NCBI RefSeq assembly: GCF_902459465.1
Contig: NC_047068.1
Location: 19,406,001-19,470,000, forward strand
DNA length: 64,000 nucleotides
Origin: Asterias rubens
Lineage: Eukaryota
Direction of reading: 5' to 3'
The notes under the pieces are model-generated. The model searched no databases and had not been told where the DNA came from. It saw nothing but the letters and a program-made list of their open reading frames with translations. Below, piece by piece: positions 1 to 64,000 of the stretch. A program made the translations under genes and the position numbers. Each line of letters starts with the position of its first letter. Position 1 is the first letter of the stretch.

Positions 1-679
1 ACTTGTATCCTGATCAGGCCATTCAAAAGGACAACAGAACTTTGCAAAAGTAAAAAAAAAAGTTCACAAAATAAAAGTAAAAAAAAAAGCATGTGTAGAT
101 CGAGCTGGATAATCTTCATGACGATATTTCCTTAAATAAGCAAGATACTTCACCATAATTTATTTGTCATTCAAATGGACATTAAACTGTAGTACAACGG
201 TTGTGGACGTAAAAGAACCAAAAACACATAGAATAGGGGTTAACCCAGTGTTCCTTGTTCACATAGCAAGTACCCCTTGTTTACATGTTTACCTCAGGCT
301 TGCAAGCTATAGACGATGTGACCCATGTTTACATTCAAACCGCCCTCTGTTGAAAAAACACTGTATATGTCATGGTATGATTGCATTCACTTTCTAGCTG
401 GCTGCCAAAACACAAAGGTTTTGCCCGGCGGTATGCGCACGAATCATGCTATGATTTTCGTGTGACGTCAGAGGTCACATCGTCTATACTAATTAAGTTA
501 ACTTATGAGATAGATGGCCTGCCATGTGAAAACAATGATCACCCCAGGAGTTCAGTGAACATGGAATGTTGAGGAGCAGGTTATTTGAGGAGCAAGGCTG
601 TATAATGACATTTTCTTCAGTCAGAAACAAAACATATATACAAAAATTTGTCTTAAACCTTTAGTGCAATCTGCCCTAC

Positions 680-3600
680 CTGGTCAATGCGCATGTTGAG
701 GTTCCCAAGATGAAGTATAGAAGCCAATATTCCAAAGATGACATCCTGCTCTGACGGACTGAAGCTTAAGACTTCCATGGCAGAGACAAGACGATAGAAA
801 TCCTCCCCATCATCTTTCCCTGCAATCTTACAGCTGCCTCCTTGGTTCAGGAAATGGTACCTTTCTGCAGTGTGCAGGCCGTACTTGGCTGCCTCGGGGG
901 CGGAGAGTCCGGCTAAGAGCTCATAGAAGATGTGATAGTTTCTTTCATTGGGTCCCTGAAGTACACAATTTTCAAAAAGTTTTCAAAAAGTGTTTTTTAT
1001 TAACTAATACAGTCAACAACTCGTTCAATGTTTTTCAATGTCTCAACGGAACTCATTCAACTGTACCAGTAAGCAAGAAGCCTTCTATCATCTAAAAACT
1101 ACTTGTTGTGCACAAAACCCGTACGGTCACCATGGTTACTGGTGACAAAAGCTTCCATGCTGCCCCAAAACTCTGGAACAATAGTTTCCATCAGGTACCT
1201 TACAAGCTATTTTACCAAAATCTCTAAAAACTTACTTGTTTAAATAATCACTCATGTGTTTTTCTTGTTCTGCATAATCCTTTTTGCTTGTTTTTTATTT
1301 GTGTTAAGCACCGTGTTACTTTCTCTTGTTAGTGTGTTAATATTTTTTTATTATTCTGCTTTCTCCAGAAGACAATCAGAGCATACTGATCGAAACGTCG
1401 AGTTGAAACCAACAGTTCTCTTCAGAACCACCCCAACTCATTAGAGATAGTCATTACATGGTGTTACCGCAAACCTTTCTATATCGTGTTTCCACCATGC
1501 AAAGTTTCAAATCCTACTTAATATGTAGCAGGTAAACAAATTTGTCATGGAAAACAGAGTATCACAGTTAGGCGCGTTGGTCCCGCAGTTGTCAAAACTA
1601 CTGCGGGACCAAGATATAGCCTGAGCCAAATCCAAAGCCGAAGCTGTTGGTTCGAAAAGGGCCTTTTAGTTAATGTAGAAATATTGGAAAATGTTAAACT
1701 CAGGACATGTTTTTGACGTTGATCTTTTTGGTCGAGTGTAAGAAAATGGATGTCAAATTGTGGCTCTTTGTGGTCTAGGGACAAGCCACTTAAAGGCAAT
1801 GGACACTGTTGGTAATTACTGAAAATAATTATTAGCATAAAACCTTACTTTGTTATGAGAAATGGAGAGATGTTGATAGTATAAAACATTGCGAGAAACG
1901 GCTCCCTCTGAAGTACCGTTGTTTTTGAGAAAGAAGTAATTTTCCACGATTTTGATTTTGAGACCTCGGAATTAGATTTTGAGGTCTCGAAATCAAGCAT
2001 ATGAAGTCACACAACTTCCTGTGACAAGGGTGTTTTTTCTTTCATTATTATCTCGCAATTTCAACAACCAATTGAGCTCAAATTTTCACAGATTTGTTAT
2101 TTTATGCATATGTTGAGATACACCAAGTGAGAAGACTGGTCTTTGATAATTACAAAAAGTGTCCACTGTATTTAAGGTCACTCGTTGGCACAAGATGCTT
2201 GAGCCGCTAGGTCTGTAAGTGGTTGTATAATCCAAAGATATTGTTTACCTGCTGTACTATCCGAGACTTCTCAAGAAGATAATCTGTTGTCTTAGCACCA
2301 GTGATGACACCCCTACAAACACATAATAATACTCTGTTACTCATGGATTCTTTAATAATATGTAACTTTAAAAATGCAAATTGTGTATTACTGACTCCCA
2401 AATCTGTTGACACGTTTGAACTATTGTCAAGACCTTAATTATTATTATTATTATTATTATTTATTCGACCAGAACACCACAAAATGTAAAAAAATATGTA
2501 TAACAGCACAAAATGTACAAAACAACATAAAAGTAATCATAAGAAATACACCTATTAACAACTTAAACTTAAACGGGCCAATACAACATGAATAGAACTA
2601 ACCGAACCAAAATGCAAAAAAAACAAAACAAAAGAAATGGCTATGTGGGTCAGGTGCTGCAAAAGTAGAATGAACCACCATTACCTGCAGGTATGCAGCC
2701 CCGCACATAGCAAAGGACAGTGACAGGACGCGACAGACAATGAAAATTGAGATTTACAAGACAATTGAGATTTACAATAAGTGATTTAACAGTGATTTTA
2801 ACAGGTCTTCACAACATTGTAACATTGTTTGTTTGTTATACTCTGCAGAAGAAATCATATTATTGATATAAAACAAGACAGGATTATTTGAGAAAAGACT
2901 CACCTTTTGAAGAAGACTTCTGTGTATTTCCCAAAGCGACTTGAGTTGTCGTTTCTAACTGTCTTGGCATTACCAAATGATTCCAATAATGGATTTGCCT
3001 CAAGTATCTGGAAATAAACGTGTGTTTTTTATGGATTTGGTTACAAAATGAGGAGGAACAGGACAAATATAAATGATTACAATACTGCCCGACAACTTTC
3101 TTTGCTAAGCAAAAAATGAGTAGGGTACCAGTCACAACAATGTAAACTTGATGTAATTTTGGCGGGTAACCTGCTTCGGGTAAGCAATACTTTTCTGTGC
3201 TAGCATGTTTCTGTGCTTTACAGGCTTTATGAAATTGGCCCCATGCCACAAACCATGTATCCTGCTATTGCTCCACAACATTCATTTGACAACATTTTCT
3301 GCTTAAGCAGCTCTGTGAAATTAGGCCCTTGTTCACCATAGCAACTACCTGGCAACGGCACTCAAGCGGGATAGACGTGCATCTCTATCCTTCAAATATC
3401 AAGTTAGCTTTAAACTGAGCCACACACAATTCAAATGGCAGTATCCAAGCGGCAGTAATTTCCTTACATTTGTAATAGGGTTTTAACACGTCAACTTATT
3501 GTTAAACTTTTGGAAGTGCAGTCGCAGTTGTGATTGGTTAATGAATGAATGGGTATAGCTAAGAATGGATATTTTTTGGGGAGTGTTTTTTGAAAACTGC

Positions 3601-6600
3601 AATCCAGCAAATTTGGGCAATATTTTTCAAAATCCTGGCTAAAACATTGCATCTCATAGCATACTCACCCGCTCTGTTGTGAGGTTGGATGGGGACTTAT
3701 TAACAGCAGCCAGATACTGCATAATGAGTTTAGTACTCTCTGTTTTGCCTGCACCACTTTCCCCACTAATGATAACACATTGGTTCTTGTCAGTTTGTTG
3801 CATTCGTGCATAGGCACCATTTGCAATGGCAAACAGGTGGCTGGAGAAAGACAAAATGATAAAATACCGATTTACATTTTAAATTCTGTTGTTCTAGTTC
3901 AGGTTGTTTTACATTGAAGAGTATGGAACTGTATTTCTGGACCTTCTACAAAAATAGTTCTAGGAATTTTTTTCTTTAATCATGGAAACAAATCAAGGTG
4001 ATTGTTTTTGTATTAAATTATTTTTTAGCGGTAAAATTTCTAGCCCGCTCATTCTGTGTACAACCTCATAAAATGTCATGGCCATGTTTCCTCAGGCTTG
4101 CAAGCTACAGTGATTCGGTTCACTTTTTAGGCATCCTTGGTTTCATTATCAAAAATATGTACAATAATAATCAAAATGGTCAATTTGTTTTTCAAAGTGG
4201 ACAATGTCATTTCAGATGAGTATTCCTATGGAATTTTGCAACAATATTAGGAGAAAAACAAAACTTAGTAAATATCTACAGTAATGATCAAAACTGTTAA
4301 ATACATACGGAGGTAGGTTTCCCAAGGATTTCCCCTCATACTTCTTGACTGTGTCAATGCCATAGATGTCAAATAGTTTGTATGGGTTGACTGCCACCAA
4401 AATGCTTCCTGTGTAGGTCTGAAAACAATCAACAAACACAGTACTTGACTATAATAAAAATTGATTAATAAACTCGTCAAATATGGTCTCTCCATACCAA
4501 GAACCTTAAAGGCACTGGACACCTTTGGTAAAATGTCATAGACCAGTATTCTCTCTTGGTGTATCCAAACATATGCATAAAATAACAAATCTGGGAAAAC
4601 CAAACGTGTCCAGTGCCTTAAGGCATCACTACAGGGCAATATTTTACAGGCAACTTGGAGGTAACCAACTGCACTGCATGAAAAAGCAACACTTTGAGAA
4701 CACAAGAGACATTTTTCAATAGAGCGCTTGCATATGATGTAACAAGCTAAAACAGCGCCCTTACTAAGGTCGGAGTTGTGAGTGGCCCGTATACGCATGC
4801 TCATTTCCATTGTATAACCCTCAGCAATGTTGGCCAATACAATATTTCTATCTTGCTGTCTCTAAGACAAATGAGAAAATTGACATGAATTTTATTTGTT
4901 TTCTTGGAGATTTTTTGGAGGTTGCTGATATAAGCCCCATGTGACTCGGCCCTTAAGAGTGACTCGAGGCAATACACTTACATAGATTAGTCCCTTGTCA
5001 AATCGTGTCTTCAGATTGAAGAGTATGGATCCTTCATGAAGATCTCTGCAAAAGACCACAACAAACACAGAAATTACTTTTATACAGTTGCATCAAGGAT
5101 AAGTAATGTTATTTTGTATCTTACACTTCCCGTATACTTTTTGAAAGATGCTAAATTTGCATCTGGGATAAAGAATAAATTTTTTGTTTTTTTAACATAT
5201 ACACAGATGTGTGTTCTTACTGTATACTCAGTACTTTCTTGAGTTCTATGAACAAAAATACAGGCGTATCACTCTAGTGGGATTTGAACCCACGGCTTTT
5301 GCAATTCTATACATCATATACATAGCAATTTCCATAAACCTGCAGACAAAAATCCACAGGCATACACCATTTCTTCCTCCATGCATACACTCAGATGGGA
5401 TTCAGAACAATCATTGGCAATCAAAAGCAGGTGTTGGGTCATCAAAGTGTCAAAAAGTGTCATCTTATGGTCAAAAAGTAAAACAAATGAAAAAATTATA
5501 ATTTTTCAATGATTTCTTTCAACACAACACCCCTCCAGCTATGAAATGGTAAGGCCCAGTCAAGGCCCTCGGGTAAACAACTCCTTATAAGGGAATGCTG
5601 AGCGCGTTGCGCGTATCGCATGATGTGGCACAACTGTCTCGGCCGTTGCTCTCGACCAATAGGAATGAAGAAACTGTCTTATAAGCACAGGTGCAAACTC
5701 GCGTGTCACGCCCATGTTTCAATACTTTTTACTGGTCATAAACAAAGGTTTATTACACACCCACGTGACGCGCTCTCCACCAATAGGAATAGCAAAACTG
5801 TCTGAGGTATTTATGAATACCTAATTAATGTACGGTTTTATGTGAATTGTATACAAGACAAAGTCTGTCGATGACAAAACAGCTGTAAATATAGCTTGGA
5901 CATATTACAGCATAACCTCATCTTAGATAAAAGGTAGGTCATCTCAGACAAGCCAGACATGGTCCTATGGGAAGTGATCACAGTGGGACTTGTCAATATT
6001 TATTTAGGGAAGCGCCATATCTAGACTGCCAGTTCAGCCAGGATAGTTTTAATTATATAATCAATCAAGGTCAGTATTAAATACACTCGTTTATTAAATA
6101 ATTTTCTTTATAACACAGCTATGCTCAAATTATCTGAGAAGCAAATTGCGTCTTATTTAATCCCAGAAAATTCAATTTTCGTTTTGCACAATATCAAAGA
6201 CTGGGAGTATAGGTTGAATGAATAAACAAATGAGCCTCACCTTTGATACAGTGATACCTCACCACAATGGCCAACAAACCAATTATAAAATACAGACTAC
6301 TGTGTAATGTAAAGGGATTTTAGTTGAATATATTATACCTGACATTTGATGATTGAATGGCAGGAGATACATTGATAAATTACTGCTCCTATCCTGTAAG
6401 GTAGCCAAAGGGCACTTAATTCATGAAAGCTTCGGTGCCATAGTTTCCCTTATACTTCCGATGCTGTTGTCTAGCAACACAATCATTACAGTTCAACCTG
6501 CACCATCCCTTTTTACTGAATGCTAAAGAGCTTTTTTGTAACATCTCTTTCAAGTGTGTTATTTTCCCACAAACACCTGTCAGGCACTATAAGGTTCCAA

Positions 6601-9600
6601 GTGTGTTGGTTTTAAAGGCACATGTTTGGTACTTACTCAAAATATATTTTGGTTTTGCCCTCACACCAATGTGTGTTAGCAGTGTATACTCGGTGCTATC
6701 CCAAGTTCTTAAAAAAAAAAAAGGGTTAAACATCTGCTCTAGCAATGCAAAGGCTGTTGGTTCGAATCTCGCAAAAGTGATTTTTCCGAAATTGTTTTTA
6801 CAGAATTCAGGAAAGTAATGAGTTAATACACATTTGTGTACGGGGGTAAAGACAAAAAAAATGTCTTGTCTTCCTGATTCAGAAGAACCATGCGTTAAAT
6901 GCTGCTTTTGATTTGACTGCCCCACCCCCCCCCACCCCCAAGCTAATATCGACCCCTCCCAATTAATGATCCAACAACTTTGGTTATTCAAATCTCAGTT
7001 CTGTTTGGGACAATTCCGAATGTTTATTTATATTTGAATACATTTTCTCATGTAAATTGTTTTAATTGCAAATTTTTTATATTTAAAACCCAGTCAAACT
7101 TAACCAAATATTCGACAAGTTGAACTACGCCCACAAATCTGCTTATTACTGGAAGCATAAACAGGCTACAATTAAATTACAATATAAAGTGCATTGGTTG
7201 TGATTGTTTCTCTGATAGCTTTATTAAAAATGGGCCATGATTCTTACAAGTGTATTTGGGGTGTGGGTACTAATTTGTCTTTCTTTCTTTATTTTGAGGT
7301 GTTTTGGGGGGCAGTTGGGGGTTGGGAAGTACAATGACTTGTCAATGATAATACAGATTGTCAGCATCGATCCATTTATTCTTTATGCTTTTAAATACAA
7401 CTTGTAGATGCTCCAATTAATAAGTCGTTGCACAGAAACCTAGGGAGTGATTTGTGATAAAAACTGTAATTGGCCGTTAATGATTGAAATGAACACTTCA
7501 TAAATATTGACCTAAAATATTCTCCAATTTAAAACATGTAACACTTGAAAGCCACAAAAGGCATTTGATTAATGAGGGGCTGAATAGGTCTAAGGTCAAG
7601 ATTAAACTGAAGGCATTCATTTCTTTTTTAAAGGTTGGCATGGTATGGACAGTAGCCAGGAATTTAAAAAAGTGCATCGAGCAAAGTGAACGTGGCAACG
7701 ACTCATTTTATCAACAACTAAAACCAGGTTAAGCAATTCATGTTTTCTGATCAACAACAGTTTTGTTAGGCTTCAATTTCCGTTAACATTTTCAAGAACT
7801 TTATCTGACATGATTTACAGTAAAGGGCGTTGGCAGTCTGCAGGTTTAAAGTCCCTTAAAGGGATTGAACAGAATTGTTTTTACATGTTTTATTGTTGTT
7901 AATTTGATTGTACTTAGGTCTACTTGATAGGAATTTTTATATTTTTTTTCTGTGTGCTTTCTGCCTCTCTCTAGTCATGTATTTCTACTTGACTACTTAT
8001 GTAACACTTATATACGTTCATATGTGTTGTGTTGTGTTGTCATTTAGCCTTCGAGAAAGGCTCTGCTAGGATCGAAATGTCAGGCCATTAACTATTTTTA
8101 ACATTTATAATAGTAGGTCCTTTGGGTGGTAAGCAGTTTTCAACAGCTTTTTCTATTGTCAAAATTTAAGAATGTAAAAAAAATGATTTCCAATCAATCT
8201 TGTGGCTTTATTCAAGTTTAATATAGTTCTATATCTGGGATAAAAAATACCGGTACTTTGAATTCACACTAACACCAATGTGTGTAATTATTAAATTAAT
8301 TAATGTTTTATGGTCTGTCTGTAATGACTTTGGGATTGTTTTTTTTACAGAACGCGGCAAACTACTAATTGTACAGCGCTTAATACACATCAGTGTAAGA
8401 GTAAAAAGAAATTATAAACTTTTAGTTATTATTATTAGCAACGACAGGAATAAGAAAAATTTGAGATTCAATTTTGGTTTGTTACCTTAGTTGAATCATG
8501 TCTTCAAAGTGTTGAATCTCCAATGCATCATGACGCATCCGTATATTCTCACCTGGGTTGCATACTGTGTACATCTGGATGGAAATGTAACAAGAATAAT
8601 GTGCAATAAGCTTTTAAAAATGTATGAAAACTGTTAACACAAATTTGCTACGTATTTTCTTCAATGCGCTGTAAACAAAGAATGCTTTTATAGATTATTA
8701 TTATTCATGGTTTATAGAAACACTGCAATAGAGCGGCTAAAAGCCGAAATGTACAGTTTACAAAAGTAGTCATTAAAAATATTACTATATTAAAAAATAA
8801 AAATAAAATGAAAAATCAAATGTATAACACACAGGCAACAACTTTACGACAGAAAAACATTAAAAAGGGCACTAAAACATTTGGATTAGATTAAAAATCA
8901 ACCATCGCTCAGGATCCAAAGAGCCTAACTAGTGTCCCTAACTAGGAAAAATAATGATATCTGAAATTGCGATCAACCATGTGCTTTTCATCATATCTTG
9001 CATTCAATCAGCAACAAATTATAATAACAGCTTGCAGTATGAACATATCATTATACAAATCTGGAAAATAGAGTATAGGCCTAAAAAATTGCCCGTAGTA
9101 GCTAAAATGATGGAAATCCAACATTCAAAATCTTTTTATTCATCTGAGTTTTTAATTTTTTAAATGTCATGTAATATTACATATTTGTACAAGATTTAAT
9201 ATAAATTTTTAATTTTGTTTGTTGTCTTGCAAAATTAAAGTACAAGTGTTGTTAATATCAACTTTCATCTAGTTGTTGTCATTCAATATTCAACATTTGT
9301 ACAAGGTTTTTTCATATAAATTTTTAGTGTTTTTTTTACGAAGCAAAATTAATCATCTGTACAAGGTTTGTTCTATGTTCGTTGTTGTCATGCAGCATTA
9401 AACATTTGTACAAGAGTTGTTATGATTAAGGCCTGTTCCTGTAGTATGTTACCAATGCCATTACCAGCATTTTTATCTGGCACCAAGACTTGTCATGAAA
9501 CATTGGCAATCATTTTAAATAAGCCAAAGATACCAGACTATTTTCCTCCAAGCCTCACTATGGTTCTGATTGGTTTGTACTAGGCTACAGTATCATACCT

Positions 9601-9712
9601 CTCCATCCATGACACATTGTACCTGGACTCCTCTGGCCTCCCCTCCATATGTCTCTGTAACTCGTCCTGGTAGTGGATACTCTCCACCAGAGTCGAACCA
9701 TATTGGTGTACC
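680..9712 (-). CDS. Unconventional myosin heavy chain (MyTH4-FERM group, class XXII/XV-like): N-terminal SH3-like region and motor domain; partial, continues off the left edge
   Basis: Eight phase-compatible GT-AG exons: 9712-9599 ([15 protein letters not shown]), 8574-8486 (FEDMIQL), 5045-4982 ([15 protein letters not shown]), 4418-4309 ([13 protein letters not shown]), 3840-3669 (P-loop [12 protein letters not shown]), 3007-2904 (switch [22 protein letters not shown]), 2312-2249 (YLLEKSRIV), 955-680 (ERNYHIFY...ILHLGN). The class assignment is from recalled similarity only. Confidence 0.93.
1040..1245 (+). mobile_element. Degenerate L2/CR1-type LINE 3' fragment
   Basis: Frameshifted remnant of the RT C-terminal pattern (KTRTVT..GDKSF..APKLWN...LKTYLF). 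Confidence 0.55.
1340..1520 (+). mobile_element. Penelope-like element terminal remnant
   Basis: CAGAAGA-caatcag-agcata-ctgatc-GAAACGTCG resembles PLE pLTR ends. A second similarly built motif family lies at 8047-8086, 35821-35858 (minus) and about 52403-52445. Confidence 0.4.
1790..2175. mobile_element. Kolobok/T2-type MITE, major family (TTAA-AGGCACTGGACAC...GTGTCCAGTGCC-TTAA)
   Basis: TTAA at both ends, short TIRs and an internal palindrome (GATTTCGAGACCTC..GAGGTCTCGAAATC). Other copies: 26607-26971, 29722-30109, 34576-34959, 37350-37739, 38038-38424, about 44915-45221, about 47940-48200, about 49230-49563, 61268-61655; partial copy 19818-19990. Confidence 0.8.
4506..4621. mobile_element. 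Minimal 116-bp internal-deletion derivative of the major TTAA MITE
   Basis: TTAAAGGCACTGGACAC at the left end and GTGTCCAGTGCCTTAA at the right end; the central ~270 bp is missing. Confidence 0.8.
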
Positions 9713-9798
9713 CTGTCAAAATGAAAATATAAGCAATTCAAATTTAAGATGTAATTTTTGCATCAGGGATATTATAGAATATGATTTATTTTTACCCT

Positions 9799-9978
9799 TA
9801 AGCCCTGTTCATATTTGCTGCGCATGTGAATGTGAAATGAATTCTGACGTCACAAATTCGCAACGAATAATTTGCAACAGTTGAACTGTGTTCAAATCCT
9901 GTGTTGCTGCAAAAACAGCCATGTGACGTCAAAATTCACTCTGCATCCGCATTCGCAGGAAGAATGAAACAGGCTTAA
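9799..9978. mobile_element. MITE with imperfect TIRs (PIF/Harbinger-like)
   Basis: taagccctgttcata..gcg at the left end versus cgcattcgcaggaagaatgaaacaggctta at the right end. Confidence 0.5.
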
Positions 9979-10210
9979 CACTGATGTGTATTAAGCACTG
10001 TATACTCAGTTCTTTCCCGAGTTCTGTGAAAACAAATCAAAAGGCAAATCACTCGGGTGGGATTAGAACCCAAAACCTTTGCATTGTTTAGAGCAGATGC
10101 CTTACCACTAGACCATCGAGCTAGCCAGGTGGCTAGAGGCAGCTAGAATCCATGTTAGCAACGGGTACCGCAACGATTAAATATCTAGTTTTTGTTGCGG
10201 TACCCGCTGG
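9979..10210 (-). mobile_element. tRNA-derived SINE
   Basis: B-box-like GGGTTCTAATCCCA on the minus strand. Related copies at about 5205-5310, 6665-6840, 36220-36300, 49090-49145 and 53170-53230. Confidence 0.6.
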
Positions 10211-12300
10211 CGAAAAAAAAACCCAGTTTTACAAAATATCAGTTTTCAGAACAAAATGTCAACTCATACAGTACTGTACATTATACAAAGTTGTAGGGTT
10301 TTCAGAGTTGCATTATTGAAGCAGACAATTTGTCTGTGTGCGAATAACTCATCTGCTTAAATTCTACATTAGGGACTTGATATAAAAATATGTTGGCAAA
10401 GGCAGACTGCTTTTATGGGTCTGCAGAGTCAGACATCTGCAGTGCTTCCCTGGGATTATCATTAAAAACAATATTAAACTGTTTCATTTTAAACAGGTAC
10501 ATGCGATATGAAACGGAAGAATGTAAGTAGGTGAACTAGACATTTTAATTTGAAGGGGGGGGGGGTAAAACACTTTTCAGAGGGGGCTATTTAACGTACC
10601 ATTAGCTTGTGCATTTTTTTATGTCATTTGGGGAGCAAAAAGGGGGCGAGTGTTCTGATGAGCAGACGCTGTCCCATCCCCACCAGTTATTTTTTTCTGA
10701 CTCCTATTCAATCAACAAAACAAATTGGCAGAGCTCCCTTATAGTTTCAAGCCACAGAGTTGCCCTACAACAGTGATATTTGAACACTATACAGCTGATT
10801 CACTGCCCACATTGACTTGTTTAATGGACCATTTTACCTTTATGGGATATAACAACAGACCATTAGATGCAGAATAGCAAGCAAATCCATCAAGCTGATC
10901 ATAGATTCAACTTGCTACTTAAAGGAGGTGTCTAAATATTGTGGTTAGTTTTAAATTTACACTTTCAAATTAATGAAGATTAAAGATACAAAAAGGGCAG
11001 TTTATATTTCATATTTTATTGACGCCTAAAATATTCCCATAATCTGTTTCATAATCCAGATCATACTTGTCTGTCCTCAACCTAAAAATGTTTTACAAGA
11101 GTAATCTTTCATTAAAAAATAATGCCTTTACATACAAATAGGCTTTTTAATAAAATAACAGCTCTATGTCATAGCATTCCTTCAAAAACACTTGTCATTG
11201 ACATAAGCTCACATAAACTCCCATCTAAAAAACCTTCATAGACGCCTGTACGCCTCATAAATTACCACAGGCCGTTAGGTCTGTGAAGTAATCACTTTAT
11301 ATTAGAATATGCTTTATAAAAACAAATCTGTACATAAAATGGCACTATTTTAACCAAAACACTAGAAGGGTGATCAGAAAATAAATAAATAAAATAGCCT
11401 TTTGCTTGGTGTAAAAAAACTGTTTGAAACCAGTTATTCTGAGAAATTTAGCATCTACAGTATTATACGTGTGGCATTGAAATTGAATCTGATTGTATTA
11501 TTTTTTCAGCCCAGGCATCAAGAAAAACACCTGTACAATCATTTTAAATATTGCACTTAGAGTAAACAAAATTGGCCGGGGGAGAAGATTATATGATAAT
11601 AAAATGTTGTGAAAATGTTGATCATTGCCGAGAAATGGTTTGGCAAGGAGAACTGACGGCTATGGCCACAGCTACAACTGATAATACTTTACTTCAACAC
11701 ATAATGACAGGCAAAACTAGAATTGCAGCTGAAGCTGTAGCCTCTTATTCAGGCACAGGCTATTTTTTTCAAGAGGTGGATGACCAATAAACTATTCAAA
11801 GTCATGCGATCATATAGACTTCTAAAGCCATGCAGTCTGGATTTTGCTAAATATAAAAAAAAACATGTTTTTATTGTGTGTGCACCTTTAAGTTCAACAA
11901 AATCTTAACCAACATGTCTGTAGGATATTTGACTTCACTCTTTTATGAGGATTTTAGAGGTAGGGTAAAAGATTTACATGCTTACTGTGTACAGAAATAA
12001 AAGTTGAACCTACTGTTCAGCTGTTGACTATAGGCCTGGGTACATAGTACATACTTTTGACTTGCCCAATTAAAATGTTCATTGAAGAGACTAAGGCCAT
12101 AACTACATTACACACCGTCAAGTTTTTGCTGAAATTAAAGGAGTAGTTGTGGAACTGGAAACCTAACATCAATTGTAAGTCTTCAAAAGAGTATCCACTG
12201 ATGATCCCTCTGCTGCCCCTTCCCCTTGGGTGTGATCCTATATAGCAGTTACAAGTTATGGCTTCTTACTGGAACCCACAACGAGGCCGTCAACGTTATA

Positions 12301-12395
12301 GGGCTAGATAGGTCAGTTGGTAGAGAGCCGGCGCATTAAACCAGAGGTCGCAGGTTCCAGTCCAGCTAGTAAACTTTTCTTTGTTCAACCTAAAT
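12301..12395 (+). mobile_element. tRNA-derived SINE head
   Basis: GGGCTAGATAGGTCAGTTGGTAGAG (A-box-like) ... GGTTCCAGTCC (B-box-like), followed by a non-tRNA tail; no proper acceptor stem. Confidence 0.55.
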
Positions 12396-14389
12396 TATTA
12401 AAACTTTACTTCATGTATAAGTCAGTTTCCCTTGTGGTTTCTTACTTGATTCTTAAAAAGTGCATGCATCATGAAAAACATTGACGAAGCCCTCTGGATT
12501 ATTTCTGTTGTGTGGATGCTGGACAAGTGTTTAAATTACCTGGGTGTTTCAAGCCATGCATTTAAAACAAGTGTTACTAATATTCACTCTAATTAACGCA
12601 TCTTGTTTCTAATGCAAACAACAGACACCGTAATCAAACACTGATGTCATTCACACGCCTACTTAGGAAATGATGGAGTTTATAATAATTAGGGAAATCC
12701 TGGATCCATGTCCAATGCATGTTCGTAATCAATTACAGGTCGATTGTCATTACTTACAGAGGTTGGAATGTGAATTTCTTACTGGTGTGAAATTGAGAAC
12801 AACTAATTCTAAGCTTAGAGTAATTTGAGACGCCTGATTCTTAACTTAATAAAGGGAGTTAGAGAAAGGAAGCCTTGCATGTGGTAATGACTTTGTGCTT
12901 TTGAACAAATGGGTTAAATTTACCAGGGACATTGTTGATTTAAATGTGGATTGCATTTCAAGTGTGAACTGTTTTTTTTTAAGGTTAACTGTCTAAAAAC
13001 ACATATAAAAAAAATAAGAAGTTTGTTGATATACAGTCAAAGTCGCAGTTAGCATTAGTAAGAAACCGTTTTGACGGTTGAGTTAACAACCACCTTCAAG
13101 AACAATTACCTATTGTCTACATATACTAGATCCCTTTTAATAAGCGCTTTTTTGTACTAGTTTGTATATCTGGTATTATTTTCTTTTCTTATTTGTTTTT
13201 AATAGGTTTATTATTTTGTTATTTATTTTTTTTCGTTTGGGTGGGGGTTAGGGTCATACCAAGTGTAGTTGGAATAAAAGTCATCTAACGAAAATTGATT
13301 ATCTATTTCATTCATGTTTTCGGGCCTCAAGTTCGCTCTTGAAGGGGGCATCAATTTTGCTCTGGTAAGGGGCACCTCTGTAGGGAAAATGTAGCCTTAC
13401 CTTGTATTTCAAAGGTTACAGCAGCACAAACACAGGGGCCACTGCAATTGCTATAGTATATGGGTTAATTGAGGCCCGTATTCAGTTTACAAATGTATTC
13501 AGCTTTAGATAATCTGTCTTAAACATCCACTGCCTATAAAAATCCCCAATTCTGATACTGTCATCATATCCAGAATCTCATTTAGTTTCAAGGTTTTCTT
13601 GATTTGCAAAATATGCAAACATTGTGCATGATGAGGTTAAGGATAATTTATTGAATGCACAGTAAACAACTTCCTGAACAGACAAACCATAAAAGTGGGT
13701 GTACAATTGTACACAGAGCTGATTGTTGAACTTTGGACTCTGTTTGTAGGTGTGGTTCCGGTTCTGTTTAATGGGATGTACATTATATGTATGTCTGTTT
13801 ATACATTGCACAAGATTGACCATAAAGGAGTTTAAACATATATGTCACCTGCATCAGTGTCATTAATTTCTAATGAAGCAGAACTCAAAATTATAAGGAA
13901 GGGTCGTTTTGGGGTTCATTTTGTTCATAAAAAGGAAAGCAAATAATAAATCCCTCAATCAAATTAATGTGACAATATTCCCAAGTTGTAAATTTCAGAC
14001 GGGGCCTGTTTCTATGACCTAAAAACAAAATTAAATCAGCAACTATAATTATAAACAAATGTGCCAATCATTCAGAAGACTCTAACCAGAGTACGAGTAA
14101 GCAAAAGTGCTATGTAGCTTACTGGAACTGTTTACAGGCCAGCCACCGATTTCACCAAACTCATCCTAACTTAGTATTAAAAGCGCCTTGAGGCGTATTC
14201 TTTCTGCCGTTGTTTTTGCGCTTTATAAATTTCTCTTTATTATTATTATTATTATTATTAATCCTAGGACTTGGACAAATTCACTTCCGTGACCATACGT
14301 AAGGACACATTGAATCCATCCTAAGTAGAAGGACAGTTACTCGTCCTAACTCGAGAAAGAATTAATTTTAGCGTTTCGTGAAATTGGCT

Positions 14390-14567
14390 GCAGGGCGTAT
14401 TTCATAGAGCTGCAAAAACTTTTCTGCCAAGTACAACTAAGCAGAATACCAGTTCCATTTTGAACATTTAAAATGGTATTATAGCTAGTAAATTTATCCT
14501 GGTAAGCATAATTTTGTTGTGCTTAGCAACTTTTTATGCCGTGGATGCTCTATGAAATTGGGCCCCT
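14390..14567. mobile_element. Dispersed MITE family with GGGCCC(A)ATTTCATA(G/A)AGC termini (Harbinger-like)
   Basis: Similar termini and core at about 3080-3330, 27930-28080, 29490-29680, 30450-30575, 57100-57172 and 61720-61757. Confidence 0.55.
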
Positions 14568-16114
14568 GATGATACTTCATGGAGGGTAACTTAGAGGCAA
14601 TCACACTTATGCCCCTGATGGTCATTCATTGCCTTTGTGCCCCTCAAAAGTTTCAGTACAAATCCTAGAACAAAATGTGTGGCTGGTGTTCTGACAGATT
14701 CACTGCTTATTTCTCTATTCAATCTGAAAGCAATAAATTCTGCATTATATTTGACCCCAAAAAACAAATTTGTAACAATCAAAAACTAAAAACTTGATAC
14801 CATTAGCAGTCTGAATTTTAAAAATTCCAAAATTGTTTTAAAAAAATGTTTGCATACATTCCGAGTAGAATACAATTGAGCAAGAATTTCTCATTAAATT
14901 TCAAAATAAAAATAGAATATAATTGAGAGTTGAAACAGTTTCCTATCAAGAACCTATCATTATGCGCAGTTGACCACAGCGTTCAGTTGAATGAGGTTTA
15001 CAGCCATGCAACTGTAACTTCCACCAAAAAAGAGGAAATTCCAAACTGCAATAATTTTGTTTAGTATTTTTCAATTTTGAATGGTAAAACTGAGAATAAA
15101 AAAAAGAGGATTCAGTTGATCCGAGGAAAAGTTGCATGCATGGGTTTAGAATGAGAGGATCCAATTTTATCATTGGATCGAGTGACATACTGACTACTCG
15201 CCAATATGCAATTAATTTCTCGGTTGATTGCAATTTCACGGGGGAATTATGTCATCACTAAGTAGGTAAAAAGTCCTTGTGTATGATGGATTTTATACAC
15301 TTGGGAAAAAAAGCTACAATTTCATAGAGCTGTAGAGGTACATGTTTTATTACAAATCTTTTATTAGAAGGTCCTTCCTATCCTAGCAAGACACTAGGCA
15401 AAATTTTATAATTCAAGCAGGAATTAAACAGGATAAAATCACACTTACCAATTCCATGATGATGTCTTGTCAACTTTTATCCAAAATAAAGAGTGAATAA
15501 CCAACAACACATAGTTGGATAACGACGCATTTAGCTGCTATAGTGTTGTACAATGTGTTGTGATGAGCTCACAATTGTTGATGTGTTTCAAGAGTTAACT
15601 CAGAAAACAGTAGTTAAGCCTGGTAATGGTAAGCTTTCTGCAAAGAAAACAAAATATATAAATCAACACAAAAGGCTCATAATGAAAAATTAATATATTT
15701 CCATATTTTAGCTTTAAATCTATCACAATTATTGCTATCAATTCTTATAAAGAAAAACAAAGCTTTTCATGGTGGTGGCAGAGTTTAAAATACCAGTTAC
15801 TGATTTCATTGAATTAATGATACTTAAAACACATGTGTTTAAAATAGTTTAAGATAGTCAATATAGTATATAAACTTACACGTCCACGGTTTGTATTATT
15901 TATATGTTACCACTAGGATGCGACAGTATCTTGCCTCAGCTACATGTCCTGAATTCTACTACTTAGCTTATCAATATCAACCTGCAATGCAATCCTGTAT
16001 AGCTGGGACTGTTTGGGTAAAAACCCGTAGGCCCATTATGCATACATCATCAGTGTACAAAGTTCTCTCAAATGGATATATGATCAAGATAAGCCAAACA
16101 CCAATCTAACTCAC

Positions 16115-16132
16115 AGACAAATCCACTATCAT
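16115..16132 (-). CDS. Candidate first coding exon of the myosin (MIVDLS)
   Basis: ATG ATA GTG GAT TTG TCT is followed by GTGAGT, phase 0, which matches the phase-0 acceptor at 9712. A further GTAAGT donor at 18413-18408 could end a non-coding first exon. There is no homology support. Confidence 0.3.
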
Positions 16133-16584
16133 CAACTCATCAGTACAGAAAGTTTTTGTCAAAATCACTGCACTGTGGACGTGTAACTCTTGTTGGCAAT
16201 AAATCCAAGCAACGGCAAAAGCAATCAGAATCAGGCACTACAAACAGTGTGCAAATATCATGGTCTTTATGGCTGATGAATATCTGGGTAAAGTGGATGA
16301 ATGTCACGTAGTTTAGTACTAGATTCACATCCTGGTTATTATTGGAGGATTCTGTGTGGAATTAATTCTGATTTATAGAGGAAACCTTTCAACAGGCATG
16401 ATTATTTGGCCCTTGGAAGAAAAAAAAAATTGAGCACAAGGGCTGACCTACTTGTTCATATAAATGGTGTACGGTTCTGATTGTTCTACGGGTAACCCCC
16501 CCCCCCCCACGCCCCCAATAACTGAAATCCAAGTACAAAGAGTGTCAAACCTGTTTCAATGATGGGACTTACTGTTAGCACTTA

Positions 16585-16920
16585 AAAGCGCTTGTAACCG
16601 TTTGTTATAAAATGCATGGTTGGAAAGAAAAAGTAGAACACAATGATCAACACACATTTGCCTCGAAATTGCGTGGTTTTCCTTTTACTTTGCGAACTAA
16701 CACAGTCGGCCATTTATGGGAGTAAAAAATTTAACTCCCATAAATGGCCGACCATGTTTGTCGACGAGGTAAAAGGACCACGCATTTTCGAGTGATACTT
16801 ATGTGGATCCTTATTTTCTACTTTTAAAATATCTTTCTAATCATATGAATTTTATGACAAATGAATACAAACGCTTTTCAAAGACCAACTCGACCGATCC
16901 AAGGCAACGTGTTCCTTTAA
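16585..16920. mobile_element. TTAA-terminated element (different subfamily) with an internal 18-bp perfect hairpin
   Basis: Ends in ...GGCAACGTGTTCCT-TTAA (16917-20). TCGGCCATTTATGGGAGT (16706-23) pairs perfectly with 16734-51. Confidence 0.5.
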
Positions 16921-18913
16921 ATATGATCAGTTAAAGGACAAATTTGTAACAATCAAAAACTAAAAACTTGATACCATTAGCAGTCTGAATTTAAAAAAAA
17001 TGTTTGCATACATTCCGAGTAGAATACAAGGGCCTACCTTTTCTGCAATTAAATTGCCTTACACTTCTTTTACATAATGTCCTAAGTCTGGTTTCATCAA
17101 AATTCATTCAATTCCAAAGGTTTAGAATTTTTGCCCCAATTGAAGAATCAAATTAACTTGATTTCCTTTGACAATTCTCTCAGTATAAATATTTCCCTCT
17201 TATTAGCCTTACTGTAATTTTTAACAGCTCAAAATTAAAACTTACATTGTTCTTATTTTTATTTAGTTCAATTTAAATTATAAGCTAGATTATAAGCTAA
17301 TTTTTGTGGTTTGACTTGCCAAGCAAAGACTCTCCTCTCCCTTGACCAAAACTTAGAAACACGTTAGGCTCCACTGGTTATTTGCACTTGTAAATGCAAA
17401 CAGTTTGGTATTTTAGGCATTTATACAGGGTACAAAAATATGTCATAATGTTGAGGCCATATAACAAAAAATTGCCCACCGAAAAGGTTTCATCAAACAC
17501 TATTTCAATTCACAATTCATGATCAAATCATGTGACTAAATATTTTGCTGAGCATTCTGGAAAAAAAATACAGAGGCTTAAAGAAGCTGTGTTTTTTATT
17601 TTTTAACCCTCATATCAAGATTATTATTCATATTAAAATTTAAACATCAGCTTGTTGATTCAACTATCGCTGTTTATTTAAATGCTGTATTATAAATATT
17701 AAGAAAAAAGGGAAAAAAATAAATAAATAAAAATCAGATTTGAAAGCCAATAATTATTCACACTTTTTCTTTTATTTTTTATTTTTGAATTTTTTGCAAA
17801 ATTACCATGGTAATTTTTAAAATTTCATAACTTAAAAAAAAAAAAAAAAAATTAAGACAACTGCTGGCTATAGTCATACACAGAGTCTCACAGAACACTT
17901 GTAGTCACTGTAGATGTTTCTACCATGTATGGCTTCACTGGGAAACCATACTTTCTTGTTTGCCGTGAAAACAGGAAAAACACATTATTAATAACAAAAA
18001 AATGGGGCCAGTTGAAGTCATCAAAGATCGGTATGTGGTGTGAACATTTCAATGTCCATCAAGTTTTAATATATTTGTTTGAATACTTCATACTAAAAAA
18101 TGAAGATAATTAGGGCATCGGTTGATATATGGCACCATTATTTTCTTCCCAATTCAAAGAAAATACCGTGAAAACTGGTAAGTGGAGGATACACATTCAT
18201 GCGCGTCATTGAAAACACATACAATAATTTCTCAACGACGTGAAAAACCACGTCCAATTTCTGACCTAAAATGTTCCATAATGGGTCGCTAAATTTCACT
18301 TTAGGACCGTCAGTCCATGCCACGTGAATCAATGAATATCCTTCTCACAAGTGGGGTTGTTAATAAAGATTATTTTAGAATAATATACGAAATTTAAGTG
18401 AATTTTTACTTACGGGTTTTGATAGCCGCCAATGTCGTGCTTCTTGACTCAATTGCGTACAAAAAGCTGAGCAGACGACACATAGATACGATCTTTGGAT
18501 GACATGCACAAAGTTCGCGTTTAAAATACAAACCATTTTCCAAAAAGGTGAGCAAAAAGTTATAAATAAAATATCAGCTTAAAACTTCGGGTCAAGAAAT
18601 ACACTAGTCAGTCACTACACAATTATAACGTTCACTCTGAGCAAATATTTTTCGAAAAATTCCAAGTTTTAATTTAATAACTAGATACAAATGCAGAAAC
18701 GATGTGTTTTGCGCATTCAAACACCCCTCTACACCAAAATGGTAGACTCCTAAAAAAACGCAGCGGTAGCGATGAAGTGCGCCACCTTGGGTTACAATTA
18801 TTATTTGGAAATAATATTTGCAGAAATGTCGTGTGATAGCGCCCTCGTTTGAACAAAATTGCTTCAGCCCGTTTTGGGAGAGGGGGCGGGGCACACACAT
18901 TGTGGACGGGGAG

Positions 18914-18926
18914 AGGGGAATCCCCT
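18914..18926. promoter_or_regulatory. Perfect NF-kB (p50-type) palindromic site AGGGGAATCCCCT
   Basis: Exact 13-mer, identical to the one at 22309-22321. Confidence 0.45.
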
Positions 18927-20250
18927 TTTGACTTGACACAGGGGACACACCCCCTTTACAGGGACACACCTCGCAATGCTGTACAAGTACACCCCAACAT
19001 CATTTCCAAGCCCTGTCCTACATACGTGTTGGACCGAGGGTGATCAAGTATTAAAGTGTAAAATAAATGAGGCAAATGTACATTGCTTTTCGATCGAGAG
19101 CATCTTTTAAAACAACTAAACAAACTTGGGGTTTTCCAGTTGGTGCATTTTAGGATGAGCATGGGCCTAACCACAATGCTACAAAAAAGAACCCAGCAAA
19201 ACAAGGGGAGGTATATCATGATTCAATAATCCGTCCACAAAAAAACTATGTGATCCTTTGTAAAAAATATTGGTGGTACATTGCGGGGAATTAAACATTC
19301 TTTGCCTTGTTTAGGACACGATCGTGACATTAATAAGTTTCTCAGAAAGTTTTATTATGTTTACAAATTCAGTTAAAGGCCCTCTTTCGTCAAAGTAAAA
19401 AAGCACTTTTTACAATATTAGTGATGTCTGCCACCTAAACAGATTCATGCGTGTAGGCGTTGTGACTGAGCACATGCACAATACAATACAATAATCAGTC
19501 CCACCATGCATCAAACATCCTCTACAAAAACTTATTTAAAGGGAAGGTACACGTTTGGTAATCACTCTTAAAATTAGTGAAAATAAAAACTATTGGCTGG
19601 AACCTTAGGCTCTATATAAAGCGTTTTGAGAAACATTTCACTTTGATCTTGAACCTTAAGCCTACGATGATGCAAGCATGCAGTCCAGATCCACTTGTTC
19701 GAATTAACTCAACTTCCTGTATACAAGGTTTCAATAAACCTCAAAAGGGGAATCGATTCGAACTGTGGACAGCAAACTGTGGTTACATTTGAATTGTGCA
19801 ACATGTTAAATCATGCTTTAAAGGCACTGGACACCTTTGGTTTGTCAGACCAGTATTCTCATTTGTGTCCCAAAAAATATAAAATCTGTGAAAACTTGGA
19901 CTCATTATTGGTCATCCAAGTTGAAAGAGAAATGAGAATATTGAAAGAAAAAACACTCCTTGTTGCACAAATTTGTGTGATTTCAGATCAGATACCTATT
20001 AATAAAAGTCATCAAAGTATCATCTTTATGACATTTAGTTAACATTCAATTCAGCCATATAAAGTTTGTATTAAGAGGTGATAAATAACTTCTATTGTGT
20101 CGTCCCCCGTAATGATTTTTTAACTATCAATCACTGTTATCAAAAGTTTGTTTCAATGAATGATAAAAGATGAAAAATGAATCAACCTATGCAACTTGGT
20201 TGGCATCTTCCGAAAAAAACAATTTGGGTCGGGAGGGGCTGAAATATTAT

Positions 20251-22076
20251 TTACGCTATTTGCCCTCCGCTTCTGCCCTTCTGCCCTCCTTGTTGTCCTG
20301 GTTGTTGCTTTTGTTGTGGTTTCTGTTGTTGTTGACCTTGCTGATGAACTTGCTGGACTTTTTGCTTCTGCCCTACACTACATTGTTGTCCTAATTGTTG
20401 CTGCAGCCTTTGCTGTTGTTTCTGTTGCTGTTGTTGTTGCTGACGTAGTTGCTGTTGTAGTTGCTGGACGTTATGCTTCTGCCCTTTGCGTTGATGTTCT
20501 AATTGATGATGAAGCTTTTCCAAATGTCTCTGTTGCTGTTCACGTTGCTGGTGCAGCTGCTGTTGTAGTTGCTGGCGCTTCTGCCCTTCGGGTTGCTGTT
20601 TTAATTGTTGACGAAGCTCATGCTGCTGTGTCTGTGTTGTTGACGATGCTGATGTAGCTGCTGTTGTAGTTCCTGGACGTTATGCTTCTGCTCTTCGCGT
20701 TGTCGTCCTAATTGGTGATGCAGCTTTTCCTGTTGTTTCTGTCGCTGTTGGGCTTGTTGATGTAGGTGATGTTGGAGTTGCTGGAGGTTACGCTTCTGCC
20801 CTTCGCGTTGTTGTCCTAGTTGTTGACGGAGCTCATGCTGCTGCGTCTGTTGTTGTTGTCGGTGCTGATGTAGCTGTTGTTGTAGTTGCTGGAGGTTACG
20901 CTTCTGCCCTTCGCGCTGTTGTCCTAATTGTTGACGGAGCTCATGCTGCTGCGTCTGTTGTTGTTGTCGGTGCTGATGTAGTTGCTGTTGTAGTTGCTGG
21001 AGGTTACGCTTCTGCCCTTCGCGCTGTTGTCCTAATTGTTGATGCAGCTGTTCCTGTTGTTTCTGTCGCTGTTGGCGTTGCTGCTGCAGCTGATGTTGTA
21101 GTTGCTGGAGGTTACGCTTTCGCTCTTCCTGTTGTTGTGCTAGTTGTTGATGAAGCTGATTCTGTTGCTGTTGACGTTGTTGACGTTGTTGACGTTGTTG
21201 ACGTTGTTGACGTAGCCTGTTACCTTGCTGCTGCTCATGTTGTTGTCCAAACTGTTGGTGCAGCACTTGCTGCTGGATGTGCCGCTCTTCTTGACGAAAA
21301 CGGTCAGGGAAGTATTCTTGCATTGTTTGGGCGAGTTCACCATGCCAACTCCCTTCCAATGGTAACTGCTGCTGTCCGAGTGCTGCTTGTCGAAGATGTT
21401 GCTGTCCTTCGTGCTCTTGTATGTTTGCTGGTTGCGCACAGTTAGCCGTTATCGGTGTATTGTCATTTCTTGAGTGCAGCCCATCAACCTGGTGAAAACG
21501 TTGCTGACCCAGCTCCACTTCATCTACATGTTCTTGTAACCATTCCTCTACACCTAGTTCCCCCGATTCTGCATTTTGTTTATTCTTCCCCGGTGGTTCC
21601 TCTGGTTGCTTCTGGTGATGCACATCATCAGGTTGTTGCTGTTCTGGTTCAGATTCTTGCAGATGTTGTTTCACAAGCTGCTCAGTCCATATCACGTCCA
21701 AACGTGTCTCCACCGCATGGAACTTCCCAACGATTTCTGCAAGCTGGAAGTTCCGCGGTAGACATTCGACAACCTCAGTACCGTTCAGGTGTACCTTTTT
21801 CCGGCATAGAGGGCACTCTAGCTCCCAATGGCTGCCATCAAGACCCTGTGGCCTGGTTTCCAACCCTGCAACACAATCCAGACAGAAGCTATGCTGACAT
21901 GGAAGAACAACTGGGTCTTGGTAGAAATCCAAACACAAAGGGCACTGCAGCTCATCTTTTAACTCTTTAAGCGACTCATCAAGTCGTTCGATTGCTGAAA
22001 ATTGTTCTGGTGGTGGTGGTGGTTTTGCTGCCGACATTTCACTCGTTTCAAAGTTATCTTTAAAAAAGGAGTTCAT
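20251..22076 (-). CDS. Single-exon C3HC4 RING-finger (TRIM-type RING) protein with a long Gln-rich repeat tail; a 1-nt frameshift near 20637 truncates it at 20601
   Basis: RING CPLCLDFYQDPVVLPCQHSFCLDC...CPLC at 21944-21804. ATG at 22076 or 22037 (the ORF-track start at 22088 is TTG). 36-aa (108-bp) repeats. Adding one A restores an open frame to the TAA at 20251. Confidence 0.78.
20300..21250 (-). repeat. Coding tandem repeat, 108-bp period, with CAA/CAG-rich filler
   Basis: CTGGAGGTTACGC recurs at 20781, 20889, 20997 and 21105 (spacing 108), with diverged units on both sides. Confidence 0.9.
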
Positions 22077-22308
22077 GTTATGTTCCAACCATCCATACTA
22101 TGTGCTCTGATACACTATAGGCTATTCATATATATCCTGTTATTAATACAGCACAGGATACAGTAGGGATGGGCAAGGCAGAATGACGTAGTCAACAAGT
22201 CAAAATAAAATATGTGCCAACTTAGCCTACAGTGTGACCAAGCAGTCCTGTTGTATCGAATTAACTCAACTTCCTGTCAACTCGGATTCAATAATCATAT
22301 TTCCTCGA

Positions 22309-22321
22309 AGGGGAATCCCCT
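22309..22321. promoter_or_regulatory. Perfect NF-kB (p50-type) site about 230 bp upstream of the RING-polyQ ATG
   Basis: AGGGGAATCCCCT, with an ETS-like ACTTCCTGT (22269-77) and a CRE half-site TGACGT (about 22184) nearby. Confidence 0.5.
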
Positions 22322-22693
22322 TTGTGGGAAATAATTCTAGATTCAAACTGTACAGCAAGCTGTAACACATGAATTGCATATTTTGAAATAAATTTATATG
22401 CGTAGCAAGAAAGTCAAAAAATTATCAACATGACAACTAGTTCACATTCAATTCAGCGAAATTAAGTTTAAATAAAGGCACTCGGCACCTTATGGTAATT
22501 GTCAAAGACCAATATTCTCACTTGTTACCCAACGACACACGCATAAAATAGCAAATCTGTGAAAATTCTTTGCTTAACTTGTCTTCAAAGTTGCAAGAGA
22601 ATAAAGACAGGAAAAACACCATTGTTCCACAAGTGTTTGCTTTCAGATGCCTAACAAAAGGCTTCAAGCATGGAATCTTTTAATGTTCAAGTA

Positions 22694-25497
22694 CAGTCGA
22701 CTCCCGTTATAACGAGGTCCGCCGGACTGGCCCATTTTCCTCGTATTATCCGAATCTCGTCTTAACCGGAGCGCGCTAAATATAGATACATACGTCTTCA
22801 CTGTGCATGCACACAACACGTGTACATGTACATGTACGTGCATATACACTTGTGTTAGCCTGCGCGGAGCTGTTTGCTTATCAGAACAGCCATTACGAGC
22901 ATCTTGTACACAAGAATATCATTGCTAAATGTCTTATATTGAGTGATTAATCAGGGAAATGTAATATTTGGTACAATTTATGATAACAATATACCAAAGA
23001 GATGTCAACTTGCCGTCCAGAGCGAGTGGATTCTGCCCCGTAGCGCATGGTATGAACATGATGCATGCACTGAACGTTCATTTTCGTTGGTGATCGACAT
23101 GGAGTATCATGATAACAGCATGTCAAGCGTGGGACACCAGCGAGATGTTTCTGGAGTTAAGTTGCACATGGACTGAAGGAAGCTATTTGTGTACATGTAT
23201 CTGTGTCTTTTAAAATAATTTTATTTTTGATTATCAGTTACTTTGCCGTTTCCTTTTTTAATAATATTGTATTGTTTAATTTTTCAATTTCTCCTTTTAA
23301 TTCTTATTTCAGTATTTAATTCATTAAATATTTGTGTATCTGTGTCTTTTAAAATAATTTTATTTTTGATTATCTTTGCGTATCTGTGTCTTTTAAATCA
23401 TCTCTGTCTTTTCATTTGATTGAATTAATTATTCCGGAAGGGCAACCTTTGTTTTTCTCTCCTTTTAAAAATTAAATAATGGGGAAGGGCAACCTTTGTT
23501 TTCTCTTGGGGAAGGGCAACTTTTTTCTCTTTTTTTTTTTTTCTTTTTGGAAACGGGGAACCTTTATTCATTTAATCAGGACACGACATTGCATGAAATA
23601 AATCTCTTTTGTGTTGTGGTGGCTCTGAAAAGAGCCGGTTTGGTTAAATTTTTCTCCTCTACATCTGGAAGAAATCGGTGATCTTGCGCTGCGATTTGAC
23701 TTTATCCATCTTCTGTGCGAGGAAGGCACTCAGCACAGCCTGGGCAGCAAAGACTTCGCTGCTGGTGTCTTTCAGGCTGTACAGGAGGTCTTGCAGTTTG
23801 GGCATGGTGTCATGTGCCTCTCGAAGGGACATTGTTGGCTGTTGGTCACCATCATCTTCCTCCTCTATCTCCATCTCCTCTTCCTCTTCTTCTCCATTCA
23901 TCTCCACTGCTACTTGCTCCGCGATTTCAGCATCCGTCGGCTCATCCGTACACCGTACACCTGTGTCTGCGTTGAGATAATCGTTAAAAGAGACGGCGGG
24001 GAGATCGAGATGCCTGGCCATACGTTCCCAGATGTTGTCAGGTTGCGCCTCATCTTCACCCGTCTCCTCGTCTCCGTCTCCGTTCTCTCCATCGTCGTCA
24101 GTCTCTCCACCATCTTCGACAAACCCTGCTTTTGCAAAGCACTTCCCAATTGACACCGGTTTCACGTTTTTCCATGCTTCAAAAAGCATTTAAATTGCCT
24201 GCTTAACGTCAATAGGTTTGGGAGTTTCACCTGAGTCATAGCTGTGAAGGAGACTTTTCACTAAATGCTTCCGATAGTGAACTTTCATGTTCATGATGAC
24301 ACCTTGGTCCATGGGTTGAAGATGGGAAGTCGTGTTTGGAGGTAGGAATTGCAGAGTGATGGCCTGAAGGTTTTGAACTTTTGGATGAGCCGCGCAGTTG
24401 TCCACGAACAGAAGAACCTTGCGACTTTGGCGGGAAAACTTTCGATCCAAACGCCGGACCCATTCGGTGAAAAGATCTGAGACCATCCATGCCTTTCGGT
24501 TGGCCCGATATGTCACCGGAAGAGATTGAACATTCTTGAAGCAGCGTGGGTTCTTGAACTTCCCGATGACAAGTGGCTTGAGCTTCTCGGAACCATCCAT
24601 GTTGGAACACAGCATCACCGTCATCCGCTCCTTACTCTGCTTGCCACCATGACACTGTTCACCTTTAAATGACAAAGTCTTGTCTGGAGTGAGGCGGTAA
24701 AAAAGACCAGTCTCGTCAGCGTTGAAAATATCCTTGGCTTCGTAGCCACGGATGATGCCGGGAAGGGTTTCTTTCAGCCAGGTCGTGAGAGATGTCGGGT
24801 CAACACTGGCACTTTCCCCGCAGATCTGCTTGTGTAGAATGCCGTGCCGCTCTTTAAATCGGGAAAGCCAACCCGAGCTTGCTTGGAAGTTCCCGTGCCC
24901 CAACATCTCGGACAGCCGCTCTGCTTTTTCGCGAAGGAGAAGTCCGTTGACGGGAAGATTTTTGGCGCGCATCCCTTGAAACCACCGTAGGAGTGCCTCC
25001 TCAACATCTTCCAGCAAAGCAGTGCGGCATCTTTTTCTTGACGGTTGAAACTTCGACGACTCAAATCTTGACTTGATGTCATCTCGGTTCTTCAAAATGG
25101 TTGACAGTGTACTTGAGACGATGGCGTACTGGCGACCGACCTCTGCTTTCTTTGCCCCCGCATCCACAGCCCGGATGATCTCCATCTTGGTATCGAGGGT
25201 AAGACACTTACGCTTGGTTTTGATGCTAGCCATTTTCTTTTACGAATGTGGCAGTTACAGTTACGATGAACGTATGAGAGATGGTCCCAAAATGTACCCC
25301 TTTTTATAATCATTTGATGCGGTAAATTGTTTGAAGTGCAACTCACTCAGGAGGGGGTTTTAGAAAATCTTTTGTTTGGGCTATTTTTAATTGAAAAAGG
25401 GGCTCTACTAAAAAAAGAACTCGAACAGCGGTGACGTTTTTGAAGTTTTGCATGGATGATACGAGCAAGGATTAATCATTAGAACCCCTACATACTG
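22694..25497 (-). mobile_element. Tigger/pogo-family DNA transposon
   Basis: TA followed by TIR CAGTCGACTCCCGTTATAACGAGG at 22692-22717; contains the transposase; no clean matching TIR at the other end. Confidence 0.85.
23659..25233 (-). pseudogene. Tigger/pogo (CENP-B/TIGD4-like) transposase, 524 codons with one in-frame TAA at 24190-24192
   Basis: HTH-psq (RKCLTLDTKMEII), HTH-Tc5 (EEALLRWF..MRAKNLPVNGLLLREKA), DDE_1 triad (NADETGLF; FVDNCAAH; QPMDQGVI), acidic tail and C-terminal PIP-box QRKITDFF. The two track ORFs are in the same frame: ...QAI-TAA-ATG LFEAW. Confidence 0.92.
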
Positions 25498-27144
25498 CCG
25501 AGTGTAGTTATCTCTTTCTCAAAAACTATGTTACTTCAGAGGGAGCAGTTCCTCACAATGTTTTACACTACCAACAGCTCTCAAGTGCTTGTTAACAAGT
25601 AAGTTTTCATGCCAATACAAAAGTGTCCAGTGCCTTTAAAATAATGTACTTGGGAACCAAATTCCTGAGGAAAACTGTTGAACAATGCAACATAGTTAGT
25701 TTGTCTATTTGACAACAATTGCAACACTATTGTGACACAGAGACAAGCATGTCTTACTTTTTTTGGCAATTCATTTATTTCATAAATGATACAATATTCC
25801 AATCGGCATTATAATTCTTTCTCGATTAAAATAACTGAATGATTAATTGAGTTTCTATAATCTGTTCAATTTGGCAGTGGATAATTGTAATCGATGTTAA
25901 TTTAATTAGATAAAGGGACCTGTATATATTATGCATATGATCTCATTGAGTAGGGTCCGGTCAGCTACAGGTGACAGACGGTTGATTATTGGTCATCCTG
26001 CGGGCTGCATGTAGATGTGCGGTTTTCATTGTTTCATCAATGTTTAACCTCTAATATAGTGGCGTTATTATGACGTCAATATAGTCCTTTGTCAAGTTTT
26101 GCTTTTGTTGCTCTTAAGAGTTGTTTTTAGTACATTTTCTTCCAATAAAATAAAAAATCAGGTGCATTGGCAAAGTAATTTGAGAACCTTTAAAAGGTTA
26201 ACAAAAAAATAACAAGCTCTTCTCTAACACCACTACTTACAAAAGAGATGTTTACACGGTGTCACCGCAAACCTTACTTAATATAATATGCATTAAGCTA
26301 TGGCTAGGTATAATAAAACAACTTTTGAAGTTGTACTAACTATTATAAGGCCCAATGTCAGACAGAAAACAGTAATTGCTTAACTTGATTTAAAATCAAA
26401 AGGCAGCCTATATACATTTACATATGAATTTTTTTGTAAAAAACACAATTTCAGTACTCAATCAAACTACAAAAATAAGAAGATAACATACTTTTGAGTT
26501 ACAATATTAAAGAGTAGAGTTTCAATTCCACAAGAATCAGTAAAAAATATTTTGTAATTCTCAGGATTTCAATAGACCACATTTCTGCTAGTTTTTTCTT
26601 TAATAATTGAAAGACACTGGACACATTTGGTAATTATCAAAGACCAATTTTGCTCACTTGGTGTATCCCAACATCCAAACTAACAAACCTGTAAAAGTTT
26701 GGGCTCAATTGGTCAGCGAAGCTGCACAAAAATAATGAAAGAAAAAACGCCTTTGTTGCACAAATTTTCTATGCTTTCAGATGCATAATAAAATGCTTCA
26801 AGCCTGAAGTCTATTATTATTAAGAAATCACCACTTTCTCAAAAACTACTTTACTTCAGAGGGAGTCAGTTCTCTCAATGTTGTATCAACAGCTTTCCAT
26901 TGCTCGCTACCAAGTAAGAATTATGCTAACAATTATTTTGAGTAATTACAAATAGTGTTCAGTGCCTTTAAGCCCATTACATCACCTCGCACTACCATGT
27001 CAATGAGATGACACAACTTCATGTTATCAAACTGTTAAACATCTGGACGCTTTTTTTGATCATCCATTAAGCCTATGAGCAGTAAATTACTATTACCAAC
27101 CAAATATTAAAATGTGTTTGCTATTCCTTAAATGGAATATCAAG

Positions 27145-27552
27145 TAGGCCTGGGCGACTAGTAAAATTCACTCCTGAACTAGTTGCGCCTCAAATAGTTG
27201 CGACTACGACACTAGTCGCGACTTATTCTTAATTCCCAAGATGCATAGTGTTTGCAGCAGCCGCAATAATAGCAAAATTCATGTTGAAAGGATTGAAGGA
27301 TTGTGTCGTCGATGTCTGATTGTGTTTCATAAGTAAATTATGTTGGCGTGCAACAATTGGCTCACCATAGAGGTGTTCATGACTATTTTTTGTAGTAGAG
27401 CTACTACAAAAACAGTCTAAGCTCTTCGACTATTTTCGTAGTAGTCGTGGCAGCCAATTAACCGGGTAGTTGAAACACAGTAGTCGCAACTTGACTATAA
27501 AGCAATCAATAATCGTGACTTCAACACTAGCTGCACACGTCGCCCAGGCTTA
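27145..27552. mobile_element. hAT-type non-autonomous element
   Basis: TIRs TAGGCCTGGGCGA / TCGCCCAGGCTTA; 8-bp TSD ATATCAAG / ATACCAAG (7/8 match); internal ACTAG(T)/GACTA subrepeats. Confidence 0.75.
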
Positions 27553-28171
27553 ATACCAAGCTTTGACTAAAGCCTTGTGTCTTAGAAAAACAAGTTAAGT
27601 TACACTACTCAGCAAAATGTCTCTCTTTACTTACTTTATGTACAATGTAGAGTAAAAAAAGTAGTAGATTATTAAAAAGAAAAAACAAGCATCATCCACT
27701 AAAGTCTATTTCAGCAACAGTATCTCAAACTGTAATCTGTCACGGAAAATAACTATAGCTTAACTAAAGGAGATTTAATGAGCCATTATAGGACAATCTT
27801 TAAAAGAAGCACTAACAATTAAATGTCTTCTGGATTTAGTCCATGCTTGCATCAAGCGTATTTCCCAGGGCTAGCAGAGAATTTTTGCTTGTGCTCTTGT
27901 GTACTTCACTTTACTAGGCAATAGCACAGTTTCATAAAGCTGTTGAGCAGAAAATACTGCCTGACAAATTTCTTTGCTTAGCCAGTCACAACAATGCAAG
28001 CTTAATGTAATTTGGGCTGGTATACTTGCTGTGTTTAGCAAGTTGTTGTGCTAACAGGCTTTAAGGAACTTGGCCCTGGTTGTCATCTCTGTTGGATGTT
28101 AATATAAACAAAGTTTTGGAAGGACCATAATAAGTGAGTCTGATTTTGTTTTCTTTAAGACCAACCTTATA

Positions 28172-31100
28172 TTAAGCACAGCCAAGAACATTTGAGATTA
28201 CCACATCACCAGCAATAACGAACGTCTCAATGGTGGACAGATTAGGGATACGATGCTTGTAGGAGATGAAGTACTGGTTATCCACACGAACCTATGGAAT
28301 GGGATTATAGTTCAAAATTAATACTAGGTGACACACTACGATAAGAACTGTTCACACTACTCTATTCCCCGGAGGCAACCACCGGGAATAACAGCCAGCC
28401 TTTTCACACTTAGGGATCACTTACCCCCTGATCTACCCCGACAAATGAGCAACCATGAACCTCTGAGAATTAGCCTTTTTTTTTTTTAGATATGGTGGAA
28501 CCCCATGGAATAGGTCATTAGGCGGGGACAGTGTGAAAATGCGCTGGTTAACTGTGGGGTAAAAAACTCCTGGGGCCTCCCCAGGGTTGAGAGGCTTTCT
28601 CTGAATCGAGCCACTTCCGCTGCGGCTATAGCCAATGGCTGCAAGGACAACGGAAAGAATAGGACCTTTTGGTGTTACAGCCATAGCCACTGCTGAAGCC
28701 ATCAATTCCAACAAGGTCCAACATAGGAAAAGCCTGGGTAAGGATGTGACTGCCAAACATTCAGGACATAGCTTATGAATTAAACTTGGCCAAAACACAG
28801 TGGGAGACAGCTTTAGTTGTGATTGGTTTCCAGGCATGGAATTTTCAACTTTGAAAGGGCAAGGCCATTTTCATTTTTCAAAGGGCACATATTAAAGTCA
28901 ATGAGCAACTTTAGAAGGGGCACTATGGCCAAGCCAAGACCAGGGGCAACGGACGAGGTCGTGACCTCCGTGTAATATTCCAGTCCTGGGTTTTAGTTCA
29001 ACTGATTTGTCGACCTTCAGGGCTCCAACTAACCACTGGACCACTGGCAAGAGTTCAGTGAATGGAGCATTGGTACCGAGCTGTTGAATTTGATACTCAT
29101 CTTCAAGCAAGTACAACTCGGCCTCCCTAGGTCAGGGAAGTACTTGATATGAATATAAAACCCCTTACAAAAATTCTGCCTTTTCATTGGTTTAGAGCGC
29201 GTCACATGATGACATGTCTTAGTTTTACTAGAAACCTGGCGGCCGTGTGATAGTAGTTTGCCATGTAATAATCAACTATTCCATGGCACGCGCAGTTCCC
29301 AGACATCTTTCTTACCCACCTCAAACCCAATCGGTTTTGCATCTGTGTATCTGAAATGTGCGTACGAGGGTTACGTGTGCGATGATGATAAATAGTCTGT
29401 TGGGGTGCTATAAAACAAATATTGACTGCTTTTACTCGTGCTAATGGTTAAAACTATGGTTAATATTTGTATACTAGACAGTCGGGGCCCAATATCTTAA
29501 AGACTGTAAGCACAAAAACTTGCAAAGCACAGAATAGTACTGCTTAGGAGAAACAGGTAATACCAGCCAACATTCCATTAAAGTTTACATTGTTGAGGCT
29601 GGTGTCCCACTCATTTTGTGCCGAGCAAAAAAAGTTGGTCAAGCAGTGTTTTCTGCTAAACAGCTTCATAAAACTGGGCCCAGGTTGCAAAACATTTTCA
29701 CACCACTGAATACATCACAATTTAAAGGCACTGGACACGCTTGGTTGTCGTCAAAGACCAGTATTCTCACTTGGTGTATCCCAACTGATGCATAAAAAAA
29801 CAAACCTGTGAAAGTTTTGGTTAATTTTGGTCAACGAAGTTGCAAGAGATAAATGAAAGAAAAAACACCTTCATTACACAAACTTGTGTGCTTTCCCAGG
29901 ATGCATAATAATAGACTTCAACTAAAGTTTGTTATTATTTGATTGAGAAGTTACCCCTTTCTCAAAAACTACATTTGTACGTTACTTCAGAGGGAGCCCT
30001 TTCTCACAATTTTCTATACTATCAACAGCTCTCCACTGCTCGTTACCAAGTAAGTTTTTTATGCTAACAATCGGTTTGAGTAATAACTAATAGTGTCCAG
30101 TGCCTTTTACAAAAGTGAAAAATATTTGTAAAGTATACCTCGAACTTGTCCAGCAAACAAATAAATTCCAGCTTGAAAGGACGTCCAACCTTGAATGGAA
30201 ACTGTGGTCCGCCCCTTTCCTCTGAACCATACCGCCCCTTCATTCTGGAGTTACGAACCACCATAACAGGCCGAGTGAGTCGAGGGTTAAAATGCAGAGC
30301 AATGTCTCCTGTTTTACTGTTCTTATCAAGCTGAAAGTTGATGTGGAACCTGGAATATAAATGAAAAGTGAATCCCGGGTAATTGAAAAGATTGGATTTT
30401 TTAAATTCTGCTTTTAAAAACCAATATATTTGCAAAGCAAAAAATGAGTGGGGGACTAGTCACAACAATGCAAACTTAATGAAATGTTGGCTGTTAACCC
30501 TTTTTTGCTAAGTAAGATTTTCCTGTGCTTAGCAAGTTTTTGCGCTTACAGGCTTTATGAAAATTGGCCCAGAGCTTAACTTAATGGTTCTGCTTACTGT
30601 AAGTAAAGAATCAGCACTTACGGAACAGGAAATACCACACTTACGTCAAGTGTATTTACAGGTTGGCAGGTAATTTTTGCTAGTGTACTCCTTGTCACTA
30701 TGCATTCTTTGCTTACACAGAAATGAAGCTCTTGCCCCCCAATTGGGGATTGTAAGAATATAACTCTCCAGTTAGCAGAGCCATGGTACTGGGCACAGAT
30801 TTCTAGATATTTGCGATTTGAAATGCAAAAATCTTCAGTGTTATTGTTAAATTACTTCTCTAAAATTGTTGTGTAAAATCAAATGCACCCCATGTGACAG
30901 TGTTTCTGGCAACCAGAATACATAACAAGCAAGAGGTGTGTTATAATTTTACACTTGTGATCAACATTCATCTTCAACTTTCCAATGGCCCACGCACGAA
31001 TACTCGCTATGGTGATAGAGCATTCTCAGTAGCTGCACCAACTTGCTGGAACAAGCTCCATCTTCACATCCATGACTCATCCTCGATCAGGTCATTCAAG

Positions 31101-33870
31101 ACTTAGGTAAAAACACATCTCTTCAGACAAGTGCTTTGAAATGCCTGTGGAAGCTATACAAATTTTATTGAGATACTGTCATAGACTTTGAAACACTGTT
31201 TAACCTTCATACCGTTTACAATTCTTGGCTGGTTGTCCAAAAACAGTGATTTGCTTCCCAGGTCCCATGGCAGTGATTCCACAGAAGTAGGGAATTTTCT
31301 ACAAAAAACAAAATAAAAATAATCATAGAATCAGGAAATAAACAAAAAATATCGAGGAAACATCATAAAATATTGAGGGGAAAAAATCATAAAATATCAA
31401 GGAAACATAAAAACGAAAGGATGTACAATTTGTCTAGCAAAGAAAGTAGTTTTGGAGTATTCTTTTAATTCTTGTTAAAGTTTCAAGCAAATTTGGAAAC
31501 CCTTTTACCAAATCCAAAATCAACGCTTGGAGGGTTTTTAATGTATAAATTCCATCCTTCTTAGGAAAAATGACCCTGTCTGGTCACCCACAGTCTCTCA
31601 GGGCACAAGACATACATTAGTGCCCCCACTTATGATTATCAGCCAGTCCATAATGTAGGGTGTCATTGCCGAGTGGTTAAGAGCATCAAATTCAGGTTCT
31701 GGTGGTTTAGTCATCAGAGTGTGGGTATACTTTAAATATCACAGCAGCCCAAGGGCTGTATACTGCCCAGGGAGCTGAGAAAGATTAAAGGAATGTTATT
31801 GGCCCAACGACCAGGGCACTTATGGACTGATATTAATTTAATTATAATAATGAAGACACTTACATAAGTTTGTTTAGTGACTCCCATCACAGCAAGTTCA
31901 CCAGCAACGTTCAATGATGCCTGTAAAGGGATCAAAAGCAAAAAAATAATTGTGTATTATTTAAAGAGTAGATAGGGTATTGTGTGACAAAAGCATTCAT
32001 ACATTTGACTTAAATGTTTCATCATGCAACATTTTGCCTTAGAAATTTTACGTCAAAATAAAAAAACACAAGTTTCTAACGCAAAACGACATAAATTATG
32101 GAAACTCCTTTTGGAGCAACGAGAGTAGGTGTAAGCATTTTTAGTCTTCAATACTCATCACAATTGAAAAGATGGTTTATCAGATTTTGTAGTAAGATAA
32201 TGATGCACTTTATTTATTCAGTTGAAAAACACAAGACCACTGGGCTTGTCTGGTCGCGAGGTTACTGGCCCACACTAAATTCGGTCTAGTTTAGCTTTGA
32301 GCCCTTAGTTAGTTGCAGTGTCTACAGTATACCAAAACTCATGCTACGTAGAAACACTCACCATGGCTGTGTTTAGAGTGACTGTCGGGTCTTGCTTAAT
32401 TGGAGTTGGTGGGACAGAAGAACCATGGGTTGGAAACGATGGACAAGTATCTCCACTTTCTGACGGTGAAATACATGCTGTGAGCTCGGTGACTTTGTGG
32501 CCCGCATAGAGGCCCCTTGTTGGATTATGGAGATCTTGCAAACACTGCCAGCAGAAGAAACGAAGGCAATCCGCACAATGTGATGAAGCAGGGAAGTGGC
32601 ATGCGCTACAGCCTGTTTCTTTAGTAGACAGCGATAAAGATGGTTGTGGGGAAGGGGTTGTGGTTTTCTCTTTGTGAGGGTACGGGTATGGGTAGCTGCG
32701 ATAACCATAGCTCTGGCTATCATCGCTGCTAGGGTACGGGTAACTTCCAGATGTGGGCATCAGTGGATAAGGAAGACTTTGTGAATGTTGAAGACTCGGT
32801 GGATATTGGTAAGGTTGTGGTTCGACATACGAGGGCAAGCTACTCGTACTTTGCTTTACACTTTGGTGCTCTGCCTCTGATGGTGGTTGCAGTTCATTCC
32901 ATCTGTCAGCTTGCTGTCGACGCCAATCTGGCTCCTGTGGTTGCTGAGGTTGGTTCCTTCTTGCCTCAAGCGCACTGCCCTCTTGCTCAAGACTTTGTGA
33001 ATGTTGAAGAATTGGTGGATATTGGTAAGGTTGTTGCTGAGCGTACGATGGCAAGCTAGTTGTACTACTTTGCTTTACATTTTGGTGCTCTGCCTCCGAT
33101 TGTGGTTGCAGTTCATTCCATCTGTCAGCTTGCTGTCGACGCCACTCTTGCTCCTGCAGTTGCTGAGGTCTATTCCTCCTTGCCTCAAGTACATCCTCTT
33201 GCTCGAGCTTTAGCTGCAGTCTGTTCTGTTCTTGCTGCAGCAGATGGAGACGTCGCTGTTGCTGCTGCTGCGGTGTTGAAGAACAATCTTCTTGCTGAAA
33301 GGGTGCACTAGGAGCTGTATCCTGTTCACGTACCCCTGGGTTAACTCCGGAGTGTGTTTGACTTTGAGAGAAGAAAACGTTGTCTGACAGGGGCTGTGGT
33401 GCAGCATTGAACACATCCCTTTCTCCACGTCCCAGTCCCACCATCTGTTCATTTTCTTGTTCTTGAATTTGATGTACTTTATCAATTTGTTTCACCAAAT
33501 CTTGAGTAATTGATTCTTCTACTGATTCCCTCAATGATCTTACAGTTTGTGCATGCTCTCTTTCCGCTGCTTGGAAGGTTTCAACAATCGCCTGTCGCTC
33601 GAAGTTCTTGGGAATGTTGTCGACCCCATCTCGGGAGCTCAGCTGCATTATTTTCCTGCATAGCGGGCATTCAAGTGCATGGCAAACACCAACTGCCCTG
33701 GTTCTCACCCGTTTAATGCAGTCACGACAGAAGTTATGCTGACATGTCAAAGCCACAGGATCTTTGTAGAAGTCCAAGCATAATGGACAATGAAGTGTTT
33801 CTGCCACTTTTTCGAGGCCTGTTGTGGAGGGACCACCACTAGCCGGTGGAGTTGTTGCACTCGCAGACAT
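28172..33870 (-). CDS. TRIM-like RING - Q/P/Y-rich linker - B-box1 - galectin CRD fusion protein (about 660 aa)
   Basis: Exons 33870-32362 (1509 nt; RING 33789-33658, B-box1 32610-32497), 31920-31864 (57 nt), 31298-31213 (86 nt, KIPY..GPGKQITVFG), 30349-30139 (211 nt, FHINF..DIALHFNPR..VVRNS..YGSEER..FPF) and 28291-28172 (120 nt, VRVDNQYFISYKHR..GDVVISNV stop). All junctions are GT-AG and all phases match (0,0,2,0). Confidence 0.82.
30960..31140 (+). mobile_element. L2-clade LINE 3' fragment in intron 3 of the fusion gene
   Basis: Translates to TNTRYGDRAFSVAAPTCWNKL..SSIRSFKT..KTHLF, the typical end of an L2 ORF2. Confidence 0.75.
31657..31830 (+). mobile_element. tRNA-derived SINE (second family), internally deleted
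   Basis: GTGTCATTGCCGAGTGGTTAAGAGCA head; a related copy lies on the minus strand at about 62160-62360. Confidence 0.5.
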
Positions 33871-35354
33871 TTTTGTATTGCAAAATTCCCAAAAATCCCC
33901 TCCTTCTTGTCGAGCGCCCTCTGCGGACTTGTAAAAAGGGCACGTAATTGAAACGGTCTGATGTGTCTTCCAAAGCAAGGAAATATTGCCATATCCCGGA
34001 TCCACAGCACGAAAATGTAACGGTCTGTCTCCTCATATACTGTGCACAAGCAACGGGTAAAGGAATATTGTCATATCACGGATTCACCATGACCCACAAA
34101 GCATGCAATGGGCATAGGAATATACGCATAGGAATATTGCCATATCCCGGGTCCACAGCTGCACTTGTCTTCTCACTGTGTGCACTAACAAGTAAAGGGA
34201 GAGGGAGGGGTAGGGCCTACTTTACTACTCAAGACCACCCCCGGGGGTGGGTGGGGTTGGGGGTTGTAGAATTAATTGGCTTGGTAGCGGCTGCTATAAA
34301 TGTCTTTTTATCCATTCAGTATAAAGACAGGCACATTGGTCTTGTAAAAAAAGGGTGACGAAAGCAAGTTATTTTTGACTCAAAATTCACAGTAATAATA
34401 TTGATCTCAATATTGTTTCAGAAAACCGTATTATAATGTGTTTTTTGGGGAACCAAACATGAGGGCCCATGGCTTTATGAAATTACTTTGAAAACCACTC
34501 CCTTTTGTGAAAACTCGTTGTTCTATGAAAATGGATGACAATAAATCAACCATGCATTTGTAACTAGATTTTGTCTTAAAGACACTATTGGTAAACACTC
34601 AAAATTATTATTAACATAAAACCTTACTTGGTAATGAGTAATGTGGAGAGGTTGATAGTATAATAAAACATTGTGAGAAACGGATCCCTATAAAGTAACG
34701 TATTATTTGAGAAAGAAGTAATTTTCCACGAATTAATGATTTCGAGACCTCATCAGAATGAGAATTTGAGGTCTCGATCAAGCATCTGAAAGCACACAAC
34801 TTCGTGACAAGGGTGTTTTTTCTATCATTATTATCTCGCCACTTCGACGACCAATATGAGCTCAAATTTTCACAGGTCTGTTATTTTACGCACATGTTGA
34901 GATACACCTAGTGAGAAGACTCGTCTTTGACAATTACCGATAGTGTCCAGTGTCTTTAAATAATTCGTGTTCGATGGTAAATGATCAAAGTAGTAAACAA
35001 CTCTCCGAGACGACTGGGAGAACTCTACTGTCAATAGAGGAAAGTGTATTTCCTTGTTTCGTATGAGAAGATTTGGCTTTTACCAGGCTAGTTTCACTGC
35101 AGCCACCGGTTTCGTAGATTACCAGTGCTGTGAAAGTATAGGAGACGCCCATTCACTCATGTGAGTTCATTCACTCCACACGTAGGCCACCTATGATATT
35201 GTCGAATGCTGAAGTTGCGCTACTCCACGCTTGGTTTGAATTTGTTTACCTATATAAAAATACACAATCTGAGAAGCGTTACCGCGGTAACGCTCCTTGT
35301 ATTCAAATGTGTGTGGATGAAAAGTGATATTTTTTGTATGAGAAGAGTTGGTTT

Positions 35355-35486
35355 GGATAACTTTCCGTATGGCGCCACCACTTTTTCACTCATTTTTACA
35401 AAAAGGGATTTATCAATCAGGTAAATTAGATACTATATTATTTTATTGCGAATGAAAAAGTGGTGGCGCCATACGGAAACTTTTCC
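35355..35486. mobile_element. Short palindromic MITE
   Basis: TTTCCGTATGGCGCCACCACTTTTTCA pairs with TGAAAAAGTGGTGGCGCCATACGGAAA; a related element lies at about 50930-51070. Confidence 0.65.
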
Positions 35487-36315
35487 GTTGGTTTTATTAC
35501 CAGGCGAGATTCACTGGAGTTCCATTTGTTATTTGTAGCTACCAGTTTCCATTGTCGAGTTCCCACAGTGCATGCAGGATAGAGACAGATTTAAAGGTAC
35601 GTGTGTTGGGGGGGGGGGGGGTGGGGGGGGGGGTAGGCCTCACATAGGAGAAGTGTATAGAACAACTGAAACAGCGATCATATAGGTGTGATGTCTTCGT
35701 TGGTTGGTATGGTGCTTTGTAGATTTTCCGTCATCTTTTATAAAGGCACTGCGACTGATCTGTGATAAATGCAGGAATAAACCAAAAGGACCTTCTATAT
35801 AAATGCACACAAAAAGTTAATGGCCTGACGTTTCGACCCTACCGGAGTCTTTCTCGAAACGACAACAATGCAACAGGTAGCTTAGTGTATGAGCAGTGAA
35901 GTGGAAAAACTTGAATAGAGAAAGAGAGTCAGGAAGCTCTGTGGAACCATTCTACCTAGTACCCTTATTAAACACACACACAAGCGGAGGGTTTTGCGTA
36001 AGCAGAGCATGCATTAGCCCAGGCTATAGTAGTTGTTATGTTAATACGCCCTTTATATCATGACAGTATAGATTTCGGCTCAGTAGTACTACAATAGCAA
36101 GAAGGATACCTTGAGAACCTGGAATATCTTCAACAAGACATGGATGATAAGTGAGTAAGTACAAGCATTGAGGAAGATGGTACAAGTAGTAATGCCTGTT
36201 TTTTTGGTTTTTTTTACAGAAATCGGGGAAAGTGCTTAGTATACAGTGTTAACCCACATCGGTCTACTATTAGTATTAGGGTAAAACCAAATGAATTTTG
36301 TTCGATTGAACCTTG

Positions 36316-36640
36316 GGATCTTTTCATCTTCCAAAAACCTATAAATTCAGTGTAGAGCAAGACAGCGTCTAAAGAACAAAATTTACCTGGCATGTTACTG
36401 CAAAACCAAATAATTAGGTTGATACCTATATAGTATACCTCACTCCCACATGCAATGCCTCAAATCCCATAACTATAGGATCTTTTCGTCTTCCAAAAAC
36501 CTATAAATTCAGTGTAGAGCAAGACAGCGTCTAAAGAACAAAATTTTCCTGGCAGGTTACTGCAAAACCAAATAATTAGGTTGATAACATATTATAGTAT
36601 ACCTCACTCCCACATGCAATGCCTCAAATCCCATAACATA
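36316..36640. repeat. Two-copy tandem duplication, 162-bp period
   Basis: GGATCTTTTC(A/G)TCTTCCAAAAACCTATAAATTCAG starts at 36316 and 36478; the copies are nearly identical. Confidence 0.9.
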
Positions 36641-37008
36641 ATGCTACTTGAAAAAAAGTATTAGTGTTTATTGGTGTGTTTTTTTGGATATGCATAACGG
36701 TATCTATAGGTGTTCAGACACGCTGCACACGTTCATTTCCTCCTGCGAAAAATTCACATTGTGTCGAGTTCATAAGGCCAGGGCCTTGCGCACTCGGGTC
36801 ACTTAGATCATGCTACACTGCCAGACGGATTATGTTTATTTTATTTCATTGACGGACGACCTTGATACAAAGGCCCGTGTTTTTCTTCGATGAATCAAAC
36901 TAACAAATTTCATTATCAAGTGAGACGGTATTATTGTTGCTTTCTGAAGTATATCAGACTTTTACAAATCACTTTCACAATCCAAGTACAATAGTAATAG
37001 CTCTCAAT

Positions 37009-37353
37009 TTAAAGCCATTGGACCCTTTCGGTAAACAGTGTTGTCCAAGGCCCACACTTTGTGTACCACAACTTCTATATCAAATAACAAACCTGTGAAA
37101 ATTTAGGCTCAATCGGTCATCGGAGTCGGGAGAAAACAACGGAAAAACCCACCCCACCACATGTGTTTAAAATAAATCCGCTATTCTCGTTAACGAGAAT
37201 TTATATTGTTTTGCTGTTTTCTCAAAAAGTGAAGCATTTCATGGAATAATATTTCAAGAGAAGTCTTTCACCATTGCCTTCTGTAAACCCTGTAAGTTAT
37301 TTGTAAATCTGTGAATTTTTGTTTTCTGAACCAAAAGGGTCCAATGGCTTTAA
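37009..37353. mobile_element. Kolobok-type MITE, second subfamily, sharing its right TTAA with the adjacent major-family copy
   Basis: TTAA-AGCCATTGGACCCTTT ... AAAGGGTCCAATGGCT-TTAA-AGGCACTGGACAC. Confidence 0.8.
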
Positions 37354-38806
37354 AGGCACTGGACACTATTGGTAATTACTCAAAATAATTATTAGCATCA
37401 AACCTTTCTTGGTAAAGAGTATTGGGGAGAGGTTGAAAGTATAAAACATTGTGAGAATCGGCTCCCTCTGAAGTGACGTAGTTTTCGAGAAAGAGGTAAT
37501 TTTCAACGAATTTGATTTCGAGACCTCAAGTTTAGAATTTGAGGTCTCGAAATCAACCATATAAAAGCACAGAACTTCGTGCGACAAGGGTATTTGTTTA
37601 CTTCATTCTTATCTCGCAACTTCGACGACCATTTGAGCTCAAACTTTCACAGGTTTGTTCTTTTATGCATATGTTGAGATACACCAAGTGAAAAGACTGG
37701 TCTTTGACAATTATTACCAATAGTGTCCACTGTCTTTAAAGGGATGTGTCACAGTCCAGATTGTGTACCATATTATTTCCAACGCCGCACTATCAAGAAA
37801 GATATATTTTTATACGTGCAAAAGTTCTAATAGCCATAACAACCAATAAACTACCAGCAGCAATATAGTTGTGTCTTGATTTAATGCGGTTGTAAGGATT
37901 TCATATGGTGCCAAGGAAAGGAACACAGGGGAAAAAAAGTGTATTTTGCTTTTAAACACTTACACGTATTAGCCTATACGTATATAGATTTTACAAATTG
38001 TTCTTTGGGGCATTTTAGGGTAAACGGAATTATTGGTTTAAAGACAGTGGACACTATTGGTAATTGTCAAAGACCAGTCTTCTCACTTGGTGTATCTCAA
38101 CATATGCATAAAATAACAAACCTGTGAAAATTTGAGCTCGATTGGTCGTCAGAGTTGTGAGATAATAATGAAAGAAAAAAACACCCTTGTCACACGAGTT
38201 GTGTGCTTTCAGATGCTTGATTTTGAGACCTCAAATTCTAAACTTGAGGTCTCGAAACCAAATTCGTTGAAAATTACTTTTTTTCTCGGAAACTACGTCA
38301 CTTCAGAGGTAGCCGTTTCTCACAATGTTTTATATTATCAACCTCTCCCCATTACTCGTTACCAAGTAAGGTTTTATGCTGATAATTATTTTGAGTAATT
38401 ACCAATAGTGTCCACTGCCTTTAAGAATAAGAATAATTTCAGTCCAATAGTTTCAAATGATCAATGTGTGAAACCTTTGTCAAATAAAATTTTCCTTTTT
38501 GGTATATTGAAAACGATGAAACGGATTTCATTTTATCTTATCATGAATTTTATGCGAATACCTGCTTGTTTCGATTGCATCAGACGAAATAAACAATGTA
38601 TTGGGATTCTAATTTCGTTTTGGACTATAACCGTGTGAATTCGTATAATTTGACATTATTTAATTTTAACATCAGGCAGAAATTTTGCTCCATGAAGGTT
38701 GATACAAGGAACTTTATTGTAGTCAGTTAGTTTTCAGATTTAAACTGTTGAGAATTTCAAAAACTTATTTGCACATTATTACCCAAGTCACGTAGGTCAA
38801 CTCCAT

Positions 38807-38950
38807 ATAGGGTGCGTTCGTTTAGCTTCCGGTGTAAGGCGGGTTTTTCTTCTAGGACGAACGTGGGTAATTATCTGCACACATTCGTCCTGAAAAAAGA
38901 AAACGCCACACACCGGGGTCGACCCAGGGAAGCTAAACGAACGCACTTAT
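38807..38950. mobile_element. MITE upstream of the desaturase gene
   Basis: GTGCGTTCGTTTAGCTTCC pairs with GGAAGCTAAACGAACGCAC. Confidence 0.65.
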
Positions 38951-39181
38951 AGACTAGCCCCAATGCAGGGGGGGGGGGGGCAGATAAAGGCAGCTGCTTT
39001 AAAATGGCAGGGTTAGGCATATAGTTCGAACCCCATCCGAGATGCACTTGGAAAATATCAAACAAATTAATCAAAATACTACTGCTCTGAATGTAGAAAC
39101 TAAGTATTTAACAAAACTATATTTGTTACCACTACAGACCCATGAAAACAAAAGGAACTAAGATGTCCTGTAGTGACCAAA

Positions 39182-41552
39182 ATGAAGACTGACATAGATG
39201 GAGGATGTCCCCTACTTGACGTCAAGCCGCAAGCTATCATTGTGTGGCGTAATGTGGTTCTTATGGCAACACTGCATGGAGCAGCAATATATGCATTACT
39301 GTGTCTCACATGGAAGTGCTACTTATATACTTTACTTTGGGGTAGGTTTAGTCAGCATGATAATAATATTCAGTAAATTGGCGAAACTATAGGCAAATAA
39401 TGAATAAATGTGGCTTCTTATATAGCGCTCATTATCCGTCACTCATTGACAGTCATGGCGCTTACATTTTCAGTATTTCCCTGCAAGGGATGTGGGACTA
39501 CGTTTCAAATATCAGACATACTCTTCGTGCATAACACCATTTAATGGTTTACAAGGTGATGTGGCGCAATATGCTGCCAATCAAACCAGGAACACCGGGG
39601 CGGACCCTTTTTTCGATAAGTGCACTGTATTAATGTACGTGCGTTACACAACACACGGGACCCAACGGCTTTACGTCCCATCCACAAGTGCATGCCTCGC
39701 TTCAAGGACACAGGTGTCACGACTTAGACTCGGAAACACCAGAGCTTGAGTCCGGTGCATGCTCTTAACCGCTTTAGGCCACACTGCCACACCACACAAA
39801 TTATATTCATAATAACATTTGAGTGCATGATTTATTAATTGATCCTAAATATGACATTTCGTCACTGTTACAGCAAGTCTACTCTACTGGGTTGGTGCCC
39901 TCGGGATAACAGCTGGAGCACATCGCTTATGGGCACACAGATCTTACAAAGCAAAGCTCCCTCTACGGTTACTTCTAGCCATGTTTGACTGCATAGCATT
40001 TCAAGTAAGTCTTGACCGAGGACATGCTAACGATTCTTGACTGAGGAGAAGAAACTCTAAAAAAGATTTAGATACAATGCCATTATGAACAAACAAACAA
40101 ACAAACAAACAAACAAACACCCCAGTGAGCAGATGTGATTAAACAAACACTTTAAAGTTACTGCTATCGAAGATTTTATTGAATAGGAAAGAAACAATAT
40201 ACATGTACGTGGATTTAAATTATTCAACTATTAATTCTGAAGATTGTCCCTTTAATGTTACCCTTTTCTCAATCTAGTAAAAGCAGATTCAGTTCTCTGT
40301 TATTACCAAAAGAGTGTCCCTTTAATGAATTCCTTTTCTAAGTTAGGTCATACTTTCAGTCTTCATATGATTGCCAATGCCAATGACAATACAGAAACTA
40401 TGCACCTTTGTTTTCAAATACTAATTTTTCAGTTTTGATTGTTATGTGTGTAGATGGACATTTATTTCTGGGTGCGTGAACATCGTGTACATCACAGATT
40501 CTCAGAGACCAATGCTGATCCACACAATGCTAAGAGAGGGTTCTTCTTTTCCCATGTGGGTTGGCTTCTGTGCCGTAAACATCCGGATGTCATCGAGAAG
40601 GGGTCAAAGGTTGATCTGAGTGACCTCATAGCTGACCCTGTCATCCGGTATCAGAGAAAGTCAGTACAGATAACCATTCAAAATATCATCATTAAAGGGA
40701 TATAGGGACTATTCTTCTTGCGTGATATTCGCTCCGGGTTTTCGGCGATATCTAAAAATCAAAATCTTTTGAAATTAAATGTTCACACGTTAGCTTTTTT
40801 GTATACATGTACATCTATATCGAAGTTTTAAAAATCAAACGGCTTAAAAAAAAACAAAGGTATTGGCACCAAAAGAATACAAACATAATTCACATGTAAT
40901 ATGTATCTGCTTTAGTTATAGACATCAGTTTCCTATAACTATTCTCATTCCGCACGTCTGTTGCACAACCTCGATTTGGTCGAATATTCGTCGTTGTTTC
41001 TATATTTATTGCAACTGGTTTATGCCCCCCAAGAGATTCACATAATATTGTCAATTCGATACTTTCTTTACGCGGAGTAGTGAAAGTTTAACTCCATTCA
41101 TATTTCAATCAGAGTTAATCGTTGTGTTCATAATTTCCTCCAGGTACTTTCTACCCTTGATGCTATTCTTCTGCTTCATCATGCCAACTACCATCCCCAC
41201 CCTATGGGGAGAATCACTCTGGAACGCCTACTTCATCGCAGCAATACTACGCTACTGTCTCCTGATGAACAGTACGTGGTTAGTGAACAGCGCGGCCCAC
41301 CTCTGGGGTAGCAAGCCGTACGATCGCTCCATCAACCCCGTCGAGAATGCCCTCGTGTCTACCCTCACAGGGGGAGAGGGATGGCACAACTACCACCATG
41401 CATTCCCGTGGGATTACAGGGCTGGAGAGTTCGGATGGAGAATCAACCCCACCACTATGTTCATTGATTTGATGGCTGTTTTGGGCCAGGTGACAGATAG
41501 AAAAACCACTTCAAGAGAATCCGTAAAGTCCAGGAAGTTGAGAACCGGATAA
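39182..41552 (+). CDS. SCD: Delta-9 acyl-CoA (stearoyl-CoA) desaturase, about 301 aa
   Basis: Exons 39182-39341, 39874-40004, 40454-40659 and 41144-41552 with matching phases (1,0,2). IVWRNV motif and three His boxes (HRLWAH, HRVHH, HNYHH). The start codon is uncertain. Confidence 0.95.
39400..39790 (-). mobile_element. DeuSINE-like element (Deu core, LINE-like tail)
   Basis: In the 57490-57800 copy the minus-strand core reads GTCCTTCGGAGGGGACGTAAAGCCGTTGGTCCC...TATCGAAAAGAGAAGGGGTTCGCCCTGGTGTTCCTGG, which resembles the Deu domain. Related copies at 56430-56700 and 57490-57800. Confidence 0.6.
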
Positions 41553-41553
41553 G

Positions 41554-41757
41554 AACTAGACTTGGATTCAAGTCTGCGATCGTGGCTTTCAGTCTACAAC
41601 CGATGGCAAATTTAATATTGCCTGAAGTAGCCCCCCTTTTGTAGATTAACCTCCGCCATTAGCCTACGACGAAATGAGGCGCGTGGTCTGTGGGGGCCTT
41701 TTTCGTGGACGATGCAGTGGAATAACCGTGATCTCAGACTTGACACCAAGTCTAGGT
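41554..41757. mobile_element. MITE with CTAGACTTG..CAAGTCT termini, inserted just after the SCD stop
   Basis: AACTAGACTTGGATTCAAGTCTG ... CAGACTTGACACCAAGTCTAGGT; the same family occurs at 53756-54022. Confidence 0.65.
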
Positions 41758-42095
41758 AGAAAACATTTGGATTGACTTTTGACTTCTTTTATAAAACACT
41801 GCGCTGAGCCCATACACAGCTTATGTCTGCTTTATTAAAGATAAAAACCAAAGGCAGATCCCAATGGTGGATTGAACATAATAAAATGGCTGCATCTAAT
41901 AACCTCTTTCTGCAATATGACTTTTCTGCGCTTGGCAAATTTTGTAGGCTTGATGGATTTGGGCAATGAAAATTACTTGGTGCTATTAGTATTAACAATA
42001 TTGGTTAGATACACAGTTAAATTCAGTATTAGATGACTGTTGAGTATGATGTTGATAAAGTACAGAGAATGTTTTACATAAAATCAATCAAACAA

Positions 42096-42469
42096 TTAAA
42101 GATGCTTGTCAGATTTTTGGCCCCAAACATTAAAAAATAGACTTTTTGAGTGAATGGTATTTCAAAGAGTATCACCCGCTCTAACGAAAAAAAGTTTAAC
42201 TTTTACTTTTAATGGTCAGGAACCATGACAAAAATTTAAGACGTTTCTTATAAAACACATAAGAATTGGTCACGTGATATATTGTCGGGATCCCGACAAA
42301 AACTAATTTAGAGCACTTTATTTCACTGCTACTAATAATTGGCGGACTTTTTCGAGCAATGGCTCAAATGAAAGCTTGTAACTTTCTCGACCCCCATCAA
42401 ATCACCTATTGAATTTTAAATCAAAATGTTTGGGTCAAATCGGCCAAAAATCCGACATAGCATCTTTAA
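42096..42469. mobile_element. Kolobok-type MITE, third subfamily
   Basis: TTAA-AGATGCTTGTCAGATTTTTGGCC ... GGCCAAAAATCCGACATAGCATCT-TTAA. Confidence 0.75.
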
Positions 42470-44167
42470 CGCACTAACAAAGCGTGTCCCAAATTTTGTT
42501 TGTAAAGGAAACTATTATTTTTGATGTTCTGTTCTTTTTTACAAGGGACTTTATGAATGCCATGCCGGTTTTATCCATAACAAGATCACTCACAAAGTTG
42601 AATAATACATAATTTAGAAGTTGACTTATCATAATAGTTTCTCGATGGTTTAAGTGTAAAAATTGCATCGGGGATAAAGGATATTAATTTTGGTTTTACC
42701 TATACACAAATTCGACAATGAGCAGCCAATTTCATTTTCATGCGTTCGAATTAAAGCTGTTTTGCCTCTCCAGTTGTTACTGTGTTTCAAACTTATAATT
42801 CGGCCATTCAATTTTGTTTTGAGTCGAGTCAGATTCCTTTAGCACTCTGTTCAATTTAGCCTATTAGTCATTCTTTTTCGTGACACACACGCCTCAAGAA
42901 GCGTCTGAGAATTCGATTGCTGCTTTGATGATTCTTAAATTGAATGATTATTTTATTAAATCGAAAGACGCAACATTACATTTTGATTAATTATAAAACG
43001 AAATAGAATTACCCTTTTCAGTATAATTTGATTTCGCGCGAAATAGAATAGCTTTGCCGAAATTGACAAAGAAAAAAACCTATAGCACTGTATACTCAGA
43101 TATTTATCTCGGTGAGACAGTATGGTATGATAATTTCATCATTGGGTACAATGCATGGCTCACATGCAGCTCTGTCGGTATGATAGCTGCACTAATGGAC
43201 ATTATTGGAAAAGAAATAATAATTACTTGTGTCTCACCATTCAACAGACCGGTTGGCTGTGCAGTGTCAGATGAGGTCTACGTCCAGCTGTATGGCTTCG
43301 TCATAATCGTGTACCAGCACAGGTCCTGTGTCCAAAACAATAATATTTGTACAATATAAGTTCATTTCATACAACACACTATAATGTGTTAAAAACTAAC
43401 AGTAATACTAACTGAGACCATCAGCATTGATGTAATAAACTTACTAAATTAAATGCATTTTATGATTGTTTGCGCTTGGTCGTCTATTTTGTTTCTTACA
43501 GACGTGTTGTTTTAAGGTCTGAAATATCCATATTAATAAAAAACGGGAAAAGTAGGAAATAGGCCTACTACAAAAATAATTTCGGCTTACAGTAATGAAG
43601 TAGTTTCAAAAGTAGCTAAGCGCCCGTCTCATGTAGAGGGTAGAGAAACTCGTGCGCCTTTAGCTTTAGCTTTAGCTTTATATAACCCAAAACCTAACAT
43701 TTTAAAGATGTTAAGGTCATAGCTTTTATGGTTTATTTAAAAATGATCCAATATTGTACCCCGAGGCTTTTGATTTCAACATAGAGCATGGGGTACACAT
43801 TTCCCTCAAAATAACACAAATTTCGCACAATAGCGTTAGATATAATTTTTTCAAAATGGAGTAAGGTCAGTTTTTACTCTTATGACACAGAAAACCTACT
43901 AATATTGCCAAGGAAAAATAAGTTAGTTGTCAGCACATATTTTTCATTTAAATTAAAGTGGATGAGAGACTCTAAAAATATTTACCCACGAGTGAATGAC
44001 ATGACGGCTACTTCGGTTTAAACCTGGGCCTACCCGCATTAAGATTTTACCACATGTGATGGCATTTCTGAGACACCGTAATCAAACAAAAAGCATGGAG
44101 TCTGAAATCCAAACGTATTTCGTGTTGAATACCACGACCGTTTGATAATGCACCATACTATTTCAAA

Positions 44168-46342
44168 ATGGCGCAGCAGAGATCGTCACTTTCTCACTTT
44201 CTGAGGAAACTCGGAGAGCTTGTCCTCACAAGATTTCCATTTTTCTGTGCCCTCGCATTTACAATGCTGTGCAGTGAAAGGGAGTCTAGTAGAAGGTATT
44301 ACGTTACTCAAATAATCACTCGAGCTTTTAATTGTTGGCGATTTGTAGGTGCCCAGTTTCCGGATGTGTAACCACCGTTCCCTGATGACGAGTTTAAAAC
44401 CGTTTACTGCCGAGTTGTCGACGGAACTAAAGCTCAATTTCATTCATAATAAAACCATTACTGTTTTAGTACAGAGGAGTGAACTGTCTACACTCGGCTA
44501 GGCCTAGGGCTAGGCCCTGATTTTTGCATTTCGGTGGCACTCCTAAAAAAAATCTATCTTCTTTTACAAAAAAATTGAATATTATTTATTAAATATTTAA
44601 TAAGTGACTAATTTAAATTCATTTTGAATCAAAGATTCATATTCATAGTGGCATTATAAAGAAGTGAAAATGGTGGTCAGAATTTACACATTTTTCAGTT
44701 TCCCAATCTCCATTTTAAAAGTAAGAGTACTTCCCTGTCGGTCATGTCAATCTCCTTCCCATTATTCCACTCTTTCACATGACCATCATTGATCAAAATG
44801 CACTTATGTTTTGGGTATGATGTATGCAATCGTTTTAAAACCAGCAAAGCTCTTTGATTAACCATCGTCCATAGGCTCTAGTCTAAAATAAAAGTATTAA
44901 TTAACCTTAAATTATTGACACTGGACACTTTTTTTGGTAATTGTCAAATACCAGTCTTCTATTGATGTGTCTCAACATAATACATAAAATAACAAACCTA
45001 TGAAAATTTGAGCTAACTATTGGTCATCAAAGTTGTGTGCTTTCAGATGCTTGATTTCGAGATCTCAAATTCTAAATCTGAGGTCTCGAAATCAAATTTG
45101 TGGAAAAAGACTTCTTTTTCGAAAAGTACTCCACTTCACCTCTCCCCATTACTTCTAACCAAGTAAGGTTTTATGCTAATAATTATTTGGAGTAATTACT
45201 GATAGTGTCCACTGCCTTTAACCATTGAGGAATGAGATTGTCTTGTTTTGTTCATGCTGTTTCAGACCGGAGGGGTATCCTCATACTGTTATCTACGTTC
45301 ATTTAGCTCTACTCATCCTTGAGGGCAGTATGATGTCATTTGCAACTCAGAGATCCTTATTTGCCTTGATGTGCGCCATTCAAGCAGCCGTTATGATGTT
45401 GGTTACTCACACAAGCCCCAGCTTACGCTTCAAACCGTGGCTCATGGTAAAACTTGATTAAGAAAACCCTAAATCCCAAACAGTTTTGCCTAATAACCAG
45501 AGGATATTATGTTTTTTGGAAATACAGAATTGAAATACAAAAATTTGTCCATTTATATGGCAAGGGGTTAGGTAACATGTTGCATTTTCTGCACAACCGC
45601 ACTGAATCACATTAACAGGTCTGTTCTAGGACACCCCCCCCCCCCATTCCTAGCCTTGATGGGGTGTAGCAGCCAAAGCTTTCAATGGATAGATCACACA
45701 CTCTTACTTAAGCATTTATCTCCCCCCCCCCCCCAACACCAAAACAATCTTGCAATGAGGATAATTTATTTATAACAACCTCATTCAGGGTTTGTTTCTG
45801 TTTAGCTTTTGCAGCCACAGTATGAAAATGTTTATTTTAAATATTACTGAAATGCTGAATAAGAAATGCTGAATAACTTGTTTCATTCATTTCAGATTCG
45901 AATGTTATCAAGGGATATTGGTGTCATCGGAACATACCTGATTATTGCAAGTCGTTCACACGAGGAGCTTAGCCGGCGATATCGTCTGACAAAGTTGTAC
46001 CCCATTGGACGGAGCTTCCTTGCATCTTATTTCATAGTCTTGGCTTTCCAGTTGAATCAAGAAGTGATCGAGCAAAAGGCCTTTATTCATCGAGTTCCGG
46101 GTGGTCTCGCTGTAGTCTCGCTATTCTGCATTATTTGTTTGATATCCAGCTTCATGTTAATGTCCGAGATGAAAGTTAAAACAACTGCACAGATTCTTCT
46201 GGTGTTGCTTCTAATTATCATCGTTTTCGTGGATTTGGATTTTAAATATTGGCAGGGGAAGAAAGTGGAATATTGGAATCAAATAACAATTGTTGGAAAT
46301 GACGTTTGTATGCTGGCTATGTTGTTTATGCTAGCTGTATGA
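44168..46342 (+). CDS. TMEM101: Transmembrane protein 101 ortholog, 251 aa
   Basis: Exons 44168-44295, 45266-45446 and 45896-46342 (phases 2,0). Motifs LG..VLTRFPF, RMLSR.IGVIG, PGG, AQIL.VLL and VEYWNQI recall TMEM101. Confidence 0.88.
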
Positions 46343-48341
46343 CACTGGAACATGATTTATCTACCCTATGCAACTAGACTAACAACTATTGTCTTCACAG
46401 TTCACAAATATTCTCAACTGAAATTTGTCATTTTGCACGAGTAGTGTAGATTTAATGGTGTTAATGGTAATGGACATTAATAATTTTAGTTTGTGGGTCA
46501 AAGCATTGATACAGTATTTTGTTACATACAGATGTTTGTAATTATTGAACAAAATAAAATGTGCTAGGGCATGTTTAAATTTAGCTGACAAAAAGAGAAC
46601 AAGCTTGATAATTTATTTATTTTCACAATGAGTGATTTGAGTCGTTTTGAAAACATTACGCGCTCTTTTTGTATACAAAAGACAAAATGCTTAGTTAACT
46701 GTCTCAGTGCTCTTGAAATGGTCCACAAAAACATGGTATAATACTGAATTAAACGACAACTCTCTGTTTATTGTAATGATTTTATTTATCTAAAACGAAT
46801 CTTGGTAAAACTGTCAAAAAATATTGTAATAAAAAAATTAAAATGCACAAAATAAAATAATTACAAGACAAATGTTTGCCTACTTTGTTTTTTATGCGCG
46901 TGTAACAAAATCAAACTTAGTATACAGACTGGTAATTATCCTTAATGTCAAAAAGACTGAGACAACTAAACACACGTACAGCGAATCACTAGTCTAGAGT
47001 GGTTGCGGACTTACCAGGTAACAGTGCTCTCAGAATTGTGCTCATGCTCAGAACTACGAAAACAATGGAAGTTTACCTGGTAAGTTTGCTGCCACCTAGC
47101 GTTTGAAAATCTCCCATTGACTTATCACCTCGATATGAGTGTTAATTTCCATTCCCTTTCGCCCCTCTAAGGGCCTTGGGTCAAATAAACATTGGTTTGT
47201 AACCCTCGGAGGCTCACGTGAACCGTCACATAGGGGGTTTTCCCCACCACATTTAAAACGCACATAAAATACTTGAAATCTAAAATAGTACATTTCATCC
47301 TCTTTCATAGGTTCCTTATGTACAATATGGATTACAAAACAAGGCACATGATAATAAATGTGATTCATAACCATCAATAGAGTATGATCTATAAAAATAT
47401 ATACATACATCATCAAACCTGTATGGTTTAAATGGAAATGGAATGTAAACGTTTGGTATTGTTTAGAAGCCTACGTCGTCAGCTTTCGAGAGTATATTAT
47501 TTGAAGCAATTTGAGAATCATTTCACTTCAAAGGAAGCAATGTGGTTATGTTCAAAGATATAAGTTTTTGCACCACAACTTGAATCTGAGGCTACGGTAA
47601 CGTTTCTCAGATTGTGAATTACATTTGTAGATTATTCTTCGTTCGTGGACAATAACCGCTCCAGATTTTCGGCGTTATCTCAAAAACGCTTCCACCTCTT
47701 GAGATTAAATTTTCACTGGTTAAGGGTTTTATCTGCAACTATATAGGACTGTAAAAACAAAGAGTGGGTTCAACTTACCAAACGTATACAATTCCTCTAA
47801 ATACAAAACGTAAAAGCAGTGTTACCGATTTCCAAAACAAGCGGGTCATCTTAATCCCTAAAATGCAATGGGTGTGTCAATAGTGTGATTGTCTGAGTAT
47901 AATTTGGGCTAAAGAATATGATGCTTGTATGAAATATTATTTTCAAAAGTGACGTGGTTTTCGAGAAAAAAAAGGAATTTTCCACGAATTTGATTTCGAG
48001 ACCTCAAGTTTAGAATTTGAGGTCTCGAAATCAAGCATCTGAAAGCACACAACTTCGTGTGACAAGGGTGTTTTTTCTTTCATATTTATCTCGCAACTCC
48101 GACGCCCAATCAAGCTCAAACTTTCACAGGTTTGTTATTGTATGTATATGTTAAAATACACCAAGTGAGAAGACTGGTCTTGGACAGTTACCAATAGCGT
48201 CAAAAGTGTTTGCAGTTTATTTTTACCATAACGAATTGTACACTTTCTTTTAAACAATATATACATATCTAAAATACCCAGCCATTTAGGTGAAATCAAC
48301 AGCGTTCCAGATTGATTTGAAAAGTCAATCTTGCTCTTCCA

Positions 48342-50416
48342 CTACATGTGAGTGAACTTGCCCAAAGTGTGCTTGCAATTAGGGCAGGTGTGTACCGTGT
48401 CCTTTATACCGTCAATGCAGAACGGGATCAGGCAACATCCAAGCCACAGTCTGAAATCAGGGGGAAAGAATCAAAATATTATTAGGAATCAATTTGACTT
48501 CTGCATCAAAAAAAATCATATTCATCTCTCTGTTTCGTCAGCTTCAAGCTAACGTACAATATTGTTTTTTCATTTTCAATCCATAACTCCACTATCTCTT
48601 TAAACGCTGTAACAATTTGTGCTCACTTTTCTCATATGAATGTTATAATGATTTAATGTATGACTGTGTGAAACGACGAAAATAGACCATTATCCATCGG
48701 GTTAAGAAAACAAAATAATCTCCATTAGGAATATAGAAACAGCTCCCCATAAAAATATATATCTCACTGAACAAATTATACACTCATCTGCATTTTATAT
48801 AGATTATTTCCACTAGGAAAAGAGATATCATTATAAAGAAAATATACAATTCATCTCTGTGTCTCTACTCTCTACCCCAAGTTTAGTCCCTATATAATAA
48901 TATCGTGAGATATCCCCATGCACTGACTATTATTCAAACATATCTTTACTGTTGTTAAATTTAATGACGAGCACATGATTTGATTAGACGAGATTGTCTT
49001 TTCTGTTCAATGAAAATGACACATACGGAAGTTTACGAACACAGTGCAGGTGTTGAATTTTGCTTCAGGGATATGGAGTGTTTAAAAACATTTCACGTAC
49101 AAAATCACAGGCACATTACTCGATGGGATTCGAACCCACGAATCTAGTTCGGTTGGTAAGACTGGTTATATTGCAAGCTAGGTCTGGGAGGGCACATCTT
49201 TTTTGATGACAGTTTTTTTTTTTTTTTTCAACATAGGCATATGCACAAAATAATAAACCTGTGAAAATTTGAACTCAATTGGGCGTCGAGTTGCGTCAAA
49301 ATAATGGAATAAAAAACACCTTGGTCACACGAAGTTGTGTGCATGCTTTCTTGCTTGATTTCGCGACCTCACGCGTGAGGTCTCGAAATCAATTTAAATA
49401 TTTTACTGAGAAATTACTTCTTTCTCAACAACTTTGTTAATTTATAGGGAGTCGTTTCTCACAGTGTTTTACACTATCAACAGCTCTCCATTTTATGTTA
49501 CCAAGTAAACTTTTATGCTAACAATTATTTTGAGTAATTACCAAGAGTGTCCAGTGCCTTTAAACAACATAGAGATGTATACTTACCCAACTAGGATCAT
49601 CCCACCAACCATCAGCCACACCATTAAACCAATCTCTTTGTGAGTTACCGTAGTGACTAAGTTGTTGCAGTTGGGACAATTCATAGTACATGGAAGTACA
49701 GAGAAATTTGGTCTTATCACCAGTGTATTAGCGTAGCCTGGTGGCACTGGTGGTGGTACTGAACCAGGAACAGGCTGGGCCGCCGCGGTGTACACAGGAG
49801 GAGGATTCATTGGGTAGTCCCCCTGTTGTGGAGGCTGCATCGGGTAGCCCTCTTGGGGTGGAGGTTGCATCGGGTAGGCCCCTTGTTGTGGAGGTTGCAT
49901 CGGGTAGGCCCCTTGTTGTGGAGGTTGCATCGGGTAGCCTTCATGGGGTGGAGGCGGGCCCGAATACGCAGCCGGATATGGAGCCGGGCCTGTAACCGGC
50001 ATCGGGGCACCTTGTCTCACGGGACCGCCAGGGTACTCTGAACAATAGACGAAGACCGAGAAATAAAAACGTCTCTTGTCAAAATCTCAAAATAGTAGGC
50101 CTTCGGAAAGTAGGTGATTGTACCTCTGGCGATACACGCATAATAACAAACGATGACAGCCATTTTGAATAATAAACTGGACACCAATCTAAAATTATTT
50201 GTGTTATTTTTAAATGATAAATCTGCAAAGGCCCTAAAGTCTCTCTCACATGTAAACTGTTTTCTGTAAATGCAAGAAGAACAAGGAATCATCCTGAACC
50301 AACGATCAAACGAATATTACAAATGCATATAGCCGATTGCAGTACAAAAAATACAAATGAGTTATACCTTGAGTATTTGCTTGGCCGACATCTGCAGGAA
50401 CTTCTTTACTCTCCAT
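48342..50416 (-). CDS. LITAF: LITAF/SIMPLE-family protein, about 202 aa
   Basis: Exons 50416-50368, 50037-49587 and 48450-48342 (phases 1,2). LITAF domain CPNC...hydrophobic segment...[16 protein letters not shown]; Pro-rich N-terminus with PPVY and PPGY motifs. Confidence 0.92.
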
Positions 50417-50760
50417 GGTATTTCCCTCAACGCCTGAATATACTGAAATGCACAAGTTAGTTTTGCAGTGTTCTAAAATAAATTAAAAAAATCAATATCA
50501 TTGGAACATTGTTCAATGATACAACTGGGCAACTTTGGAATGAGCGGCAAAACAAACAAAGGTCTCAAGTGGTGCAGTTCCTGCTTCATAAAGTAGTGAC
50601 TTATATGCATTAGACTGAGTTTTATTTCAGGTACAACTGCTCATTATTTTTTAACTGCACAACAACAAAAAGTGACGACGGCAGGTTCCTTTAGTAAAAT
50701 AATAGGAAGGAAAGCATGGATAGAAAAATGAATTCAGTTTCATTGCTAAGATGTACTTTA

Positions 50761-50910
50761 TGACGTCACATTGACACTTGGCCTTATACCCTGACGTCAC
50801 CACGCCGCCAGGTGAAACGATGACCAAACAATGGGAAACGCACGGCTGTGCACGCGCGACGCAAAGGATTGGCCAATGAGCAACTTTTGTGGCATTATAG
50901 CCGACGCACA
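50761..50910. promoter_or_regulatory. CpG-rich candidate LITAF promoter: two perfect CRE sites and a CCAAT box
   Basis: TGACGTCA at 50761-68 and 50792-99; ATTGGCCAAT at about 50868-77; TGACGCA at about 50911; 350-500 bp upstream of the ATG. Confidence 0.45.
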
Positions 50911-53900
50911 TGACGCATATAAAAAGTACGGGAAAGTGTCCTTATCCTGCCACCACTTTTCATTTATTAGCAAATGTGGTGTATATTTTACTCAATTTTA
51001 ATGAGGTTTCCTTTTTGTAAAATTGAGTGAAAAGTGGGGGTGGCAGGCAGAATGTACGAAAAGTTTTCAAAAGGACTTTCTATTGTAGGCTTATAACAGA
51101 TTGATCAGTAAGGTACAGTGTGTGTTATCTGTATGGGAATGTCAAAAATGATATTAAAAATCGTAACTGAGTTTGACAAGGGCAAGTGCCGTGTCAGCAT
51201 TATTTGTTCAACTTTAACTACTGACTCATTTACATTTATTTGGAGACATTCCGTATCCTGCCACCAGTTTTTTCATTCGTTATATGGAATAAATTAGTAT
51301 CTAACTTACCCAAAATTAGATATTCGTTTCGGTAAAAGTTAGTGAAATCTTTTCGTATGAATTCATGCTTTATGGAGCATGACTAACACTTATGATTCTC
51401 AGAATCTCATTTTATTGAGTCCAATTCACAAAGAGGATGTGGACTTTTATTCAACGTGCAACCATAAAATATGTTGCCTAGTACTGGACTTTGTTAAACA
51501 TAAAGGTACTCTAAATCAATAGCAATAGTCGTAAAAACGGAGCTCCATACAGAACAGAACAGGCTGGTGATCTAGCGGAGTTGGGAGAAACATATTAACA
51601 TGATTGCGCGAGTCATGATTGGAATAAATGGTGCGGTTTATAAACGGTTCACTCTTCACTTGCACTATCAAAGCATAGCTGCCAACGTCATGCTAGAGTG
51701 GCCTTGGAAACCACTAGTAGGCCTTTGGTAGGCCGTACGAGTTGACCCATTAATATGGATATTCAATTAAATTAAATTCAATTTTCCATACTTCGATGAA
51801 AAATATCATGGAGTTCTACCTCCATGAAAATATCGACAAATACAATCATTATAGTATGAGCATGGAGGTAGTTATGGTTTGGGTAAAATACCGTAAAGCA
51901 AGATAATATTTGTGAGCAGTTATTAATGTAGTGTGGGCTGTTTTGATAAGCAGAGCTAGTAAAATGGTGTGCCGCCATAAAACCAGCCAGACAGGCAAAG
52001 CAACAAAACAAACAGACAGACATGCAAACAAAAAGACCGACGAACAGAAGACATGACAGATCGACTCAGACGCAAGGTAGATAAGAGGAACGCCAAGGTC
52101 ATTAAGCGAAAAGATGGCAGGACCGTCAAGCAGAAACAATACAAAACTTGACAAGCATACCATGGAGGAATAAACTAATTTATTCCTCCATGAGCATACA
52201 CAACAACTCCACTTTCATTTTATAGATAAGCATATATAAGTCCTAAATAACAACATAACATCGACTTACAAGATGGTAGTGCCCATAGGGACTTTGGTAC
52301 TTACCTTATAAGTTACCTGTTATACTCGTCTTCGGATGGGGTCTTACCATAGAGCAAGATGGTCTTAGGTCTTACCAACAGGGTTGATTATGCAACATGT
52401 AAGCCTTTGAAAAAGGCTCTCTGCTGATATCGAAATGCCTAGCATAGCATGCAACTATGTGTCGTCAATTGTTATGCGTATCGTATGTACATACGATAAC
52501 AATAACAGAGGTAGCGGTATTGACGGAGGCCAAGTTAGACTTCCCCGTGTCGTTGATAAGTCCGGTTACCTTAAACGCACCAAAAACAAACATACACAGA
52601 AACTAGCGCTTGCCACGTCGTTTTGCCTAAACAAAATCAATGACGACATTAAATTGAGTTACAAGTTTTCTTTCCAAATCTCTTCATCAATTCAACTACA
52701 ATAAATACTTAAATAAACTTGCGCCAGTCCTTTCTACTTTACAATGTCTTACATGTAGACTTCGCCAATTGGTAATTGTCTGCAGAAGCAAAGGGATAGA
52801 AGACCAATATTTTCTTATGACCAATAAACATGAATACCCCAATTCCAAACAAACAAAACATAAAACACACAAATTATAGACAAACAATATTCAAATGCAA
52901 CAAATAGGAGATCACGAGGTGCTGTTATTAATTTATTCACACAAAAATAATTATGTGTGTGGTATTGCCCTATACATGTAAAGCCATGCGTTCATGTGTT
53001 TCAGAGAAACTATAATTATAGTTTGAGAACATTCCGAACTAAATTCATTTTCCACATAAAACCAAGAGTTGTGAAGTAAAAGCTGGTCATGTTTTGAGAT
53101 GTGCCCCCTTTCATCATATCAAAAGTTGATAAGAATTTAATAGATGTTAAATTATTATTATTTTTTTTTCACAGGACTCGGGAAAGTACCGAGTATACAG
53201 TGCTACATACATCAGTGTATATGGGTAAAAACCAAAAATTATATTGATACGAATTAGACAGTGCAATCTCCATAAAATATAAGATTTTATGTTTTCTTCA
53301 GGAAGTCCAGGCTAGTCTGTGTCTCTTTTGTAAACATTGTGATGTCACAGGTCACATCGTCTACTACATAAAGAGGGGTTGTCACCAGATTGCAGGAGTT
53401 ATAGACAATGTGCAAGAATCCTAATTACAAAATCATCTTAGGAGAAAAAAGCCTACACGCAAAAGTCTTTGAATTGTGGGATGTTATATGTGGCGTAGCA
53501 TACAGCCCGATTGACGAGTGGAGCTTATTATTTTACATTCGTTATAACAGTAACATTTATTATAGATCCTATAGTCGATTTAATTTAAATAAATTTAATA
53601 AATGCAACTGCAACTTCAGTGACTTCCATGATCAGTTACAACATTGTAGGTCCCAATAATGAGACAGTGCGAGTGTGAATTTTCTCACGTAGGCCTTGTA
53701 CGCATAAACAAGCTATAACTATGCGTGACTACGTGAAAAAATCGCACACATTTCTAACTAGACTTGGTTCCAAGTCTGTGATAGTGGCTTATTAGTCTAC
53801 CACTTTTGCCTGAAATGGCGCCCTCTTGTGGACTTACCTCAGTCATCAGTGAGTTAGGGCGTTTGATCTAAGAGCAACCCACTAGACTAACCACACTTGT

Positions 53901-54261
53901 GCATAGTTGATATGGTAATTTCGGGAGCTACGTCCAGTTTCTGGTCAAGTCTCAGTCGCTCACCCGAACTTGGCTGTTGCTGTTAAATAACAGCGATATC
54001 AGACTTGAAATCAAGTCTAGGTTAGTATCCGAATAAAAACTAAGAAGCCTACTCCAATTGTGCAACGGTGCTTTCAAGAGCAGTTGGATCTTTACTTTTG
54101 CAAATGGGACAATAGGGGGCCTACACATTTTTTTTGGGATTGAACAGAATTTTTTTGTTCAATTTAAACTCATTAAACTTAATTTTTTACCCACAACCCG
54201 CCGTCAGTTTTCCATTCTGGCTTGTATAGCTTGATTCAACAAAATAACAAATCCTTCAAGT

Positions 54262-57200
54262 TCAAATCTCATAGTTTTCGTTGAGTTTTTCGGGCCGTTC
54301 GCGAATGGTCTTCTTGATGAAGTAGTACGATGGCAGAATAAACAGCGCCCCCATGATCCCTATAACCATAGACAGGCCCATGAAGAGGCGACGGTACAGT
54401 TCAATGTCATAAACCAGACAAGAACCCTTAGAGTCACATACAGACTGCCATAAAGTGCACGACAGATCAACAACAGCAGCGTACACCAATGGACCAACTA
54501 AACCACCTGGAAAACAAAACAAAAACAACGTCGTCATGTTTGCATCAAGACAGGTATTGTGTTTATATGTAACGTCGGATTTAACTGTGAATCTCCAGCA
54601 CCATGAAGGCCATGTGAAATGATGCAAGGTCAAATGTGATTGAGGACGTGAGCTCAACGGCAGAAAAGTGACATAGGGTGTACAGGCTAACTCGAGACCA
54701 GCGTTCTTGTAAACCTCGATCCCAACCCGTGGATGTTGACACCACCCACCCCTCTCAGAGGCGCGCGCGCCGAGTACGATGTGCCTTTATACACTCACAG
54801 CAAACAATCGGCCCGATACACTGACATTGACATTTAGCACAATGGCAATTAACCGGCTCAGACAGTCGCTATAATCATGGAGGAAGAAACTATTTTATTC
54901 CTCCATGCTATAACTCACCCAGTTCATGCCGATGCTGGCTGTTCTGCGTTGGGCCATATGTCACTATTGACTCTTAAATCGGCCCGTTATCCTGGCCACA
55001 TTATGGGCCAATGCTGGCAGAAGGTTGGCCAAATACTTTTTGCACGTTGGGATTTAATCGGCCCATCCCCAGTACAGTTGACATTCATCACCAAGTATAA
55101 GCCCAATAATGTTCATGCCGATGATGGCACTTCTGTATTGGGCCCTCACAGTAAGGGCACTATTGGCCCAGAATCGGCCTGTTATCTGGCAAGTCATACT
55201 CCTTGCACATTGGCATTTAATCAGCCCATAGTACAGTTGCCAGAGTTGTACCCATGTTGTGATATTGATTATCAATTATTCCACATTGTTACATTATTGC
55301 AATCAATATTTATAAAAAAGGCTCGTCAAATAGTATCAACGATTTTGTGGGTAAAGCCAAAAAAAAAAACCCACAAAATTACATTAATGTACTTTGTCAG
55401 TTATAGTTTTTTCCACCATCTTTGTGGCACAGCTTTGACACCCTGCCTTGAAATTTGCATAAATGACCAACGTCGGTTCAATGCCGGCCCAGTGTGCGCC
55501 GTTGCAAAACCAGTATTGGCCAAGCAAATGATTTTTATACCATTTTGCCCAAATGATGTGCCACTGGGCCAATACTGGTTAACCAGTATTGGCCCAGGAT
55601 AAGGTTTTCTATACCATTTTGCCAAAACGGCGTGGCGCTAAAAAAAATGTATTGGCCCATAAAATATTTTCTATAGTGCAGCTACAAAACCAGTATTGGC
55701 CCTATAGAGGTTTTCTACAATTTTGCCAAAATGGTGTGCCGCCAAAGAACAGTAGACATATTTCAGAAAGTAAAACTTTCATTATTAGACAAATTTTAAC
55801 TCGTCAAGTTTGATGAAAACAATAAAAATGCACAAAATATACACAATAAATTAAATTTAAATTAAATTACTTAAAAATGTAATTAAAAAGTCCATCACAA
55901 TAAAGTGTAGTTGTCCATAAACAAAATAAAAAAACAAGAAATAAATGAAGAATACGGCAGTAATTAATACACAATTTTAAAAATACACAATTTAAAAAAA
56001 AAAAGAAAAAAAAAAAGTAGACCTATACCTTTTTGCACAAAATAAAAATAGATTAACAGCATTCAGTTTCTCAAAATGCCGGTACCATCAGGTGAAATAA
56101 CTTGCATGTTATTCCTTTTAAGTATCAAGTCGGTTTAGTAATTAATTTGCTTGTGTTCTTATTACTAATAATACAAATCTCGTGGAAAAAACCCTGTTCC
56201 GACAGTATAGGTCGGAACAGCTAATGACGTGCCTCAGCAACTTACCCACGCCTGTGAAAAAGTGATTTAACCCTAACGCAGAAGTCTTGTCCTCTGGTTC
56301 AACAAACCTTGAGCAGAAGATGGAATAACAAATTATTAATATACAAGCATGTCACTCGAAGATTTGCATAGTGTTGACTAACAGAAATAATCGAGTTTAG
56401 AGCGAAAAACTTGTTGTAAACTTATATAGCGAAGTCTTTTATAGCACACGTATCTACCAAACACGGTATACTCAAGGCGCTGAGTATATGAGTATATATA
56501 AACTTTCAGAAAGTTAGGTTATTGCAGTGATGAATTCTGAGACCCAATTACTTAGCACCTTATAAGGGTTTACAAAGTGTTACGGCGCATACAGCAGCCA
56601 CAGTCAGGAACACCGGTGTGTGCACTGGGTTCTTTTACATGCAATACACAATACATGGGACCAACGGCTTTGCGTCCCAACAGAAACGATGGTTCTAAGA
56701 AGAACCAGAGGTTCTGCCTCGACATTTCAAACATTCTGACCACTGAGTGTTCGAAATGTCGAGTCTTACCTTGTAGAGCTGCTTATACGCACTAAAAGAA
56801 GCTATAGTACATCAAAGTAATGATTATAAACTATATATTTAAATGTAAAAGAATGAAAACACCACTCTTTACATTTCGAGTTGTCCCTCATATGGCTCTT
56901 TAAAAAGAGTGGTGATTATTTCACCTTTTTTTTTTAGAGGGGTTTCACTCCAGGACAGAGTGAAAAATCGCTCAAAAAAGATGCAAACTTCAATCTAAAG
57001 AGTGGAAGACCACTCAAAAAAGAGTTGTCCCTCATGTGGCTCTTCAAAGAGTGCCTTCTAACTATTTTTAACAAGCAGCCAAATCACGTGTAGAATTTGT
57101 GACCGGTGTCCTGCTCATTGTGCTAAGCAGAAGTTTGTTTCTGCTGCTTAAACAGCTCTATGAAATTGGGCCATATATAGTTGGAATAATAATGTGACGT

Positions 57201-60200
57201 CAGTGCAATGGCTCCGAATTGTGATATATTCACCTCAGTAGTAGAATTGTTTGCGGGACACCAGCCATAGTCACCGCCATTGTCTGTATAATCTGTACGA
57301 TGATGAAGGGTACCAGCATGTTGCAGTCGAACTCACACAGCCCTGCCTTTGTGGAATCTATACCCTCCGCTAGACATGAGCAGTTGTGATATGACATCTA
57401 GTGTCAAGAATAAAATCAAGAATCATCGTCATGACTAATCTGAAACATGTTTATTGTGTGTAATTAATTAATTAATTAATTAGTATCGAAGTCTTAAATA
57501 GCGCACGTATCTATCACACAAGGTACTCAAGGCGCTGAGTATACACAAACTTTCAGAAAGATAGGTTATTAATTTTCAGTGATGAATTCCGAGACCAAAT
57601 TATGTAACACCTTGTAAGGGTTCTACGGCAGATACAGCAGCCACAGCCAGGAACACCAGGGCGAACCCCTTCTCTTTTCGATAAGTGCACTTGGTTCTTT
57701 TACATGTGTTACACAACACATGGGACCAACGGCTTTACGTCCCCTCCGAAGGACGAACCAATGGTTAAGTGTCTTGCTGAAGGACAAACGTGTCACGGCG
57801 TTCTTTATAAAAAGAGTAGGCCTACATTCTAAAGTCAAAAATGTCGTTTCTGCTGTGTTTGTTTTACTATCCTCTTAAAACAACATTGCTGTTATATAAA
57901 AGAGGCCTATGGCAAATGACTTTGATATAACGAGAGTCGACTGGGAGCAATTGTATTTGGTTTTGGAAAACCATCTATTTGAGATAATTAACCAATAAAA
58001 TCGCCATAACTATGACTATGTGATAGATATAATCTTATTGTTTGTGCGCAGTCAGTCTCATTAATCTTTTTTTCATTGAATTTTATTTTGGCTTTCCTTC
58101 GACGAAATTAAAGTGAAGCACAATACTGTGGCGCTTTCTAAACCCCACAGGAATCTTTATATACAGCTTATGTATAAACCAGTGGTATAAACTCCTGTTT
58201 TGTGTACAGTATTTTTGGTGTCATTTTTAGATGCTAAGCTTATTTCCTTCAATGTCTTATTGTTATGATATCGTTTGTAATTTTACCATTCGGAAGAGCC
58301 AAGGCAATTTCGATTGTGTACTTAGCGATAAATCAAATATAAATTTAAAATCTACAACGCAACCTAGTCCATCCATGTTAAAATACGTACATCATTAATA
58401 GTATCATTACAACCAGCGAGGCAAGCGGAGATGTATATGATGTCATTAGTTTCGTCACACACCGGCTGGTATGAAGCTGTTGTGCAGCCACAGTTAACGT
58501 TGCAATCGGCAACCAGCGAAATCTCCAAATTGCTGCAATGCAACAATAACAAGGAAAAAGTTAGTGCTCGTAGAAAAATGTTAATCGAAATGGAAAATAC
58601 AAACATTTTGATTTGTGTTTTATTGATGCACTTAATTCAATTTTGACCCAAGTTTCATAGTTGACGCCAGCTTTGTGAGGGTTAATGCATCCGAAAATTA
58701 AAAAATAACTCTATTAATTGGAAAAAATGTATTCTCTTAGGAAAGCGAAAATGCAATTTTTTTGTTGAAAATTATGACCTTTCACCTTTGGCCCAAGTAA
58801 CCATAGTTCACGCCAGCTATATGTGGATTACTGCATCCGAAGAAGATAGAGAAAATGTATCCACCAACAGCCAGCAAGATGCAACCGAACGCAAAGACGA
58901 ACATACTGACGAAGCCTAGTTTAGCCTTACGGACAATGACCCCGCCCAAAATCCATCCTACACCGTATGCAGGCACCAGGGTCACACCTTGATGGGAACA
59001 AGAAATAACTTTGTAAGTCTATAGCAGTAGTAGACTCATTTAGCAAGACAAGTTCTCAAAAGAACATTTATCTACCCAGCAAGTATAAACCAAATAAGAT
59101 ACAATGATTCCCTTACAAAGCAATACACATAGACCGCCATTCTACCTTTCCAGACAGTGAGATCAACAGCAACGCCAACTATTTTTAGATAAAGAAATAG
59201 GTCAACTTGTCTTTTATAGTTGCTCTCACCTAGATAGGAAGACTGCTACTTGAATCTAAGTTTTAGCACCTTCATAAGAAAGTATTGGCGGGATAAATTA
59301 TTATGACATGTCCTGCTATGATTCAGTGATCCGACTCTGTGAAATAAATTGTTGGGACAACTCGACATTTGATCTGACTCAGTATGTCGACTCTATGGCC
59401 CTTTTCTAAACGACTGGATTTGGCTTTGGATTCGGCTCAGGCTAGCTTGGCCCGCGGTTGTTTTGACAATTATTGCGCGTGTTTTGCGTACGCGCCCAGG
59501 GTTTCAGACGAGAGGACGGATCGCCTCGAAGCCGAATCCAAAGCCGAAGCCATGGTTTCGAAAAAAAAGGCATATGAGTATGACAAGTAGACATGTTATA
59601 TGTTTCAGTGAGTCGAATCCGTGTGATGAAAAATTATTACGACAAGCACGGGAAACGTGACATGCTATCTGATTCTATGAGCAGGCAAGTCGACATGTCT
59701 TATCCAGTAAGTCAGCTATGTGAGCAGGACGATTCGACATGTATATTCAAGTCGACTCCGTGATATAAATTATAGATTAGGTCAAACGAGCCTTTAAAGT
59801 TCCTTTTATTCTATGTGTACCAATAAAAAAATATGAGAAATATTCACCTGTCAGAAGATCGGCATTGGATGCATTGACTTCAAACTGCGATTCCAGATAC
59901 TTGGCAAAGAAAGTCGTGAAGCCAAATGAAATGGCGAACTGACAACTCATGCACAACGTAATGGACATAAACACTGGGTTTGTCAACAATCGTTTTGAGG
60001 TCTTCAAGAAACCTGAAGAAAAATATCATATAATCAGTCAAAGTTGTGTGTCCAACTTATTTCCTTCTTTATGGATCCTTGGCCAAACTTTGCAGTGGAA
60101 TACCCCCCCCCCCCCTCTTTTTCGGCATTTAAATTTTGTAGGGTTCTGGTAAACCCAGAAAGTAATTTAAGGAAGTTAATTTTGTGACAAATACTACAGA

Positions 60201-63200
60201 TCTCAATTAGAGACAGTATTAAGTACAACACTGAAATACGAAGGAAAACTTGATTAAGAGACATCCTAAGGACAATAAAACAAACTAAATGGAGACGGGC
60301 TGCATGGACACACTGCCCGAAGAAAAGACAATAGATGGACAACAAGAATAATGGATTGGCAACCAAGGATCTAGGACAGGGAATGGAGAAGAGGTAGACA
60401 GAGAAGAAGAAGGAGAGATGACATCTTACACTGGATGAAAACAGCTTATAAATGGTGATGATGATGAATATGAGATTATATAAGATTTTGTCTCGAAAAG
60501 GATGCTTTCTTACCCCAAACCGGTCCTTCTTCGGTGAATTCGTGATCCAGAACCCGGTCATTAAGGTCACTTCTTGAACCTGCCAAAAAAATAAAAGTTT
60601 GTACATTCTTCTTTGAGATTGCCTGAAACTGAAACTTGCATGCAAATTGTTTGGTGCGATGCGGACCTTATAAGTGCTGTTTATAATATCGTTATCTCCC
60701 ATGGTCTTCTTGACATTTGAATCCAACATTTTGAAAAATTGCGTAAATTTGTTGTTGTGGTACCTTTTTGTTTCATCTCCATATTAGATCCTATTTTCGC
60801 AGATGTTCCTCCTTTCGTTGAACTCCTTTCCAACGAAGCCTGACTTCGTGTTTTTTTCGGAAGCTTGCGAGGAAACCCATATACGGGTAAACTGGCAATA
60901 CAGACGAAGCCACCGCAGATAAGGAGCCCGAGCCACCAAGCTCCTACCCAGGCTGGATGTTCAGGGGACGGCAGGGTGGTTCCGGGCTCGAGACGGTAAA
61001 AATCAACCCAGAGCGTCAAGACGAACGAGCTTAAGAAGTAGCCAATCATGGACCCAACGCCGTACATACTAGACATGATTCCTGCAAGGGTTAGGATGAC
61101 AGTAATGTTCATGGTTGTATTGTTTTACGAGTACAAAGGGAAGGACATAATCTTAGATTTTTTGTTGAAGATCAACTTGAACGAATTATGAATCTGAATC
61201 TGAATTATATACTCGGCAAAGCATCATAACGGAAACATCAAACAAACGACTTTGAAGAAATTTCAGTTTAAAGGCAGTGGACACTATAGGTATTTACTCA
61301 AAATAAGTTTCAGCATAAAACCTCACTTGGTAACGGCAAATGGGGAGAATTGATAGTATAAAACATTGTTAGAAACGGCTCCCTCTGAAGTGACGTAGTT
61401 TTCGAGAAAGTAATTTTCAACGAGTTTGATTTTGAGACCTCAAGTTTAGAATTTGAGGTCTCGAAATCAAGCATATGAAAGCACACAAATTCATGTGACA
61501 AGGATGGTGTTTTTTTCCCCATATTTTTATCTCGCAACTCTGACGACCAATCGAGCTAAGAATTTTCAAAGATTTGTTATTTTATGCATATGTTGAGATA
61601 CACCAAGTGAGAAGACTGGTCGTTGACAATTACCAATAGTGTCCAGTGTCTTTAAGACTTGGTAGGAAAATCCTTTATGGGGCTCCAGGAAAAACCCACA
61701 CAGCCAGTAAGGGACTGACATTGTTTTGCTCAAGCAGCTCTATGGAATTGGGCCCCGTGCCTCAGCAAAATGCGTAAATCACCACGTCACAAATCACATT
61801 TTGAATATAGCTACCTGCAAACAATGCTGTTGTTTCTGTTTTGCAGTTGTCGTCAATGTAGGACAGGGCGATCGCTGGTATACACGCGTAGCCAACGCCC
61901 CATACGACAGAACCAATGTTCAACACCCAGAATGCTACATCGTTTTGTGCATTGACTGCGTCTGACTTATGGCATTGGTCATCCTGTGTGTCATTCATGC
62001 ACACTATGCTCTCTGTCTATGGATGGTATCATAATAGTTATGATGGGTTATTTTGTTAACAAGAAAACAAAGTGTTTAGTTTCATATGTTAGAACAACAC
62101 TCCACTAACTTTTTGTGTTGAAAATTTTATGCAGTACACATGTATATTAATCACAAGAACCATCTCTCTTCCCTCACAGATACCAATTTACCCCTGGGTA
62201 TTAAAGTAAACCATCTGTAATCAAGTGTCTTGCTCAAGGACACAAGTGTCATGACCTGGATTCGAACCCACAACCTGTTGTCTGTAGCCCCCAGAACTTG
62301 AATTTGATGCTTTTTAAACCAATCGGTCTTGACTACAGCCACAGCCGCTGATTCGGACACGGCATATGTCTGCTTAAACTATTTATGTGAGGTGACTCTA
62401 TTTTAGTTTTCTAGTTAATTAGAAAAATCACTTTAGAAACACATGTTATTGTTAGCTGAGCAATCTGACGTTGTACTCGATAATGTTGCATGCACTAGAG
62501 TATATATGCCTATATTGTCTATAAATATTGCAAAAATAATTATAAAAATGTCACGAACCGTCGTTTGCCAACGAATACGAAACTAGATAAACTATACAAC
62601 AGGTGCTGTTTCTATTGAGAAATCCAATTAATTGAAACTGTAACATAACCAAAAATATGGGGAAACAGTTTAAAATTATCGTCCATTATTCTTAACAGAG
62701 ACTTTGGTTTAAGAATAATCAGTTAGGACGCAGTTGTCATTGAAATTAACAAAGTCGTTGCCCCGTATTGATATTACGTTTGCCTGTGACGAGGTGCATT
62801 TCGTGACAGTGCACACAATTATGATCTGCTAATCTTAGCCATTGACCTTTCGATAGGTTTTCCCGATTGTAACCTTTGATTTTCTCCTTCAGTGATTAGT
62901 GGTTTATTCGACACCCCCCCCTATTTAATTACAATTTGTAGTATTTTTAAATGTAAAATTGTTGTAATTCAACCATTCAGTTGCGAGGACAGTTTTTTAA
63001 TAAACCAATATCTATCTATCTATATATCTATACTAATGTGTTAGGCTTTTTTGCTTGACTTTTTAAATCTAAGAAGAAAACAAATCATAACCCCTTACCT
63101 TTCCATCAACGATGTCCAGTTTGTCAAATAAGAACTGCGGCAGACCACTCATGAATATACCAATACCCATCACCAGGATTCCATTGGCGATCCAAATTGG

Positions 63201-63914
63201 CCGTTTAGCTTTTGGTCGCCCAGCAAAGTACGACACAAAGGGCAGTGCGACTATGTTCCCAATACTGTATGTCATTACAATGAAGGCTAGGTTGGATGCA
63301 GTGAGACGGAATCGTGATTCTATGGTGGTTGTGATGCCGCTGAAGGCACCCACTGCAACTGCATCACCGAAGAGCCCAAGACAAACACAGACTAGAAAGA
63401 AGATTGGAGACAGGAAGAAAGGTTGGAGCCACTTCGGTATAAAGGAGCAGATGTTAGAACCGTCGTCGTATTCTGGTAGATCTTCGTCACTTATGTTGAG
63501 AGGTACATCTTCAATCTCTTCGGATGTGTCTGCCTCGTTTAGCAGAACCTCTTCAAAAGCCTCTTGAATCAGCACCTCTTTGGGTGCATCTGCCTCCCGC
63601 ATTGGAACCTCTTGATTGACGTCTGCCTCCCGCATTGGTGCCTCTCCGGATGCGTCTGCCTCCCGCACTGGTGGTAGGCCTACCTGTTTATAGGCGTCTG
63701 CCTCACGCATTGGTGTCCCTTCGGGCGCGTCCACCTCGCCAATAGTCAACTCTTTGGCAGAGGCAGCAGCGTTTACCACTCTTTTAGTGCTGTCTGTAAT
63801 GTTTTCATTTGACATTATGGAATCACAGCTGCTGTCACTACTAGTTAAATATAGTTTGAGTGACGTGACATCAGGACCAATACGGCGTGTTGAGTTCCAT
63901 TTATTTGAGGCCAT
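54262..63914 (-). CDS. SLCO: Organic anion transporting polypeptide (OATP/SLCO family), about 760-793 aa
   Basis: Ten phase-compatible exons: 63914 or 63815 to 63099, 62016-61815, 61081-60764, 60579-60514, 60012-59848, 58987-58786, 58532-58391 (Kazal-like CNVNCGC..YQPVC..SACLAGC), 57397-57234, 56307-56246 and 54506-54262. Motifs TTIESRF, YIDDN, WVGAWWLG, LLTNP and C..W...C...GSC..YD. Confidence 0.93.
54900..55750. repeat. Complex GGGCCAAT/ATTGGCCC-rich repeat with a 34-bp perfect palindrome
   Basis: Many (C)AGTATTGGCCC / TTGGCCCA units in both orientations; palindrome at 55564-55597. Confidence 0.6.
59392..59575. mobile_element. MITE with GGCCCTTTTC..GGCTTTGGATTCGGC termini
   Basis: TGGCTTTGGATTCGGCT pairs imperfectly with AGCCGAATCCAAAGCCG; a partial copy lies at about 1570-1668. 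Confidence 0.6.
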
Positions 63915-64000
63915 GTGTATCGAAGGGTCTAACACTGCTGCAAAGCTGTGTTAACTGCAACAAGTAGCTATTGGATTGGCCCTCACGTTTTCCCTGCACG

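What the first reader, a model, noticed from the sequence alone, without database searches (positions are those of the whole stretch)
28172..33870. RING/B-box E3-ligase module fused to a galectin carbohydrate-recognition domain
Seen: the long RING ORF has a consensus donor (GCCATG|GTGAGT at 32362) just before its read-through stop. Four downstream exons splice in frame (phases 0,0,2,0) and encode a linker plus a complete ~138-aa galectin CRD (IPY..GPGKQITVFG; RFHINF; DIALHFNPR; VVRNS; GRYGSEER; FPF; KHR; GDV). There is no signal peptide. Established: cytosolic galectins sense luminal or pathogen glycans exposed by damaged endolysosomes. In mammals they recruit separate E3s/TRIMs (e.g. galectin-3 with TRIM16) to ubiquitinate and clear them. 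TRIM C-termini are usually PRY/SPRY, NHL, FN3, PHD-bromo, MATH or ARF, not galectin. Inference: this is a single-chain glycan-directed ubiquitin ligase for innate immunity or lysophagy/xenophagy. I do not recognise this architecture as described, but I could not search for it.
Basis: partly seen in the sequence, partly recalled or inferred. Interest (0 to 1): 0.92.

Follow-up and report, generated by a model that had tools for sequence, protein, structure and literature searches.

The report
RING ubiquitin ligase fused to galectin
Sea stars carry a real, conserved gene that joins a TRIM-type RING ubiquitin-ligase module to a sugar-binding galectin domain in one protein, a design that mammals build from separate proteins; databases hold it only as an "uncharacterized protein" and its function is untested.

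Summary
On the minus strand, five GT-AG exons (33870-32362, 31920-31864, 31298-31213, 30349-30139, 28291-28172) give a 660-aa ORF. It has a TRIM-type C3HC4 RING, a Q/P-rich helical and repeat region, a B-box-1-like zinc finger that scores below Pfam's threshold, a linker and a complete galectin CRD.

NCBI models use the same junctions and architecture in Asterias amurensis (XP_071797209.1), Patiria miniata (XP_038064706.1) and Acanthaster planci (XP_022092563.1). Exon phases match in A. amurensis and Patiria. So the fusion predates the split of two sea-star orders.

The CRD folds as a galectin (AF2 pLDDT 95, TM about 0.9). It keeps 7 of 8 canonical sugar-contact residues; the stacking Trp is Tyr in all three genera. 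Long-term CRD dN/dS is 0.12.

In an exhaustive search, no other representative among the top 150 CRD relatives carries a RING. I found no paper describing the architecture.

The proposed function, a cytosolic glycan-directed E3 for membrane-damage or pathogen sensing, is plausible but inferred. The protein is not a canonical TRIM. Sugar-recognising E3s (SCF-FBXO2/27) already exist as a concept.

Verdict: a new variant of a known kind, of moderate to high interest.

The parts
32362..33870 (-). Exon 1 (1509 nt, 503 codons). It runs from the start ATG at 33870 to the donor GT at 32361-32360, and encodes the RING, the Q/P-rich region and the B-box-like finger.
   Evidence: It matches the first 581 aa of A. 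amurensis P0001 at 93-96% identity.
33658..33789 (-). C3HC4 RING finger (aa 28-71), TRIM type. All 8 zinc ligands and the Arg after the last Cys are invariant in three genera.
   Evidence: Pfam zf-C3HC4 E 7.7e-9 and zf-C3HC4_4 E 6.7e-9. Invariant columns C28 C31 C43 H45 C48 C51 C68 C71 R72. The nearest solved RINGs are TRIM30, TRIM5, TRIM69 and TRIM21, with the alignment running into the flanking helices.
32773..33189 (-). 219-bp tandem repeat (1.9 copies, about 73 aa per unit) within the Q/P/S-rich middle region. A. amurensis has three copies.
   Evidence: TRF. P0001 is 734 aa against 660 aa here, and the difference is one extra unit.
32482..32622 (-). B-box-type-1-like zinc finger (aa 417-463; spacing C-x2-C-x7-C-x2-C-x4-C-x2-C-x4-H-x9-H).
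   Evidence: Pfam zf-B_box E 3.9e-4, 20.9 bits, below the gathering score of 24.1 but covering profile positions 2-42 of 42. All Cys are invariant in orthologues. There is a weak profile match to B-box 1 of a TRIM-NHL protein. No B-box was found in the PDB profile search.
32344..32361 (-). Intron-1 donor GTGAGT and the in-frame read-through stop (VSVST*). An AATAAA lies at 32218 in intron 1, so a short RING-only isoform is possible.
   Evidence: Whether this site is used is untested.
31864..31920 (-). Exon 2 (57 nt, phase 0 to 0), a linker. It contains an internal Met 10 codons before the CRD.
   Evidence: It is 100% identical to P0001 577-595. The Patiria equivalent is 69 nt with a strong acceptor.
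31213..31298 (-). Exon 3 (86 nt, ends in phase 2), the first strands of the galectin CRD (KIPYFCGI...GPGKQITVFGQPAKNCK).
   Evidence: It has the same 86-nt length in A. amurensis and Patiria. Skipping it gives A. planci isoform X2.
30139..30349 (-). Exon 4 (211 nt), the sugar-binding core of the CRD (RFHINF, DIALHFNPR, VVRNS, YGSEER, FPF).
   Evidence: Pfam PF00337 E 2.6e-17, profile 29-96.
28172..28291 (-). Exon 5 (120 nt including the TAA stop), the last strands of the CRD.
   Evidence: Pfam PF00337 E 3.7e-5, profile 97-130. It is 120 nt in all three species mapped.
20601..22088 (-). Tandem paralogue downstream on the same strand: a 495-aa ORF with a related RING (39-48% identity) and Q-rich 36-aa repeats, but no galectin. 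It is context for the origin of the RING module and not part of the fusion gene.
   Evidence: A related RING gene follows the fusion gene in A. amurensis (L002 22590-24236) and A. planci (L004 18874-19890).

Best explanation
Shown: this is one protein-coding gene of a sea star (Asterias). Its 660-aa product has, in order, a TRIM-type C3HC4 RING with flanking helices, a Q/P-rich and partly helical repeat region, a B-box-1-like zinc finger, a linker of about 60 aa, and a complete galectin carbohydrate-recognition domain. It has no signal peptide and no membrane segment. The fusion is ancestral to at least Forcipulatida plus Valvatida.

Inferred: the RING recruits an E2~ubiquitin. The zinc ligands, the E2-contact Leu/Pro positions and the 'linchpin' Arg after the last Cys are all conserved. 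The helical region and zinc finger probably mediate self-association, as in TRIMs. The galectin domain supplies targeting. Beta-galactoside glycans are normally absent from the cytosol. The CRD would therefore engage only when luminal glycans are exposed by ruptured endosomes, lysosomes or phagosomes, or when glycans sit on invading microbes. This would bring the RING to that site to ubiquitinate local proteins and mark them for autophagy or signalling. In effect this is the mammalian galectin-plus-TRIM partnership, or the FBXO27-type sugar-sensing ligase, built as one chain.

My odds: the fusion gene is real, about 0.9. It is an active E3, about 0.65. The targeting is glycan-directed damage or pathogen sensing, about 0.4.
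For: Gene model: five exons are in frame with consensus splice sites.
- The junctions are identical to the NCBI model of A. amurensis.
- Patiria miniata has the same 5-exon layout, with exon lengths x/69/86/214/120, phases 0, 0, 2, 0, and strong acceptors before exon 2.
- A. planci has two NCBI isoforms, both joining the RING exon to the galectin exons. X1 is in frame and X2 skips exon 3.
- The RING paralogue sits downstream in both Asterias species and in Acanthaster, which supports orthology.

Domains:
- Pfam RING and Gal-bind_lectin score well above threshold.
- The RING is closest to TRIM30, TRIM5, TRIM69 and TRIM21, including the post-RING helix.
- The AF2 model of the CRD has pLDDT 95.3. 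It superposes on galectin-5, -8, -9 and -4 CRDs at TM 0.87-0.94 and rmsd 0.9-1.8 Å.
- By sequence it is closest to the galectin-8 C-CRD (E 1.7e-22 for that domain).
- H, N, R (HFNPR), V, N (VVRNS) and E, R (SEER) are all conserved in three genera.

Constraint: CRD dN/dS between the window and Patiria is 0.12.

Cytosolic location: there is no signal peptide or TM segment.

Mechanistic precedent: galectin-3 enters perforated lysosomes and binds TRIM16, and FBXO27 is recruited by luminal glycans (PMC6776906). Fbxo2 clears damaged lysosomes (PMC7605537).
Against: - I saw no transcript, expression, binding or ubiquitination data. The splice evidence is gene models plus conservation.
- The galactose-stacking Trp is replaced by Tyr in every orthologue. 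Among 566 aligned CRDs the column is W in 511 and Y in 14. Lactose-type binding may therefore be weakened or altered.
- The B-box is below Pfam's threshold, and the profile search of the PDB returned IBR, HIT and C2H2 fingers rather than B-boxes.
- The order of modules is not RBCC.
- Some RING-bearing TRIMs are pseudoligases (PMC11992055, title and abstract only).
- The full-length AF2 model is uninformative (pLDDT 36).
- Between the two Asterias species the CRD has 12.5 nonsynonymous and 2.5 synonymous differences, so dN/dS is 1.46. That is not significantly above 1 and is compatible with either recent relaxation or diversifying selection.
Confidence: 0.55

Rival explanations
1. The galectin domain is a protein-protein interaction or otherwise non-lectin module. 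The protein would then be a RING E3, or a scaffold, for a protein substrate and not a glycan sensor. Precedents for non-glycan use of galectin folds are the galectin-8 C-CRD binding NDP52, and lectin-dead galectin-related proteins such as GRIFIN and GRP.
For: The stacking Trp is Tyr in all three genera, which is a rare state (14 of 566 CRDs). The closest solved domain by sequence is the galectin-8 C-CRD, which is known to bind NDP52 through a non-glycan surface (PDB 4gxl is listed).
Against: Seven of eight canonical sugar-contact residues are strictly conserved over the Asterias-Patiria-Acanthaster divergence, with CRD dN/dS 0.12. Lectin-dead galectin relatives usually lose several of these residues. 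Tyr is still aromatic and could stack. My recollection, not checked here, is that a W68Y mutant of human galectin-1 retains some binding.
Confidence: 0.22
2. The locus mainly yields separate products, and the fusion mRNA is minor or an annotation artefact. One product would be a RING/B-box protein ending at the read-through stop (VSVST*), polyadenylated after the AATAAA at 32218. The other would be a stand-alone prototype galectin started at the Met in exon 2.
For: The stop lies 5 codons after the donor and there is an AATAAA in intron 1. An in-frame Met sits about 10 codons before the CRD in exon 2. A. planci isoform X2 shows that CRD-less products are made or at least predicted. I could see no RNA evidence directly.
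Against: Exon 2 has a strong polypyrimidine-AG acceptor in both Asterias and Patiria, which a first exon would not need. The reading frame and phases across the joint are preserved in lineages whose synonymous sites are saturated. Three independent NCBI annotations join the parts. Both A. planci isoforms contain the RING exon spliced to galectin exons. The position of the exon-2 Met is not conserved between Asterias and Patiria.
Confidence: 0.1
3. It is a glycan-binding E3 with a housekeeping rather than a defence role. One example is quality control of mislocalised or retrotranslocated glycoproteins, as with FBXO2/FBXO6 in ERAD. Another is turnover of a specific galactosylated partner.
For: Sugar-recognising SCF ligases have such roles (established knowledge; FBXO family cited in PMC7605537). 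There is a single-copy gene per genome in the loci seen here, unlike many expanded immune families.
Against: ERAD substrates carry high-mannose glycans, not the beta-galactosides that galectins prefer (established knowledge). The CRD's amino-acid replacement rate between the two Asterias species is about 3 times that of the rest of the protein (p about 0.001-0.006). Most changes lie in loops next to the binding strands, a pattern more typical of recognition molecules under changing pressure.
Confidence: 0.1

Closest known systems
Mammalian galectin-TRIM partnerships (galectin-3 with TRIM16; 'TRIMs and galectins globally cooperate', Chauhan et al. 2016, as cited in PMC6776906)
   Same: A cytosolic galectin CRD is coupled with a TRIM-type protein. 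The presumed logic is the same: glycan exposure on damaged endomembranes leads to local ubiquitination and autophagy.
   Different: In mammals these are two separate polypeptides that bind non-covalently, and TRIM16 lacks a canonical RING. Here one chain carries a canonical C3HC4 RING and the CRD. It has only been seen in sea stars, and its function is untested.
Sugar-recognising SCF ligases (Fbs family: FBXO2, FBXO6, FBXO27)
   Same: An E3 whose substrate receptor is a lectin-like domain. FBXO27 and FBXO2 are recruited by luminal glycans of damaged lysosomes (PMC6776906, PMC7605537).
   Different: They use an F-box plus FBA domain in a multi-subunit cullin ligase and mainly bind N-glycan cores. 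Here a monomeric-type RING is fused to a galectin fold. Pfam detected no F-box or FBA domain.
Canonical TRIM/RBCC ligases with a C-terminal recognition domain (e.g. TRIM5alpha, TRIM21 with PRY-SPRY)
   Same: The RING sequence class and flanking helices match. There is a zinc finger of the B-box kind, helical segments and a C-terminal beta-sandwich recognition domain.
   Different: The order is RING, helices/repeats, B-box-like finger, CRD, rather than RING, B-box, coiled coil. The B-box is below Pfam's threshold. The C-terminal domain is a galectin, which is not among the TRIM C-terminal classes I know of or found in the literature searched.
Tandem-repeat galectins 8, 9 and 4 (and galectin-5)
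   Same: They have the closest CRDs by sequence (galectin-8 C-CRD domain E 1.7e-22) and by fold (TM 0.87-0.94). The HxNPR, VxN and ExR motifs are kept.
   Different: This protein has a single CRD, Trp replaced by Tyr, and an N-terminal 520-aa ligase-type extension instead of a second CRD.

Membership tests
Galectin (Gal-bind_lectin, PF00337) | Sequence match to the family profile above the curated threshold over the whole CRD | tested here: met
   Exon 4 scores 63 bits and exon 5 scores 23.6 bits against a cutoff of 22.1. Orthologue P0001 scores 114.6 bits over profile 9-130 of 132.
Galectin (Gal-bind_lectin, PF00337) | Beta-sandwich galectin fold | tested here: met
   The AF2 model of the A. 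amurensis CRD (about 90% identical to the window's) has pLDDT 95.3. Its best PDB matches are all galectin CRDs, at TM 0.87-0.94.
Galectin (Gal-bind_lectin, PF00337) | Canonical sugar-contact set H-N-R, V-N, W, E-R | tested here: inconclusive
   Seven of eight are present and conserved. The Trp is Tyr in Asterias, Patiria and Acanthaster, a state seen in 14 of 566 aligned CRDs.
Galectin (Gal-bind_lectin, PF00337) | Beta-galactoside binding activity | not testable with these tools
   This needs recombinant protein tested on lactose resin or a glycan array.
Galectin (Gal-bind_lectin, PF00337) | No classical signal peptide (cytosolic synthesis) | tested here: met
   Hydropathy only: the first 30 N-terminal aa have mean KD -0.04, and there is no TM-grade segment.
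TRIM / RBCC E3 ligases | N-terminal RING of the TRIM class | tested here: met
   Pfam zf-C3HC4_4 and zf-C3HC4. The top PDB matches are TRIM30, TRIM5, TRIM69 and TRIM21, including the post-RING helix.
TRIM / RBCC E3 ligases | B-box zinc finger(s) directly after the RING | tested here: inconclusive
   The zf-B_box match is 20.9 bits, below the gathering score of 24.1. All zinc ligands are conserved. The PDB profile search gave no B-box, and there is only a weak match to a TRIM-NHL B-box 1. In Asterias the finger lies about 345 aa after the RING. Patiria and Acanthaster have an additional B-box-like finger nearer the RING.
TRIM / RBCC E3 ligases | Coiled coil following the B-box (RING, B-box, CC order) | tested here: not met
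   After the B-box-like finger come only a linker of about 60 aa and the CRD. Long helices are predicted at aa 92-146 and 200-253 of P0001, that is before the finger, and only at pLDDT 55-80.
TRIM / RBCC E3 ligases | E2-dependent ubiquitin ligase activity | not testable with these tools
   Only sequence features are available: 8 zinc ligands and the Arg after the last Cys are invariant.
Fbs sugar-recognising F-box proteins (FBXO2/6/27) | F-box plus FBA (F-box associated) sugar-binding domain | tested here: not met
   Pfam scans of the window exons and of P0001 and P0009 found no F-box or FBA match. The resemblance is functional only.

The most novel reading that the evidence does not exclude
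This is a natural 'Rosetta-stone' fusion. It would show that TRIM-type ligases and galectins form an ancient functional unit, and that sea stars use a single-chain, glycan-sensing RING E3 to ubiquitinate ruptured endolysosomes or cytosol-exposed microbes directly. The Trp-to-Tyr binding site and fast-changing loops would be tuned to particular (possibly microbial) glycans.
Probability: 0.4. Interest if true: 0.75.

Novelty: new variant of a known kind. Interest (0 to 1): 0.55.

Why it matters
In mammals, sensing of endomembrane damage relies on cytosolic galectins that then recruit separate ubiquitin and autophagy machinery. Which E3s act, and how directly they are coupled to glycan recognition, is still debated (PMC6776906).

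A conserved natural fusion of a TRIM-class RING with a galectin CRD is independent evolutionary evidence that the two activities belong together. It also offers a minimal one-protein system for testing glycan-triggered ubiquitination in vitro and in cells.

It extends the known range of recognition domains attached to TRIM-like RINGs, and it adds a candidate cell-autonomous immune effector to echinoderm immunity. If the CRD proves inactive as a lectin, it would instead be a useful case of a galectin fold recruited for another kind of recognition.

Tried and rejected
1. P0002 (580 aa, 100% identical, ending VSVST) first looked like evidence for a read-through transcript. It is a prokaryote-style ORF call on a 3.76-kb genomic contig of an ENA metagenome assembly that is collinear with the window, intron included. 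It says nothing about splicing.
2. The word-index search with the whole RING exon was swamped by the Q-rich region: only 8000 candidates were scored and 4 hits returned. Searches restricted to a region worked better.
3. The exhaustive HMMER search with the CRD lists the top 150 by summed score, so multi-CRD proteins dominate. I screened all 150 for a RING with a regex and phmmer, and only the sea-star cluster has one. RING-galectins whose CRD scores under about 110 bits would not be seen.
4. The ESM Atlas look-up found no cluster of 50 or more members that combines RING and galectin.
5. The B-box profile against the PDB returned no B-box, only IBR, HIT and C2H2 fingers at E of 1e-3 or weaker.
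6. Full-length AF2 with a 4-sequence alignment gave pLDDT 36 and is unusable beyond hinting at long helices.
7. An exact scan of JGI metagenome contigs for the exon1-exon2 junction 26-mer found nothing, as expected.
8. Literature searches for the architecture, the accession numbers and W68Y found nothing relevant.
9. Late-domain-like motifs in the linker (LPSY x2, YPPxL x2, PSAP) exist in Asterias but there is no PPxY. None is conserved in position in Patiria or Acanthaster, so I did not build on them.
10. Positive selection on the CRD is not demonstrable. dN/dS is 1.46 from 15 differences, and the test against neutrality gives p = 1.

Full report
**What is in the sequence**

The window is eukaryotic DNA with about 38% G+C. 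It is 92-97% identical at the nucleotide level to Asterias amurensis chromosome CP134962.1, so it comes from a congeneric sea star.

On the minus strand an ATG at 33870 opens a 1509-nt exon. This exon ends at 32362 in ...GCCATG|GTGAGT. Read through, it would stop five codons later, at TAG 32346-32344.

Four further exons follow: 31920-31864, 31298-31213, 30349-30139 and 28291-28172. Each is preceded by a pyrimidine tract plus AG, and each internal one is followed by GT. They join in frame with phases 0, 0, 2, 0 to give a 1983-nt CDS of 660 codons.

**Domains**

- Pfam places a C3HC4 RING at aa 28-71 (E about 7e-9).
- A zf-B_box match at aa 417-463 covers the whole 42-position profile but scores 20.9 bits, under the gathering score of 24.1.
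- Gal-bind_lectin matches exon 4 (E 2.6e-17, profile 29-96) and exon 5 (E 3.7e-5, profile 97-130).
- Between the RING and the zinc finger lies a Q/P/S-rich region containing a 219-bp tandem repeat (1.9 copies).
- Simple hydropathy shows no N-terminal hydrophobic core and no membrane-grade segment.

**Is it one gene?**

I could not see RNA data, so the case rests on independent gene models and conservation.

(a) The NCBI protein XP_071797209.1 of A. amurensis (P0001, 734 aa) carries RING plus PF00337. It has exactly the junction peptide predicted here. Its exons are 1728/57/86/214/120 nt. The extra length is a third copy of the repeat.

(b) Patiria miniata XP_038064706.1 (P0009, 619 aa) has the same architecture.
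- On its genome locus I reproduced the model exactly. It has five exons, with the last four of 69/86/214/120 nt and phases 0, 0, 2, 0.
- There is a strong acceptor in front of exon 2.
- An in-frame TGA lies just upstream of the ATG, so the N-terminus is complete despite the 'partial' label.

(c) Acanthaster planci LOC110980302 has two NCBI isoforms.
- X1 (P0160, 631 aa) is RING, two B-box-like fingers and a galectin.
- X2 (P0158, 552 aa) lacks the 29 residues of exon 3.
- X2 therefore reads the galectin core exon out of frame, giving ISHQLDVQQ... where X1 has FHINLMCNK.
- Both isoforms join the RING exon to galectin exons.

(d) The fusion gene is followed by a related RING-only gene on the same strand in the window (20601-22088), in A. 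amurensis and in A. planci. This supports orthology.

A first exon would not need the conserved acceptor before exon 2, and the frame across the joint is kept although synonymous sites between Asterias and Patiria are saturated. I put the reality of the fusion at about 0.9.

A short RING-only isoform is possible (AATAAA at 32218), as is a stand-alone galectin started at the Met in exon 2. These would be additional products and remain untested.

**The RING module**

All eight zinc ligands and the Arg immediately after the last Cys are invariant across the three genera.

The nearest solved structures are TRIM RINGs: TRIM30 (5.8e-12), TRIM5alpha (2.6e-11), TRIM69 and TRIM21. For TRIM5alpha the alignment extends through the post-RING helix, matching PRNFHLAGIIEKF to PNRHVANIVEKL. 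That helix forms the RING-dimer bundle in TRIMs (established knowledge).

The zinc finger before the CRD has B-box-1 spacing and invariant cysteines. Beyond the sub-threshold Pfam hit, it is supported only by a weak profile match to B-box 1 of a TRIM-NHL protein. A profile search of the PDB returned IBR, HIT and C2H2 fingers instead.

Patiria and Acanthaster have a second such finger closer to the RING. Asterias has lost it or replaced it with repeats.

The module order does not satisfy the RBCC definition, so I call the protein TRIM-like and not a TRIM.

**The galectin module**

An AF2 model of the A. amurensis CRD, about 90% identical to the window's, is confident (pLDDT 95.3, pTM 0.89). It superposes on galectin-5, -8, -9, -4, -3 and -7 CRDs at TM 0.87-0.94. 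By sequence the best solved match is the C-terminal CRD of galectin-8 (domain E 1.7e-22).

Of the eight canonical sugar-contact residues, seven are present and invariant: H, N, R of HFNPR; V, N of VVRNS; and E, R of SEER. The stacking Trp is Tyr in Asterias, Patiria and Acanthaster.

The site therefore looks maintained but atypical, and its ligand preference cannot be read from sequence.

**Selection**

- Between the window and Patiria, CRD dN/dS is 0.12 with saturated dS, which means long-term purifying selection.
- Between the two Asterias species, the CRD shows 12.5 nonsynonymous and 2.5 synonymous differences (dN/dS 1.46). This is not distinguishable from 1.
- However, the CRD's replacement rate is about 3 times that of the rest of the protein (p about 0.001-0.006).
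- Most replacements lie in the loops adjoining the HFNPR, VVRNS and YGSEER strands (the topology assignment is my inference).
- This fits either recent relaxation or diversification of the binding face. The data are too few to decide.

**Distribution and prior knowledge**

- A word-index search with the CRD among proteins of 404-1284 aa found RING plus galectin only in the sea-star proteins.
- An exhaustive HMMER search of 1.84 billion representatives gave 1644 galectin-like hits. Among the 150 best (110 bits or more), only the sea-star cluster contains a RING.
- The ESM Atlas has no large cluster with this combination.
- Full-text searches for the domain pair, for TRIM/RING plus galectin-domain architectures, for sea-star galectin E3s and for the accession numbers found no description.

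So the architecture sits in public databases only as automatic 'uncharacterized' models. These searches cannot exclude distant or independent RING-galectin fusions elsewhere.

**How it most likely works (inference)**

The protein is synthesised in the cytosol. A TRIM-class RING with intact E2-binding hallmarks suggests ubiquitin-ligase activity. The helical Q-rich segments and zinc finger(s) plausibly drive self-association, which activates TRIM RINGs.

Galectin ligands are normally confined to the extracellular or luminal face of membranes. Cytosolic galectins therefore act as sensors of ruptured endosomes, lysosomes and phagosomes. In mammals they then recruit TRIM16 and autophagy receptors, and the lectin-type F-box protein FBXO27 is recruited by luminal glycans to ubiquitinate damaged lysosomes (PMC6776906). 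FBXO2 does likewise in brain (PMC7605537).

The sea-star protein would merge sensor and ligase in one chain. I give this reading about 0.4.

The main rival, at about 0.22, is a non-lectin use of the galectin fold. Other rivals are mainly separate transcripts (about 0.1) and a housekeeping glycoprotein-turnover role (about 0.1).

**Verdict**

The finding is a new variant of a known kind, a TRIM-like RING E3 with an unprecedented galectin recognition domain. So far it has been found only in sea stars. It is of moderate to high interest as a natural fusion that mirrors the mammalian galectin-TRIM axis.

Noticed in passing
window 20601-22088 (-): A tandem paralogue: a 495-aa single-exon ORF with a related TRIM-type RING (39-48% identity to the fusion gene's) followed by Q-rich 36-aa repeats (108 bp x 7.6). 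It has no galectin. A related RING gene follows the fusion gene in A. amurensis (L002 22590-24236) and A. planci (L004 18874-19890).
   Followed up: partly
window 23659-25233 (-), within about 22693-25504: A pogo/Tigger-type transposase (CENP-B_N + HTH_Tnp_Tc5 + DDE_1, E 4e-42) lies between the two RING genes, and its ORF is broken by a stop at about 24190. The roughly 2.8-kb segment holding it has no counterpart at this place in A. amurensis, so it looks like a lineage-specific insertion.
   Followed up: partly
window 23596-23641 (-): Rfam histone 3' UTR stem-loop (38.2 bits, gathering score 34) sits just downstream of the transposase ORF, with no histone ORF beside it. The A. amurensis annotation has an odd locus-spanning 136-aa histone model here.
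   Followed up: no
window 32773-33189 (-) and L002 about 10660-11320: The 219-bp coding repeat in exon 1 differs in copy number between species: about 2 units here and 3 in A. amurensis (660 aa against 734 aa).
   Followed up: partly
P0158 / P0160 (Acanthaster planci LOC110980302; L004 10001-15303): Isoform X2 skips the 29-codon exon 3, so the galectin core exon is read out of frame. This predicts a CRD-less RING/B-box product or an NMD target.
   Followed up: partly
P0009 aa about 197-240 and P0160 aa about 203-253: Patiria and Acanthaster carry an extra B-box-like finger (ANCHR-like_BBOX, E 0.002) between the RING and the Q-rich region. It is absent from both Asterias proteins.
   Followed up: partly
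window 32770-33312 (-) (aa about 187-360): Late-domain-like motifs (PSAP, LPSY x2, YPPxL x2; no PPxY) occur in the Asterias linker. They are not conserved in position in Patiria or Acanthaster.
   Followed up: yes
window 1789-2175, 37350-37740, 38037-38425, 47946-48201, 61268-61655: A dispersed repeat of about 390 bp (83-91% identical copies, both orientations) is also present in introns of the A. amurensis locus. It is probably a SINE or MITE.
   Followed up: no
window about 36060-41550 and about 44100-44330 (by homology to L002 2826-7884 and 1-209): Going by the A. amurensis annotation, the upstream neighbours are a fatty-acid desaturase gene and TMEM101. In Patiria and Acanthaster the upstream neighbour is instead a 647-aa TPR protein, so upstream synteny differs between the orders.
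   Followed up: no
L003 16080-18495: In Patiria a C-type lectin gene (PF00059) lies directly downstream of the RING-galectin gene.
   Followed up: no
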